A stretch of DNA of 32,000 nucleotides, taken from positions 90,001 to 122,000 of IMG/VR virus record IMGVR_UViG_3300015608_001846; one strand, 5' to 3'. The stretch comes from a virus. The notes beneath the pieces were generated by a model that was not told where the DNA came from, searched no databases, and saw nothing but the letters and a program-made list of their open reading frames with translations. Every line of letters starts with the position of its first letter. Positions within the stretch are counted from its first letter, which is position 1. Below are positions 1-32,000 of the stretch, piece after piece. The position numbers and the translations under genes are program-made.

Positions 1-1354
1 GCTCCCAAGCTGGGAAACAGCCACGCGTCAAGGCCATGGCGACGCTGCTAGCGTGCGCCTCGGTCGCCAGACACTTGTAGATCTCTTCTGTCGTTACGAT
101 CGATTCATCAGAACCGTAACGTAGGCCCAACGCAGCCAGGGCATCGCCCAAGGCAGTGATGCCCGTACCGGTGCGCCGGCCAGTTCTACACGCAGTTTCG
201 ATCTTTCTCCATAGCGTCAATTCGCGTTGGCGTTCACTGATTGGTTCCGGATCGTCGTTCTCGATCTTTTTGATGATTCGATCGATCGCTTCTAGCTCGA
301 GGTCGACCAGGTCGTCCATCAGGCGCTGAGCCTTACGAACATGAACTCGAAACAACTCGAAGTCAAATGAGGCTGTGGGCAGGAATGCATCCCTCACGTA
401 GGAAAAAACGTTGATCAGCAACAGGCGACACGAGTCGTTTGCGCTAAGAGGCAACTCTGAACAAGGGTTGGTGCAGACCGTCTTGAAGCCCTTTTCAGAG
501 AATTCATCTGCCATCGATAGCGATAGGACGTTATCCCAAAACAGCACACCGGGTTCAGCTGACTGCCAGGCTGCGTGCATCATCTGTTGCCACAGTTGAC
601 GTGCCTTGATCGTCTTTGTGACGACTGCGTCGGTCGGTGTCGATTCACAAGGCCAACGCAAAACAAAGTCAGCATCGTTCTCAACCGCCTGCATGAACTC
701 ATCAGTGACACGTACTGATACGTTGGCACCAGTCACCCGCTTGAGATCGAGCTTGGCATTGATAAACGTCTCGACGTCAGGATGTCTGACGTCGATCGTT
801 TCCATCAATGCACCCCGGCGGCCGCCTTGAGCGACCTCACGTGTGGTGTTGGAGTAGCGATCCATGAAAATGAGGACGCCGTCTGACGTCGCTGCTGCAT
901 TCTTGACTGGAATCCCCGCTGGCCGGATGTTGCTGAGGTCGATCCCAACCCCGCCGCGGCGCTTTTGGATCTGCAGGATCTCTTCGTCTGCACGAGCAAT
1001 CGATCCGTACGAATCGAGCGGTGGTTCAATGACAAAACAGTTCGACAGCGATTGAACCTTGGTGTGGTTACCGATCGCAGACATCGGAGAACCCTGTGGG
1101 ACTAGGTAGCGAAAACGATCGAGCAACGCAAAGATCTCGTCCTCTGTCATGCACTCAGCGTCTGGGTACCGAGCCTCGATGCGAGCAAATTCACGTGCCA
1201 AGCGTCGATGCATCTCGGTGGGCGTCATCTCCAGCACCCGCCCATCGGCATCTTTTAACGCATACTTGCTGACGAAGACGTCAGCTGCCAGTTCATCACC
1301 ATCAAAATAAAACGTAGAGGCACGCTTGGCCTCCACGTAGGTTTGATCCTTCAT
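1..1354 (-). CDS. Ribonucleotide reductase catalytic (alpha) subunit, N-terminal ~451 aa; the gene runs off the left edge
   Basis: My own minus-strand translation from ATG 1354-1352 (GGAGAAA 9 nt upstream) stays open to nt 1. It reads MKDQTYVEAKRASTFYFDGDELAADVFVSKYALKDADGRVLEMTPTEMHRRLAREFA... RNR hallmarks are KRRGGVGIDLSNIRPAG, AQGGRRGALM and the active-site loop TVCTNPCSELPL. There is no ATP-cone. Class I versus class II (NrdJ) cannot be decided from this fragment. The ORF is missing from the ORF track because it has no stop inside the window. Confidence 0.85.
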   Translation of the reverse strand, partial: MKDQTYVEAKRASTFYFDGDELAADVFVSKYALKDADGRVLEMTPTEMHRRLAREFARIEARYPDAECMTEDEIFALLDRFRYLVPQGSPMSAIGNHTKVQSLSNCFVIEPPLDSYGSIARADEEILQIQKRRGGVGIDLSNIRPAGIPVKNAAATSDGVLIFMDRYSNTTREVAQGGRRGALMETIDVRHPDVETFINAKLDLKRVTGANVSVRVTDEFMQAVENDADFVLRWPCESTPTDAVVTKTIKARQLWQQMMHAAWQSAEPGVLFWDNVLSLSMADEFSEKGFKTVCTNPCSELPLSANDSCRLLLINVFSYVRDAFLPTASFDFELFRVHVRKAQRLMDDLVDLELEAIDRIIKKIENDDPEPISERQRELTLWRKIETACRTGRRTGTGITALGDALAALGLRYGSDESIVTTEEIYKCLATEAHASSVAMALTRGCFPAWE

Positions 1355-1429
1355 CCTAGCGGTTTCTCCATTCACGATGACCTCTGGGTGTGCGGTGTTG
1401 GGACCCGACGCAGTCCAGACGTCTGATAC

Positions 1430-2713
1430 CTATTCCTTCGAGTCCTGCATGCCCTCTTCGACAGCTGACGCAGATGAAACCGGTTGCTGTGAAAATGCAG
1501 GGTCATTTTTCAGTTCGTTCCACTTATTGAGCAAGGCACGTTTATACGCACGCTCATCAGTTGCAGTGGCTTCTTGCAACGATCCTTCTTTGCCTGTGAT
1601 GGTGAACTGCGAACGAGCAGTATCGATCTTGACTGGGTACACGATGCCGTCTCTACCTGCGCGGTTTTTGGCTATGTACAGCCTTCCCCACCCTGTCGAT
1701 TTTTCATGGGCCTTTCGAGAGACGCTCAGGACCACATCTGCGACCATTGCCTTGCCGTAGGCTTCACTCATGTTACCTAGGTCGACGATGTCAGAGTTCG
1801 AACCCTCCTTGTTCGACTGTGACGCAGTCCAGATCGGTAATTGCTTTTCACCCGCAAAGCCTCGCAGCTCTTCATAGATCAGCTTGAGCTCGTGGCGGAG
1901 TGAATCATACTGGCGGGTCGACCTCATGATGTCCGCGTAATCGATGATGATCAGTCCGGGTCGAAACCCCTTCAGCTCCAGGCGCTCGATGTGACTACGA
2001 ATCGTGTAGATCGTTGCCGTGTTTGTCGGAAAGTACTTGATCTTGAGGTGACCCAGCTTCATCGCTGCATACTTTTCCTTGATGTCTTTTTCTTTGTCAA
2101 TGACGTCATTCGAGTCAATCTCACACAGGTTTGAATCGTAACGGATTCCAACCTGGGTCTCTGACAGCTCAAACGTATAGTGCAACACGTCGATGTTGTT
2201 TCTTAACGCATTGGCACCCAACATCGTCAAGAAGTGACTGTTGTGTGACAACACGTTATCTGCGAAATATGAGTGTGCAATCGACACCTGCATGTCACAA
2301 AGACGCTCAACCTCGTCGATCAATTGTACCTCTTCAACCCTACGAATACCATCACGTGTAATGATCAGATCACCACGTGTAAGATCGCCCGTCTTTGTCC
2401 AAACAGACGAACTGCCGACCTTGCACAATACAATATGCTCAGGAGAGCATTGAAGGTATGGAATGCAGTCCTCGAGGACACCGATGCGTGTTGTTCGATG
2501 GAATACTCTCAACTGTCGTTCGGGCTTCGTCCAACGAAAACCTTCAATGGGATAGAATCCATCTAACGACAAAACCTCAACGCTCCATGTATTCGGGATG
2601 AAGCTGTCTCCTGATTCATCGGTCTGGTGCGCTTGCTGCGGGAAGTCGATCGCATCAAACAAATCGCCCAACCTGATCGTTTCCTGTACTTCACTGAATT
2701 CGATCGAAAGCAT
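1430..2713 (-). CDS. Replicative DNA helicase (T4 gp41/DnaB-like), C-terminal fragment: HINT/intein domain (2713-2240) followed by the C-extein (2239-1433)
   Basis: This is track ORF 1430..2749. The best start is ATG 2713, with AGGA 6 nt upstream. The first 158 aa look like a mini-intein: MLSIEFSEV..., block B CSPEH, block F CDMQVSIAHSYFA, block G VLSHN. Next comes the +1 Ser and the helicase core HFLTMLGANALRNNIDVLHYTFELSETQVG, Walker B LIIIDYADIM, SQSNKEG and KNRAGRDG. By eye this aligns to T4 gp41 immediately after its GKS P-loop. Confidence 0.85.
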   Translation of the reverse strand: MLSIEFSEVQETIRLGDLFDAIDFPQQAHQTDESGDSFIPNTWSVEVLSLDGFYPIEGFRWTKPERQLRVFHRTTRIGVLEDCIPYLQCSPEHIVLCKVGSSSVWTKTGDLTRGDLIITRDGIRRVEEVQLIDEVERLCDMQVSIAHSYFADNVLSHNSHFLTMLGANALRNNIDVLHYTFELSETQVGIRYDSNLCEIDSNDVIDKEKDIKEKYAAMKLGHLKIKYFPTNTATIYTIRSHIERLELKGFRPGLIIIDYADIMRSTRQYDSLRHELKLIYEELRGFAGEKQLPIWTASQSNKEGSNSDIVDLGNMSEAYGKAMVADVVLSVSRKAHEKSTGWGRLYIAKNRAGRDGIVYPVKIDTARSQFTITGKEGSLQEATATDERAYKRALLNKWNELKNDPAFSQQPVSSASAVEEGMQDSKE

Positions 2714-3732
2714 TCTTGATCCTCGATTTCTGCGAATCTTTGCCTGCACGCCACTCGCATTCCCATACCACCACGACGCAGTAACCCTCGTTCAACAGAA
2801 ACTTTAATTTCCGCGAGTTGCGATCTAAGATCTTTGAGACGTTACACCCATAGAGAGGATGCACATCTTCAGGATGCCAGTCCATGCAGTCGTGCGCGTG
2901 CCACATGCACCCGAAATGCTCGACTATAGTCTTTGTAACATCATCGAGCACATCAACATTCCAACGCTTCAATCCTACGTTGAACCTTGCATGCTTAGCA
3001 AACGACGCAACGAACTCTGCTATTTCCTTCTCGGGGATTGATCGCTGCGTTGGATGACGCAAGTGATGAGCGTTTGCGATCTTCTCAAGCGCTTTATCAG
3101 TGTGGTGTTTGCCGAACATCGGATGTTTTTTGCCCGTGCGACCGTAACAAGGCGTTAACATCGTAGCCTCTTCTATGGTCACTCCGGCACGCCGAGCGAT
3201 CGATACCAACGACATCGGATTACGATCGCTTGTGTTATTTGCGCTCCGGAGCGCACGAGTGGCATCGTTGTTGCCTTTTAATGACTGTTCTCGTTGAAAT
3301 TCTGCAATCTTTTTAATGGCCTCTTGTACGTTGTAACCTTTTCTTGTCCAATGCTTGATCTCTGAGGGGAAAGAACGCTTCTCAATGAATGCAGCGTGAT
3401 TGTTAGGATCGTTGAACCACAAGCGTGTTCGCTGTGCAGACTCAAGACGTTGTTTTTCTGACATTTGCTGCACTGCATGCCCTGGGAACATCTCTCGGTA
3501 ATCACGCATCACCATCGCATGCGTACGAGTAATGTGAGAGATCAAAGATCCCATCGATTCACGTTTGCATAGTTGGCATTGAAGTGGTTTCAACGAGTTC
3601 GTCTGTTTCGACGATGTCTCGAGCGTAGATGATGCCTCGTTTGGTGTTGATGCGTTCCCAGGGTTTGTAGCGTCGACCGTTAATGGTGATACACGTGTAT
3701 TTGACATGCACATAAGTATCACGATGTGAACA
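2240..3732 (-). mobile_element. Intervening element in the helicase Walker-A codons: intein coding sequence interrupted by a free-standing homing endonuclease gene ('fractured gene' arrangement)
   Basis: The N-extein ends GVGK (Lys codon 3735-3733). It is followed by Cys 3732-3730. The intein ends HN (Asn 2242-2240) and the C-extein begins with Ser 2239-2237. The three ORFs in this span use three different reading frames. Confidence 0.8.
2691..3722 (-). CDS. Free-standing homing endonuclease: C2H2 zinc finger + NUMOD3-like motif + Vsr-like (very-short-patch-repair type) nuclease domain
   Basis: Motifs are CQLCKRESMGSLISHITRTH (C2H2-like) and GKKHPMFGKHHTDKALEKI (NUMOD3-like). The C-terminal WNVDVLDD...IVEHFGCMWHAHDC...YCVVVVWECEW resembles the Vsr GCFWHGH and WE motifs. 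The true start is probably downstream of the track start, for example TTG 3593, five codons before the zinc finger. The reason is that 3594-3722 shows the genome-typical C-ending codons (atc, acc, aac, tac, gac, gtc) only in the helicase frame. Confidence 0.75.
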   Translation of the reverse strand: MILMCMSNTRVSPLTVDATNPGNASTPNEASSTLETSSKQTNSLKPLQCQLCKRESMGSLISHITRTHAMVMRDYREMFPGHAVQQMSEKQRLESAQRTRLWFNDPNNHAAFIEKRSFPSEIKHWTRKGYNVQEAIKKIAEFQREQSLKGNNDATRALRSANNTSDRNPMSLVSIARRAGVTIEEATMLTPCYGRTGKKHPMFGKHHTDKALEKIANAHHLRHPTQRSIPEKEIAEFVASFAKHARFNVGLKRWNVDVLDDVTKTIVEHFGCMWHAHDCMDWHPEDVHPLYGCNVSKILDRNSRKLKFLLNEGYCVVVVWECEWRAGKDSQKSRIKNAFDRIQ

Positions 3733-4365
3733 TTTCCCTACGCCGGTCGGTGCCACGATGCACCCGATCTCACCCGCTCCGAGCCCACCGTTCAAGATCT
3801 CTTTCTTGTCGAGCTCGGGTATGCCGGTCGATATCGCGTTGCGGGTTTGTCTCATGAACCTCGAATCGATGTCGTTGATGAAATCGTGGCCTAGAGAAGG
3901 GGTCGTCCCGACGCAGACAGCCTTCTTGATACCCTCAACGATCTCTTCATAACGTTCAGCTTGGATCTGATCGACGGCCGTCTCGAGCGCTTGCTTCAGT
4001 GCCTGCTTACGACAGAAATCGAGTGACTTCTCCTTGACGTAAGGAAGGTCGCCCGGGTCTGGGTTGGTTCGAACTCGCGTCAAGTAGTCCACAACTTGTT
4101 CACGAAGGATGACATCGGTGCCGACCTTCAGTTCGTCACGGACAATCGTGACGAGCATCTGCAACGACGGAAAGACCTTGTACGATCGCGAGTAGTTGAA
4201 GTAACGATCAGCGAGGAACACCAGGTACTTGAGGTCAAGGTACTCAACCTTGAAGACCTCCATCATCTGCTCGGCCCACACACGATCCATCAACAAGGCC
4301 TGGACAACCTTTTCCTGAAAGGCCTTTCCGTAGGAGTTAAACGACGCTTGCGTATTTTCGTTCAT
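3559..4365 (-). CDS. Replicative DNA helicase (T4 gp41/DnaB-like), N-terminal fragment (211 aa) ending inside Walker A, plus a 57-aa Cys-initiated tail
   Basis: The extein ends ...ELDKKEILNGGLGAGEIGCIVAPTGVGK. The tail is CSHRDTYVHVKYTCITINGRRYKPWERINTKRGIIYARDIVETDELVETTSMPTMQT, followed by a stop. The start of the tail, C-x3-D-T-x-V, resembles intein block A. The start ATG 4365 overlaps the FEN stop as ATGA. Confidence 0.85.
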   Translation of the reverse strand: MNENTQASFNSYGKAFQEKVVQALLMDRVWAEQMMEVFKVEYLDLKYLVFLADRYFNYSRSYKVFPSLQMLVTIVRDELKVGTDVILREQVVDYLTRVRTNPDPGDLPYVKEKSLDFCRKQALKQALETAVDQIQAERYEEIVEGIKKAVCVGTTPSLGHDFINDIDSRFMRQTRNAISTGIPELDKKEILNGGLGAGEIGCIVAPTGVGKCSHRDTYVHVKYTCITINGRRYKPWERINTKRGIIYARDIVETDELVETTSMPTMQT

Positions 4366-5339
4366 TTTCCTTCGACTCGCTTTTGTAGGCCATCGATGCA
4401 GTTGAACACGTAGAAAAAGCCCTCAATGTCAAAATCTCCGATACCTTCGGCCACTAACAGACGAACGAGCTTCACCCTATCAACCGTTGGTACAAAGGTT
4501 TTGATGACATGATCAACCGATGACATTTGTGTGGCTGATAACATGCTACCGTCGAGGTAAACCAGGCGCCAGTTACGTCTAACATCGGCCTCGTTTTCAA
4601 CGATCCTCTTAAAGACAGCTGACTCGTCTTCGTGAGAGGCTGCATAATCGAGCACGTCTTGCAAGATGATGTTGTTTTCGGTGCCCAAGAACGGAAACAA
4701 ACGAGCGATGGTCTTGAATCCTACTCCTTTGATCCCAGGAACGTTGTCACCGCGATCGCCACACAGCGTCTTGGCTAGCGCAAAGTTTTGTGCACGGACT
4801 CGAAAATCTTCAAGAACATTTTCTTCAAGGATGTACGTCTTCTTGTGAAGACTGTAGAGGCGCGTCTTGGGTCCCAACAACTGGTAGAGATCCTTATCAG
4901 ATGACACAATGATCTTATCTTCATCTTTTAGCGGCCCAGTGCACAGGTAAGCGACCAGGTCATCGCCTTCACAATCCGCCACATAGAGTTGACACACCGG
5001 GATGCACTTCAACATGCCCAACAGGGTCACCAACTGGTGCTTTCGATTTTCTTCTGTGTCTGGGATGTCATCTTCGTAGAAACGATTCAGTTTTTCAGGA
5101 CGGCGGCCCATCTTGTAGTCAGCATAGATCTTGCGGCGGCGAGATGAACCGCCTCCCTCCCAAGCAACGTAGATCGCCTTGGGTTGGATCTCATTGACCA
5201 ATTTGCGCAACGACTTCAAGAAACCGATGCAGCCACCCATCTGATAGCCGTGAGCTGACATCGTTGGGAATGCGGCCCACGACCTGATAAAAGCGTTCAT
5301 CCCATCAACAATGAGAACTGGCCGATCACTCGAATCCAT
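4362..5339 (-). CDS. 5'-3' exonuclease / flap endonuclease (T4 RNase H / T5 D15 / Pol I N-terminal domain family)
   Basis: Motifs are LIVDGMNAFIRSW, WEGGGSSRRRKIYADYK, ADCEGDDLVAY, VSSDKDLYQLL and GDRGDNVPGIKGVGFKTIA (helix-3-turn-helix). ATG 5339 (MDSSDRPVLIVDG) is preferred over the longer GTG 5363 start in the track. Confidence 0.85.
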   Translation of the reverse strand: MDSSDRPVLIVDGMNAFIRSWAAFPTMSAHGYQMGGCIGFLKSLRKLVNEIQPKAIYVAWEGGGSSRRRKIYADYKMGRRPEKLNRFYEDDIPDTEENRKHQLVTLLGMLKCIPVCQLYVADCEGDDLVAYLCTGPLKDEDKIIVSSDKDLYQLLGPKTRLYSLHKKTYILEENVLEDFRVRAQNFALAKTLCGDRGDNVPGIKGVGFKTIARLFPFLGTENNIILQDVLDYAASHEDESAVFKRIVENEADVRRNWRLVYLDGSMLSATQMSSVDHVIKTFVPTVDRVKLVRLLVAEGIGDFDIEGFFYVFNCIDGLQKRVEGK

Positions 5340-5411
5340 GGCAACGACAATAACCCAACACACAACTTAGTTCAGGTCGACCAAACCCGTTACGGGAGCT
5401 TAATTAGCTAC

Positions 5412-6194
5412 ATGAACGAATCCTTGTTGAGAAGATACATTGCAGCGCTGGTTCTAGAACGGATCCGCTCGAACAAGGGAAAGTTTGGACAGGACACCAA
5501 GTTCAACCTGAAAACCTTCAAATCGTTAGAGAGGGTCGAAGCGATGCGTGATTATGCTGACACCTTTTTGAAACAATTGGGAAAAGGTTCATCACGAGTC
5601 GCATACCTGTTGAGTTCGAAGTACGTGTTAAAGATCGCCCTTAACGAAGCGGGCATCGCTCAAAACAAGGCCGAAGTCGATGTCTACACCAGTCCGAAGA
5701 CAAGGCCATTCGTGGCTACAGTCCACGCTTCACACGATCGCTATGCTTGGGTCGTCGAGGACCTGGTCAAGGAACTAACCAGTGAAAAAGAGTTTGAATC
5801 ACTGACGGGAATCAGCTGGCGTCAGTTTCACTCAGCGATCAACCTCCCATGGGACACGTTTACGTCAGACCCTCAGGGCAAGAAAGACGACAAGATAGCA
5901 GCGACACACCAACACATCAAGAATGGCAAAGGTAAGCAGTTTTTGCATGCTGTGGCACAAACAGCATCTGCGCTGCACTTGGGCATCGGCGACATTCAAC
6001 GACTCGAGCACTGGGGTAAGACGCCCGATGGACGGGCGGTGCTGCTTGATTTTGGTTACACGGCCGAGGTTTGGCAAAAGCACTACTCGACAGGCTCCCA
6101 AAAGAAGACCAGCACCTCCCATTCCGATCACGATAAACCAACTGTTCGTCCTGGACAGGACGACTCAACAGCTCCCGCTAAACCACAACGCTAG
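5412..6194 (+). CDS. Protein-kinase-like fold protein (putative), opposite strand to all neighbours
   Basis: Kinase-like elements are LGKGSSRVAY (Gly-rich loop), YVLKIA (VAIK-like Lys), NKAEVDVY (alphaC Glu) and IGDIQRLEHWG...AVLLDFGY (catalytic-loop-like Asp plus DFG). The C-terminus is disordered and Ser/Thr/Pro-rich. The N-terminus MNESLLRRYIAALVLERI carries the motif shared with five other ORFs. The assignment was made by eye only. Confidence 0.5.
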   Translation: MNESLLRRYIAALVLERIRSNKGKFGQDTKFNLKTFKSLERVEAMRDYADTFLKQLGKGSSRVAYLLSSKYVLKIALNEAGIAQNKAEVDVYTSPKTRPFVATVHASHDRYAWVVEDLVKELTSEKEFESLTGISWRQFHSAINLPWDTFTSDPQGKKDDKIAATHQHIKNGKGKQFLHAVAQTASALHLGIGDIQRLEHWGKTPDGRAVLLDFGYTAEVWQKHYSTGSQKKTSTSHSDHDKPTVRPGQDDSTAPAKPQR

Positions 6195-6637
6195 CGACCG
6201 GTTGAGCTGTAACCCCCAGAGCCACGACACGTTGATGGGATGATATCGACGTCTTCGAATCTAACACGCACAGCTGGTGCGAACACCAGCTGTGCGATCC
6301 GATCGCCAATGTTGACTTCAAAATCGACGGTCGACGTGTTGTGCAAGGCTATGCCAAGTTCACCGCGGTAATCAGAATCGATGGTACCAGGCGAATTGAT
6401 GACAGTGATCCCATGCTTCACTGCTAGACCTGATCGTGGGCGGACCTGACACTCGAACCCATCAGGGATCACCATGACCAACCCTGTTCGGAACAGCTTG
6501 ATGCCGCGCGCAGGGACGATGCCAGCTTCGTTTGCGTAAACGTCACAGGCCGCGGCGCCTGCTGTCGCATAGACAGGAACAGCGCCACCAGCCAACCTGT
6601 GAACACCTATGACGACGTCAGTTGTCGGCAAGCTCAT
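6191..6637 (-). CDS. dut: dUTP pyrophosphatase (trimeric dUTPase)
   Basis: Motifs are ATAGAAACDVYA, VRPRSGLAVKHG, GTIDSDYRGELGIAL, GDRIAQLVF and RGSGGYSSTG. I prefer the internal start MSLPTTDVV (ATG 6637) to the 6703 start in the track. The stop overlaps the convergent kinase-like gene stop as CTAG. Confidence 0.9.
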   Translation of the reverse strand: MSLPTTDVVIGVHRLAGGAVPVYATAGAAACDVYANEAGIVPARGIKLFRTGLVMVIPDGFECQVRPRSGLAVKHGITVINSPGTIDSDYRGELGIALHNTSTVDFEVNIGDRIAQLVFAPAVRVRFEDVDIIPSTCRGSGGYSSTGR

Positions 6638-7871
6638 GGTCGTCCGACGTCGGTGACTCACCTTCGTTGCTTGCTTCGCCCATTGTGACGGTATACGTCG
6701 CATCGATCGCTCGATCGATGAAGGGCTTGTACAGCGGATCCTTCATCAGGTCTCCGAACTCGCTCTTGTAGAACTTCTTTTCAATGACGATTTCACCCGT
6801 TGAAGCGTCGTTGACGCTCAACAGCTTCCACGGTCCAGAGCCCGAAACGCTGATCTCGATCTGCTTGACGTTGCCTTGAGCGTCAGCATAGTCGCTGGTC
6901 ACCTTGTTTTTCTCACAAAACGAACGAACTTCATCAAAGATGTACTCGTGTTCGACGATGCCACGACCAAAGATGATGTCAAACTCGTACTTGCGAAACG
7001 GAGGAGCGACCTTGTTTTTCTTGATGGTACAGATGACGTGGATACCGATGATGTTACCGTTCTTGTCCTTGACCTGCGTACCGGACGTCAAGCGAATACG
7101 AACTGTAGCATGGTATGGGATGGCCTTCCCTCCCGGAGTGATCAAAGGATCACCATGGGTGACTCCGATCGCCTCACGCAGCTGGTTCAGGCACATCAAT
7201 GTCACGTTGTTCTGACCGATGATGCCAGTGATCTTACGCATGCCCTTGCTGATGACACGGGCCTGTAGACCGACGGTTGAATCCTCGTACTCACCGTTGA
7301 GTTCGGCTAGCGGGCTACATGCGGCGACTGAGTCCCAGATCACCACAACCGGAACGTCCTTGTTGAGCTTCTTTGACTTGACGATCGTGTCTTCGATCGC
7401 CTTGAAGACGTGCTCGGTGGCGTGGATGTCCATGTAGACGAAGCCTCGCTTGATGTTGATCCCCATCTGCTGCAGCTTCAACAGCGGCGTTGCATTTTCA
7501 GTATCAACATAGATGACAATGCCGCCCAACGCTTGGGCGTTGGCCGCGGCGTGGTAAGCAAGGTGTGACTTGCCGATAGAAGGTGGACCAGAGATTTCAA
7601 TGATGCGACCCTCGGGGTAGCCACCCCCAGCCGCATTGCGAATCGCATAGTTGAGTTGGATTGAGCCCGTGTCGAGCCAACGCTTGACGACAGTCGGTGC
7701 TTCAGATTCTGCGAGGTTGTATGCCACACGCATCCCGAAGTCCTTGTTGATATCTTTGATCAATGCGGCCGTGAGATCATCGATCTCGTCGGCCGCATTT
7801 TTCTTGGAATCAACAGGAGACTCAGCGGGAGCGTTTTTTGCCGCTCTTGCCACTGTTTTCCTTCCTATCAA
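6618..7871 (-). CDS. recA: RecA recombinase (bacterial RecA type)
   Basis: Motifs are GRIIEISGPPSIGKSHLAY (Walker A), VVVIWDSVAA (Walker B), GLQARVISKGMRKI, LNQLREAIGVTHGDPLITPGGKAIPYHATVRIRL and KKNKVAPPFRKYEFDIIFGRGI. The start is uncertain: TTG 7871, or GTG 7853, which is preceded by AGGAAGG. Confidence 0.9.
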   Translation of the reverse strand: MIGRKTVARAAKNAPAESPVDSKKNAADEIDDLTAALIKDINKDFGMRVAYNLAESEAPTVVKRWLDTGSIQLNYAIRNAAGGGYPEGRIIEISGPPSIGKSHLAYHAAANAQALGGIVIYVDTENATPLLKLQQMGINIKRGFVYMDIHATEHVFKAIEDTIVKSKKLNKDVPVVVIWDSVAACSPLAELNGEYEDSTVGLQARVISKGMRKITGIIGQNNVTLMCLNQLREAIGVTHGDPLITPGGKAIPYHATVRIRLTSGTQVKDKNGNIIGIHVICTIKKNKVAPPFRKYEFDIIFGRGIVEHEYIFDEVRSFCEKNKVTSDYADAQGNVKQIEISVSGSGPWKLLSVNDASTGEIVIEKKFYKSEFGDLMKDPLYKPFIDRAIDATYTVTMGEASNEGESPTSDDHELADN

Positions 7872-8764
7872 TCGTCTTGCATCAGTTCGTCAAAGGCTTC
7901 GTCAAGGCTTTTCTTTTCGACTGGAGCCTCATCTACATCAACGTCACCTGCCGGCTTCGGCGCGGACTTCACAGGCTTTGCAGCCTTAGCATTCGCCGCC
8001 TTCGGCTTATCGCTCTTCACGTCCTCGACCAGCTTGTCGAGAGCATCTGCAGGCGCAGTTCCTCGAGACGATCCTTCTGATGTATCAGGAGGAGCGCCGC
8101 CGTTGAGCCAGTTGTTCAGAATCGTTTCAATCTCTTGAAAAGATTTCTGTTTGTACATGTCGTCAATGTTGGGCACCGATTCGAGCCATTTTGTGGCCTG
8201 TTCAGTGTTTTCAGACAGTTTCGATTGTTTCCTTGCTGGATCGATCTCATAATCGAGGGATGGCTTCCCGTTGAACATCTTCCCCGGTGGGTGTGTCACC
8301 TTGACCTTGAGGTCAAAACCCTCGATCGGATCGAGAAAGTCACCAACGTCCTCATCGTCAAAGAAACCCAACAGGCGCTTGTAGATCGGGCTACCGAAGG
8401 CCCAGACCATGACGCCTTTGTCTTCAGCATCGCGATCGACAATGGCCATGAACGTACGCATTCGTGGCTGCAGTTTTTTGGCCAACTCACGATCAGCCGG
8501 CTTCTTTGTCGAGTACAACTTCCTGATCAAGTCATTGACCGGATCGGGTAGGTTGAACTGATGAGGTGCATAGAAGCCCTGAGTGTCACCCAAGTAATAA
8601 AACCACCGTTCGATGAACGGAAGCCCTGCCGATGCATTTTTCCACGGAACGCCTCTGACCCGGTATTCGCCCACGCTGGGTTTCCACAACTGGATCGATG
8701 ACGTACGCCGTGCTCCGTTCAGTTCTGCCATCCGACGACGGATGGCCTCAAGATCAACTGCCAT
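7868..8764 (-). CDS. Single-stranded DNA-binding protein, T4 gp32-like
   Basis: It aligns by eye to T4 gp32. Matching segments are EAIRRRMAELNG (gp32 AELAAQMAKLNG), YRVRGVP (IRFLP), PIEGFDLKVKV (PWEGANFVLKVK), VPNIDDMY (IPNIDD), and an Ala/Lys-rich linker followed by an acidic tail DEAFDELMQDD. The gp32 zinc-binding Cys/His cluster is not evident. Confidence 0.8.
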   Translation of the reverse strand: MAVDLEAIRRRMAELNGARRTSSIQLWKPSVGEYRVRGVPWKNASAGLPFIERWFYYLGDTQGFYAPHQFNLPDPVNDLIRKLYSTKKPADRELAKKLQPRMRTFMAIVDRDAEDKGVMVWAFGSPIYKRLLGFFDDEDVGDFLDPIEGFDLKVKVTHPPGKMFNGKPSLDYEIDPARKQSKLSENTEQATKWLESVPNIDDMYKQKSFQEIETILNNWLNGGAPPDTSEGSSRGTAPADALDKLVEDVKSDKPKAANAKAAKPVKSAPKPAGDVDVDEAPVEKKSLDEAFDELMQDD

Positions 8765-8786
8765 GTTTCCTCTTTCCTTTGATGTG

Positions 8787-8818
8787 CCAAGACGCAGTCA
8801 GTATTGTCTACGTCTTGG
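8787..8818 (-). promoter_or_regulatory. 8-bp-stem hairpin in the SSB leader (ccaagacg / cgtcttgg, 16-nt loop)
   Basis: The arms 8787-8794 and 8811-8818 are perfect complements. The hairpin lies 22 nt upstream of the SSB ATG and is followed by an A-rich stretch cacatcaaaggaaagaggaaac. There is no U-tract, so it is not an intrinsic terminator. Confidence 0.4.
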
Positions 8819-8878
8819 TACCTTACCGCTTTGTTGTCTACAAGTTCAACCCACGAATGCGAGTTGAAAGCCTTTAAA

Positions 8879-9124
8879 TCAACGTTTCTTCGTTCGATTC
8901 TTTTTACGCCCAACCGCATCGGGGTTCATCCCAAGAGGGAGTGAGTACCCTGCGACGGCTCCGGACCCTGCCGCTGAGAACTCTTGGACGCACTCCTCAG
9001 TACCTTCGTCCTCATGTCCTTCGTCACTGTGTTCCGATGAATCCGCTGAAACAAGCTGTTGCGGCACTCGAGCCAGGCGGGCCTCAATGACCGTTCTGAT
9101 GTAGCGTCGCAACAAGTTGTGCAT
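8879..9124 (-). CDS. Small acidic protein (81 aa) with the shared N-terminal helix motif and a basic C-terminus
   Basis: The sequence runs MHNLLRRYIRTVIEARL..., then an acidic block SSEHSDEGHEDEGTEE, then AGYSLPLGMNPDAVGRKKNRTKKR. There is no recognisable domain. Confidence 0.5.
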   Translation of the reverse strand: MHNLLRRYIRTVIEARLARVPQQLVSADSSEHSDEGHEDEGTEECVQEFSAAGSGAVAGYSLPLGMNPDAVGRKKNRTKKR

Positions 9125-9180
9125 GGTCTTAAGTATGGCGCATACGGTCTATTTGAGCCCTTAGATCAGATCAAATTGCC

Positions 9181-9774
9181 TCACGGAAAGGCACCCTTTT
9201 CCTGCATCGTAGCACAGTAATCAGCTGTCATGACGACAAATGCTAGCAGCGGTTCCTTGAGACAGTACTGCCTGTTCTCTTCAACGACAAATCCATCATT
9301 GAGCTTGATCGCCAACATCTCATCTCGACTGAGCTGGATGCCGAAATGCTGCATCAAGAAGATGCTCTGATCAGGTACTGACATGTAATCCATGTCCTTG
9401 TTGACAGTGTATTCATCTCCGTATTTTTCGACCTTCCATTGCTCAGTCTGCGGAACGTAATAGTCGTTGTTGACGTCGCCGACCTTCCCCAGGTCATGGA
9501 AAAGACACGCAATGATGAGCGATTCCTTGGATAGCTTCCATCCCATGGCCTGCTGCAATCGCATGGCGTTACCTAGCACCCGTAGTGAGTGATCGACCAG
9601 GCCTCCTGGGAATGCATTATGAAAATCCTTCCTCGATGAGGCTGGGCACAGGCACAGGCGCTCTTCAAGGACATCAATCATGTGCATGATCTGCGGAGCT
9701 CGGGCGCCCGTCTTTTCAAGGAGCGATCGAAACTTCTGCCAGTTTTTCTCGATGAGTTCAGGAGTCAATGACAT
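9181..9774 (-). CDS. HD-domain metal-dependent phosphohydrolase
   Basis: The H...HD...D pattern is present: VDHSLRV, CLFHDLGKVG, MTADYC. Confidence 0.75.
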   Translation of the reverse strand: MSLTPELIEKNWQKFRSLLEKTGARAPQIMHMIDVLEERLCLCPASSRKDFHNAFPGGLVDHSLRVLGNAMRLQQAMGWKLSKESLIIACLFHDLGKVGDVNNDYYVPQTEQWKVEKYGDEYTVNKDMDYMSVPDQSIFLMQHFGIQLSRDEMLAIKLNDGFVVEENRQYCLKEPLLAFVVMTADYCATMQEKGAFP

Positions 9775-9811
9775 GTCTTCACCATACTGCTAAAAAACGT
9801 ATCTTTTGTCA

Positions 9812-11032
9812 TCAAGCATGTACATTGACGTCTGACACCGTGAGGTGAAACTTCTGAACGTATCCTGGAACGCTGACGCTGTTGATCGCTTTCACGACAT
9901 CGACATCATCAGCTGGCACGTCGAGGAACAGCCCATCGTGCAACAAAAAGATCGGTCGGACGCTGGGCGCACTTTCAACCAACCTAGCGATGACCTGTCG
10001 GAAACCGAGAAGGGCAACGTCGACGCCCGTTGATTGAGCATAGTAGTTCAACATCACGTGGTTCAACGGCTCATCAATCAACACGTGTCGACCGTAACGA
10101 TTGACGATGTGACCGGATGACAAAAACTGCGCCCGGATGCGTTCAAGCAGCTCAGAAGTGTTGAAGTACGACCTGACTCGCGCCATGTATCGATCGAGCT
10201 CCTTGCTACCCATGTTGAGTCGAACAGCTAGGGCATGCCTAGAGCTGCCGTACAGCTCACAGATGACAATGCCCTTGACGACCTGGCGTGGGGCATCACC
10301 GACCTCACGGGCGATGTGCGAATACAGGTCGGGTTCATCGCACCGTCGACCGGCTTCATACAACAGGATCCTCGGTTCTAAGGCGGCAAAGTCGATCGCC
10401 ATGATCCTGCCACCTGTCGTCGACGGTGCGATGATGCCTCGTTGTTCCTTTTTAAGCGTCAGTATGTTAGGACCAGATGCTACTGTCATCCGACCCGTCA
10501 AGGTCCCAAACCGGTTGTACGACACTTGACCAGCAAAACCGTGACGGTCGGGTTCGAACGTTGCCAAGGCATGTAGGTTGCCCGCGCCAGAATCGACTGC
10601 AGCCTGCCACTGGCTTCGATCGATACGTGCTCGGTGCAGGCTGCCCAAAACCTCATTCCCTGGCACCCAAGTGTCATTGTAATAATTCACAGGCAAGGAA
10701 GGGACGGCCTCTACCGCTCGAGCCACCAGTGTTTTTACAAAGTCACGGTATGCTGCATCAGGCATCATCCTGTGCCATGGCGGGTGTGATGACCAGTTCG
10801 AACCGGACAACAATGGCACTGTCGCCTTGACAAACCTCTCCGGCGGGTTGATGTCGATGGCAACTTGACCCAACCTCAACAGGGTGTCTAGACAACGCGA
10901 GTGACCAGGCTTGACAGTCCCTGTCAGGTGCCAAGAGTCGGGTGGCACCGTCGACGTCCAGACAAAACGTGCATCATCACAGACGATGTGTCGATCGGTG
11001 CCCAACAGGCACGAGTCGATGCAAACTCGCAT
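9812..11032 (-). CDS. Family A DNA polymerase, polymerase domain only (406 aa, no recognisable 3'-5' or 5'-3' exonuclease domain)
   Basis: Motifs are YNRFGTLTGRMTVASGPNILTL (TGRLSS/PNLQN-like), IMAIDFAALEPRILL (motif A), RQVVKGIVICELYGSS (motif B), YYAQSTGVDVAL and IFLLHDGLFLDV (motif C). Confidence 0.85.
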   Translation of the reverse strand: MRVCIDSCLLGTDRHIVCDDARFVWTSTVPPDSWHLTGTVKPGHSRCLDTLLRLGQVAIDINPPERFVKATVPLLSGSNWSSHPPWHRMMPDAAYRDFVKTLVARAVEAVPSLPVNYYNDTWVPGNEVLGSLHRARIDRSQWQAAVDSGAGNLHALATFEPDRHGFAGQVSYNRFGTLTGRMTVASGPNILTLKKEQRGIIAPSTTGGRIMAIDFAALEPRILLYEAGRRCDEPDLYSHIAREVGDAPRQVVKGIVICELYGSSRHALAVRLNMGSKELDRYMARVRSYFNTSELLERIRAQFLSSGHIVNRYGRHVLIDEPLNHVMLNYYAQSTGVDVALLGFRQVIARLVESAPSVRPIFLLHDGLFLDVPADDVDVVKAINSVSVPGYVQKFHLTVSDVNVHA

Positions 11033-11074
11033 AGTACGTACAGATCTTAGCCTACGCGTGTAGCAGTTTACACA

Positions 11075-11113
11075 TCACTTCTTTGACTGTGTATCGATCT
11101 CTTGTACTGATTT
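11075..11113. repeat. Direct repeat copy A (39 bp), downstream boundary of the HEG cassette
   Basis: The plus-strand sequence is tcacttctttgactgTgtatcgatctcttgtactgaTtt. It matches 11887-11925 at 37 of 39 positions. Confidence 0.9.
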
Positions 11114-11890
11114 GTGCCTTCGTCGCGGCGCTGACAAGATCCCTAGTTCAACGAGCCTCTCACGGTTCCATAGTTCAGAGTTCTTGTATTTTTCATGGAA
11201 CCATTCCCACTTTTCCTTTCCGACGTGACCACCTTTTCGTTCAAAAGTTCCCTTGATCTCAATGTACGTGTCTGCAAATGTACCGTCCAAGACGTAAAGA
11301 TCAACGTAGTACGTTCGTCCTTGAGGCGTCTGGAACGCTAGTTGCCATCGAAAATCGATCTGATTCGTGTTTAACCAATCCACGACGGCTAGTTCATAGC
11401 CACCAACGCAATGAATGTCTTCGCCAGACTTCCAATGTTTTACGACCGTGCAAAACCGGCTAGCAGCGATTCCATTTAATCTTCCTCGAGCTGGATGTCC
11501 GCTGTATCCATTTAAGACGGTGTACGGCATCGCTACAAATTCACCATGATCTTTGTCAAGAAATCTCATCTTTACGTGTGAATTCACATAACACTGTCCG
11601 GGTGACAATGTTACATTGTCACCGTGATGAAGGGTTAATTTTTGCTCGATCTCTTCTGGCGTTAAGAGAGAACGTTTCCAATTAACATGCTTGTGACCCG
11701 TGTGTCGGCGACCGTTGCACACAGATTTGACCTGAGCATGCCATACGCCATACGTTTTATCGATAAACCGCGCACGTTTATTCGCTGAAATATACGACGA
11801 TTCGTCAATCGTAACAGTGTCACCGTGTACTTGTCTAAGCCTAGACTTGATCTCTTCGATCGAAATTTTTCTTGACACAAAGATTGTCAC
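11075..11890 (-). CDS. Free-standing homing endonuclease-like protein: two N-terminal HGD-type DNA-binding repeats + PD-(D/E)XK nuclease core
   Basis: The repeats are IEEIKSRLRQVHGDTVTIDESSYISANKRARFIDKTYGVWHAQV and PEEIEQKLTLHHGDNVTLSPGQCYVNSHVKMRFLDKDHGEFVAMP. The C-terminal core has GYELAVVDWL ... YYVDLYV ... TYIEIKG (E ... D ... ExK). The GTG start overlaps the upstream stop. The last 12 codons duplicate the end of the upstream structural gene. Confidence 0.65.
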   Translation of the reverse strand: MTIFVSRKISIEEIKSRLRQVHGDTVTIDESSYISANKRARFIDKTYGVWHAQVKSVCNGRRHTGHKHVNWKRSLLTPEEIEQKLTLHHGDNVTLSPGQCYVNSHVKMRFLDKDHGEFVAMPYTVLNGYSGHPARGRLNGIAASRFCTVVKHWKSGEDIHCVGGYELAVVDWLNTNQIDFRWQLAFQTPQGRTYYVDLYVLDGTFADTYIEIKGTFERKGGHVGKEKWEWFHEKYKNSELWNRERLVELGILSAPRRRHKSVQEIDTQSKK

Positions 11891-11925
11891 TTCTTTGACT
11901 GCGTATCGATCTCTTGTACTGACTT
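11887..11925. repeat. Direct repeat copy B (39 bp) = 3' end of the 993-aa structural gene
   Basis: The plus-strand sequence is tcacttctttgactgCgtatcgatctcttgtactgaCtt. Both copies encode KSVQEIDTQSKK followed by a stop. The repeat period is 812 bp. Confidence 0.9.
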
Positions 11926-14868
11926 CAGTTGTTGCTTGATGTACTCGACGACCGTAGGAGCCCCTTCGAACCTACCGTATGCATCGTAGAACGACAATGT
12001 CATTTGAGATTCGAACTTTCCAGGTGTGATAGAATGAGTCAATCCAGTAAGAATGTAGATGTTATCAATCGTCGTCCCCGTGTTGAAGTCAATGAAGAAC
12101 ATCTGACCGTTGTTCAACAACGGACAACCCAAGGCGTTGATCGTCAACGCTGCTGGGATGACACGTAGCGGCAACCCGCCCACACCGGAACCATTGGGCA
12201 TGGCAACCGATGGCTTGCCTGACTTGCGTGACACCGTCTGCATCTGGACGACGCTAAGCAGGGGGTCTTGCTTGGAGGCCAGGTTGGCTGACGTCACCAC
12301 AGTACCATTCATGCCGTAGACGATCGTCGGCACCATCCTTGACACGTATTCCTTGATGTCCGGATTGCTGATGATCCTACCTGGCACCCCCGTCTCTGTC
12401 TGAGACGACTGCGTCCGATCGATCCTTCCGTCTGGGGACAGAGACGGAAGGAGCTCTTTCCACACATCGACCGCCTGTGCCTTGTCGCTGGACCGTTGCT
12501 TGAGATAGTCTTTGGTGATGCCCAGTGTTTCAGCATCGATGAACTCTGGGCCCGATTCGGCATCCCCGCGCAGGATCTGTCCTGGCAACTTGTACGGGTT
12601 GTTCGTCTTGTCAAAGACGTGGATTCGCATGATCTTACGATAGTTGCCGGCGATGTCCTCATTGGGCGCTGGGTTCAGCGTAAACTGCTCGAACTGTTGC
12701 GATGTCTCAAGGCGCCGCAACAGGTCGCTGTTGTTTCCCGATGATGCCCACAGCGTTTCGATGTACATTTCGACCTGCGGCATCTTGAAAGGACCTTGTG
12801 CGATGTTGATACCTGCAAGAGCGCTTTCGTAGGCCTGTTCAGCTCCCTCCTTGAACTTCTGATCGACTTTGTTGGCAGGGTCATAGGGCGCAAAGTACGA
12901 CCGAAATCCGTAACCGGGAGCGCGTGTGTCGCTGACCTGAGCATCGATGATCAGGCGAAAGAACTCCTCGATCGATAGCCTCTCAGATCCCTTCCTTTCA
13001 ACGTACTCGCGGTACTGGTCGAGGAACACCGGCATGTCGATAGGAAACTCAGCGAGGTTGGTTCCAGCAGCCGCTCCCGCGTGGTCGTTGACCTGGTAGA
13101 AGAACAGTTGCATCTCGTCGATACCACCGATTTGTTGGAACGAGTTGCCGATGAAGACAGACATCAGCTTGCCCAGCGACACCAGTTTCTTCCCAAACTC
13201 CTGACGATCTGTTTCACTACGGTAGGCATTGACGACCTCGACTAGGTTAGAGAACGGGTGAGGGGCCGCCTTCGCGTCAGTGGCTGCGACCTTGTCCTTT
13301 GCAGCAATCGGCAAAAACGGATCAGGTTCTTTGGTGACGCTGGTCAACAAACCTGAGGCCACGCGTGACGCGTCGCTACGTAATTGTGCCTTGAAGTCAA
13401 GGTTCTGCTTGTTGTCAGTCTTGTAGTACGTCTCAAGGGCGTTCAATAGTCCCTGTGCGGCATCTTTATCGATCTTACCGCCGGGCCTAGCAAAGCTCTC
13501 CTTCATCGCCTTGATCGAGTCCTGGATGTCCTTGCCCGACATGTCGGGCAGCGCACCGCGCTCTGCAGACTCAATCAACATGAACCCACGGATCTCTCGG
13601 TTGACGCCCTCAGTCGGACCGATACCCAACGCAGTCCGGTACTCGCTGATCTGTTGACCCAGTTCGCGAAGCTTCTTGATGGTGTTCAACGTGCCATCGT
13701 TTTTGTCACTCGTCCTCGCCGTTCTCATCTCAGGTATGCCTTTGGTCCACAGCTCAATGTTGAGCGTGACCTGACCGACTGGATCAAACGAGAACTGAGA
13801 ATTTACGATGCCGTAGGCCTCCCGCGTCAGCATGTTGCCATTGATGAAATCAGAATAGTTGCCCGAGCCGGCGACCTGCGCTCCAGATGGCTCAGGCGGA
13901 TGACGCCAACCATAGGTGATCCACACAGTGGGAGCTGTCTGCGCATTCTGGTAGATCTGAGGCCTGACCAGGTCGCTGATCTCAGCCATCCTTGATCTGT
14001 CATGTAGCTTCAGCGTCAACGTAGCCTTCTTGTATGAATACATTCCGACTGTCGGCGTCACAGAAACGTTGAAACTCTCGATCGACATCAGTGGCCGAAA
14101 CGGGTCTAGGACATCGACATAGCGAGCGCTGTGACTAACCTGTTGTGGATTGATGAGCGTCTGAGGAGATGTAAACATCTCCATGCCGGCCAAGGTGTGT
14201 TGTTGGCCGAAGGCCACGTCGTGTACTTCACGTGCAGCGATCATCGCAGCATCTGCTGATTTGTTATCTGCTCCCGCTGACGGATCAGAGCCCAGCAAGA
14301 ACTTCATCAGCCCAGGGGACTGAAGGTTGACAGGATCGACACGATTGAACACGAACTCGACCTCGAGGATGGGCACCATCCTCGAGGCGATCAGGCTCGG
14401 AACGTAGTTCATGAACATCTCGATGCGTTCAGCGTTCCGCGTCGCCGGGCTCAGGTAACCTGAATTGCTGAGCAGGATGCACATGGGTTTCTTGGGATCG
14501 ACGTCCTGGCCGATGATCTCTCGAAAACTGACGTTATTTATGACAGTCTTTCCGTCGTTGCCCACAGCAACGTTCTGTGATTGGCCCAACGCATTTACAC
14601 GTTTACCGGTGCTGCTATAGAAGCTGATCGTCCTCTTGAACTGCTCGAGCTTTTCAGGTGACGCATTGGACGCTAGCTCTTCAAGGCGATTTCCCAACGC
14701 ATCGACGGTCAATACGCCGCCGGGTCCGACGTTGTAAAGAGCGTCGAGCAGCTCTTTCGTAAAGTTTGTCGTCTCTATTGAACCTTGCGACAGCTTCTGC
14801 GCTCCCAACAGGTCTGCGGGAGTGATCATTCGATAGATCGATTCGAGGGTTGATACGTCGACAGCCAT
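11887..14868 (-). CDS. Large virion structural protein (993 aa), probably baseplate or hub associated
   Basis: A long uninterrupted ORF, translationally coupled (TGATG) to the LysM-like gene in the tail module. I recognise no enzymatic motif. The function is inferred from position only. Confidence 0.55.
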   Translation of the reverse strand: MAVDVSTLESIYRMITPADLLGAQKLSQGSIETTNFTKELLDALYNVGPGGVLTVDALGNRLEELASNASPEKLEQFKRTISFYSSTGKRVNALGQSQNVAVGNDGKTVINNVSFREIIGQDVDPKKPMCILLSNSGYLSPATRNAERIEMFMNYVPSLIASRMVPILEVEFVFNRVDPVNLQSPGLMKFLLGSDPSAGADNKSADAAMIAAREVHDVAFGQQHTLAGMEMFTSPQTLINPQQVSHSARYVDVLDPFRPLMSIESFNVSVTPTVGMYSYKKATLTLKLHDRSRMAEISDLVRPQIYQNAQTAPTVWITYGWRHPPEPSGAQVAGSGNYSDFINGNMLTREAYGIVNSQFSFDPVGQVTLNIELWTKGIPEMRTARTSDKNDGTLNTIKKLRELGQQISEYRTALGIGPTEGVNREIRGFMLIESAERGALPDMSGKDIQDSIKAMKESFARPGGKIDKDAAQGLLNALETYYKTDNKQNLDFKAQLRSDASRVASGLLTSVTKEPDPFLPIAAKDKVAATDAKAAPHPFSNLVEVVNAYRSETDRQEFGKKLVSLGKLMSVFIGNSFQQIGGIDEMQLFFYQVNDHAGAAAGTNLAEFPIDMPVFLDQYREYVERKGSERLSIEEFFRLIIDAQVSDTRAPGYGFRSYFAPYDPANKVDQKFKEGAEQAYESALAGINIAQGPFKMPQVEMYIETLWASSGNNSDLLRRLETSQQFEQFTLNPAPNEDIAGNYRKIMRIHVFDKTNNPYKLPGQILRGDAESGPEFIDAETLGITKDYLKQRSSDKAQAVDVWKELLPSLSPDGRIDRTQSSQTETGVPGRIISNPDIKEYVSRMVPTIVYGMNGTVVTSANLASKQDPLLSVVQMQTVSRKSGKPSVAMPNGSGVGGLPLRVIPAALTINALGCPLLNNGQMFFIDFNTGTTIDNIYILTGLTHSITPGKFESQMTLSFYDAYGRFEGAPTVVEYIKQQLKSVQEIDTQSKK

Positions 14869-15161
14869 CAGCTCACCAAACGTGCGACCGCTGCAAGTTC
14901 AGGGACCTTGATGATGGTGCCCGGGGGCACCTGCAAGCCCCATCCGATGTCGCTAGCTGCGGCAAGGACCCACCAATAACTAGCGTCACCGTAAAAGCTA
15001 CCCGCAAGGGTGTCAAGGCGTTCAGCGCCCCGAAGGATCACTGTCTTGACCGGCAGCTTGCCGTCCTTGATTGCAGCACGAATGTGTTGGATCGCAAATG
15101 ACGTACCAAACTGCGCGCCGAAATCAATCCTAGGAGTCCTGGCATACCTGCTGAAAGGCAT
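14868..15161 (-). CDS. LysM-like tail/baseplate protein (P2 gpX-like)
   Basis: VILRGAERLDTLAGSFYGDASYWWVLAAASDIGWGLQVPPGTIIKVP fits the LysM pattern (x-V-x-x-G-D/E-x-L..IA..yyG..........l..G..i.iP). The size and position match gpX-type proteins of contractile tails. Confidence 0.65.
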   Translation of the reverse strand: MPFSRYARTPRIDFGAQFGTSFAIQHIRAAIKDGKLPVKTVILRGAERLDTLAGSFYGDASYWWVLAAASDIGWGLQVPPGTIIKVPELAAVARLVS

Positions 15162-18100
15162 CAGCCACCCTTCGCTTTCTCAGCATCAAAGGAATGTGCC
15201 ATGGCAGCACCCACAGGATACACAGGGGCCCTGTTGTAACCGTTTGCATCGATGCCTGGACTGATGTCGTGGATGGGTGAAAACCCTAGGGTTACCTTGC
15301 ACAGCTTGGGTGCCGCACGGCCCATCGTGGTCTCCCACGTTGTTTTGTCGTACCAGTCAAAGTTCAACGATTCAATCGCGCCTGCCAAGCCTTTGCCTTT
15401 CACTGATTTGAAAGAACGCACTAGAGCGTTCTTGTTTTCATCGAGGAAGGTCGACAGCAGGTCGATGTTCTCGACACCAACGATACCGACTTGTTTGGTG
15501 ATATCGTTGTACGACTTCACTGTCAAGGCCAAGTCCGACTTGGGTACTGAGTACGTGCCGCCGACGACTCGCTGTTTTGGATTGGTCGCGACGTCGTACT
15601 TAGAACGCAACTCGATGTAGATCGCTTGTGCCCTGTTTGCTGACACTCCAAACCGAGCTGTGATGTCATCAGCAGTCAACAGTTCTGGCACTACGACGGC
15701 ATTTCCTTGCAACGGATCAAATGACTTGACGCTGCACTGGAAGAACTGCAGGTCGCCAGCTTCAACGTCATATGCAGGAGCATTCGTCGGTGACTTAGGT
15801 CCGGCACCGGGTAGACTGTTCCCTGTGCTCGTTGCAGCTGGGTGTCCAGGAGAAGCAATCACATACTTGAAGTTTGCCGACGGTGTCTCACGTGCTGCAG
15901 CTAGAGCCTTTCGCAGGTCGCTGGCCTTGTCAGCGGCACCCGAAAAATTGATCGAATTGTTGTCGACCTTCATCAGGCCAGAATCAGCTCCGAACAAACG
16001 CGCTAGAGCAAACCTCGAGTAATTGGATCGGATCAGATCGCCCAACCTCAGCCTGACCAGCGGACTGGCGCCGATCAATTGGCTGAACGGTTGAAAGAAA
16101 GTCGTGTTGTTACCTAAGGCGAGGCCGCGTCCTCGCGTGTACTGCGGATACACCAACGTGACCAGCTTATTGAGCTTCATCCACATGTCATCAAAGTCAT
16201 TTTCTGACGTTGCAGCGACGTAAAAACTGATATTGATGCGCCTCGAGGTGCTCTTGTAAATCTTGATCGGATCGACACGACCGATTGCGTCAGTGGTCTC
16301 CCAATTTGCGTTGAAATCGTCCGATAGTGACGCAATGAACGCGTGAAAGCTGATGATCTCGTTGGTACGAAGGTCATGGAAGTAAAATGGCACATACTCT
16401 GCGTCAAGCATCGCCTCAAGCGCCTGGACGGTTGGAGCATCCGGATCTTCAGAGTCACGGGCGATACGTGCACCGTTTGCCGCTTGATCACCCAACGACT
16501 GTGCCACGTATACCGTGCGTGACAGGGGATCAGCCAGACCAACTGGGCCCCGGAAGGCTCCGAGCTTGGTGTCTAGCAGCTGCATCGTCATGGTCGAATC
16601 TGGTATCAGATACATCGATGGAGCCCTGTTGGAGCTCCACGCCAGTTTTGTCGTCTGGCGTCCGGTTGTCGTGTCCTTTAATCTGTTCTTTTGGACTGTC
16701 GCATACGAAGCGTCGTTATTGATAGCGTCTGTCCGCGAGGTGACCAACTTGCCGCGGTTGTCAGGTGAGGTGTCTCGAAGCGATTCTGACAGCACAGCAT
16801 CGCCCAATGACGCAAAAACGTTGATCGCTGCAAACAACCGCGAATCTCGCAATGCTGACAACAGGCCGACGATGCTCTTGACGCCGGCGATCGGGTTAGA
16901 GGCAAACGCTTTACCGGTCGACGAGACAGATTCTGCGATCGTCAATCCCGATCGGATGATCGTTCGAGCCACGATGATATTGGCGCCAGCGTTGGTCGAA
17001 TCGCTCAACGTCGATGCAGCTGAGTTCAGAAAAGCTGTCTTTAACTGGTTGCCTGCGCTGTCCTGAGCATGAGCAGCACCCAAAAAATACGCAGCTGTGC
17101 CAGTCTTAAGCGCATCACCGAATGGAAACAAAGTAGGTCTGATGTTGAGCAACGAAAAGAGGCTCGGCGGCAGGCCCACCTTGTTGGGATCAGCCAGGGG
17201 TTCTGATGTGTATGATCCTAAGGTGTACAATCCTCCGCTCTTTTTGTCCTTGGGATTTGCAGCACCTCCCAACGCCAGCAGCGCTCCCAGGCTCTCAAAA
17301 ACAACGCCCAAGGCGACTGTCAAGGCCAGTGCTAGTGCGACTTGACCCAGGTTTAGAAGCCCAGCGAACGGTTCTTCGACGTTGTTGAGGTTGCCCCATG
17401 ATTGATCACCGATCGGTGAGATCTCTGTCAAAGACCCGGGTGGGACCTCCTCCTTGACGATGTTGTCTAGCACATCTGCTGCCTGTAGCAGGACGTTGTT
17501 GACCTTGAGCACGCCTAGCTGGTTTGGACTCGGGATCAACGCTCCTTCCGCTGCCTCGGCGCCCGTGGGATTGAACCCACTGGTGAAGGCAAATGGAAAC
17601 TCACCAGACGACCGAAGCGACAACCCTGCACCGACCTGTGCTAACACCAACGCAGACACCTCACCACGTCCTGGGACCCTGAAGGTTGGGTTGAATCCCG
17701 GATCTGGTCGATCAACGTTGCCGTTGTTGAGACGCGCAGCATCAGTAAAACGATTGTTGCTGATGATTGACGTCGTATACGTTGCGATCGGATCTGGTAA
17801 GGAATCCTTTGTAACTGATGACAACAAGGAGTTCCCGTTGATTAACTGTGGCGTTTCCCGACCCTTACTGATGTTCAAGGAAGTTGCGGGGTCTGCGACG
17901 GGGCGATCGATTGATGATCTTAGGTCAGGGTTATCCGCAACGACACCAGCGGCTGCAGAACGTGTTGTGAACTGAGGATCGTTCGTCGGATCGTCAGCCA
18001 ACGGGTGAGGCGTACCGTTCTCATCAGTCAAGGATGTTTCAACGTATGAACCGTCGAGCGGGTACGCATTAACCTTTGTGATCCCCTTGAGGTACTGTCC

Positions 18101-18271
18101 CAACGTCTTTTTGGTCCGCTTGCTGATGTCCTTAACGTCGTTATCGACGTCAATGTCACCGTGGTTCGGAGACCCGCCGTCGATCCCCGCTGCGTCTGGG
18201 TCTCCTACGTCATACGTGTAGACCTTTCCGTCGACCTCAAACCCGCCTGTTCCGGTGTTAGTTCCCATCAA
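15161..18271 (-). CDS. Large tail/baseplate protein (1036 aa) containing a tail-tube-fold-like segment (gp19/gp48/gp54-like)
   Basis: VPFYFHDLRTNEIISFHAFIASLSDDFNANWETTDAIGRVDPIKIYKSTSRRINISFYVAA and the C-terminal ...PKLCKVTLGFSPIHD resemble the pattern in the gp19-like ORF at 29018-29506. It sits just downstream of the tape measure, as T4 gp48/gp54 do. Confidence 0.5.
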   Translation of the reverse strand: MMGTNTGTGGFEVDGKVYTYDVGDPDAAGIDGGSPNHGDIDVDNDVKDISKRTKKTLGQYLKGITKVNAYPLDGSYVETSLTDENGTPHPLADDPTNDPQFTTRSAAAGVVADNPDLRSSIDRPVADPATSLNISKGRETPQLINGNSLLSSVTKDSLPDPIATYTTSIISNNRFTDAARLNNGNVDRPDPGFNPTFRVPGRGEVSALVLAQVGAGLSLRSSGEFPFAFTSGFNPTGAEAAEGALIPSPNQLGVLKVNNVLLQAADVLDNIVKEEVPPGSLTEISPIGDQSWGNLNNVEEPFAGLLNLGQVALALALTVALGVVFESLGALLALGGAANPKDKKSGGLYTLGSYTSEPLADPNKVGLPPSLFSLLNIRPTLFPFGDALKTGTAAYFLGAAHAQDSAGNQLKTAFLNSAASTLSDSTNAGANIIVARTIIRSGLTIAESVSSTGKAFASNPIAGVKSIVGLLSALRDSRLFAAINVFASLGDAVLSESLRDTSPDNRGKLVTSRTDAINNDASYATVQKNRLKDTTTGRQTTKLAWSSNRAPSMYLIPDSTMTMQLLDTKLGAFRGPVGLADPLSRTVYVAQSLGDQAANGARIARDSEDPDAPTVQALEAMLDAEYVPFYFHDLRTNEIISFHAFIASLSDDFNANWETTDAIGRVDPIKIYKSTSRRINISFYVAATSENDFDDMWMKLNKLVTLVYPQYTRGRGLALGNNTTFFQPFSQLIGASPLVRLRLGDLIRSNYSRFALARLFGADSGLMKVDNNSINFSGAADKASDLRKALAAARETPSANFKYVIASPGHPAATSTGNSLPGAGPKSPTNAPAYDVEAGDLQFFQCSVKSFDPLQGNAVVVPELLTADDITARFGVSANRAQAIYIELRSKYDVATNPKQRVVGGTYSVPKSDLALTVKSYNDITKQVGIVGVENIDLLSTFLDENKNALVRSFKSVKGKGLAGAIESLNFDWYDKTTWETTMGRAAPKLCKVTLGFSPIHDISPGIDANGYNRAPVYPVGAAMAHSFDAEKAKGG

Positions 18272-18540
18272 CCGATCGATCCTGACACGACTGATCCGTC
18301 GCGTTCATTAACTACCACACCGGTCGCGTTCAACTCCCGTTGAAACCTGGCAATTGCGTCCGGATCCTGTTGGATCGCTCCCGCTAACGGAACGAGAGCG
18401 TTGCACAGCTGCGCGACGACTCCTTCAGTGATCCCGATGATCCGACGACGTTCAGTTTCGTCCTTTGCCAGTGCTAAGGCTCGCTTGTAGGTTGGATCAT
18501 TGCGGAGGCGTTTGATGACCTCGTCACTTGAAGGCTTCAT
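18268..18540 (-). CDS. Hypothetical protein (90 aa) between the tape measure and the 1036-aa protein
   Basis: An ORF with ATGA coupling to the downstream gene. No motif recognised. Confidence 0.5.
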   Translation of the reverse strand: MKPSSDEVIKRLRNDPTYKRALALAKDETERRRIIGITEGVVAQLCNALVPLAGAIQQDPDAIARFQRELNATGVVVNERDGSVVSGSIG

Positions 18541-18557
18541 ACGAATCGTACCTTACA

Positions 18558-21500
18558 TCAACCCGTCGACGGCGCTAGGCTACCAGCGTTGAAGCCCGAA
18601 GAATACGTCTCAGGGATCGACGGCGACGCCTTGTCGCTTGGGTTTTCAAGAGCAAAATTGAGGCGTTCACGGATGATCGATGACTTCCTCATGACGATCA
18701 CCTTTTCAACCTCCCCAGCTTCCATCGTCACGTTGAGGTTGACGGTCAACTGGACCATCTTGTTGGTGATCGTGTAATTTGTTTTAGAACCCAATCCAAC
18801 AGCAGTTGCAAGTTTTTTGAGTTTGACTGGTGTGTCAATCTTGATGCCGCTATTCAAGGCTGTGTCTAAGTCATTGGCCGCTTTGACCATGTCGCTAGCC
18901 GCCTTGAGCGCTGTAGCGATAGCATCGCCCTTCAATGCAGTCGTGATCTTGCTGACCTGGTCACCATAATCCTTCAACCGCGAAATCGATGAACTGACGT
19001 CCTTCAATGCCTCAGGCGTCAGGGTCGTCGTCACCTTTTGTAAGGCGTCAACGCTCTTGGAAACGGTGAAGATGGTCCGGTTGATGGCTCCGGAGACCTC
19101 ATCAGGATCGACCTTCGTCGTTGTCATCGTCTTGAAGCTACTGGTCAACGACGCCATCGACGCAAACAGACCTTTCAACTGATCGCTCACCTTGGCAACC
19201 TTGTCGCTGCCCAACGACTGCAACCGCGTCCCAACGTTCTTGATGTTGGTGACTAACATCTCCAGCGTCGATCCGGTGCCCTCGTTTTGGATCAACTTCT
19301 GAAAGAAATAACTCATGGCGTTGATCGACGCCAGCAACGGTTCAATGTTGGCTACGTCACCCTCACCCTCGGCGCCCTTTTTGCTGAGGGCGGCGATCGA
19401 TTGTGCCAGCTTTGGCACCTCACCGATGAAACCAAACAGCTTTTGCAGATCCTCGAGGCGCTTGCTGATGTTGGAGTCTACAACGACTGAGTTGACAGTA
19501 TCGATGACGGCGTTGAACAGCTTGGGCAGCGCCTCCGCCATCCCTTCGAACAATGCCTGCAGGTCGGGTGCTGACTCAGTCGCCCACTCTGTGGCGCCGT
19601 TGACCTCCATCGGCGTGCTCTTGGAGCCCTTAGCGACGGTCGCGATCGACGCTGCGATGCTAGAGACGGTGCCCAACAGGCTGACCAACGATTTGACGTT
19701 CTCAACCTGTGCCGGAGTTAGGTCCTTGGCTGTCTCTACGACCTTGTCGATCAAGGTGTCAACCAATGTCGGCAACAGCTCGCTCATCTGCGTTGCCATC
19801 GTCTCAATGGTGACCTGGATGTTCTTTACGTTCAGGTTCGATGCCTTCGTCTTGACCAAACCCCAACCGGCGCTGAGCTCTGACGTGTCAGTGAAGGCCT
19901 TCATCGTCTCAGACGACGGAGTGATAGATTTCAGGATCTGCGACATGCCCCCGATCAGGTTGGCAACGACCTGAGCTTTTTCAGGGTCCGGGACATCGAG
20001 CGTCGCCATCTTCTTGATGATACCGATGATACCGTCGTCACCTGAACCGTCAGCTTTGCCCGTCAACATCTCCATGGCACCCTTACGCATGTTGGTGACA
20101 TAGAAGTTGACGTCAGTCGCCAGGCTCTGAAAATTGTGCGAAGGATCGACCAGCTTATTGATGAAGCTGCCGCCTTGTTCGTAGAAAGCATCGGGTGGAG
20201 CAGCTGACTTCATGAAATCTGTGATGCCTTGCATCACATCAGCGAAGATCTTCGCAGCCTCGGCCATGCCAGGACCGCCAACGTTGAGCTTCTTGATTGA
20301 GTCCATGACGACCTCAACGACACCGATGATGCCGCGGCCGCTGCCTCGTTCGCCGACCATCTCACGGATCAGCTTGACAGCAGCGTCGACCTTCTCTGAG
20401 AACGATTCGACACGACCGGTGACGAACTCAGTAAACGTCGGGGTCATCAGGCCGACCATGTGTACCAGGGTGTCTGAGAACGCCTGGATCGCCTTCATGA
20501 TCGACAAAAACGCATCGATCTTTCGTTGGAAGTCTGATTCGACCTTGAGCGCTGAGATCTCCTTGATTATGCTTACCGACAGTGATGCGATCTCAGCAAC
20601 TGCTCCTGCGATCACACCCATGCCGATCGCGGCAGCTGCCAGCACGATCGCTTGCGGACCGGTCGCCAGCGCACCGATGGCCATGCTTGCCAAGATCAAC
20701 GGCACCATGGAAAGGAAGACGAGCGACATCTTTAGCATCAGATCGCCTGCGCCAGCAAGTTCAGCTGGTTTAGCAGTCGATTTCAGGAGATATGCTAGAC
20801 CTGCACCGGTGGCACCGACGATCGCAACAGCTGCCGCAATGACCAACCCACCCTTGAGGATGTCTCCGGCTGAGCCCACTTTGGCAGCAATCTTCATTGC
20901 TAACATCAACGGAATGGCAGCTGTGACCATGGTCCCCAAGATCACCATCGGACCGATCGCATCACTGATGCTCTTGATGCCGCCGCTGTCGAGGATCTTT
21001 TTCATGACAACGAACGTCTCTGCCATGATGACGCCGCCAGCAGCCAAGGCTGCTGCGATAGCGACCAGCTTCAGACCCAGCTTGACAGCCTCCTTGACGC
21101 CCCAACTCGAGCCCTTGTCAGCGTTGACTGCTTTACCGGTTGCTGCGTTGATGTCACCCGCGGCCTTGATGGCGCTAGTGTCAGTTTTGGGCACCTTCGC
21201 TGAGGCTTCAGCGACCTTGGCCACGTTGGTGCCCAATGATTGGATCGCTTTCTTGCCTGCGCCTGTCAACAACCCAACACCCGCCTGAGTGATTGAGGTG
21301 ACCAGTGCGCCCAACAAGGCCCGACCCAAGGCTGGGCCAAACAAGATCCCCGCAACGTATGGGATGATGGGCTTGATGAGTGCTGTGAACTCATCGGACG
21401 TAAAGTAATCGTATGCCTTCTTGCCGATCGTCTTGATGAGGTCCCACATCGCTGGTGCGATGACCTTCCACGCATATTTCAACGAATCAACAATGGGTGC

Positions 21501-23459
21501 CAAGACCTCTTCAAGGAACCCTAACGTACCTGACGTCGATCCTTTGGCGCTGGAGATGAGCCTTGATGGGTCCCTGATGACGTCCGTCACGAACCTCAAT
21601 GTCTCAGCGACCTTGTCAGCGACCCACTTGATGGCCTCAGCAACGAGGCGTGTCAACGTCTTAAAGATCGTCTTAAACCCATCGAGCATCTTCCTGCCCG
21701 ACGTCGACTCCTTGTCAAAGAAATCAAAGAACTTATCACGCAGCTTGTCCATCAGGCTGGCGAACGACGCTTTGCCGTGTGGGTCCGATAAATCCTTCAT
21801 GAACTGAATGAAGACGTCGGTCACACCACCAGCGAGTGACTTGAACTTGCCTGGTTGAAAGAACTCAGCGATCCCGCCCAGGAACTTCTTGACACCCGGG
21901 AACAACTCAACGAAGGCGCGTCCGAGCCTCATGCCTTGCATGTAGACCTGGTTCAGACCCACCTTGATGTTCATGATGATGCTGCGAAACTCTTTGCTCG
22001 ACTGGATGCCGCCCAAAAAGCCCTTGACGAACATGTCCCAGAAACCGCCGGCCTGCTGCCCTCCACCCGATTTCACCAGGCGCTCGATTGACGCCGCCAG
22101 CTTTGACATCGCTTCAGCCTGCGACATCGTCTTCTTCTCAGCCTGTTCGCTCTTCTTCTTGAGGTCGTCCATTCGGACGCCCTGGTTTTTCATCGAAAAG
22201 GCCTGGCGAACTGTGGCCTCGTCTAGACCCGTAGTCGTCGCCAGGAGTTTGGCCTGCTGACGGGTGAAGTCGCTGGCGTCGACACCTGCTGCGGCGAACG
22301 ACTTCTTTAACATGTCGATCTGTTCGGCAGGGTTCTGTGCCTCCATCATCTTGAAGGCATCGATCTGCACTCCGAATGCCTGTGACAACTTAGCCGCTGA
22401 TTCAGCCGCTGAGTCAAACGTCTCAAAGGCGTCAAGGGTGCCAGTGATCTTGTCGAGTTCGAGCCCTAGCTTTCGAGCGTAGACTGACGCCTGAGCGATC
22501 TCTTTGACGGTCAGCGCACCGAAGTGACGCACGTCCTGCATCGCCTTCGACATGTCCTTGCCGATGACTTTTTGCGAGATGCCGAACGCCTTGCCCAAGG
22601 CCAGGGTCTGCTTGGTCATGTCAAGGAAGACCTTGGCCATCGGCTTACCGATCCTGATTGCGGTGTCACCGATGGCTTTCATCTGCTCATCAGAGACTCC
22701 CAAGCCCTTCTGGTACGCCAACAATGCGCCCCCGTTGGCTTTGAACTCATCGACGAGCATACCAAACGTCGCACCCATGGCGACAGCGACCTTGGTCACC
22801 AGCTGCAACTTTTCAGCCAGCGTGCCAAAGACTCTAAACGCATTGAGTCCAGTATCGGCAAACCCAGCTAACGAATCAGCAGCATCGAGCACAGCACGTG
22901 ACGAGGGTTCAGCAAAATCACCCAACTCCTTGCGAAGGTTCTCAAGGGCCTCTGCTAGCTCGTTCGAGCCGCCGCTTGCGTTGGCCGCAATGTCGACCAA
23001 CGCATTGAACATCTTGAAAGGGATCGCAATGATCGATGCAGTGACATTGACCAACCCGTCAATGATCCCAGCAAAGAATCCTGTGACGCCCTTGCCCAAG
23101 GCAATGACGTTCTTCAACCCTTGCATGAAACCGGAAAGTGCACTGACACCTACAGCAAGTGTTCCCGGAAACTTTTTCGACACCCAGGTCCCCATCTCTT
23201 TGATGCGACCCGATAGGCTTTTGACAAGTTTTTCTGAACCCGACAGTTCCTTTTGAAGGTTTGTCAGCTTGGTGGCATTGAGTTGCGACAGGTCCTGTCC
23301 CTTTAGACCTTCGACGGCGCGGGTCAGCTTCTCAACGGCACCGATCTGCGTGTCGAACGATTGCTCGACACGCGACATCGACTTTGCCATCTGGTCGATC
23401 GCAGACGCCAACTTCTGCGTCATGACGAGCTGGTCTGACAGTTCTTCTTTCGTTGCCAC
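18558..23459 (-). CDS. Tail tape measure protein (1633 aa)
   Basis: The size, the Ala/Gly/Lys/Leu-rich helical composition and a central cluster of hydrophobic transmembrane-like segments (VAIAAALAAGGVIM..., ILGTMVTAAIPLMLAM..., LVIAAAVAIVGATGAGLAYLL..., VFLSMVPLILASMAIGALA...) fit a tape measure. So does the position in the tail module. The start is GTG with no obvious SD. Confidence 0.8.
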   Translation of the reverse strand: MATKEELSDQLVMTQKLASAIDQMAKSMSRVEQSFDTQIGAVEKLTRAVEGLKGQDLSQLNATKLTNLQKELSGSEKLVKSLSGRIKEMGTWVSKKFPGTLAVGVSALSGFMQGLKNVIALGKGVTGFFAGIIDGLVNVTASIIAIPFKMFNALVDIAANASGGSNELAEALENLRKELGDFAEPSSRAVLDAADSLAGFADTGLNAFRVFGTLAEKLQLVTKVAVAMGATFGMLVDEFKANGGALLAYQKGLGVSDEQMKAIGDTAIRIGKPMAKVFLDMTKQTLALGKAFGISQKVIGKDMSKAMQDVRHFGALTVKEIAQASVYARKLGLELDKITGTLDAFETFDSAAESAAKLSQAFGVQIDAFKMMEAQNPAEQIDMLKKSFAAAGVDASDFTRQQAKLLATTTGLDEATVRQAFSMKNQGVRMDDLKKKSEQAEKKTMSQAEAMSKLAASIERLVKSGGGQQAGGFWDMFVKGFLGGIQSSKEFRSIIMNIKVGLNQVYMQGMRLGRAFVELFPGVKKFLGGIAEFFQPGKFKSLAGGVTDVFIQFMKDLSDPHGKASFASLMDKLRDKFFDFFDKESTSGRKMLDGFKTIFKTLTRLVAEAIKWVADKVAETLRFVTDVIRDPSRLISSAKGSTSGTLGFLEEVLAPIVDSLKYAWKVIAPAMWDLIKTIGKKAYDYFTSDEFTALIKPIIPYVAGILFGPALGRALLGALVTSITQAGVGLLTGAGKKAIQSLGTNVAKVAEASAKVPKTDTSAIKAAGDINAATGKAVNADKGSSWGVKEAVKLGLKLVAIAAALAAGGVIMAETFVVMKKILDSGGIKSISDAIGPMVILGTMVTAAIPLMLAMKIAAKVGSAGDILKGGLVIAAAVAIVGATGAGLAYLLKSTAKPAELAGAGDLMLKMSLVFLSMVPLILASMAIGALATGPQAIVLAAAAIGMGVIAGAVAEIASLSVSIIKEISALKVESDFQRKIDAFLSIMKAIQAFSDTLVHMVGLMTPTFTEFVTGRVESFSEKVDAAVKLIREMVGERGSGRGIIGVVEVVMDSIKKLNVGGPGMAEAAKIFADVMQGITDFMKSAAPPDAFYEQGGSFINKLVDPSHNFQSLATDVNFYVTNMRKGAMEMLTGKADGSGDDGIIGIIKKMATLDVPDPEKAQVVANLIGGMSQILKSITPSSETMKAFTDTSELSAGWGLVKTKASNLNVKNIQVTIETMATQMSELLPTLVDTLIDKVVETAKDLTPAQVENVKSLVSLLGTVSSIAASIATVAKGSKSTPMEVNGATEWATESAPDLQALFEGMAEALPKLFNAVIDTVNSVVVDSNISKRLEDLQKLFGFIGEVPKLAQSIAALSKKGAEGEGDVANIEPLLASINAMSYFFQKLIQNEGTGSTLEMLVTNIKNVGTRLQSLGSDKVAKVSDQLKGLFASMASLTSSFKTMTTTKVDPDEVSGAINRTIFTVSKSVDALQKVTTTLTPEALKDVSSSISRLKDYGDQVSKITTALKGDAIATALKAASDMVKAANDLDTALNSGIKIDTPVKLKKLATAVGLGSKTNYTITNKMVQLTVNLNVTMEAGEVEKVIVMRKSSIIRERLNFALENPSDKASPSIPETYSSGFNAGSLAPSTG

Positions 23460-23480
23460 TACCGACTACTTATCGTCGAC

Positions 23481-23765
23481 ATGACTGCACCCCACCGCCT
23501 CAATGAGCTCGGACTGAACTTGCTTGGAAGGTTGTTTTTTGCGTCGTGCGCAGCATGGCTCGTCGGTAAGGCGACCAACGTAAAGCTGCGCGGGACCCCC
23601 GAAGAGATCAACGCTGTGGCCAACGCGATGATGGCATCACGACGATTTCAAGACGAACTGCGACGGCCGGGAGCGACCGTCGAATCTGTCATCCAAAAGC
23701 TGGGGTTGAAGCACGCTAGCGCTCGAGAGTTCGAGCAGATCTTGGGTGTTCCGTTCCCGCTCTGA
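23481..23765 (+). CDS. Hypothetical small protein (94 aa) with one N-terminal hydrophobic helix, antisense to the tail operon
   Basis: It is the only ORF of 60 codons or more on either strand in the 344-nt gap between the 113-aa gene and the tape measure. The sequence is protein-like (LNLLGRLFFASCAAWLVG, then charged helices). No SD is seen. Confidence 0.45.
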   Translation: MTAPHRLNELGLNLLGRLFFASCAAWLVGKATNVKLRGTPEEINAVANAMMASRRFQDELRRPGATVESVIQKLGLKHASAREFEQILGVPFPL

Positions 23766-23803
23766 TCACACAACAATGGATGACCGTTCAGTCCCCAATG
23801 CGT

Positions 23804-24145
23804 TCATGTGAACCGACGCAACCTAGATGGCACGTGTGACCGTGCCATTCCTTGCATCTGCCTGACGTCGGGTGTGTTCTGGTGTAAGGCTCGAGATTGG
23901 TTCGTGCCGTTCTCAGCACCCTTGTTGAGTTCCTTGATGATCCTGTCAATAAACCAGCGTTTGTAGGGCACTGGAAGGTGAAGCGTTTCCTTCCAGGAAA
24001 ACCCACCGTAGTACATCAACAGGAACGACGGCTCAAGGATCAGTTGATCCTTGTCCTCGGGTCCAACACCGAAGAACGTCTTACCGGGATCCAGGCCAGA
24101 GAAACCCCGTGTTGATGGGCATGCCGACCTCCTCGGCATGACCAC
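23804..24145 (-). CDS. Hypothetical protein (up to 113 aa) downstream of the gp26-like gene
   Basis: The ORF overlaps the end of the upstream gene by 65 nt, so the start is uncertain. The conserved-looking core is FLLMYYGGFSWKETLHLPVPYKRWFIDRIIKELNK. Confidence 0.45.
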   Translation of the reverse strand: MVMPRRSACPSTRGFSGLDPGKTFFGVGPEDKDQLILEPSFLLMYYGGFSWKETLHLPVPYKRWFIDRIIKELNKGAENGTNQSRALHQNTPDVRQMQGMARSHVPSRLRRFT

Positions 24146-24956
24146 ACGAAGAACAAATCGTCTCTTGTCGCATCTTGATGCCGGGTTCGTTGTCGCGGAT
24201 GTAGTTTCGCAACGCTAAGGAGTCACGTGCAGGCAGGTTATTGATGAAGTTGCGCAACAACGATCTATCAACCTGCTCATTGACAGCGATGATGCTTGAG
24301 AACAGGCTGTTGGAGACCGACGACTCGGCGACGATGCCTTGTTTCTTTTGTCGTTCTTGTGTCAGCATGATCTCTTCTTCGTCACGCCCTGTCAAGAACT
24401 TGAACCTGACCCGCTTCTTCGAATAAGGAAGCGTGAACTCAAACTGGTTGGTTCCCTCCTCGACAGGGTCGATCGCAAGAGGACTGATGGGTAGCTGTGC
24501 CAGGTTAAAGACCTGCGATGACTTGACACCACACTCGTTGCACTCAACCTCTGCATCATACTCGTGACCGTAGCCGGTGATGCGAATGGCGACCATCAAC
24601 GCGTTACGATCACCCACCAGCAGGTCAAGCGGATTGATCCCCTTGTCGACCATGCATGAGCGGATCAACTCAGTGATGACGGTGCCCTTCTTCAAGAAGG
24701 CCTTTGACGTCAAGATGTCCTCTTCACGCGTCGTCATGGCCCTGATCTCGATCGTTTCTCGGTTATGCAGTGCCGAACCGATCGGATAGACTTTGCCGCC
24801 CGAAGGCAAGGGAACGGTCTCAAGCGGGATGTCAAGGCCAAACTCTGCCTTGACTTTTTCGGCAGCAGTGTACGACTTGATGTTAGGATCTGAGGCTGCC
24901 TGTGGAATTCCAGGCGTTCCGAAGACAGCGTTTCGTTGTTCACGTTCGTCTGACAT
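24081..24956 (-). CDS. Baseplate hub protein, T4 gp26-like (putative)
   Basis: LPSGGKVYPIGSALHNRETIEIRAMTTREEDILTS matches my recollection of the T4_baseplate (gp26) family signature LPS.G..Y....v.vR.mt..eE.il. Two CxxC pairs are present (ECNECG, CSSCG). GAGAAGGAAC lies upstream of the ATG. Confidence 0.55.
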   Translation of the reverse strand: MSDEREQRNAVFGTPGIPQAASDPNIKSYTAAEKVKAEFGLDIPLETVPLPSGGKVYPIGSALHNRETIEIRAMTTREEDILTSKAFLKKGTVITELIRSCMVDKGINPLDLLVGDRNALMVAIRITGYGHEYDAEVECNECGVKSSQVFNLAQLPISPLAIDPVEEGTNQFEFTLPYSKKRVRFKFLTGRDEEEIMLTQERQKKQGIVAESSVSNSLFSSIIAVNEQVDRSLLRNFINNLPARDSLALRNYIRDNEPGIKMRQETICSSCGHAEEVGMPINTGFLWPGSR

Positions 24957-24966
24957 GCGTTCCTTC

Positions 24967-24996
24967 TCGCAGACAAGGTACTTTGTCGGTCTGCGA
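24967..24996 (-). promoter_or_regulatory. 8-bp-stem hairpin abutting the SD of the gp26-like gene (tcgcagac / gtctgcga, 14-nt loop)
   Basis: The arms 24967-24974 and 24989-24996 are perfect complements. The proximal arm ends directly at the SD GAGAAGGA. Confidence 0.35.
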
Positions 24997-25044
24997 ACGT
25001 AAATACGCAGTCAGCGCAAACGTAGGCCGAATCAGTGGACAACG

Positions 25045-25383
25045 TCAACGTGGGTGTTGAACCCAATCGTCGACGTCTCCAGACGGACGCACCAACAACT
25101 CATAGACGATTGAAGCCGATTCGATCCCAAACCGCAGCTTGTCAGGCATTGACATGTACCTAACGGTGCCGTCATCGACAAGAGCCAGCATCAGGGTCTC
25201 AACGACTGAGATCCCCAACCCGAGCTCCAACGCCAGTTCACCCAAATATACGCCCTTGCCGCTGTTAAAGGACCTTACCATGCAACGCATGATTTTTCTG
25301 AAGGCTGCCTGTGAAGGCTTTCCGCTAGCTTCGTGCCACCATGCCATGGTCAAAAAATACCGTATTGACGTCCTCTGTTTCAT
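25045..25383 (-). CDS. Putative winged-helix DNA-binding protein (112 aa)
   Basis: VYLGELALELGLGISVVETLMLALVDDGTVRYM has the look of a MarR/DeoR-type wHTH recognition region. Called by eye only. Confidence 0.4.
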   Translation of the reverse strand: MKQRTSIRYFLTMAWWHEASGKPSQAAFRKIMRCMVRSFNSGKGVYLGELALELGLGISVVETLMLALVDDGTVRYMSMPDKLRFGIESASIVYELLVRPSGDVDDWVQHPR

Positions 25384-25426
25384 AGTTCTGAAAAACTAAA
25401 AGAACAAAGCGTCAACCGGTCATCAA

Positions 25427-25442
25427 TGATTCACTTGAATCA
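25427..25442. promoter_or_regulatory. 16-bp palindrome TGATTCA-CT-TGAATCA upstream of the wHTH gene (candidate operator)
   Basis: The arms are a perfect 7+7 bp. The site lies 44-59 nt upstream of ATG 25383. Confidence 0.3.
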
Positions 25443-25452
25443 CCGAGGTCGA

Positions 25453-25650
25453 CTAGCACAAATCGAACACCCACGCAGGGGCTTCGGCGACCTTTGATGA
25501 CTCATCGACAGGTTTCATCAAAGAGGATGAAGCACTGCTCCTGTTGGGCCTGGTCGAGTTCAATTTCTGGAACAGGGCCGCAGCCTTGCGGTGCTTTCGA
25601 GAGGCCACACGCTTGAGCTCCTCAGCCATGTACTCCGCAGACACCGCCAT
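25453..25650 (-). CDS. Hypothetical protein (65 aa)
   Basis: An ORF with a good SD (AAGGTGA) upstream of ATG 25650. Confidence 0.45.
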   Translation of the reverse strand: MAVSAEYMAEELKRVASRKHRKAAALFQKLNSTRPNRSSASSSLMKPVDESSKVAEAPAWVFDLC

Positions 25651-25696
25651 GGTCTACATCACCTTATGTTGAACTTCTCTCAAAGAAACCAAGTCG

Positions 25697-26068
25697 TCAA
25701 CGCAGGCGATCGAGCACGCGTGCTGCCAGATCGATGACAGTTTGTTCGACGTCAAACTTTTGCTTGAATGCATCAACGATCGCTTCTTCAAGCTTGGTTC
25801 GATCGACCTCCGGGCCCACAAGGCCTTGCAAACCCGCTGCGACGCTGTCAGCGTCAAAGCCTTCCAACAGACTCTCAACCTCGTCGACGATGAGATCCGC
25901 GACGCTCGAGGCGGCTTGAACCGTCGATCTGTCTTTCTTTGCGTAACCGAACCCTGTAGCTGGGTTCTTGCGACCGGTGTGCTGCGGGCGGCGCGCCTGT
26001 GTCAGGCCAGCAGCAGTGTCGATCTCTTCCTTGACGATCTGTCGAAGTTGTTGCTGTGTGATCTTCAT
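25697..26068 (-). CDS. Small acidic helical protein, member 'b' of the N-terminal-motif family (123 aa)
   Basis: It starts MKITQQQLRQIVKEEIDTA at ATG 26068, which overlaps the stop of member 'a' as ATGA. The upstream extension in the track is unlikely. Confidence 0.6.
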   Translation of the reverse strand: MKITQQQLRQIVKEEIDTAAGLTQARRPQHTGRKNPATGFGYAKKDRSTVQAASSVADLIVDEVESLLEGFDADSVAAGLQGLVGPEVDRTKLEEAIVDAFKQKFDVEQTVIDLAARVLDRLR

Positions 26069-26400
26069 CTTGTTGGTTCCCATTCTCCCATGCTGTACTG
26101 CGGATCCCAAACGTAGACCCGACCATCTGCTGCTTTGACCTCGATGCGGCCGTCGCCCAATAGGACAAATTGGTCATCACAATCTTCGATCAGGTACCTG
26201 ATCCAGGCGTTAAACGCCTGAGAATCAAACTTCTTGAGGTCAAAGACGCCGCCCAATGGTTGTCGCATCTTGGGTCGAGCGTCGTTCGGAACAGAAACGC
26301 CTCGACCCGATCGAGGTGCTTGGGCTCGCGACCTGTTGGTCGCTTTGGTGATCTCTTCGCTGATGATCTTTCGAATCAAAGAACCAGTAGACAATTTCAT
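26065..26400 (-). CDS. Small protein, member 'a' of the N-terminal-motif family (111 aa)
   Basis: It starts MKLSTGSLIRKIISEEITKA... AAAGGG lies upstream of the ATG. Confidence 0.6.
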   Translation of the reverse strand: MKLSTGSLIRKIISEEITKATNRSRAQAPRSGRGVSVPNDARPKMRQPLGGVFDLKKFDSQAFNAWIRYLIEDCDDQFVLLGDGRIEVKAADGRVYVWDPQYSMGEWEPTR

Positions 26401-26485
26401 GACCCTTTCAACCTAGTGATACATGCTGTTAATAACCAAAACGACCCGACCTGTTCACAAAGAGAAGAACGGCCTCCAGACCACC

Positions 26486-26761
26486 TCAGTAATCGATGTC
26501 GGAGTTAGCGCCTTCGTAACTGTCAAGTTCACTAGAGACTGCATCCTCGACGAGCTCTCGAAGCCACCTCGCAGCCTCTTCAGGAGCAGTAAACTTGCCT
26601 AACAACGCGTTAAACAAAGCACTAACAGCATCATACAGACCGGCATCATGTGCCATTCCAGACACATCCTCGAAGTTGGCAGCTTCGTTAAGTGAACGCG
26701 AACGCAAAGTCTTGATTTCTTGCTTGACGATCTGTCGAAGCTGCTGTTGTGTAATTCGTAT
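26486..26761 (-). CDS. Member 'c' of the N-terminal-motif family; no canonical start codon at the family-aligned position (possibly decaying)
   Basis: The frame reads (ATA)I-RITQQQLRQIVKQEIKTLRSRSLNEAANFEDV...SDIDY. It shares 18 identical nt (cttcgacagatcgtcaag) with member b. ATA 26761-26759 aligns with the ATG of b. The first canonical start is TTG 26707, which would remove the motif. Confidence 0.45.
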   Translation of the reverse strand: MRITQQQLRQIVKQEIKTLRSRSLNEAANFEDVSGMAHDAGLYDAVSALFNALLGKFTAPEEAARWLRELVEDAVSSELDSYEGANSDIDY

Positions 26762-26769
26762 GGTATTAT

Positions 26770-28116
26770 CTATCTCAGTCCCAGGACTAAATTTCCACAG
26801 CCAAAGATCATTTCAACTCCTGCTTCATCTGCAACTTGTTGCTGCGTCAGCCCTCTTGAAGGATCAGCCTTGTAACGAAAGCGATCGTAGCGGTGGACGC
26901 TGTCGGTCCACCAGAACCTAGGCGCAGTCTCGCGTAGGACCTCAAACCCCGCAGCGAGGTAGCCCTTGCCTGAACCGATCCTACGATCAACGTACGTCAT
27001 CAATCCCAAGGCGCCAGACGCCTTGGCCCAGGCAAGGGCACGACGAGATAACCTTGACAGTGAACCTGGGACGTTGCCGGCTGTCGCAAAGCGTGAGACC
27101 TCATAGTGATCAGCGTTGCCCCTGTGAAAGGGACGACGCAACGACATTGCAGCAAGGATTTTACCCTCGTGGACGAGGCCCCAAGCGACGGTCGCCCGTG
27201 TGTCACCATCGATGTGATGGTCGTCAAAGAACTGCCTCCTGGCAGCGGGTGTCAGCTGCTCGACCTTGCACTGTCGGGCTCCCACCAGCTTGGGCTCCTG
27301 ACCCAAACGGTGCTTGATCATCCTTTCAACGATCGCCCGCTTGTCGCGCCACTCGTCCTCAAACACACGCAGGACATCGATCCCAGCGGCGTCACAGGCC
27401 CGCTGCTTATCAACAGTTCGCTTGGGCACCGCGCGAGGGCCACTGTGCCAGTACAGGCCGTCATACTCCACGGCAAATTTTCTGGAGGGGACGTAAACGT
27501 CGAGTTCCTTCGGAGCGATCACGGTGCGATCTGACAGCACCGCGTCGGGAGCCAACGACCTGACGAAGTCATAGATTTCGGACTGGGCGTTCAAGGCTGA
27601 ACCCAGGTCGAACGACGTCGGACCTGTGACCCGCGAGTCCATGCGCGAGCTGGGGTCTCGGATCGTGGTTGTCACAGTGGACCTTTGCGGACCTGTCGCG
27701 TGCAGGCACGCGACCGGCGGAGACGGCGACTCAACGAGCGTGGGCGCGGCTGACACGACGTCTCCGGTGCGCGTGTTTTTTAAGCCTGCGTTCCACGCCT
27801 TGATCCTTCCTGTCTTGAAGCCGTCGAGGCGCTTCTGGACAAAGCCCCTCTGCCGTTCAGGATCCTTGTAGACACTGTCGACGTTGGCATTGTGACCACG
27901 GATGAACCTCGAGACGTACCCCTTCTTCCAACCGGCCCAGGCGACTGCGCCGCCACAACCACATGCACAAACGGGCGCGGACGCTGAGCGCACGGTTCTG
28001 AGGTACAGCCCCTCGTCGGCCTCGCTTCCGTGTTCGTGCATGTGATGATGCAGGAACCGCAGTTCCTGTCCAAAGTCGCGATCACAATTGGGACACTTGA
28101 TACGAATGAATGCCAC
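26770..28116 (-). CDS. Free-standing homing endonuclease (C2H2 zinc finger + Cys-rich/NUMOD-like region + Vsr/DUF559-like PD-(D/E)XK core + conserved C-terminal domain)
   Basis: Motifs are CPNCDRDFGQELRFLHHHMHEH, CACGCGGAVAWAGWKKGY..RGHNANV, AWNAGL, and the nuclease core ELDVYVPSRKFAVEYDGLYWH...VFEDEW. The C-terminal ~190 aa (HIDGD, SRLSRR, MTYVDRRIGSGKGYLAAGF, PRFWWTD) are clearly paralogous to 29629-31359. Confidence 0.8.
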   Translation of the reverse strand: MAFIRIKCPNCDRDFGQELRFLHHHMHEHGSEADEGLYLRTVRSASAPVCACGCGGAVAWAGWKKGYVSRFIRGHNANVDSVYKDPERQRGFVQKRLDGFKTGRIKAWNAGLKNTRTGDVVSAAPTLVESPSPPVACLHATGPQRSTVTTTIRDPSSRMDSRVTGPTSFDLGSALNAQSEIYDFVRSLAPDAVLSDRTVIAPKELDVYVPSRKFAVEYDGLYWHSGPRAVPKRTVDKQRACDAAGIDVLRVFEDEWRDKRAIVERMIKHRLGQEPKLVGARQCKVEQLTPAARRQFFDDHHIDGDTRATVAWGLVHEGKILAAMSLRRPFHRGNADHYEVSRFATAGNVPGSLSRLSRRALAWAKASGALGLMTYVDRRIGSGKGYLAAGFEVLRETAPRFWWTDSVHRYDRFRYKADPSRGLTQQQVADEAGVEMIFGCGNLVLGLR

Positions 28117-28994
28117 AAGAGTTATATTACTACCTGGATCAATTTAGATTGGTGATGGGAAAGAAATTTGATTTTGTTGCGATGGACGTCGACTGGGGTG
28201 AATTCACCGCAGACTACGTCTCTGTTTACTGTTACGTCGACACGACGCTCGATGATAACACACCTGTGTACGTTGGGTTGGGTTCTGGTCCTCGCATCAG
28301 GCACAAGCGTGCAAGAAATCAGAAACACCTGAACATTGCACTGAAGCACAGGATCAAGAGGACAGTCGTCGCCTCGTACTCCAAGGACGCTAAGCAGCTA
28401 GCGTGCGACAACGAGAAGAGGCTGATCGCTGAGCTAGGGACGTTCAGCACTCGCACGAACAAGGGCTGCAACTTCACCCTGGGAGGCGATGGGACCGCTG
28501 GGCACATCATCTCAGAAGAAGAAAAGGAACGTCGGCGCGCGCGACAGACGGGCGACGGTAACGTCGCAAAACGTCCGGATGTTCGAAGAAAGATCAGCGA
28601 ATCACAACGCGGGAAGAAATTCTCAAAAGAGAGACGACAAAATATCTCAGAGGCAAAGAAAGGAAAAGCAATGCCTGATGAAACACGTCAAAAGATCAGC
28701 AAGTCAATGTCTGCGACGATGTCAAGGAATCATGCCCAGCGCAACGCCCACCTGGTCCCATTGCACCAAGAGATCATCAGGTTGCGTAATTCAGGGTTAA
28801 GCATCATCGATGTCATGACTCAGGTTTCAGCAATGTTCAAAAGAGAGGTCAAGTACTCCAGCGTTACAAACACGGTCCACGTTCACAAAAAAGGACAGTG
28901 TCAGACGTGTAACAACAACCCAATAGAAGTTGATCGATCCAGAGCACAACAAACGACACAAGCATCCGATCAGTTAACTGATTTGAATGCTTGA
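28110..28994 (+). CDS. GIY-YIG family homing endonuclease with NUMOD3-like repeats (Seg / I-TevI-like)
   Basis: The region VSVYCYVD...TPVYVGLGSGPRIRHK...NEKRLIAELG is GIY-YIG-like. Repeats are RRKISESQRGKKFSKERRQNISEAKKGKAMPDETRQKISKSMS. The start may be ATG 28155 (MGKKFDF) rather than 28110. The gene is visibly more A/T-rich than the flanking tail genes. Confidence 0.7.
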   Translation: MPQELYYYLDQFRLVMGKKFDFVAMDVDWGEFTADYVSVYCYVDTTLDDNTPVYVGLGSGPRIRHKRARNQKHLNIALKHRIKRTVVASYSKDAKQLACDNEKRLIAELGTFSTRTNKGCNFTLGGDGTAGHIISEEEKERRRARQTGDGNVAKRPDVRRKISESQRGKKFSKERRQNISEAKKGKAMPDETRQKISKSMSATMSRNHAQRNAHLVPLHQEIIRLRNSGLSIIDVMTQVSAMFKREVKYSSVTNTVHVHKKGQCQTCNNNPIEVDRSRAQQTTQASDQLTDLNA

Positions 28995-29017
28995 ACGTTC
29001 CAAGTTATTGTTTTTGT

Positions 29018-29506
29018 TCAATATTGAAGAACCGCGTTGTCGAATCGAAGAGTGAGACTGATTTCAGTAGGAGTCCCATCATCATACGTCAATTCTCCGA
29101 AATTTGCTTCGGTGATGAAGGCACCCTTAATATCCCACAACTCTACGACGGTACCGACTGGATCCAAACACTTCAACTGTATGTCACGCTTGTAGAAGTC
29201 AGCGTAGCCGGCGCGCCCCGACACCGACTCGAAGTGCAATCGCACCCACTCCATGACCTGCTGTGCCCCTGACGGAGCAATCGGATCGTGTAGGGTGACT
29301 GGGATGGTGTTGAACTTCGTCACCCCGGCCAGGTAACGTCGGGCGTTGATGAAGGGAAGTTCGACTTCCTCAGTGGTGTACGTCGGCCGGGCTGCGGTCT
29401 TGATGATGTACGCATCGATGCCCTCGATCATCAGAACCCAGCGATTTTTACGCTTGGGCTCAAACTTATTCGGAAGCATTGAGGTCACATCTAGCGTTTC
29501 TGCCAT
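29018..29506 (-). CDS. Tail tube protein, T4 gp19-like
   Basis: The sequence is MAETLDVTSMLPNKFEPKRKNRWVLMIEGIDAYIIKTAARPTYTTEEVELPFINARRYLAG...ISLTLRFDNAVLQY. AGGAG lies 7 nt upstream of ATG 29506. The track start at 29581 is an upstream extension. Confidence 0.7.
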   Translation of the reverse strand: MAETLDVTSMLPNKFEPKRKNRWVLMIEGIDAYIIKTAARPTYTTEEVELPFINARRYLAGVTKFNTIPVTLHDPIAPSGAQQVMEWVRLHFESVSGRAGYADFYKRDIQLKCLDPVGTVVELWDIKGAFITEANFGELTYDDGTPTEISLTLRFDNAVLQY

Positions 29507-29526
29507 TTTGTAATCTCCTAGTGATT

Positions 29527-29543
29527 TGCAACGCTGTGTTGCA
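29527..29543 (-). promoter_or_regulatory. 6-bp-stem hairpin tgcaac-gctgt-gttgca in the tail-tube leader
   Basis: A perfect inverted repeat about 20 nt upstream of the tube SD. Confidence 0.3.
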
Positions 29544-29628
29544 CAATGATAGTTAGCACGATCCACGACATCGCATTCCAAAAAGTGTGTACAAAAGTTA
29601 ACATTGTTGTACCTTAACGCTAGAATCG

Positions 29629-31359
29629 ATGGGTGCCGTTAAAGGTAAGAAGCTCGAGACACTAACGTGTCCGATTTGCCACATTTTTTCGTCGAAGCGC
29701 TTGACCAACTTTGAGGATCATCTAGCGCTCGAACACCACACGACAGCAAGAATATTATGGAACTCATTGAACAACGGACCTATTCTTTGTGGCTGCGGTT
29801 GCGGCAATGAAGCGCCCTTCCACGGCTGGAAGCACGGTTACGGCAAGTTCATCATCGGTCACAATGCAAATGTCTACAGCTCGTATGCACCCGAACGGGC
29901 AGCAGAACTGATCAAACAACGAAGTGAATCCCTTGCAGGAAAGACGGGATGGGCAAAGGGTCTGACCAAGGAATCTGACGACAGGATCGCAAAACGAGCG
30001 AAAGCAACATCCGAAGGTCGACGACGAGCATTCATCGATGGAGATATCGTCGCCTGGAATAAAGGTCTGACCAAGGACAATGATCCCAGGGTCGCAGCAG
30101 CCGCCGTAGCTCAACAACAGCGATTCGAGGCTAAAGACGTTCGACCTTGGGCTGAAGGCAAGACTGAAGCGGGTGATGAATGCATTCTTCGAAAAAACAA
30201 TGCACTTCGAAAAAGGTACGCCAAAGGAGAGCTTGAACCTTGGTACAAGGGAAAGACGATCGCGTCTGAACCTCGATTAGAAAAACTCTGGCAACACCGT
30301 GATCCTGTCAAAGAGTATGCTGGTATCCGATGGACGGATGATGAGATCAGGGGAAAACTTGCAGGGAACATGCAACTCATCCTGCAAGACATCGACGGTT
30401 ACAGAAATGATCGGATCCCGGCGCTGGTTGTCATGTGCAGGACGTGCAGTGAAACATCGAAGGTTTCACTTGTCTTTGCAAGAAACGATCGCTGCCATCG
30501 ATGTAACCCTACGAGCTCGGCCGGTCAGAATCAGATCGCTGATTGGTTGGAATCACTGGGACTCAAGGTCGGTCGCAATGTCAAGGGCATCATCGGAAAT
30601 CGTCAAGAGCTTGACGTATACGTTCCTTCGCACAAGCTAGCGATCGAATTCAATGGACTCTATTGGCACAATGAAGCAGGTGGTAAGGGACCCAAGTACC
30701 ATCAAAATAAGTCGAATCGGTGCGCTGAACTCGGGATCACACTGCAACATGTCTTCGAAGACGAATGGTATGAACGACCTGACATCGTCAAATCGATGAT
30801 CATGCATCGACTGTCAATGACACCCAAGCGTACTTCTGCTCGTAAGTGCAATCTTCGTGAGGCAACGATCGATGAACGTCGAACGTTCTTCGAAGCAAAT
30901 CACATTGATGGTGATGTGCCTTCAACGAAGGCATGGTGCCTCGTCGACGAAGAAGAGATCGTAGCGTGTATCTCGATACGAAAACCGTTTCACAAATCAC
31001 AAAGCAAATTGATCGAAATCGCTAGGTTTTCGACCAAAACGTACACTTCTTGCGCCGGCGCCCTAAGCAGATTGATGCGATGTGTGGTTGCATACACTCT
31101 AGAACACAAGCTCGCGGGAGTGATGACGTACGTTGACACACGCTTCGGTAATCGAGGAAAAGGTTACTGTAGCGCAGGTATGACATTCACAAAAGAAACA
31201 GAACCTAGGTTCTGGTGGACAGACAACCACCATCGATTCAATCGATTCAAGTTTCGAGCCGACAGAGGGAGGCAGATGTCAGAAGCTCAGGTCGCAGAAG
31301 CTGCTGACGTCGTCAAGATCTGGGGTTGCAAGAATCTTGTGTACCAAATCAACGTCTGA
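29629..31359 (+). CDS. Free-standing homing endonuclease, paralogue of 26770-28116, with four tandem NUMOD-like W-x-K/E-G-x-T modules
   Basis: Motifs are CPICHIFSSKRLTNFEDHLALEHH and CGCGCGNEAPFHGWKHGY..IGHNANV. The repeats are GWAKGLTKESD, AWNKGLTKDND, PWAEGKTE and PWYKGKT. The nuclease core is ELDVYVPSHKLAIEFNGLYWH...VFEDEW. The C-terminal domain has HIDGD, SRLMRC, MTYVDTRFGNRGKGYCSAGM and PRFWWTD. Confidence 0.8.
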   Translation: MGAVKGKKLETLTCPICHIFSSKRLTNFEDHLALEHHTTARILWNSLNNGPILCGCGCGNEAPFHGWKHGYGKFIIGHNANVYSSYAPERAAELIKQRSESLAGKTGWAKGLTKESDDRIAKRAKATSEGRRRAFIDGDIVAWNKGLTKDNDPRVAAAAVAQQQRFEAKDVRPWAEGKTEAGDECILRKNNALRKRYAKGELEPWYKGKTIASEPRLEKLWQHRDPVKEYAGIRWTDDEIRGKLAGNMQLILQDIDGYRNDRIPALVVMCRTCSETSKVSLVFARNDRCHRCNPTSSAGQNQIADWLESLGLKVGRNVKGIIGNRQELDVYVPSHKLAIEFNGLYWHNEAGGKGPKYHQNKSNRCAELGITLQHVFEDEWYERPDIVKSMIMHRLSMTPKRTSARKCNLREATIDERRTFFEANHIDGDVPSTKAWCLVDEEEIVACISIRKPFHKSQSKLIEIARFSTKTYTSCAGALSRLMRCVVAYTLEHKLAGVMTYVDTRFGNRGKGYCSAGMTFTKETEPRFWWTDNHHRFNRFKFRADRGRQMSEAQVAEAADVVKIWGCKNLVYQINV

Positions 31360-31436
31360 TCGTCAAGGGACCGGCGCCGGATCTCTTCCTTGATCAATCG
31401 CTTGAGGGTCGCCCCTGTCAACGTCTTCGACCTCAT
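31287..31436 (-). pseudogene. Remnant 'd' of the N-terminal-motif family, truncated by the HEG at 29629-31359
   Basis: From ATG 31436 it reads MRSKTLTGATLKRLIKEEIRRRSLDD. From codon 27 the frame runs antisense through the 3' end of the HEG to a stop at 31287. The paralogues are 90-123 aa long. Confidence 0.5.
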
Positions 31437-31437
31437 C

Positions 31438-31829
31438 TCAAGGTTCCCAGATCTTGAACGTCTGAACGGCGCGCCAGCTGATTGTCCCAAACAGGATGCC
31501 GGAAGCTCTCGCCCGGAAGCTGTGGCCGTCGACATCAAGGTCAGTCGATGCGTCTAACAAGGCAAGGTCGCCCTGGACCGAACCCACCAACGAGATGTCG
31601 ACGCGTGTGATGGTGTCATTGACGATCTTGAACGTTGCATCCTTGACGACTTTTACGACGCTACCACCAGAATAACCAAAAACTCTCCCGTGACACTGAC
31701 AATGCAGTTGTCGAGGATGGGATCGAACCCTAGGTCGTCATTGATGTGAATCGAACTGATCGTCGTCAGTCCCGTGCCGCTAGCGTCACCGATATTTTGG
31801 TACGACTGAAAATCAGGGAGTCTCGCCAT
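31438..31829 (-). pseudogene. Hypothetical ~126-aa gene broken by a frameshift at a T5 run (A5 on the plus strand, 31678-31682)
   Basis: My own translation gives MARLPDFQSYQNIGDASGTGLTTISSIHINDDLGFDPILDNCIVSVTGEF, which then stops after 8 more codons (stop 31655-31653). The -1 frame continues from the T-run as ...FGYSGGSVVKVVKDATFKIVNDTITRVDISLVGSVQGDLALLDASTDLDVDGHSFRARASGILFGTISWRAVQTFKIWEP (stop 31440-31438). Confidence 0.4.
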
Positions 31830-31863
31830 TGTGTTGTTCTCTTGCTTGCCTTTCTTGAGAGTT

Positions 31864-32000
31864 TCACTTCACTGGTTTACGTGGCGGCGGGGGAGGCGCC
31901 TTCTTCTTGGCACGGTTGACATCGCCGCTGATGATCGATTGTGATTTTGAGTCGACGCTGAACGCCAGTCGCTCGGTGGCTGAGTGGATCTCCTTGATGA
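31864..32000 (-). CDS. 3' end of an unidentified gene entering from the right edge
   Basis: My own translation gives ...IKEIHSATERLAFSVDSKSQSIISGDVNRAKKKAPPPPPRKPVK followed by a stop (TGA 31866-31864). Confidence 0.35.
   Translation of the reverse strand, partial: IKEIHSATERLAFSVDSKSQSIISGDVNRAKKKAPPPPPRKPVK

Follow-up and report, generated by a model that had tools for sequence, protein, structure and literature searches.

Fractured genes were described by Dassa, London, Stoddard, Schueler-Furman and Pietrokovski (2009, NAR 37:2560; PMC2677866) as host genes interrupted, in order, by an N-terminal intein fragment (IntN), a free-standing endonuclease gene and a C-terminal intein fragment (IntC). 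Their hosts were phage DNA-replication genes, gp41-type helicases included, and the inserts included endonucleases of a Vsr-like family that carry NUMOD motifs; a sequence-only reading of the DNA studied here had summarized these hosts and inserts accurately. The window, a 32,000-nt stretch of an IMG/VR viral record, shares the order of parts, the class of host gene and the type of insert. The sequence evidence supports assigning its helicase gene as a 'fractured' replicative helicase of an uncultured jumbo phage, with a layout of a kind already known, of which this is a clear and widespread example with an unusual split. The sequence-only reading had likewise proposed a fractured gene, and that part stood, but it missed the atypical split position, the overlap of the endonuclease with both intein fragments, the loss of the usual endonuclease start codon and an Asn at a catalytic Asp position.

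The locus comprises three minus-strand ORFs, each in its own frame (N0/H1/C2), with the endonuclease ORF overlapping both intein fragments. The first (4365..3559, 268 aa) opens with an ATG (4365-4363) that overlaps, as ATGA, the stop of the 5'-3' exonuclease gene lying upstream. Its first 211 residues (3733..4365) form the N-extein, a gp41/DnaB-like N-terminal half ending with the Walker A sequence ...CIVAPTGVGK, after which comes Cys (codon 3732-3730). This Cys1 begins a 47-codon IntN core (3592..3732) with block A CSHRDTYVHVKY and a conserved beta-rich insert of ~35 aa, ...INGRRYKPWERINTKRGIIYARDIVETDELV, followed by a tail of 10 codons (3559..3591; ETTSMPTMQT, then stop TGA 3561-3559). The Vsr-like endonuclease ORF lies between the helicase halves at 3722..2691 (343 codons by its mechanical limits), and its 3' end overlaps the start of IntC by 23 nt (2691..2713), an overlap that is also conserved in relatives. 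The third ORF (2749..1430) has its start at ATG 2713 (2713-2711) and hence occupies 2713..1430; a Shine-Dalgarno-like GAGGA (2724-2720), inside the endonuclease ORF, stands 6 nt before this ATG, which gene callers also chose in public data (P0001, 427 aa, 100% identical). IntC (2240..2713, 158 codons) contains helix alpha1 (LGDLFDA), block B (CSPEH), block F (RLCDMQVSIAHSYF) and block G (VLSHN), and terminates in ...ADNVLSHN (Asn 2242-2240). The next residue, Ser+1 (2239-2237), followed by HFLTMLGANALRNN, completes the Walker A GK|S and begins the 269-aa C-extein (DnaB_C; 1430..2239, stop 1432-1430), so that the two exteins total 480 aa. The junction residues, the extein lengths, the interruption of the P-loop, the three frames and the AGGA-N6-ATG of the downstream half had all been given in the sequence-only reading, and all were confirmed.

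Profile searches identified the two exteins as parts of one helicase. The N-half matched the PHROG DnaB-like profile phrog_19 at positions 158-366 (E=8.6e-16) and the C-half at positions 369-599 (E=1.3e-42), and the C-extein also matched PF03796, the DnaB C-terminal ATPase domain (E=6.5e-14). Removing the intein in silico restored the Walker A motif of a gp41/DnaB-type (SF4) helicase, and the ligated 480-aa sequence aligned to an uninterrupted helicase of 481 aa (P0109) over 465 residues with 75% identity and no gaps, straight through APTGVGK|SH. Each extein was 50-78% identical to uninterrupted helicases, again gapless. One conserved enzyme gene is thus present as two adjacent ORFs, each with a split-intein part, and a free-standing homing-endonuclease gene with NUMOD3 and Vsr-like domains lies between the parts. 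The same three-ORF layout recurred in ENA, JGI and Logan data, on 18 contigs drawn from several samples (the longest 322,887 bp), and ~24 IMG/VR loci displayed the stop after IntN codon 47, the endonuclease and an IntC start of the form (K)ML[ST]IE. The C-half architecture was common to ~100 protein clusters (90% identity clustering), and the best 120 helicase matches included 99 'IntC + C-extein' ORFs, five with a contiguous intein and ten that were intein-less. The three-ORF pattern is far beyond chance.

The inserted fragments have the characteristics of a class-1 intein. A search with the intein-family profile against solved inteins matched gp41-1 (E=2.4e-9), VidaL (9e-9) and NrdJ-1 (1e-7). 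An AF2 model of fused IntN and IntC had a pLDDT of 94.8 and a pTM of 0.87, its sole dip (67) falling at the junction (residues 41-50), and Foldseek returned the VidaL intein 6VGV as its best match (E=6.6e-8, TM 0.80). VidaL comes from a T4-like helicase in a Lake Vida metagenome. All 32 top Foldseek matches were inteins, with probability 1.0 to VidaL, RadA, GyrA, RecA, gp41-1 and others, so the model, Foldseek and the profile-to-PDB search each indicated a HINT horseshoe fold. Cys is the first intein residue straight after GVGK, and all 17 related IntN fragments have it; the other class-1 motifs were SPEH (block B), RLCDMQV (block F Asp) and SHN|S (block G His-Asn, Ser+1). The block B His, block F Asp, terminal His-Asn (H140, D187, H204 and N205 in model numbering) and the penultimate Ser were invariant across 33 aligned family members. 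The IntN region is under purifying selection in the intein frame across 17 loci, with codon-position variability of 0.57 at position 3, 0.40 at position 1 and 0.28 at position 2, and an amino-acid identity of 0.49 in that frame vs 0.31 and 0.29 in the others. These features indicate a predicted class-1 intein in the Walker-A loop between Lys and Ser.

The position of the break is unusual. It falls ~47 residues into the intein, near its N-terminus and before block B, leaving an IntN of 47 aa plus the 10-aa tail and an IntC of 158 aa that holds blocks B, F and G, as in atypically split inteins. The AF2 strands of IntN cover residues 7-17, 20-22, 27-30 and 33-36, and the break separates strand 7-17 and the insert from strand 51-61, the strand ahead of helix alpha1. 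In a relative with a contiguous 163-aa intein (P0101), a tight turn (RTGD) occupies the place of the ~35-aa insert and the break. IntN was exactly 47 codons long at 17 loci, and in 23 of 25 relatives with a 47-codon IntN the stop directly follows codon 47. In the window that stop is lost (GAA at the position), and the ORF therefore reads on into the 10-aa tail, which is non-conserved and could lower splicing efficiency. With a conserved IntN of 47 aa, 57 aa in this copy, the intein exceeds the 15-37 aa of characterized atypical IntN fragments (PMC13014065), and the extra IntN beta insert is outside biochemical precedent. Nor does it have the canonical IntN of 88-105 aa and IntC of 33-54 aa, block B being in IntC; the canonical split is typical of fractured genes and is not strictly defining, because Dassa et al. 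list a Terminase exception (PMC2677866).

Relatives of the locus displayed every stage: intein-less, contiguous intein, fractured, with a decaying endonuclease, and endonuclease-less but split. In one clean pair of alleles, a 1,130-nt cassette in one member (L085) takes the place of 3 nt in the endonuclease-free one (L084; site ...GAATCAGATGGGTTTACAATAGAACAC...); the flanks are 82-83% identical overall, and identity reaches 92-95% in the 120 nt nearest the junction. This observed presence/absence pair lends indirect, sequence-level support to homing, by which the endonuclease would originally have spread the cassette through cutting endonuclease-free intein alleles. In two other relatives (L087, L088) the endonuclease is lost, the helicase is still split and the exteins are intact, which makes sense only if the halves are joined again or work in some other way. 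An exhaustive search showed that the nearest non-helicase sequence relatives were TerL proteins that begin with a long IntC.

The endonuclease could be assigned to a family by both sequence and structure. Its family profile matched E. coli Vsr (1CW0, E=6e-11) and I-Bth0305I (3R3P, 1e-3), Foldseek likewise placed Vsr and I-Bth0305I (TM 0.77) on top, and relatives carry PF18741, PF04480 and PF03852, all in keeping with a Vsr-type fold of the C-terminal domain; the Vsr-like domain and the HINT blocks that the sequence-only reading had left to profile searches were thus both found. From the N-terminus, the ORF comprises a Ros/MucR-type zinc finger (3489..3584, ORF residues 47-78; C49, C52, H63, H68), a NUMOD3 DNA-binding motif (3075..3140, residues 195-216; PF07460, E=5.7e-6, a match that passes the curated cut-off) and the Vsr-like, EDxHD-family nuclease domain (2694..2987). 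The zinc-finger Cys/His residues are kept in 91-100 of 105 family members; relatives match PF05443/PF13894, and the profile matches Ros 2JSP at E=0.047. The nuclease domain retains D257 (Vsr D51), E268, W274 and H275 (Vsr H69), together with all four Vsr-type Zn ligands (C272, H277, C279, C322). The full EDxHD active-site set is incomplete, with Cys at position 272, where 95 of 105 members have Asp, and Asn at position 302, which aligns gap-free to Vsr D97 and I-Bth0305I D222. The family's usual ATG, which in L085 is formed from GAT GAA of IntN, reads ACG here (3602-3600). Translation most likely starts at TTG 3593-3591; the alternative is ATG 3554-3552, the choice of gene callers (P0121, 287 aa), and ATG 3713/3707 are less likely. 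The structure model had a pLDDT below 50 for ORF residues 1-41.

Whether this copy is active is uncertain, because the usual ATG is lost and an inactivating-type Asn is present, yet purifying selection persists, and endonuclease activity in the window's lineage is doubtful. It is possible, if only tentatively so, that the endonuclease of this lineage is nuclease-dead or strongly attenuated, being kept for DNA binding or regulation or for coupled translation of the IntC-helicase half, and that the fracture is frozen and vertically inherited. The D222N variant of I-Bth0305I is catalytically inactive (PMC3239194), position 302 is occupied by Asp in 100 of 105 members with Asn limited to the window's subgroup, the ATG used in relatives is changed to ACG, and the IntN stop has shifted. 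The same reading is favoured by the location of the IntC ATG and GAGGA inside the endonuclease ORF and by the last ~28-50 endonuclease codons, which no decayed copy in relatives has lost. The intact ORF speaks against this reading, as do the kept D257, E268, W274, H275 and complete zinc site and the codon differences between the window and L116 (0.55-0.65 at position 3 and 0.22-0.25 at position 2), which show purifying selection on the DNA-binding part as well as on the nuclease part; moreover, Asn302 is conserved in four clusters diverged to 43-54% identity and so resembles a functional variant more than a recent knockout. Of the main explanation, a dead endonuclease would contest no more than the idea of an active homing enzyme.

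Given the observed anatomy, homologies, conservation, population-level reproducibility and presence/absence alleles, we consider it highly probable that the locus represents a P-loop class-1 intein fractured by a Vsr-like endonuclease cassette, with trans-splicing into a 480-aa helicase, coupled expression and past homing as the inferred parts of this explanation. The cassette sits in the intein coding sequence at the tip of the first beta-hairpin, turning one gene into three overlapping ORFs whose helicase products are predicted to be a 211-aa extein with the 47-aa IntN and its 10-aa tail, and the 158-aa IntC with a 269-aa extein. IntN residues 1-38 carry a net charge of +2 to +7 and the first 50 IntC residues one of -6 to -10, and the basic IntN may dock on the acidic, near-complete IntC, supplying its missing first HINT strands. 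Cys1, the block-B His, block-F Asp, terminal His-Asn and Ser+1 would then carry out protein trans-splicing, restoring GVGK-S in the 480-aa helicase. Non-covalent joining of the halves, with the intein fragments serving as interaction domains only and no ligation, would resemble the Aeh1 NrdA protein, which is split by a homing endonuclease (PMC3045599); phage enzymes that an endonuclease has divided and that function as non-covalent assemblies are a precedent. We regard it as improbable here, since binding alone would not need these invariant catalytic residues, the P-loop is broken at GK|S, where ~200 residues of retained intein would disrupt the ATP site, and homologous atypically split inteins of the VidaL and TerL types splice (PMC13014065).

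The three ORFs are probably carried on one mRNA and translationally coupled, a proposal made because of the ATGA overlap upstream, the overlap of the endonuclease with the end of IntN and the 23-nt overlap at the IntC start. The locus gave no promoter or terminator signal above chance level, nor any such RNA hairpin upstream of the endonuclease of the type reported by Dassa et al. (z=-1.4), and the expression model therefore draws on the gene overlaps only. The same overlaps, together with the frame order f, f+1, f+2 common to the window and ~24 close relatives, could instead suggest two programmed +1 frameshifts yielding one polypeptide, a cis-splicing 'maxi-intein' with an internal endonuclease domain. 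This is very improbable: distant fractured relatives (L031/32, L034/35, L041) have other frame combinations, the end of IntN has a conserved stop and IntC a conserved Met after its Shine-Dalgarno-like site, endonuclease-less relatives keep both stop and restart, a search for slippery or structured RNA elements came up empty, and descent from one insertion explains the common frame order. A sequencing or assembly artefact or a decaying pseudogene, for which nothing speaks beyond the general risk in metagenome assemblies, is scarcely credible and was ruled out to the extent that sequences can decide it, the layout repeating on the 18 contigs from independent samples and assemblers and in ~100 diverged clusters with intact ORFs, and the exteins aligning gap-free to uninterrupted helicases, so the frame breaks are not assembly errors. 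The sequence-only reading had named such errors, and a lack of HINT blocks or of a Vsr-like domain, as outcomes that would overturn it, and on each of these the result favoured it.

The intein of the window lies in the helicase P-loop. The gp41-8 and gp41-9 inteins are presumably located elsewhere in gp41. Those of gp41-1 to gp41-7 are at P-SSM2 residue 356 and, like the other gp41 inteins of that study, are canonically split (IntN 88-105 aa, IntC 33-54 aa), in contrast to the 47/158-aa division before block B seen here (PMC2677866). Only the single 'Terminase' locus of the same study is comparable, with an IntC of 122 aa that contains all N motifs except N1. The two sets of loci agree in the overlap of the endonuclease 3' end with IntC (6-69 bp there, 23 bp here) and in having endonuclease-less split alleles (gp41-7 there, L087 and L088 here), whereas the upstream hairpin was described only there (PMC2677866).

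In the form of its split, the intein is closer to the atypically split inteins VidaL (6VGV), PolB16 OarG and AceL-TerL/GOS-TerL, which likewise have a short IntN consisting of the first strands and a long IntC with blocks B, F and G. VidaL was both its best structural match and a significant sequence match (E=9e-9), and the break, which follows the first strand(s) and comes ahead of helix alpha1, matches the 'S1' position of VidaL and PolB16 (PMC13014065). It differs from them in IntN length, a difference that equals the conserved ~35-aa beta-rich insert beside the break, and in that the endonuclease still lies between the halves.

The endonuclease resembles I-Bth0305I and the EDxHD family (Taylor et al. 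2011, PMC3239194) in its C-terminal Vsr-fold nuclease domain, its N-terminal NUMOD-type DNA-binding modules and its conserved Asp (Vsr D51), Glu and His (Vsr H69). I-Bth0305I resides in a group I intron in recA, whereas the endonuclease here is free-standing inside an intein gene, has an extra Ros/MucR-type zinc finger and, in this copy, departs from the EDxHD set at two of its five positions, with a Cys at one and an Asn at the other, where a D-to-N change inactivates I-Bth0305I. By insertion site, finally, the intein can be likened to the DnaB P-loop inteins (insertion point 'b'; Novikova et al. 2016, PMC4760082), which also occupy the Walker-A loop of an SF4 helicase, a location that makes ATP binding dependent on splicing; those inteins are contiguous and found in bacterial DnaB, whereas the intein described here is split and lies in a phage gp41-like helicase.

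Three open reading frames (ORFs) on the minus strand, each in a different frame, make up the interrupted helicase locus, as the sequence-only reading had proposed. The N-half ORF (4365..3559, minus, 268 aa) reads ...CIVAPTGVGK followed by Cys (3732-3730), the endonuclease ORF (3722..2691, minus) spans 343 codons between its mechanical limits, and the C-half ORF (2749..1430, minus) encodes 439 aa counted from its first GTG. Public gene calls start the C-half at ATG 2713 (427 aa), and the Shine-Dalgarno-like site noted 6 nt ahead of this codon was present as GAGGA (2724-2711 including the ATG). The C-half intein portion ends ...ADNVLSHN (Asn 2242-2240), and the helicase resumes with Ser (2239-2237) and HFLTMLGANALRNN. 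Against phrog_19, the PHROG DnaB-like helicase profile, the N-half covered profile positions 158-366 and the C-half positions 369-599, and Pfam DnaB_C matched the C-half (E=6.5e-14). Joining residues 1-211 in silico to the 269 residues after the Asn produced a protein of 480 aa, the extein total expected from the first reading, which aligned to the uninterrupted 481-aa helicase P0109 with 75 % identity over 465 residues and no gaps. The alignment ran through APTGVGK|SH, the point at which the P-loop is interrupted. Assemblies of different samples in ENA, JGI and Logan contained 18 contigs, of up to 322,887 bp (ERZ27282949 k141_2353102), with an identical C-half protein, and the three-ORF arrangement was identical on those of the 18 that reach the upstream region. 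The possibility that the frame breaks are assembly errors is therefore excluded, as is chance.

Single-sequence Pfam searches for the intein were weak, with Intein_splicing reaching only E=0.074 and the N-half giving no match, so membership was set by family profiles and structure models. A profile built from 33 members of the intein family matched the solved inteins gp41-1 (E=2.4e-9), VidaL (9e-9) and NrdJ-1 (1e-7), thereby recovering the HINT blocks for which a profile check had been suggested. An AlphaFold2 model of the N-terminal fragment (IntN, 47 aa) fused to the C-terminal fragment (IntC, 158 aa) was confident (mean pLDDT 94.8, pTM 0.87), and a Foldseek search of the PDB with this model returned inteins throughout, the best being VidaL (6VGV, E=6.6e-8, TM 0.80 on the target). 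The block B His, block F Asp, terminal His-Asn and penultimate Ser were invariant in the alignment, and each of the 17 IntN fragments examined had Cys1. The window's intein is a genuine class-1 member and is split atypically.

The fractured-gene part of the sequence-only reading stood; the main correction to it concerns where the intein is broken, since block B (CSPEH) belongs to the downstream ORF and not to the upstream one. Contiguous relatives with inteins of ~203-210 aa (P0050, P0062, P0026, P0070) carry an uninterrupted CS.R..YVHVKY...ARDVIESDNF-VIEH...LGDLF, and against these the break falls about 47 residues after the start of the intein. In the model, IntN comprises a long strand at residues 7-17 and three short strands at 20-36, IntC opens with the partner strand (51-61) and continues into helix alpha1 (62-68), and the sole low-confidence stretch is the junction itself (residues 41-50, pLDDT 67). 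The contiguous 163-aa intein of P0101 has a tight turn, RTGD, in place of an insert of ~35 aa and the break, which locates the endonuclease cassette at the tip of the first beta-hairpin; the P0101 gap in the MAFFT alignment (A2) is probably shifted, and CVDPRECVSIRY was equated with CSHRDTYVHVKY (block A) by inspection. IntN was exactly 47 codons long across 17 loci. Its variability over these loci was greatest at codon position 3 (0.57), then position 1 (0.40) and position 2 (0.28), and amino-acid identity was 0.49 in the intein frame versus 0.31 and 0.29 for the alternative frames. These statistics indicate that IntN is genuinely coding, in the frame of the helicase. Residues 1-38 of IntN are basic (net charge +2 to +7) and the first 50 residues of IntC acidic (-6 to -10), the sort of charge complementarity between fragments described for split inteins (PMC2677866). 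A stop directly follows codon 47 in 23 of 25 relatives with a 47-codon IntN; the window has GAA at this position, and its IntN consequently carries a non-conserved 10-residue tail up to TGA 3561-3559.

The 120 best helicase matches were dominated by ORFs of IntC plus C-extein (99 sequences, about 390-470 aa); four more carried a second intein, five a contiguous P-loop intein and ten were intein-less helicases of 471-482 aa. The second intein, seen in the C-half relatives P0021, P0091, P0094 and P0097, is contiguous (CFHGDT...VKN|SQSN), sits at helicase WTA|SQSNKEG and in the 764-aa forms has an HNH_3 endonuclease domain; a split and a contiguous intein can therefore coexist in one helicase. 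Approximately 24 IMG/VR loci showed the order N-extein, IntN-stop, endonuclease, Met-IntC, C-extein with frame order unchanged, and more distant loci had a similar layout with IntN lengths of 27-59 aa and other frames. Comparison of a contiguous allele (L084) with a fractured one (L085) revealed a clean replacement of 3 nt by a 1,130-nt cassette, with DNA that is 82-83 % identical on both sides and 92-95 % identical over the 120 nt nearest the junction. Later stages were also represented, namely internal endonuclease deletion (L093, L089), a remnant of ~50 endonuclease codons (L091), the last 28 endonuclease codons only (L087) and a 54-nt spacer in place of the gene (L088, L094). L087 and L088 nevertheless keep the helicase as two ORFs whose exteins are intact, which agrees with the gene-breaking model of Dassa et al. 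(PMC2677866) and suggests that the halves are functional, trans-splicing being the simplest way. The contiguous inteins of ~203 aa that carry the insert could be either the original target or re-fused products.

Syntenic relatives thus span the proposed life cycle, from intein-less through contiguous mini-intein and fractured forms to internally deleted endonuclease, endonuclease-less but still split, and contiguous inteins still with the insert. With every stage available, the Dassa/Pietrokovski gene-breaking model becomes testable with real allele pairs, which also supply candidate homing sites. Beyond the helicases, an exhaustive IntC profile search returned 1,612 cluster representatives at E≤1e-3 (P0226-P0370 among them). 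Among the best 150 of these, 93 looked like long IntC plus C-extein ORFs, meaning that the intein's C-terminal end falls by residue 165 and that 100 or more residues of host protein come after it. Ten were sampled for Pfam domains, yielding five large terminases and five without a host-protein domain; the long-IntC terminases link the helicase intein family to known TerL atypical inteins. Long-IntC-first ORFs look common in metagenomes, in a count that may include gene calls clipped at contig ends.

The middle ORF contains a NUMOD3 motif above Pfam's cut-off (E=5.7e-6), whilst its single-sequence Vsr match was weak (E=0.033). Pfam domains in 105 database relatives comprised NUMOD3, ROS_MUCR or C2H2 zinc fingers, and the Vsr-clan domains MTES_1575, DUF559 and Vsr. 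Searching with a profile built from 21 members gave matches to E. coli Vsr (1CW0, E=6e-11) and I-Bth0305I (3R3P, E=1e-3), and a weak one to the Ros zinc finger. The AlphaFold2 model displayed unstructured residues 1-41 (pLDDT <50), a zinc finger (47-78), helical modules (89-240) and a confident nuclease domain (246-342), and Vsr and the I-Bth0305I catalytic domain were its best Foldseek matches. The label 'Vsr-type' given to this gene on first reading is therefore correct.

The L084/L085 comparison revealed that the endonuclease ATG of L085 is made from IntN codons GAT GAA (Asp45-Glu46), with the cassette starting directly after. The window has GAC GAA and hence ACG (3602-3600) at the family's start position, and other in-frame ATGs of relatives in this stretch are likewise ACG. 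Candidate starts on the minus strand are TTG 3593-3591, which retains the zinc-finger CxxC, and ATG 3554, 5 nt past the N-half stop, which is the gene callers' choice and loses the CxxC; ATGs 3713 and 3707 are far upstream and unlikely. A long overlap with IntN, starting at GTG 3722 or ATG 3713, was rejected on codon-position statistics favouring the intein frame, on stops within about the first 17 codons of that frame in most relatives, and on the lack of confident structure over residues 1-41.

All family members share D257 (Vsr D51), E268, W274 and H275 (Vsr H69). At three of the four Vsr-type zinc-ligand positions (272, 277 and 322) most other family members have different residues, and the fourth, 279, is variable. 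Asn302 aligns gaplessly to Vsr D97 and I-Bth0305I D222, a position that is Asp in 100 of 105 relatives and Asn only in the window's subgroup (P0121-P0124); I-Bth0305I D222N is a catalytically inactive variant (PMC3239194). Differences from the nearest relative, L116, were concentrated at third positions (0.55-0.65 versus 0.22-0.25 at second positions), alike in the DNA-binding and nuclease parts, a bias that speaks against simple decay.

Scans of the locus for regulatory signals found nothing above chance between the ORFs (one promoter-like site versus 4.0 expected; three terminator-like sites versus 4.3 expected). The best-looking terminator candidate, a hairpin with a T-run at 1338..1312 (minus), was not called because it lies ~37 nt inside the downstream ribonucleotide reductase (RNR) ORF, whose start near 1375 was mapped from the window's own genome (L001); it is probably a chance match, as such matches were no commoner than in shuffled sequence. 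RNA structure was not significant at the endonuclease start (z=-1.4) or the IntC start (z=+0.6), and no local inverted repeats of note were found at the junctions. The three ORFs are probably expressed from one mRNA with translational coupling, in keeping with the ATGA at 4365-4362, where the N-half start overlaps the exonuclease stop, with an endonuclease ORF that shares sequence with the end of IntN, and with a 23-nt overlap at its 3' end, by which the IntC Shine-Dalgarno-like site and ATG fall within the endonuclease ORF.

A joint reading of these features, in which the endonuclease of this lineage is catalytically dead yet selected and the 35-aa IntN insert is a new association module, seems to us unlikely. 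Its first part draws on the Asn that naturally replaces Asp where I-Bth0305I has D222 and on the lost ancestral start codon, which may reflect loss of activity. Retention could then be explained if the essential IntC-helicase half were translated only via coupling to the endonuclease ORF, which contains the ribosome-binding site and ATG of that half; the endonuclease would possibly be reused as a DNA-binding protein, and the conserved insert would define a distinct class of atypically split inteins. If true, a selfish gene would have been locked in by the host gene that it had itself broken. An Asn-for-Asp endonuclease under purifying selection poses the small but real question of what keeps such genes alive.

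Megablast of window positions 1-12000 against GenBank phages returned no nucleotide match, and tblastn found distant helicases only (<41 % identity), indicating a phage without a close cultured relative. The helicase sits in a replication and recombination module with a 5'-3' exonuclease, dUTPase, RecA/UvsX-like, gp32-like and HD proteins and a family-A polymerase, and the window also encodes a T4-type baseplate protein. The RNR gene directly 3' of the C-half is one 848-aa ORF in L001 and is called as 583 + 191 aa in L005/L006; in the related phages L082-L084 it is itself broken (~5075-8028 in L082/L083; 2555-4966 in L084), with Intein_splicing/PT-HINT matches in its two parts and an extra ORF in between. 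A second fractured gene at the PolA region (9812-14868) was considered and rejected, as the 993-aa ORF there is no polymerase part and the insert is a separate free-standing HNH-like gene. This HNH-like ORF (11890..11075, minus, 271 aa; phrog_559 E=1e-6) lies between the 993-aa gene and the polymerase gene, and a 39-nt direct repeat (11075-11113 and 11887-11925, 95 % identical) causes both it and the 993-aa ORF to end ...SVQEIDTQSKK*. It looks like a free-standing endonuclease that duplicated its upstream neighbour's 3' end on insertion. Three further homing-endonuclease-like ORFs (28116..26770, minus, 448 aa; 28110..28994, plus, 294 aa; 29629..31359, plus, 576 aa) match phrog_3339/559/314 with E down to 6.5e-71, in a region (26770-31359) where GC content swings from 0.61 to 0.49. 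The phage genome is rich in selfish nuclease genes. At E≤1e-3, Pfam and PHROG gave no match for the 993-aa ORF (14868..11887) or for two minus-strand ORFs in 15161-23459 (1,036 and 1,633 aa).

Knowledge of atypically split inteins dates back to 2009-2014; natural examples are sought after and, to our knowledge, only a handful have been characterized. The combination of fractured gene, split intein and Vsr-like endonuclease was described in 2009 (Dassa et al., PMC2677866), and the locus belongs to that class as first proposed, its layout of host gene, IntN, endonuclease, IntC and host gene recurring in the IMG/VR loci. The basic finding therefore confirms existing knowledge and is no new kind. 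The fractured genes of that study had an IntN of 88-105 aa and an IntC of 33-54 aa, the single exception being a terminase with an IntC of 122 aa (PMC2677866). The break here corresponds to the S1 atypical split position, as in VidaL and PolB16, yet the conserved IntN is 47 aa compared with 15-37 aa in characterized natural atypical inteins (PMC13014065). The DnaB P-loop is a known intein hotspot, insertion point b (PMC4760082). The endonuclease is Vsr-like/EDxHD by fold, but without two of that family's five signature residues. In sum, the locus holds no surprise for specialists, but is a good experimental system, its fractured copy being intact within a replication module in a phage genome of ~323 kb. 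For protein engineering the family supplies new atypical split inteins (~100 natural, diverged IntN/IntC pairs whose split site is unlike the canonical one). Specific to the locus are a P-loop insertion in a gp41-like helicase combined with a break of the S1 type, a conserved beta insert in an IntN of 47 aa, an endonuclease start codon supplied by the host, the endonuclease's Asn variant and an unusually complete allele series.

Follow-up and report, generated by a model that had tools for sequence, protein, structure and literature searches.

The locus analyzed here raises the question of whether a replicative helicase gene that is broken within its Walker A motif, with intein-like sequence on both sides of the break, still encodes one working protein. 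It lies in a 32,000-nucleotide stretch of viral DNA (positions 90,001 to 122,000 of IMG/VR record IMGVR_UViG_3300015608_001846), which we refer to as the window. Here we show the anatomy of this intein, its conservation, its uninterrupted relatives, and its predicted fold. The intein is not duplicated and probably not dead, and the break is very near the intein start. Judging from the sequence evidence, this is a fractured phage gene for a DnaB-like helicase, and the class-1 intein within it is naturally split and probably functional.

Layout of the fractured helicase locus

On the minus strand of the window, a helicase N-fragment is followed by a putatively Vsr-like, NUMOD3-containing homing-endonuclease gene and then by a helicase C-fragment (Table 1). 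This is the layout of a fractured gene, with a free-standing homing-endonuclease gene between intein halves and all genes on one strand; the endonucleases of such genes are of the Vsr-like or GIY-YIG family (Dassa et al. 2009). The N-fragment ORF (4365..3559, 268 aa) ends in ...APTGVGK followed by CSHRDTYVHV...ETDELVETTSMPTMQT and a stop codon. The C-fragment ORF starts at ATG 2713, and its first 158 aa close with VLSHN (2240), after which the extein begins with SHFLT. The endonuclease ORF lies between the helicase fragments and overlaps each of them. Reading of the ORFs and the sequence, together with phmmer, confirmed that the ORFs, coordinates, and motifs listed in the initial annotation are real. 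The two separate helicase ORFs, extein-IntN and IntC-extein, are both intact and both conserved, and the locus is situated within a conserved replication module on contigs of up to 277 kb.

N-extein residues 11-211 matched positions 158-366 of PHROG 19 (DnaB-like helicase), and this match adjoins that of C-fragment residues 161-391 to positions 369-599 of the same family; the C-extein also matched Pfam DnaB_C (E 6.4e-14). Two uninterrupted homologues, P0079 and P0086, read GVGKSH[MF]LTF at the junction. The intein interrupts the Walker A P-loop after GVGK and before S, and the DnaB P-loop is a known intein insertion point, b (PMC4760082). A blastn search of the locus DNA against GenBank phages found no match, and tblastn of the N-fragment against GenBank phages found only helicases of <32% identity, with no annotated relative among them.

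Table 1. Coordinates of the helicase, intein, and endonuclease features in the window
Feature	Coordinates	Strand	Description
N-extein	3733..4365	-	First 211 aa of DnaB-like replicative helicase; Walker A residues GVGK at end
IntN residues 1-17 (CSHRDTYVHVKYTCITI)	3682..3732	-	Cys1, block A, strands beta1-beta2 of HINT fold
IntN residues 18-47 (NGRRYKPWERINTKRGIIYARDIVETDELV)	3592..3681	-	Family-specific accessory beta module joined to the end of beta2
IntN 10-aa extension ETTSMPTMQT	3562..3591	-	This lineage only; stop codon 3559..3561
Free-standing homing-endonuclease gene	2691..3722	-	Longest ORF; zinc-finger-like CxxC...HxxxxH, NUMOD3 motif, putative Vsr-like nuclease core
Overlap junction	2691..2724	-	Shine-Dalgarno GAGGA (2724..2720) and IntC ATG (2713) within the last codons of the endonuclease gene
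IntC head, residues 1-21 (MLSIEFSEVQETIRLGDLFDA)	2651..2713	-	Strand beta3 and helix alpha1 of HINT fold
IntC residues 22-158	2240..2650	-	TDESGDS loop, N-lobe hairpins, blocks B, F, and G
Block B CSPEH	2449..2435	-	IntC residues 89-93
C-extein	1430..2239	-	Ser+1 (Walker A serine) and RecA-like ATPase domain; 268 aa plus stop

The endonuclease product matched Pfam NUMOD3 (E 5.7e-6) and the PHROG families for endonucleases (E 6e-8) and homing endonucleases (E 1.6e-4). Its match to Pfam Vsr (E 0.033) scored 14.5 bits, below the family cut-off of 27, and inspection by eye shows an ExFGxxWH...VWExxW pattern. No stop codon interrupts the endonuclease frame over the 3' end of IntN; the gene probably starts near the IntN stop codon, past which the first ATG is at 3554. 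At its other end, the product terminates in ...SRIKNAFDRIQ (stop codon 2693..2691), and an overlap of 14-29 nt is kept in all loci with the endonuclease. In L004, and less clearly in L007, the endonuclease has been lost, the intein is still split, and the last endonuclease codons are retained.

The N piece and its family

Intein sequence begins directly after GVGK with the Cys1 codon (3732..3730), and the tail on the N-fragment of the window spans 57 aa counting this Cys. The initial annotation had judged this tail to be real coding sequence, and we reached the same conclusion by several routes. Third-position C in the tail is 0.39 in the helicase frame compared to 0.21 and 0.25 in the other frames. 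Across 11 loci, pN/pS over the IntN overlap was 0.36 in the intein frame, whereas the endonuclease frame (1.11) was no different from the third frame (1.13). By this sequence-based measure, only the intein frame is under purifying selection. Homologous tails were also abundant, with 602 N-fragment homologues yielding 95 distinct tails. All 95 begin with Cys, but the extraction pattern itself demanded this residue; in alignment A2, Cys1 was the first residue in 13/13 intein sequences, 2 of which are uninterrupted.

IntN reaches 47 aa (57 aa here) because beta2 is followed, ahead of the break, by a conserved beta module of 30 aa. This accessory module is conserved across the 95 distinct tails, which are exactly 47 aa in 86 cases, residue 47 being the usual IntN end. 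A read-through into endonuclease-associated DNA was considered as the origin of the module and was rejected because the module shows purifying selection, has a confident predicted fold, and is present in uninterrupted inteins. A tail of 57 aa was found once among the 95, in P0002, the window's own protein. The window is without the usual TGA after DEL-x, and relative to L016 it lacks one codon at this point of the endonuclease frame, a difference that we read by eye as a 3-nt indel. The resulting 10-aa extension has AlphaFold2 (AF2) pLDDT values of 56-67, i.e., it is predicted to be disordered, and this feature, unique to the window, might conceivably hinder assembly.

Scanning viral and metagenome contigs for sequence patterns turned up 14 loci, and C-fragments of 410-430 aa were recovered by exhaustive protein search only. 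The three-gene arrangement, with the endonuclease gene between the helicase halves, also occurs in L002, L005, L010, L011, L015, and L018, as well as in L021 and L023, which represent subfamilies whose IntC identity is no more than 37-38%. Among the relatives, L001 is clearly degenerate. Contiguous alleles of the intein, whose existence the initial annotation had left to database searches, were found at least four times (P0190, L009, L020, and P0188). The first three are uninterrupted inteins that contain the accessory module at the same site, whereas P0188, P0207, and P0228 are uninterrupted inteins at this site without the 30-aa module.

These uninterrupted forms bear directly on the relation of the two pieces to each other. 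The initial annotation had seen a redundancy of N-terminal strands and had raised the possibility of a recombinant between two fractured alleles in which N-terminal elements were duplicated, an idea consistent with a 215-aa sum that is large for a mini-intein and with a hairpin-like motif on both pieces. However, in each of P0190, L009, and L020 a single uninterrupted intein has the two supposedly redundant segments one after the other, which contradicts the redundancy and refutes the recombinant. Furthermore, the same N and C pieces co-occur in every locus examined, distant subfamilies included, and the 47-aa N piece is found again in subfamilies that have diverged widely. The extra length of the intein is due to the conserved insertion module and the lineage-specific 10-aa read-through. 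A recombinant origin is therefore exceedingly improbable.

MAFFT misaligned the sequences in four alignments that combined N-fragment tails and C-fragments, and these were dropped in favor of alignments A9 (without N-fragments) and A10. In the mixed alignments, MAFFT can place the accessory module of the tails on the C-lobe GDxIxTxxG motif, and some internal sequence repetitiveness is real; the tails were also pulled onto the IntC head.

Division of the HINT fold and the catalytic residues

An AF2 model of fused IntN and IntC had a mean pLDDT of 82, with values of 89-97 over IntN residues 7-37 and IntC residues 1-20; the alignment given to AF2 had little depth in its IntN columns, where it comprised the window, P0190, and a small number of divergent relatives with uninterrupted inteins. 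In this model, IntN residues 7-17 form a long beta2 strand (E60-70, pLDDT about 96), and IntC residues 4-14 (IEFSEVQETIR) form the next strand (E114-124), followed by a helix (H125-131), with pLDDT values of 93-97. The accessory module is predicted as three short strands and a helical turn, with mean pLDDT per 10-residue block of 94 and 89 over IntN residues 18-37 and 67 over IntN residues 38-47. When IntC was modeled alone, its residues 1-14 were coil (pLDDT 75). From the secondary-structure and pLDDT differences between these two AF2 models, we infer that beta2 of IntN pairs with beta3 of IntC. In the predicted fold, the break is after beta2 and before alpha1, as at an S1-type split site.

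A Foldseek search with the fused model gave the VidaL intein (6vgv) as the top match (E 1.8e-8, TM 0.83, 220 alignment columns), and the 48 matches at E <= 1e-3 were inteins or HINT domains related to them (of bacterial intein-like or hedgehog type). With IntC as the only piece modeled, the TM score to VidaL fell to 0.61 over 113 columns. This decrease, along with the coil at the head of the IntC-only model, contradicts the proposal of the initial annotation that the C piece is a complete HINT domain. Likewise, Met does not occupy the place of Cys1, as had been suggested, since the fused model has block A (beta1-beta2) on the N piece and beta3 and alpha1 as the IntC head.

One explanation in the initial annotation combined a very N-terminal split, in which the tail supplies strand 1, with the view that the first ~45 aa of the C piece are vestigial and repeat N-terminal HINT elements. 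The position of the split was correctly anticipated in outline, but the vestigial copy does not withstand comparison with the family. The segment MLSIEFSEV...IRLGDLF resembles C-L-x-x-x-x-S-x-V...I-x-x-G-D-L, and MAFFT puts the beta2 strand of insert-free P0188 (CVSIRY) onto MLSIEF. Against this, of the 53 columns that do not vary among five family members, 14 lie within IntC residues 1-45 (M1, L2, I4, E11, G16, F19, F24, T31, D32, G35, D36, S37, I39, and N41), which have pLDDT values of 93-97. The IxxGDLF segment is the single beta3/alpha1 of the uninterrupted relatives, which have no second copy, and a [IV]x[IV]GxLF motif aligned across 25 C-fragments and uninterrupted relatives. The constancy of MLSIE is explained by its codons, which overlap the stop region of the endonuclease gene; uninterrupted relatives have other residues at that position. 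The likeness of MLSIEF to block A, from which the C-piece start had been taken for block A itself, is a beta-strand pattern match and not a block A copy. We consider a vestigial copy highly improbable.

The same head could instead be a placeholder, with MLSIEFSEV folding into the empty beta1-beta2 groove as a self-chaperone until displaced by IntN. The beta-strand pattern of the head is akin to block A, and atypical split inteins have a partially folded IntC with a cavity to fill (PMC11766414). This explanation is nevertheless very unlikely, as AF2 predicted no docked strand in IntC alone and the gene overlap accounts for the constraint on MLSIE.

The catalytic motifs beyond the head are those of a class-1 intein. 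The TDESGDS loop of IntC is family specific, and the C piece further contains block F (ERLCDMQV...HSYF) and, at its end, block G. Block B has S in place of T and is the counterpart of CSEEH in the gp41-1 intein, residues 54-128 of which align with IntC residues 80-158 (phmmer against PDB, E 1.3e-3). All class-1 features are present: Cys1 with block A, the block B His, the block F Asp, and the terminal His-Asn with Ser+1. Among these, H93, D140, H157, and N158 are invariant or nearly so, and S159 (Ser+1) is conserved. With all catalytic residues conserved in sequence, trans-splicing that rebuilds GVGKS is the likely function.

An alternative is that splicing is dead, with the helicase either not working or working as two noncovalently assembled pieces for which the intein halves serve as docking domains. 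A fragmented phage ribonucleotide reductase provides a precedent (PMC3045599), the case for splicing here comes from conservation, the 10-aa IntN extension is unusual, and a degenerate relative exists. In the initial annotation, splicing would have been killed by an insertion at the extein/intein junction, but the endonuclease gene is inserted 47 codons (57 here) into the intein. Also speaking against dead splicing, the break is inside Walker A, which must be continuous, the residues for splicing are retained from Cys1 through Ser+1, both fragments are intact ORFs under purifying selection, and the replication module around them is conserved. We regard the loss of splicing as unlikely.

On the reading of a functional split intein, the anatomy and the predicted fold combine as follows. 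An endonuclease gene, putatively Vsr-like, has inserted into the coding sequence of the intein itself, where the predicted beta2-beta3 hairpin has its outer end. Cys1, block A (beta1-beta2), and the 30-aa beta module are on the N piece, and beta3, alpha1, and blocks B, F, and G are on the C piece. The 3' end of the endonuclease gene provides the C piece with a ribosome-binding site, a start codon, and its initial residues, MLSIE. Once both pieces are translated, IntN would pair through its long beta2 strand with the N-terminal strand of IntC, and the HINT fold would thereby be completed. Ordinary trans-splicing could then be performed by Cys1, the block B His, the block F Asp, the His-Asn pair, and Ser+1, and the joining of GVGK to SHFLT would make the Walker A motif whole again and the helicase active.

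Comparison with known split inteins

Few naturally split inteins have their break close to the N terminus, and such inteins are wanted as protein-ligation tools. Atypical split sites S1 and S2 and fractured genes have been described (PMC2677866, PMC13014065, PMC10189870), and the natural atypical split inteins named in the 2026 literature consulted, namely VidaL, PolB16, and the TerL inteins, have an IntN of 15-37 aa (PMC13014065). The statement in the initial annotation that no known C piece retains almost the whole fold is out of date in view of VidaL, PolB16 OarG, and the terminase inteins (PMC13014065, PMC10189870, PMC2677866).

VidaL (PDB 6vgv; S1-type, 16-aa IntN) was both the best sequence-profile match and the best structural match to the window intein. 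The family profile matched VidaL with an E value of 3.1e-9 (hmmsearch against PDB; profile positions 79-200 to VidaL residues 29-143), the alignment beginning at IntC residue ~32 on VidaL residue 29. In a phmmer search of insert-free P0188 against PDB, the alignment stopped short of the VidaL N terminus. Both inteins have a class-1 Cys1, a break right after beta2, and a C piece with alpha1 and blocks B, F, and G (PMC13014065). In contrast to VidaL, the window intein has the accessory module after beta2 and an IntC with a longer beta3 and an extra TDxxGDS loop, and identity is only 15-23% in structural alignment. Its IntN of 47-57 aa is outside the range of S1-type inteins (about 15-16 aa) and of all natural atypical split inteins (15-37 aa). 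The VidaL host gene, on which our literature searches returned nothing, is presumably likewise that of a T4-like helicase.

PolB16 OarG (15 + 168 aa) resembles the window intein in its S1-type split and in its very long C piece, which comprises almost all of the fold (PMC10189870), but it is cysteine-less (Ser1/Ser+1), resides in a PolB gene, has extra strands elsewhere, and gave a weaker match (TM 0.71). The AceL-TerL, GOS-TerL, and Cat terminase inteins (S2-type, IntN of 25-37 aa) are likewise atypically split and metagenomic; GOS-TerL is also within a fractured gene, and the block G of terminase split inteins (YYTNDILSHN) is closely similar to that of the window. The terminase C piece contains all N motifs except N1 (PMC2677866). 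These inteins break after alpha1 and have the IxIxDL helix on IntN, whereas the IRLGDLF helix of the window is on IntC. Inteins at the DnaB-b site (DnaB P-loop) include uninterrupted relatives of the window intein (P0188 and P0190). Bacterial DnaB-b inteins are uninterrupted, many with an internal endonuclease domain at the canonical site, unlike the split intein of the window.

The fractured helicase genes gp41-1 to gp41-9 (Dassa et al. 2009) have an identical three-gene, one-strand layout with a free-standing endonuclease gene, Vsr-like in those loci and putatively so in the window, and gp41-7 is an endonuclease-less variant comparable to L004 and L007. The gp41 inteins differ from the window intein in their canonical split site (IntN of 88-105 aa, IntC of 33-54 aa) and in their insertion points. 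Furthermore, gp41 loci have a 27- to 51-nt noncoding spacer with a regulatory hairpin before the endonuclease gene, where the window has overlapping reading frames.

Our literature searches found no description of a 47-aa helicase IntN, and the conserved 30-aa beta module on the N piece, with an IntN of 47 aa (57 aa here) compared to the known 15-37 aa, appears to be new. We tentatively suggest that the module and the long first strand of IntC might form a docking zipper and that this might represent a third natural atypical-split architecture, in which an extended beta2-beta3 hairpin is broken at its tip in an S1-like manner and IntN has 47 aa. In this tentative model, the endonuclease would bring a repair kit for its host gene (ribosome-binding site, start codon, and first IntC residues), and the whole package would have spread through a lineage of large uncultured phages.

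For annotation of this phage, the sequence comparisons imply that its two "helicase fragments" most likely represent one working replicative helicase. With at least 95 distinct N pieces, this is a large natural family in which block A and a small folded module are located on the N piece. Its members form a series of uninterrupted inteins with and without the module, split inteins with the endonuclease, and inteins still split after endonuclease loss, which could serve the study of intein fracture by endonuclease invasion and of the compatibility of intein halves.

Organization of the split helicase gene

Three consecutive genes on the minus strand of the window encode a helicase N-fragment ending in an intein piece (IntN), an endonuclease frame, and a helicase C-fragment headed by a second intein piece (IntC). 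Rereading the ORFs bore out the coordinates, lengths, and motif list of the initial annotation. The C-extein (SHFLTMLGANA...) corresponds to the C-terminal ATPase domain of DnaB (Pfam E 6.4e-14), and the helicase parts abut exactly, as a single PHROG profile covers both (positions 158-366 and 369-599). Since the uninterrupted homologues P0079 and P0086 read GVGKSH[MF]LTF, the intein interrupts the Walker A P-loop, which is DnaB insertion point 'b' of earlier work (PMC4760082). The endonuclease frame also matched PHROG endonuclease and homing-endonuclease families; its Vsr match was weak (E 0.033, below cut-off).

Features of the window discussed in the text
Feature	Position	Strand	Description
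Helicase N-fragment with IntN	4365..3559	minus	268 aa, made up of 211 aa of DnaB-like helicase (last residues APTGVGK) and CSHRDTYVHVKYTCITINGRRYKPWERINTKRGIIYARDIVETDELVETTSMPTMQT; stop follows
Endonuclease open frame	3722..2691	minus	343 aa; NUMOD3 motif, E 5.7e-6
Shine-Dalgarno of IntC	2724..2720		GAGGA
Helicase C-fragment with IntC	ATG 2713 to 1430	minus	427 aa; first 158 aa end VLSHN
Family-A DNA polymerase	9812-11890	minus	Seemingly separate ORFs: 406 aa, matching the Pfam DNA_pol_A profile only in part; 271 aa, adjoining upstream
Ribonucleotide reductase large subunit	1-1420	minus	After helicase C-fragment; only part within window

The polymerase ORFs may represent a split gene. The ribonucleotide reductase gene bears inteins with HNH domains in relatives on other contigs (loci L002, L004, L005, and L021).

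Contribution of each piece to the intein fold

By phmmer, IntC 80-158 aligned to gp41-1 intein residues 54-128, block B included, and the split is therefore not canonical. A fused-family profile matched VidaL best (PDB 6vgv; E 3.1e-9), with positions 79-200 aligned to VidaL 29-143, which places IntC residue ~32 opposite VidaL residue 29. In an AlphaFold2 model that joins the IntN and IntC of the window and adds short extein flanks (35 aligned sequences; mean pLDDT 82.4), IntN 7-17 forms a single long strand (pLDDT about 96), followed by a small beta meander (20-22, 27-30, and 33-36) and then by a helical turn (39-42). Averaged by block, pLDDT is 94 and 89 across IntN 18-37 and 67 across 38-47, and IntN 48-57, including the window-specific extension, is at about 56. 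IntC 4-14 (IEFSEVQETIR) forms a long strand and IntC 15-21 (LGDLFDA) a helix (pLDDT 93-97). Foldseek matches of this model in the PDB were inteins and related HINT domains, headed by VidaL (E 1.8e-8; TM 0.83, normalised to VidaL; 220 alignment columns). A second AlphaFold2 model, of IntC alone (25 sequences), retained the HINT core; residues 1-14 had no strand (pLDDT 75), and the VidaL match dropped to TM 0.61 over 113 columns. In these models, IntN supplies beta1-beta2 and IntC begins with beta3/alpha1, a head that is ordered only in the presence of IntN; beta2 of IntN probably pairs with beta3 of IntC. Thus, of the complete HINT domain initially assigned to the C piece, most does lie there, but beta1-beta2 are on IntN.

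Dassa et al. reported fractured genes, gp41 helicases with Vsr-like endonuclease genes among them, and, in one terminase intein, a C piece of 122 aa with all N motifs but N1 (PMC2677866). Two natural atypical split sites are described: S1, directly after beta2 (VidaL, 16-aa IntN; PolB16, 15 + 168 aa), and S2, after alpha1 (AceL-TerL and GOS-TerL, 25-37 aa) (PMC13014065, PMC10189870). In topology the window's intein resembles the S1 type, and in sequence and fold it is nearest to VidaL; however, IntN in its family has 47-57 aa rather than 16 because a conserved folded module comes after beta2. We found no description of this family in accessible literature and no close relative among GenBank isolated phages.

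In the terminase-like fragments P0130, P0135, P0153, P0161, and P0176, an atypical IntC stands at the start (…YYTNDILSHN/T) and an atypical IntN at the end (e.g., CFRFNTIINIMNKETGLKEEITIGDFFLRLQKERDEEINA); two atypically split inteins thus seem to divide the terminase gene into three or more pieces.

Junctions with the endonuclease gene

The anomaly noted initially, redundant N-terminal strands and a Met at the Cys1 position, is absent. EVQETIRLGDLF is the canonical strand-helix after block A and its sole copy, and M-L-S-I-E-F-S results from reading K-N-A-F-D-R-I-Q in the +1 frame: the start codon and Shine-Dalgarno of IntC fall within the 3'-terminal codons of the endonuclease gene (...SRIKNAFDRIQ-stop). 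Every locus bearing the endonuclease has this overlap (14-29 nt). ML[ST]I recurs even in very distant C-fragments, and uninterrupted relatives have residues other than MLSIEF at the same place.

The IntN tail is real coding sequence, as its codon usage had suggested, a remark that holds. The best 120 of 602 N-fragment homologues gave 95 distinct tails after GxGK, of which 86 have a length of exactly 47 aa and conform to C-x4-T-x-I-x-[IV]-x-Y-x2-I-x-I-N-G-x2-Y-K-P-W-[DE]-x-[IV]-x-T-x-R-G-x-[IV]-[FY]-A-R-D-[IV]-x-E-x-D-E-L-x-stop. Over 11 loci, pN/pS was 0.36 in the intein frame (synonymous sites saturated), against 1.11 and 1.13 in the two alternative frames. Among these 95 tails, one of 57 aa is limited to the window's lineage (P0002, its own N-fragment), where the usual TGA behind DEL-x is missing and ten extra codons are consequently translated; by our reading of the sequences, a 3-nt indel relative to L016 appears to have removed this TGA.

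In the window (3592-3722) and in L010, L015, L016, and L018, the endonuclease frame continues open across the 3' end of IntN, with no protein-level constraint there (pN/pS 1.1). At many loci it begins at a conserved ATG from the ING Asn-Gly codons (AAT GGA), 89 nt upstream of the stop of IntN, and reads MENSTSPG…; the window has AAC GGT and no such ATG.

Relatives and a proposed origin of the split

Uninterrupted inteins exist at the same site, both with the 30-aa beta module of IntN 18-47 (P0190, GVGK followed by CVFSRTIIPIRYEQIKINGQSYKPWDKINTQRGTIYAKDIKEVERSLTEEDIEIGDLFEQLGF; L009; L020) and without it (P0188, GVGK followed by CVDPRECVSIRYRTGDEVILEDIELGKLFERLGY; P0207; P0228). More distant uninterrupted inteins have longer insertions at the module position, with a common [KD]PW[DE] motif (P0203, P0246, and P0250) or the variant KPFD (P0226). 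The endonuclease gene is present in some split loci (L002, L005, L010, L011, L015, and L018) and absent from others (L004 and L007), its last codons being clearly kept in L004 and probably in L007. Subfamilies with IntC only 37-38% identical again combine an IntN of 47-48 aa with an endonuclease of the same type and with the gene order flap endonuclease, helicase-N, endonuclease, helicase-C, ribonucleotide reductase. These uninterrupted, split, and distant relatives, with their recurring layout, contradict the suggestion of a recombinant between two fractured alleles; the locus belongs to an arrangement that is old and widespread.

Most likely, an endonuclease gene inserted into the DNA of the intein itself, where the extended beta2-beta3 hairpin has its tip, and would have supplied the signals for translating the downstream half. 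Pairing of IntN beta2 with IntC beta3 would reassemble the two polypeptides, and standard class-1 trans-splicing by the conserved Cys1, His93, Asp140, His157-Asn158, and Ser+1 would rebuild the continuous GVGKS needed by an ATPase. An insertion that killed splicing, leaving the helicase to work as two pieces or not at all, had also been considered; a dead intein or purely non-covalent assembly is disfavoured because the catalytic residues and both ORFs are all conserved. Judged from sequence conservation, trans-splicing of the helicase fragments is most likely.

A second, uninterrupted intein occupies the helicase C-extein at WTA/C...HN/SQSNK in L005 (6896-9259), L019, P0186, P0187, and P0190, some with an HNH-type domain and others mini-inteins; this site is empty in the window (WTASQSNKEG). 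In L001 (4600-7300), on a scaffold containing runs of N, the locus is degenerate, with only the last ~30 codons of IntN left, minus-strand genes and no N-extein upstream, an endonuclease gene frameshifted near its 3' end, and an interrupted C-fragment; because the scaffold has junction artefacts, this degeneracy may reflect misassembly. In L019 (1466-1510), the last IntN codons and stop lie in a direct repeat (…TDELT-stop-KTDELT-stop-K…), a 21-nt tandem duplication, and the 348-nt spacer upstream of IntC has an unrelated 129-aa frame, not a Vsr-like endonuclease gene; duplication and spacer may have been left behind when the endonuclease was lost or replaced.

Follow-up and report, generated by a model that had tools for sequence, protein, structure and literature searches.

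The window, a stretch of 32,000 nucleotides from IMG/VR virus record IMGVR_UViG_3300015608_001846 (positions 90,001 to 122,000), is the site of a predicted free-standing homing endonuclease gene (HEG) with an unusual and informative scar, for which there is a clear precedent outside phages. Judged from its sequence, the 812-bp unit that holds the gene is an element of an ordinary kind. The scar is a 39-bp direct repeat by which the end of the upstream 993-aa gene stands once at its proper place and once more at the end of the nuclease ORF. We read the repeat as the product of one aberrant homing or illegitimate-recombination event that left donor gene end, HEG and recipient gene end in a row, and assign this reading a probability of roughly 0.55. 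The earlier note on this DNA had recognized the insertion, the nuclease class and the intact host gene, all of which stand; its proposals that the duplication is intrinsic to the insertion mechanism and that one copy is immunised do not.

Contigs nearly identical to the window reach about 322.6-322.9 kb, which indicates an uncultured jumbo phage of ~323 kb. Samples in which this phage occurs include SRR12901045, SRR6846451 and SRR6837558 and the runs behind ERZ27282915, ERZ27282920, ERZ27282949 and ERZ17987007. The features of the locus are as follows.

9812..11032, minus strand: gene for a family-A DNA polymerase fragment, 406 aa, which flanks the insertion site on the right in every relative
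11033..11074, minus strand: spacer of 42 nt from the tail copy to the polymerase start, beginning with TGTGTAAAC
11075..11113, minus strand: downstream repeat copy, the last 12 codons and stop of the HEG ORF, AAA…ACA variant, in native right-hand context
11114..11134, minus strand: seven-codon linker SAPRRRH between the C-terminus of the nuclease family (…LGIL) and the duplicated tail
11138..11449, minus strand: predicted PD-(D/E)XK nuclease domain, T7-endonuclease-I-like, residues ~148-251, with E166, D197, E211 and K213
11492..11875, minus strand: two predicted tandem DNA-binding repeats of the DUF723/CapR type, residues ~6-133, each a helix and three strands
11075..11878, minus strand: putative free-standing homing endonuclease ORF, 267 aa from the likely GTG start at 11878; the maximal ORF starts at 11890 and has 271 aa
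11887..11925, minus strand: upstream repeat copy, the functional last 12 codons and TGA of the 993-aa gene, AAG…ACG variant
11887..14868, minus strand: 993-aa gene of a baseplate/tail module, an ORF with synteny in 36 relatives

All genes at the locus lie on the minus strand. The order of the genes for the 1036-aa, 97-aa and 993-aa proteins, the polymerase fragment and an HD protein is common to 36 IMG/VR relatives. The 97-aa protein matches a baseplate wedge family and a 291-aa protein matches T4_baseplate, and these neighbours agree with the description of the 993-aa protein as structural; its own sequence does not bear on that description, since it had no match in Pfam, PHROG or cultured phages. 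Cultured phages gave no homologue of the region either, and only two weak matches, both to the HEG. The phage genome encodes UvsX/RecA-like and gp32-like recombination proteins.

The two repeat copies (11075-11113 and 11887-11925) share 37 of their 39 positions and are spaced by a period of 812 bp, and each translates to KSVQEIDTQSKK followed by TGA in the frame of its own ORF. The differences between them are AAG/AAA (Lys) and ACG/ACA (Thr), both silent. The window sequence and its ORFs thus bear out what had been noticed of the repeat, including its 12 shared codons plus stop and its synonymous mismatches. A search of the window for the 39-bp repeat with three mismatches allowed returned these two copies only, with 0 expected in 100 shuffles. 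The probability that two out of two differences are silent by chance is 0.04 when all substitutions are equally likely and 0.11 when only transitions are considered; the silent-only differences are weak evidence, somewhat stronger together with the silent difference in a second family member described below. A 48-nt repeat at 26015/26708 was also considered as a HEG scar and rejected, because small paralogous ORFs share it as a conserved N-terminal motif.

Seven contigs (L043, L044, L045, L049, L050, L051, L052) run across both copies and show the same two differences; they are 99.8-99.95% identical to the window and come from different samples and assemblers. Six further near-identical contigs contain one repeat copy each. 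The two-copy arrangement is fixed in all sampled genomes. Since seven independent contigs keep both copies and both differences, the repeat is not an assembly artefact; the arrangement is real, and independent samples yielded it in no fewer than seven near-identical contigs.

The endonuclease ORF of 271 aa had no Pfam match of its own. Its residues 6-133 match PHROG 559 and 681, the DNA-binding part of PHROG 'endonuclease' families, and a unit of ~67 residues is present twice in the N-terminal half, which appears at the DNA level as an internal repeat with a spacing of 201 nt (D5). Homologues of the HEG carry PF05265 (DUF723). In the description of PMC10448857, phage homing endonucleases bind DNA through modular units, namely DUF723 and the related CapR domain. 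The AlphaFold model of the window protein has a mean pLDDT of 86.8, with values of at least 90 over the DNA-binding repeats. A profile of 20 family members matched T7 endonuclease I (1m0d_A) with E=1.6e-4, with profile positions 165-240 against chain residues 5-75 and with the SxxE, D and ExK motifs aligned. The family alignment shows no variation at D197, E211 and K213 and almost none at E166. The best Foldseek match to the model was TnsA (E=2e-3), the sole match reaching that level, followed by weaker matches to other restriction-fold nucleases, namely Bax1, the nuclease domains of Can2/Card1, NucS and VRR_NUC. The profile match, the conserved E, D and ExK residues and the TnsA fold match all support the initial assignment, and the ORF is predicted to encode a PD-(D/E)XK nuclease with the restriction-endonuclease-like alpha-beta-beta-beta-alpha-beta fold.

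The HEG ORF is intact in 11 population contigs, which showed one SNP site and no frameshift; a patch of SNPs was seen in codons ~72-106 of the polymerase gene. Its family is large, with 8260 representatives of 50%-identity clusters at E<=1e-3 and 500 at E<=1e-30; no biochemical description of the family was found in PDB, Pfam or the literature searched. The GC content of the cassette is 45-47% against 52-57% in the flanks, i.e. ~9 points lower, so that the cassette appears compositionally foreign. No Rfam match was obtained in the whole window, which speaks against a group I or group II intron, and the HEG lies past the stop codon of the upstream gene, not inside an intron or an intein. The start codon is probably the GTG at 11878, because close homologues all begin with M-S-R-K-[IL]-[ST]-[IL]-[ED]-E-[IV]-K, which corresponds to this second GTG (MSRKISIEEIK), 9 nt past the stop of the 993-aa gene. 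The GTG at 11890, which overlaps the TGA (GTGA) and had been taken for the start, is merely the first possible one. At its other end the ORF lacks a separate stop and terminates at the TGA of the downstream repeat copy.

Comparison with the nuclease family and with relatives of the host gene shows to which of the two the duplicated tail belongs. In the HEG family the normal C-terminus is '…GIL': it is the stopping point of many homologues, and for most of the 150 top representatives the protein ends where the profile does. The window HEG runs 19 residues past GIL, through SAPRRRH and KSVQEIDTQSKK, and this linker and tail have pLDDT values of 54-57 and are modelled as disordered with low confidence. 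Because the family ends at GIL and the extension is of low confidence in the model, the tail does not count as a native part of the nuclease. The conserved core of the 993-aa protein ends with …AYGRFEGAPTVVEYIK and is followed by a lineage-specific tail, QQLKSVQEIDTQSKK; among its homologues the C-terminal tails are hypervariable in both sequence and length. A HEG-less metagenomic relative (L134), ~59% identical to the window in protein, has a single tail ending in …EYVKQQLLLAQEVDTQAKKK and a stop, followed by 36 nt and the polymerase gene. Its tail, EYVKQQL…QEVDTQAKKK, is homologous to the …EYIKQQLKSVQEIDTQSKK of the window and differs from both window copies at both variable positions. A homologous single tail in a genome without a HEG shows that this sequence belongs natively to the upstream gene. 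The downstream copy at 11075-11113 is a displaced or second copy of the end of the 993-aa gene. On the right the repeat ends precisely with the stop codon, the position at which two relatives (L038, L039) have the HEG inserted. The TGTGTAAAC after the stop of the downstream copy fits TGTA[AG]A, the post-stop motif of the 993-aa gene in HEG-less relatives (motif loci L001, L002, L004, L013, L020, L033, L038, L134 and L135).

Compared with empty sites in relatives, the unit is inserted DNA, as had been predicted. In 27 of the 33 IMG/VR relatives with both genes, the polymerase gene follows within about 110 nt of the 993-aa homologue, mostly with gaps of 30-50 nt, and the remaining 6 loci have other, unrelated inserts of 0.3-1.6 kb. 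Empty sites were also seen in L134 and L136, and the first of these has the expected single tail copy followed by the polymerase gene, at the ~59% protein identity given above. The same site is occupied by a HEG in L037, L038, L039/L040 and L041 as well as in the window, so that presence of the gene is polymorphic. These four loci carry the four nearest homologues of the window nuclease (P0002-P0005, 54-56% identical); as the four closest homologues share the site, this HEG lineage is specific to the junction of the 993-aa and polymerase genes. The junction between a baseplate-module gene and a DNA polymerase gene is an insertion hot spot, and the 993-aa host gene is left intact by the insertion. 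No HEG-less genome of >90% nucleotide identity was found in IMG/VR or the JGI metagenomes by exact and wobble-tolerant pattern scans. Look-ups by exact protein returned HEG-bearing genomes only, and closer relatives of the 993-aa C-terminus were fragments, with up to 64% identity. In HEG-bearing relatives, identity to the window along the last 400 residues of the 993-aa protein was no higher near the HEG, a comparison that is uninformative on co-conversion with relatives only 50-60% identical.

The duplication does not accompany the element elsewhere at this site. In L037, L038, L039 and L041 the HEG follows directly after the stop of the upstream gene, overlapping it with its start in L038, and ends with its own stop right after …LGIL, with no repeat of the gene end. 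A scan for decayed duplications in these four orthologues and in other insert-bearing relatives gave none above shuffled controls. The earlier note had named an endonuclease ORF without a duplicated gene end in related genomes as evidence against its view of the insertion mechanism, and just such ORFs are found in the relatives. Because all four same-site orthologues are without it, the duplication appears to be an accident of the window lineage and not part of how the element moves.

Among ~75 further family loci scanned, L117 alone has a flanking repeat above background; a flanking match at L071 is low-complexity A-rich sequence and was dismissed. The L117 repeat of 24 nt, TAATGAAAAT[T/C]GTAGAAAATTGTA, covers the overlap of stop and start together with codons 1-7 of the gene downstream, and its single difference is silent. 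One copy is a dead remnant before the HEG, and the second is located at the stop of the HEG. A search for the empty site of this locus found no close relatives. L117 is an independent mirror image of the window case, and the two together indicate that such scars recur, are rare and vary in length.

The scar can be accounted for by the following course of events. The recipient would have been a genome without the HEG, from the same strain or one very close to it. A break in it would have fallen close to the 3' end of the upstream gene, ~39 bp upstream of the site of HEG insertion, and a HEG-carrying genome would have served as the template for repair. On the left, exchange would have been homologous, so that the donor's gene end was copied in together with the HEG. 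On the right, the join would have been illegitimate, made within the 3' end of the HEG or shortly beyond it, and onto an unresected recipient end; with such a join the last 12 codons of the recipient gene, its stop, the spacer and the polymerase gene would have remained. The two silent differences would be allelic differences between two functional gene copies, and the in-frame fusion of the nuclease to the tail would be a 1-in-3 accident for which selection need not be invoked; the two other frames, read by hand, also stop before the polymerase start.

This scar model explains why the repeat has a sharp right boundary at the stop, why the HEG has lost its own stop and is followed by a short linker without homology, and why the native context of the downstream copy is intact. 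If the donor and recipient genes were both functional, allelic differences between them also account for silent-only changes. The model is further supported by the downstream copy itself, where the native TGTGTAAAC is present and the spacer, at 42 nt, has a length usual for empty sites. The foreign composition of the cassette and the recombination proteins encoded by the phage also speak for it. The linker SAPRRRH presumably holds the illegitimate junction or is the former 3' flank of the HEG; the proposed junction showed no clear microhomology or other signature. Two differences are few, and this counts against the scar model.

An origin of the repeat in situ, from a single genome at the time of insertion and with two substitutions afterwards, is in our judgement unlikely. 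It might have occurred by fill-in of a widely staggered break, which would be a true target-site duplication, or by a template switch in replication or repair, and such a duplication followed by drift leads to the same final sequence as the scar model. The exact abutment of the flanking repeat on the inserted unit agrees with this origin, as do the 24-nt flanking duplication in L117 and the nuclease fold shared with TnsA, a transposase subunit. Transposition-type mechanisms give duplications of constant length, however, whereas the two repeats measure 39 and 24 nt, and neither the four same-site orthologues nor about 75 paralogous loci have one. Moreover, the ends of the unit have no terminal inverted repeats, and 3 of 3 differences in the window and L117 are silent although one copy of each pair is little or not constrained. 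Two specific elements of this type were considered and rejected: a DNA transposon with target-site duplication, on account of the missing inverted repeats, the absence of the duplication in orthologues and most paralogues and its 24 nt in L117, and an integrase-mediated insertion with att repeats, because the one ORF in the unit is the nuclease and no integrase or recombinase gene was found there.

It is rather improbable that the repeat is an adaptation that is maintained in the element, with the cleavage site in the repeat, silent changes that immunise one copy, as the earlier note supposed, and precise excision as an option. The benefit would be that the host gene and the upstream context of the polymerase gene stay intact. 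As a matter of logic, each junction that the empty site contains would still be present in one of the two copies; a target shorter than ~41 bp would itself survive the duplication in one copy, so that a sequence difference or another protection would be needed, and the AAG/AAA difference is indeed located at the left edge of the repeat. Fixation of the arrangement in all sampled genomes is also what maintenance would give. Against these points, the same-site orthologues do without the duplication, an excised single-copy variant was seen neither in 13 near-identical contigs nor in pattern scans, and the tail, being hypervariable among relatives, would make a poor conserved target. Silent-only changes are only weakly improbable by chance (0.04-0.11), and an allelic difference between donor and recipient explains them more simply than immunisation does. 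The duplicated context showed no excess of promoter-like or terminator-like sites, and the RNA fold of the tail, spacer and polymerase start was not significant (z = -0.8), on which grounds a regulatory role of this context was rejected as well. A related idea was an 'immunity codon', in which KQQL of the window would be a 4-codon immunising insertion. It was based on the pre-tail sequence in the first relatives, which is Y[IV]K-S in HEG-less and K-Q/N/K in HEG-bearing ones, and was abandoned because HEG-less L134 has KQQL and HEG-less L135 has K-G.

We give little credence to a more general proposal, in which the HEG family that joins DUF723/CapR repeats to a T7-endonuclease-I-like domain spreads in phages by 'duplicative' homing as the phage counterpart of fungal mORFs. 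In such homing the 24-39 bp between the cut and the insertion site would be kept by the recipient and supplied again by the donor. If it were true, flanking repeats would report the offset from cut to insertion and silent differences would mark immunity, and the repeat could drive reversible excision. Very improbable is the gain by the nuclease of a functional peptide tag, for instance for virion incorporation or partner binding, in the form of the shared 12-residue C-terminus: the two C-termini are identical in-frame, but a tail of this kind is absent from the rest of the family, the one on the 993-aa protein lacks conservation among relatives and is predicted to be disordered, and an in-frame fusion has a 1-in-3 chance. 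An assembly artefact or chimeric contig is almost certainly wrong, since four short contigs (L046, L047, L048, L053) do end at or near a repeat copy but both copies, with their distinguishing differences, are kept in the seven spanning contigs from different samples and assemblers.

If the repeat is indeed the scar of irregular homing, it is a rare molecular fossil of a failed homing event, indicating that homing in phages can end in an illegitimate join. It would also place the putative cut ~39 bp upstream of the HEG insertion point and would link the HEGs of phages with the mORF gene hybrids found in fungal mitochondria. The locus brings to notice a HEG family of thousands of clusters with a T7-endonuclease-I-like catalytic domain. 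In practice, gene-end duplications of this kind are a trap for gene callers and assemblers, resulting in overlong HEG ORFs and contig breaks at the repeat.

Among known systems, I-Ssp6803I is a characterised PD-(D/E)XK homing endonuclease, small, tetrameric and intron-encoded; it has no detectable similarity to the window nuclease. T7 endonuclease I (gp3) resembles the window nuclease at the profile level, in the conserved catalytic E, D and ExK and in the restriction-endonuclease-like fold. It is a structure-specific junction resolvase, a domain-swapped dimer acting on four-way junctions, without sequence-specific DNA-binding repeats, and the predicted sequence-specific repeats added in the window HEG argue for a different choice of substrate. 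The seg and mob genes of T4-like phages are free-standing HEGs that move by intron-less homing. As with these, the window HEG is a small nuclease gene next to essential genes, here beside a DNA polymerase gene, and its putative cleavage site is expected at some distance from the insertion site. Presence/absence polymorphism, modular DNA-binding repeats and a recombinase encoded by the genome are further points in common (survey in PMC10448857). The characterised members are GIY-YIG, HNH or T5orf172 enzymes, whereas the window gene would be a PD-(D/E)XK enzyme with putative homing activity. The literature searched contained no description of free-standing phage HEGs that leave a duplicated gene end, nor of gene-end duplication around endonuclease ORFs in phages generally.

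The closest architectural parallel is found in fungal mitochondria, so that, contrary to the premise of the earlier note, duplicated gene ends beside endonuclease ORFs have a precedent. The mORF gene hybrids known from atp6 of Allomyces macrogynus and from atp6, atp9, cox2 and nad3 of Glomus sp. have an endonuclease ORF at the 3' end of the host gene, preceded by a C-terminal copy that keeps the gene intact (PMC3630166, citing Paquin et al. 1994). The native C-terminal copy is left downstream as a direct repeat, and most differences between the copies leave the protein sequence unchanged (PMC3630166). Their nucleases are of the LAGLIDADG or GIY-YIG type, the duplicated segments are 50-280 bp long and 64-81% identical, and phylogeny has shown a foreign origin (PMC3630166). 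The window has the same order of gene core, C-terminal copy, endonuclease ORF and second C-terminal copy, but in a phage host, with a predicted PD-(D/E)XK nuclease and with 39 bp duplicated at 95% identity. Given this nuclease class and host, the resemblance to mORF hybrids is one of architecture rather than membership.

The intergenic site between the 993-aa gene and the family-A polymerase gene, which in the window is occupied by the homing endonuclease gene (HEG), carries unrelated inserts in other relatives:

L005:8865-9949, insert with a 354-aa ORF
L009:8841-9470, insert
L011, L022 and L031, ~1.6 kb past the homologue of the 993-aa gene, inserts with four tandem paralogous ORFs of ~85 aa each
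L041:4987-5912, insert with extra ORFs behind the HEG

The junction is a hot spot for insertions in general. The motif TGTA[AG]A(C), short and conserved, is found at 11066-11074 of the window and at the equivalent position in the relatives L001, L002, L004, L013, L020, L033 and L038 and in the HEG-less relatives L134 and L135. It lies directly 3' of the stop codon of the 993-aa gene homologue or, in L038, of the HEG. From this position upstream of the polymerase gene it may act as a phage-specific regulatory signal.

The polymerase gene itself (9812-11032, minus strand) encodes only 406 aa, and its match to Pfam DNA_pol_A is confined to positions 110-353 of the 381-position model. Since the polymerase is equally short in 36 of 36 relatives, this group of phages may have a split or an unusually compact polymerase. 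Near-identical population contigs carried seven SNPs, six of them silent, within a 102-nt stretch of this gene (10716-10817, codons 72-106), and SNPs were absent from these contigs over the next ~560 nt toward the HEG. The haplotypes are nested: the variants at 10814 and 10817 are common to eight contigs, and the haplotype reaches 10790 in four and 10716 in three. The patch looks like a conversion patch that was fragmented by recombination, and it could be the mark of a nuclease target or of co-conversion tracts. A second patch, of six silent SNPs in 29 nt, was observed at 15032-15060 in the gene for a 97-aa baseplate-like protein, only in the population contig L050.

The phage is HEG-rich. 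In addition to the HEG at 11075-11878, three homing-endonuclease-like genes are clustered near one end of the window, as assigned by PHROG 3339/559 and 314 and by weak REase_MTES_1575 matches:

26770-28116, minus strand, homing-endonuclease-like gene
28110-28994, plus strand, homing-endonuclease-like gene
29629-31359, plus strand, homing-endonuclease-like gene

Within 1430-4365 (minus strand), the coding sequence for a DnaB-like helicase falls into two pieces, with an endonuclease ORF between them:

3559-4365, minus strand, DnaB-like helicase piece, 268 aa
2691-3722, minus strand, NUMOD3-containing endonuclease ORF, 343 aa
1430-2749, minus strand, DnaB-like helicase piece, 439 aa

The three are in different frames and overlap slightly; judged from this layout, the helicase gene looks as if it has been split by a HEG.

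Another direct repeat in the window, 48 nt long and 83% identical (26015-26062 and 26708-26755; also the ORF at 26065-26400), corresponds to a conserved N-terminal motif (…ITQQQLRQIVK.EI…) of adjacent small paralogous ORFs. The 81-aa ORF at 8879-9124 has a similar N-terminus, and N-termini of this kind also occur in L134.

Paralogous members of the HEG family occur at other sites. The member at L071:4001-5264, which has five repeats, contains an in-frame stop directly past the catalytic IEIK motif (…IEIKRIFLG*), with the remaining domain in a different frame, and thus appears to be decaying. In L117 (IMGVR_UViG_3300031999_006279), a 251-aa HEG with Zn-ribbon-type repeats and a nuclease domain as in the window HEG is bracketed by a 24-nt direct repeat (L117:3475-3498 and L117:4298-4321), which duplicates the overlapping stop and start (TAATG) together with the initial 7 codons of the glycosyltransferase-like gene downstream. 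The two copies differ only by a silent ATT/ATC change, and the upstream copy is a dead remnant of 16 codons. The L117 arrangement is a mirror image of that in the window, where the repeat duplicates the 3' end of the upstream gene.
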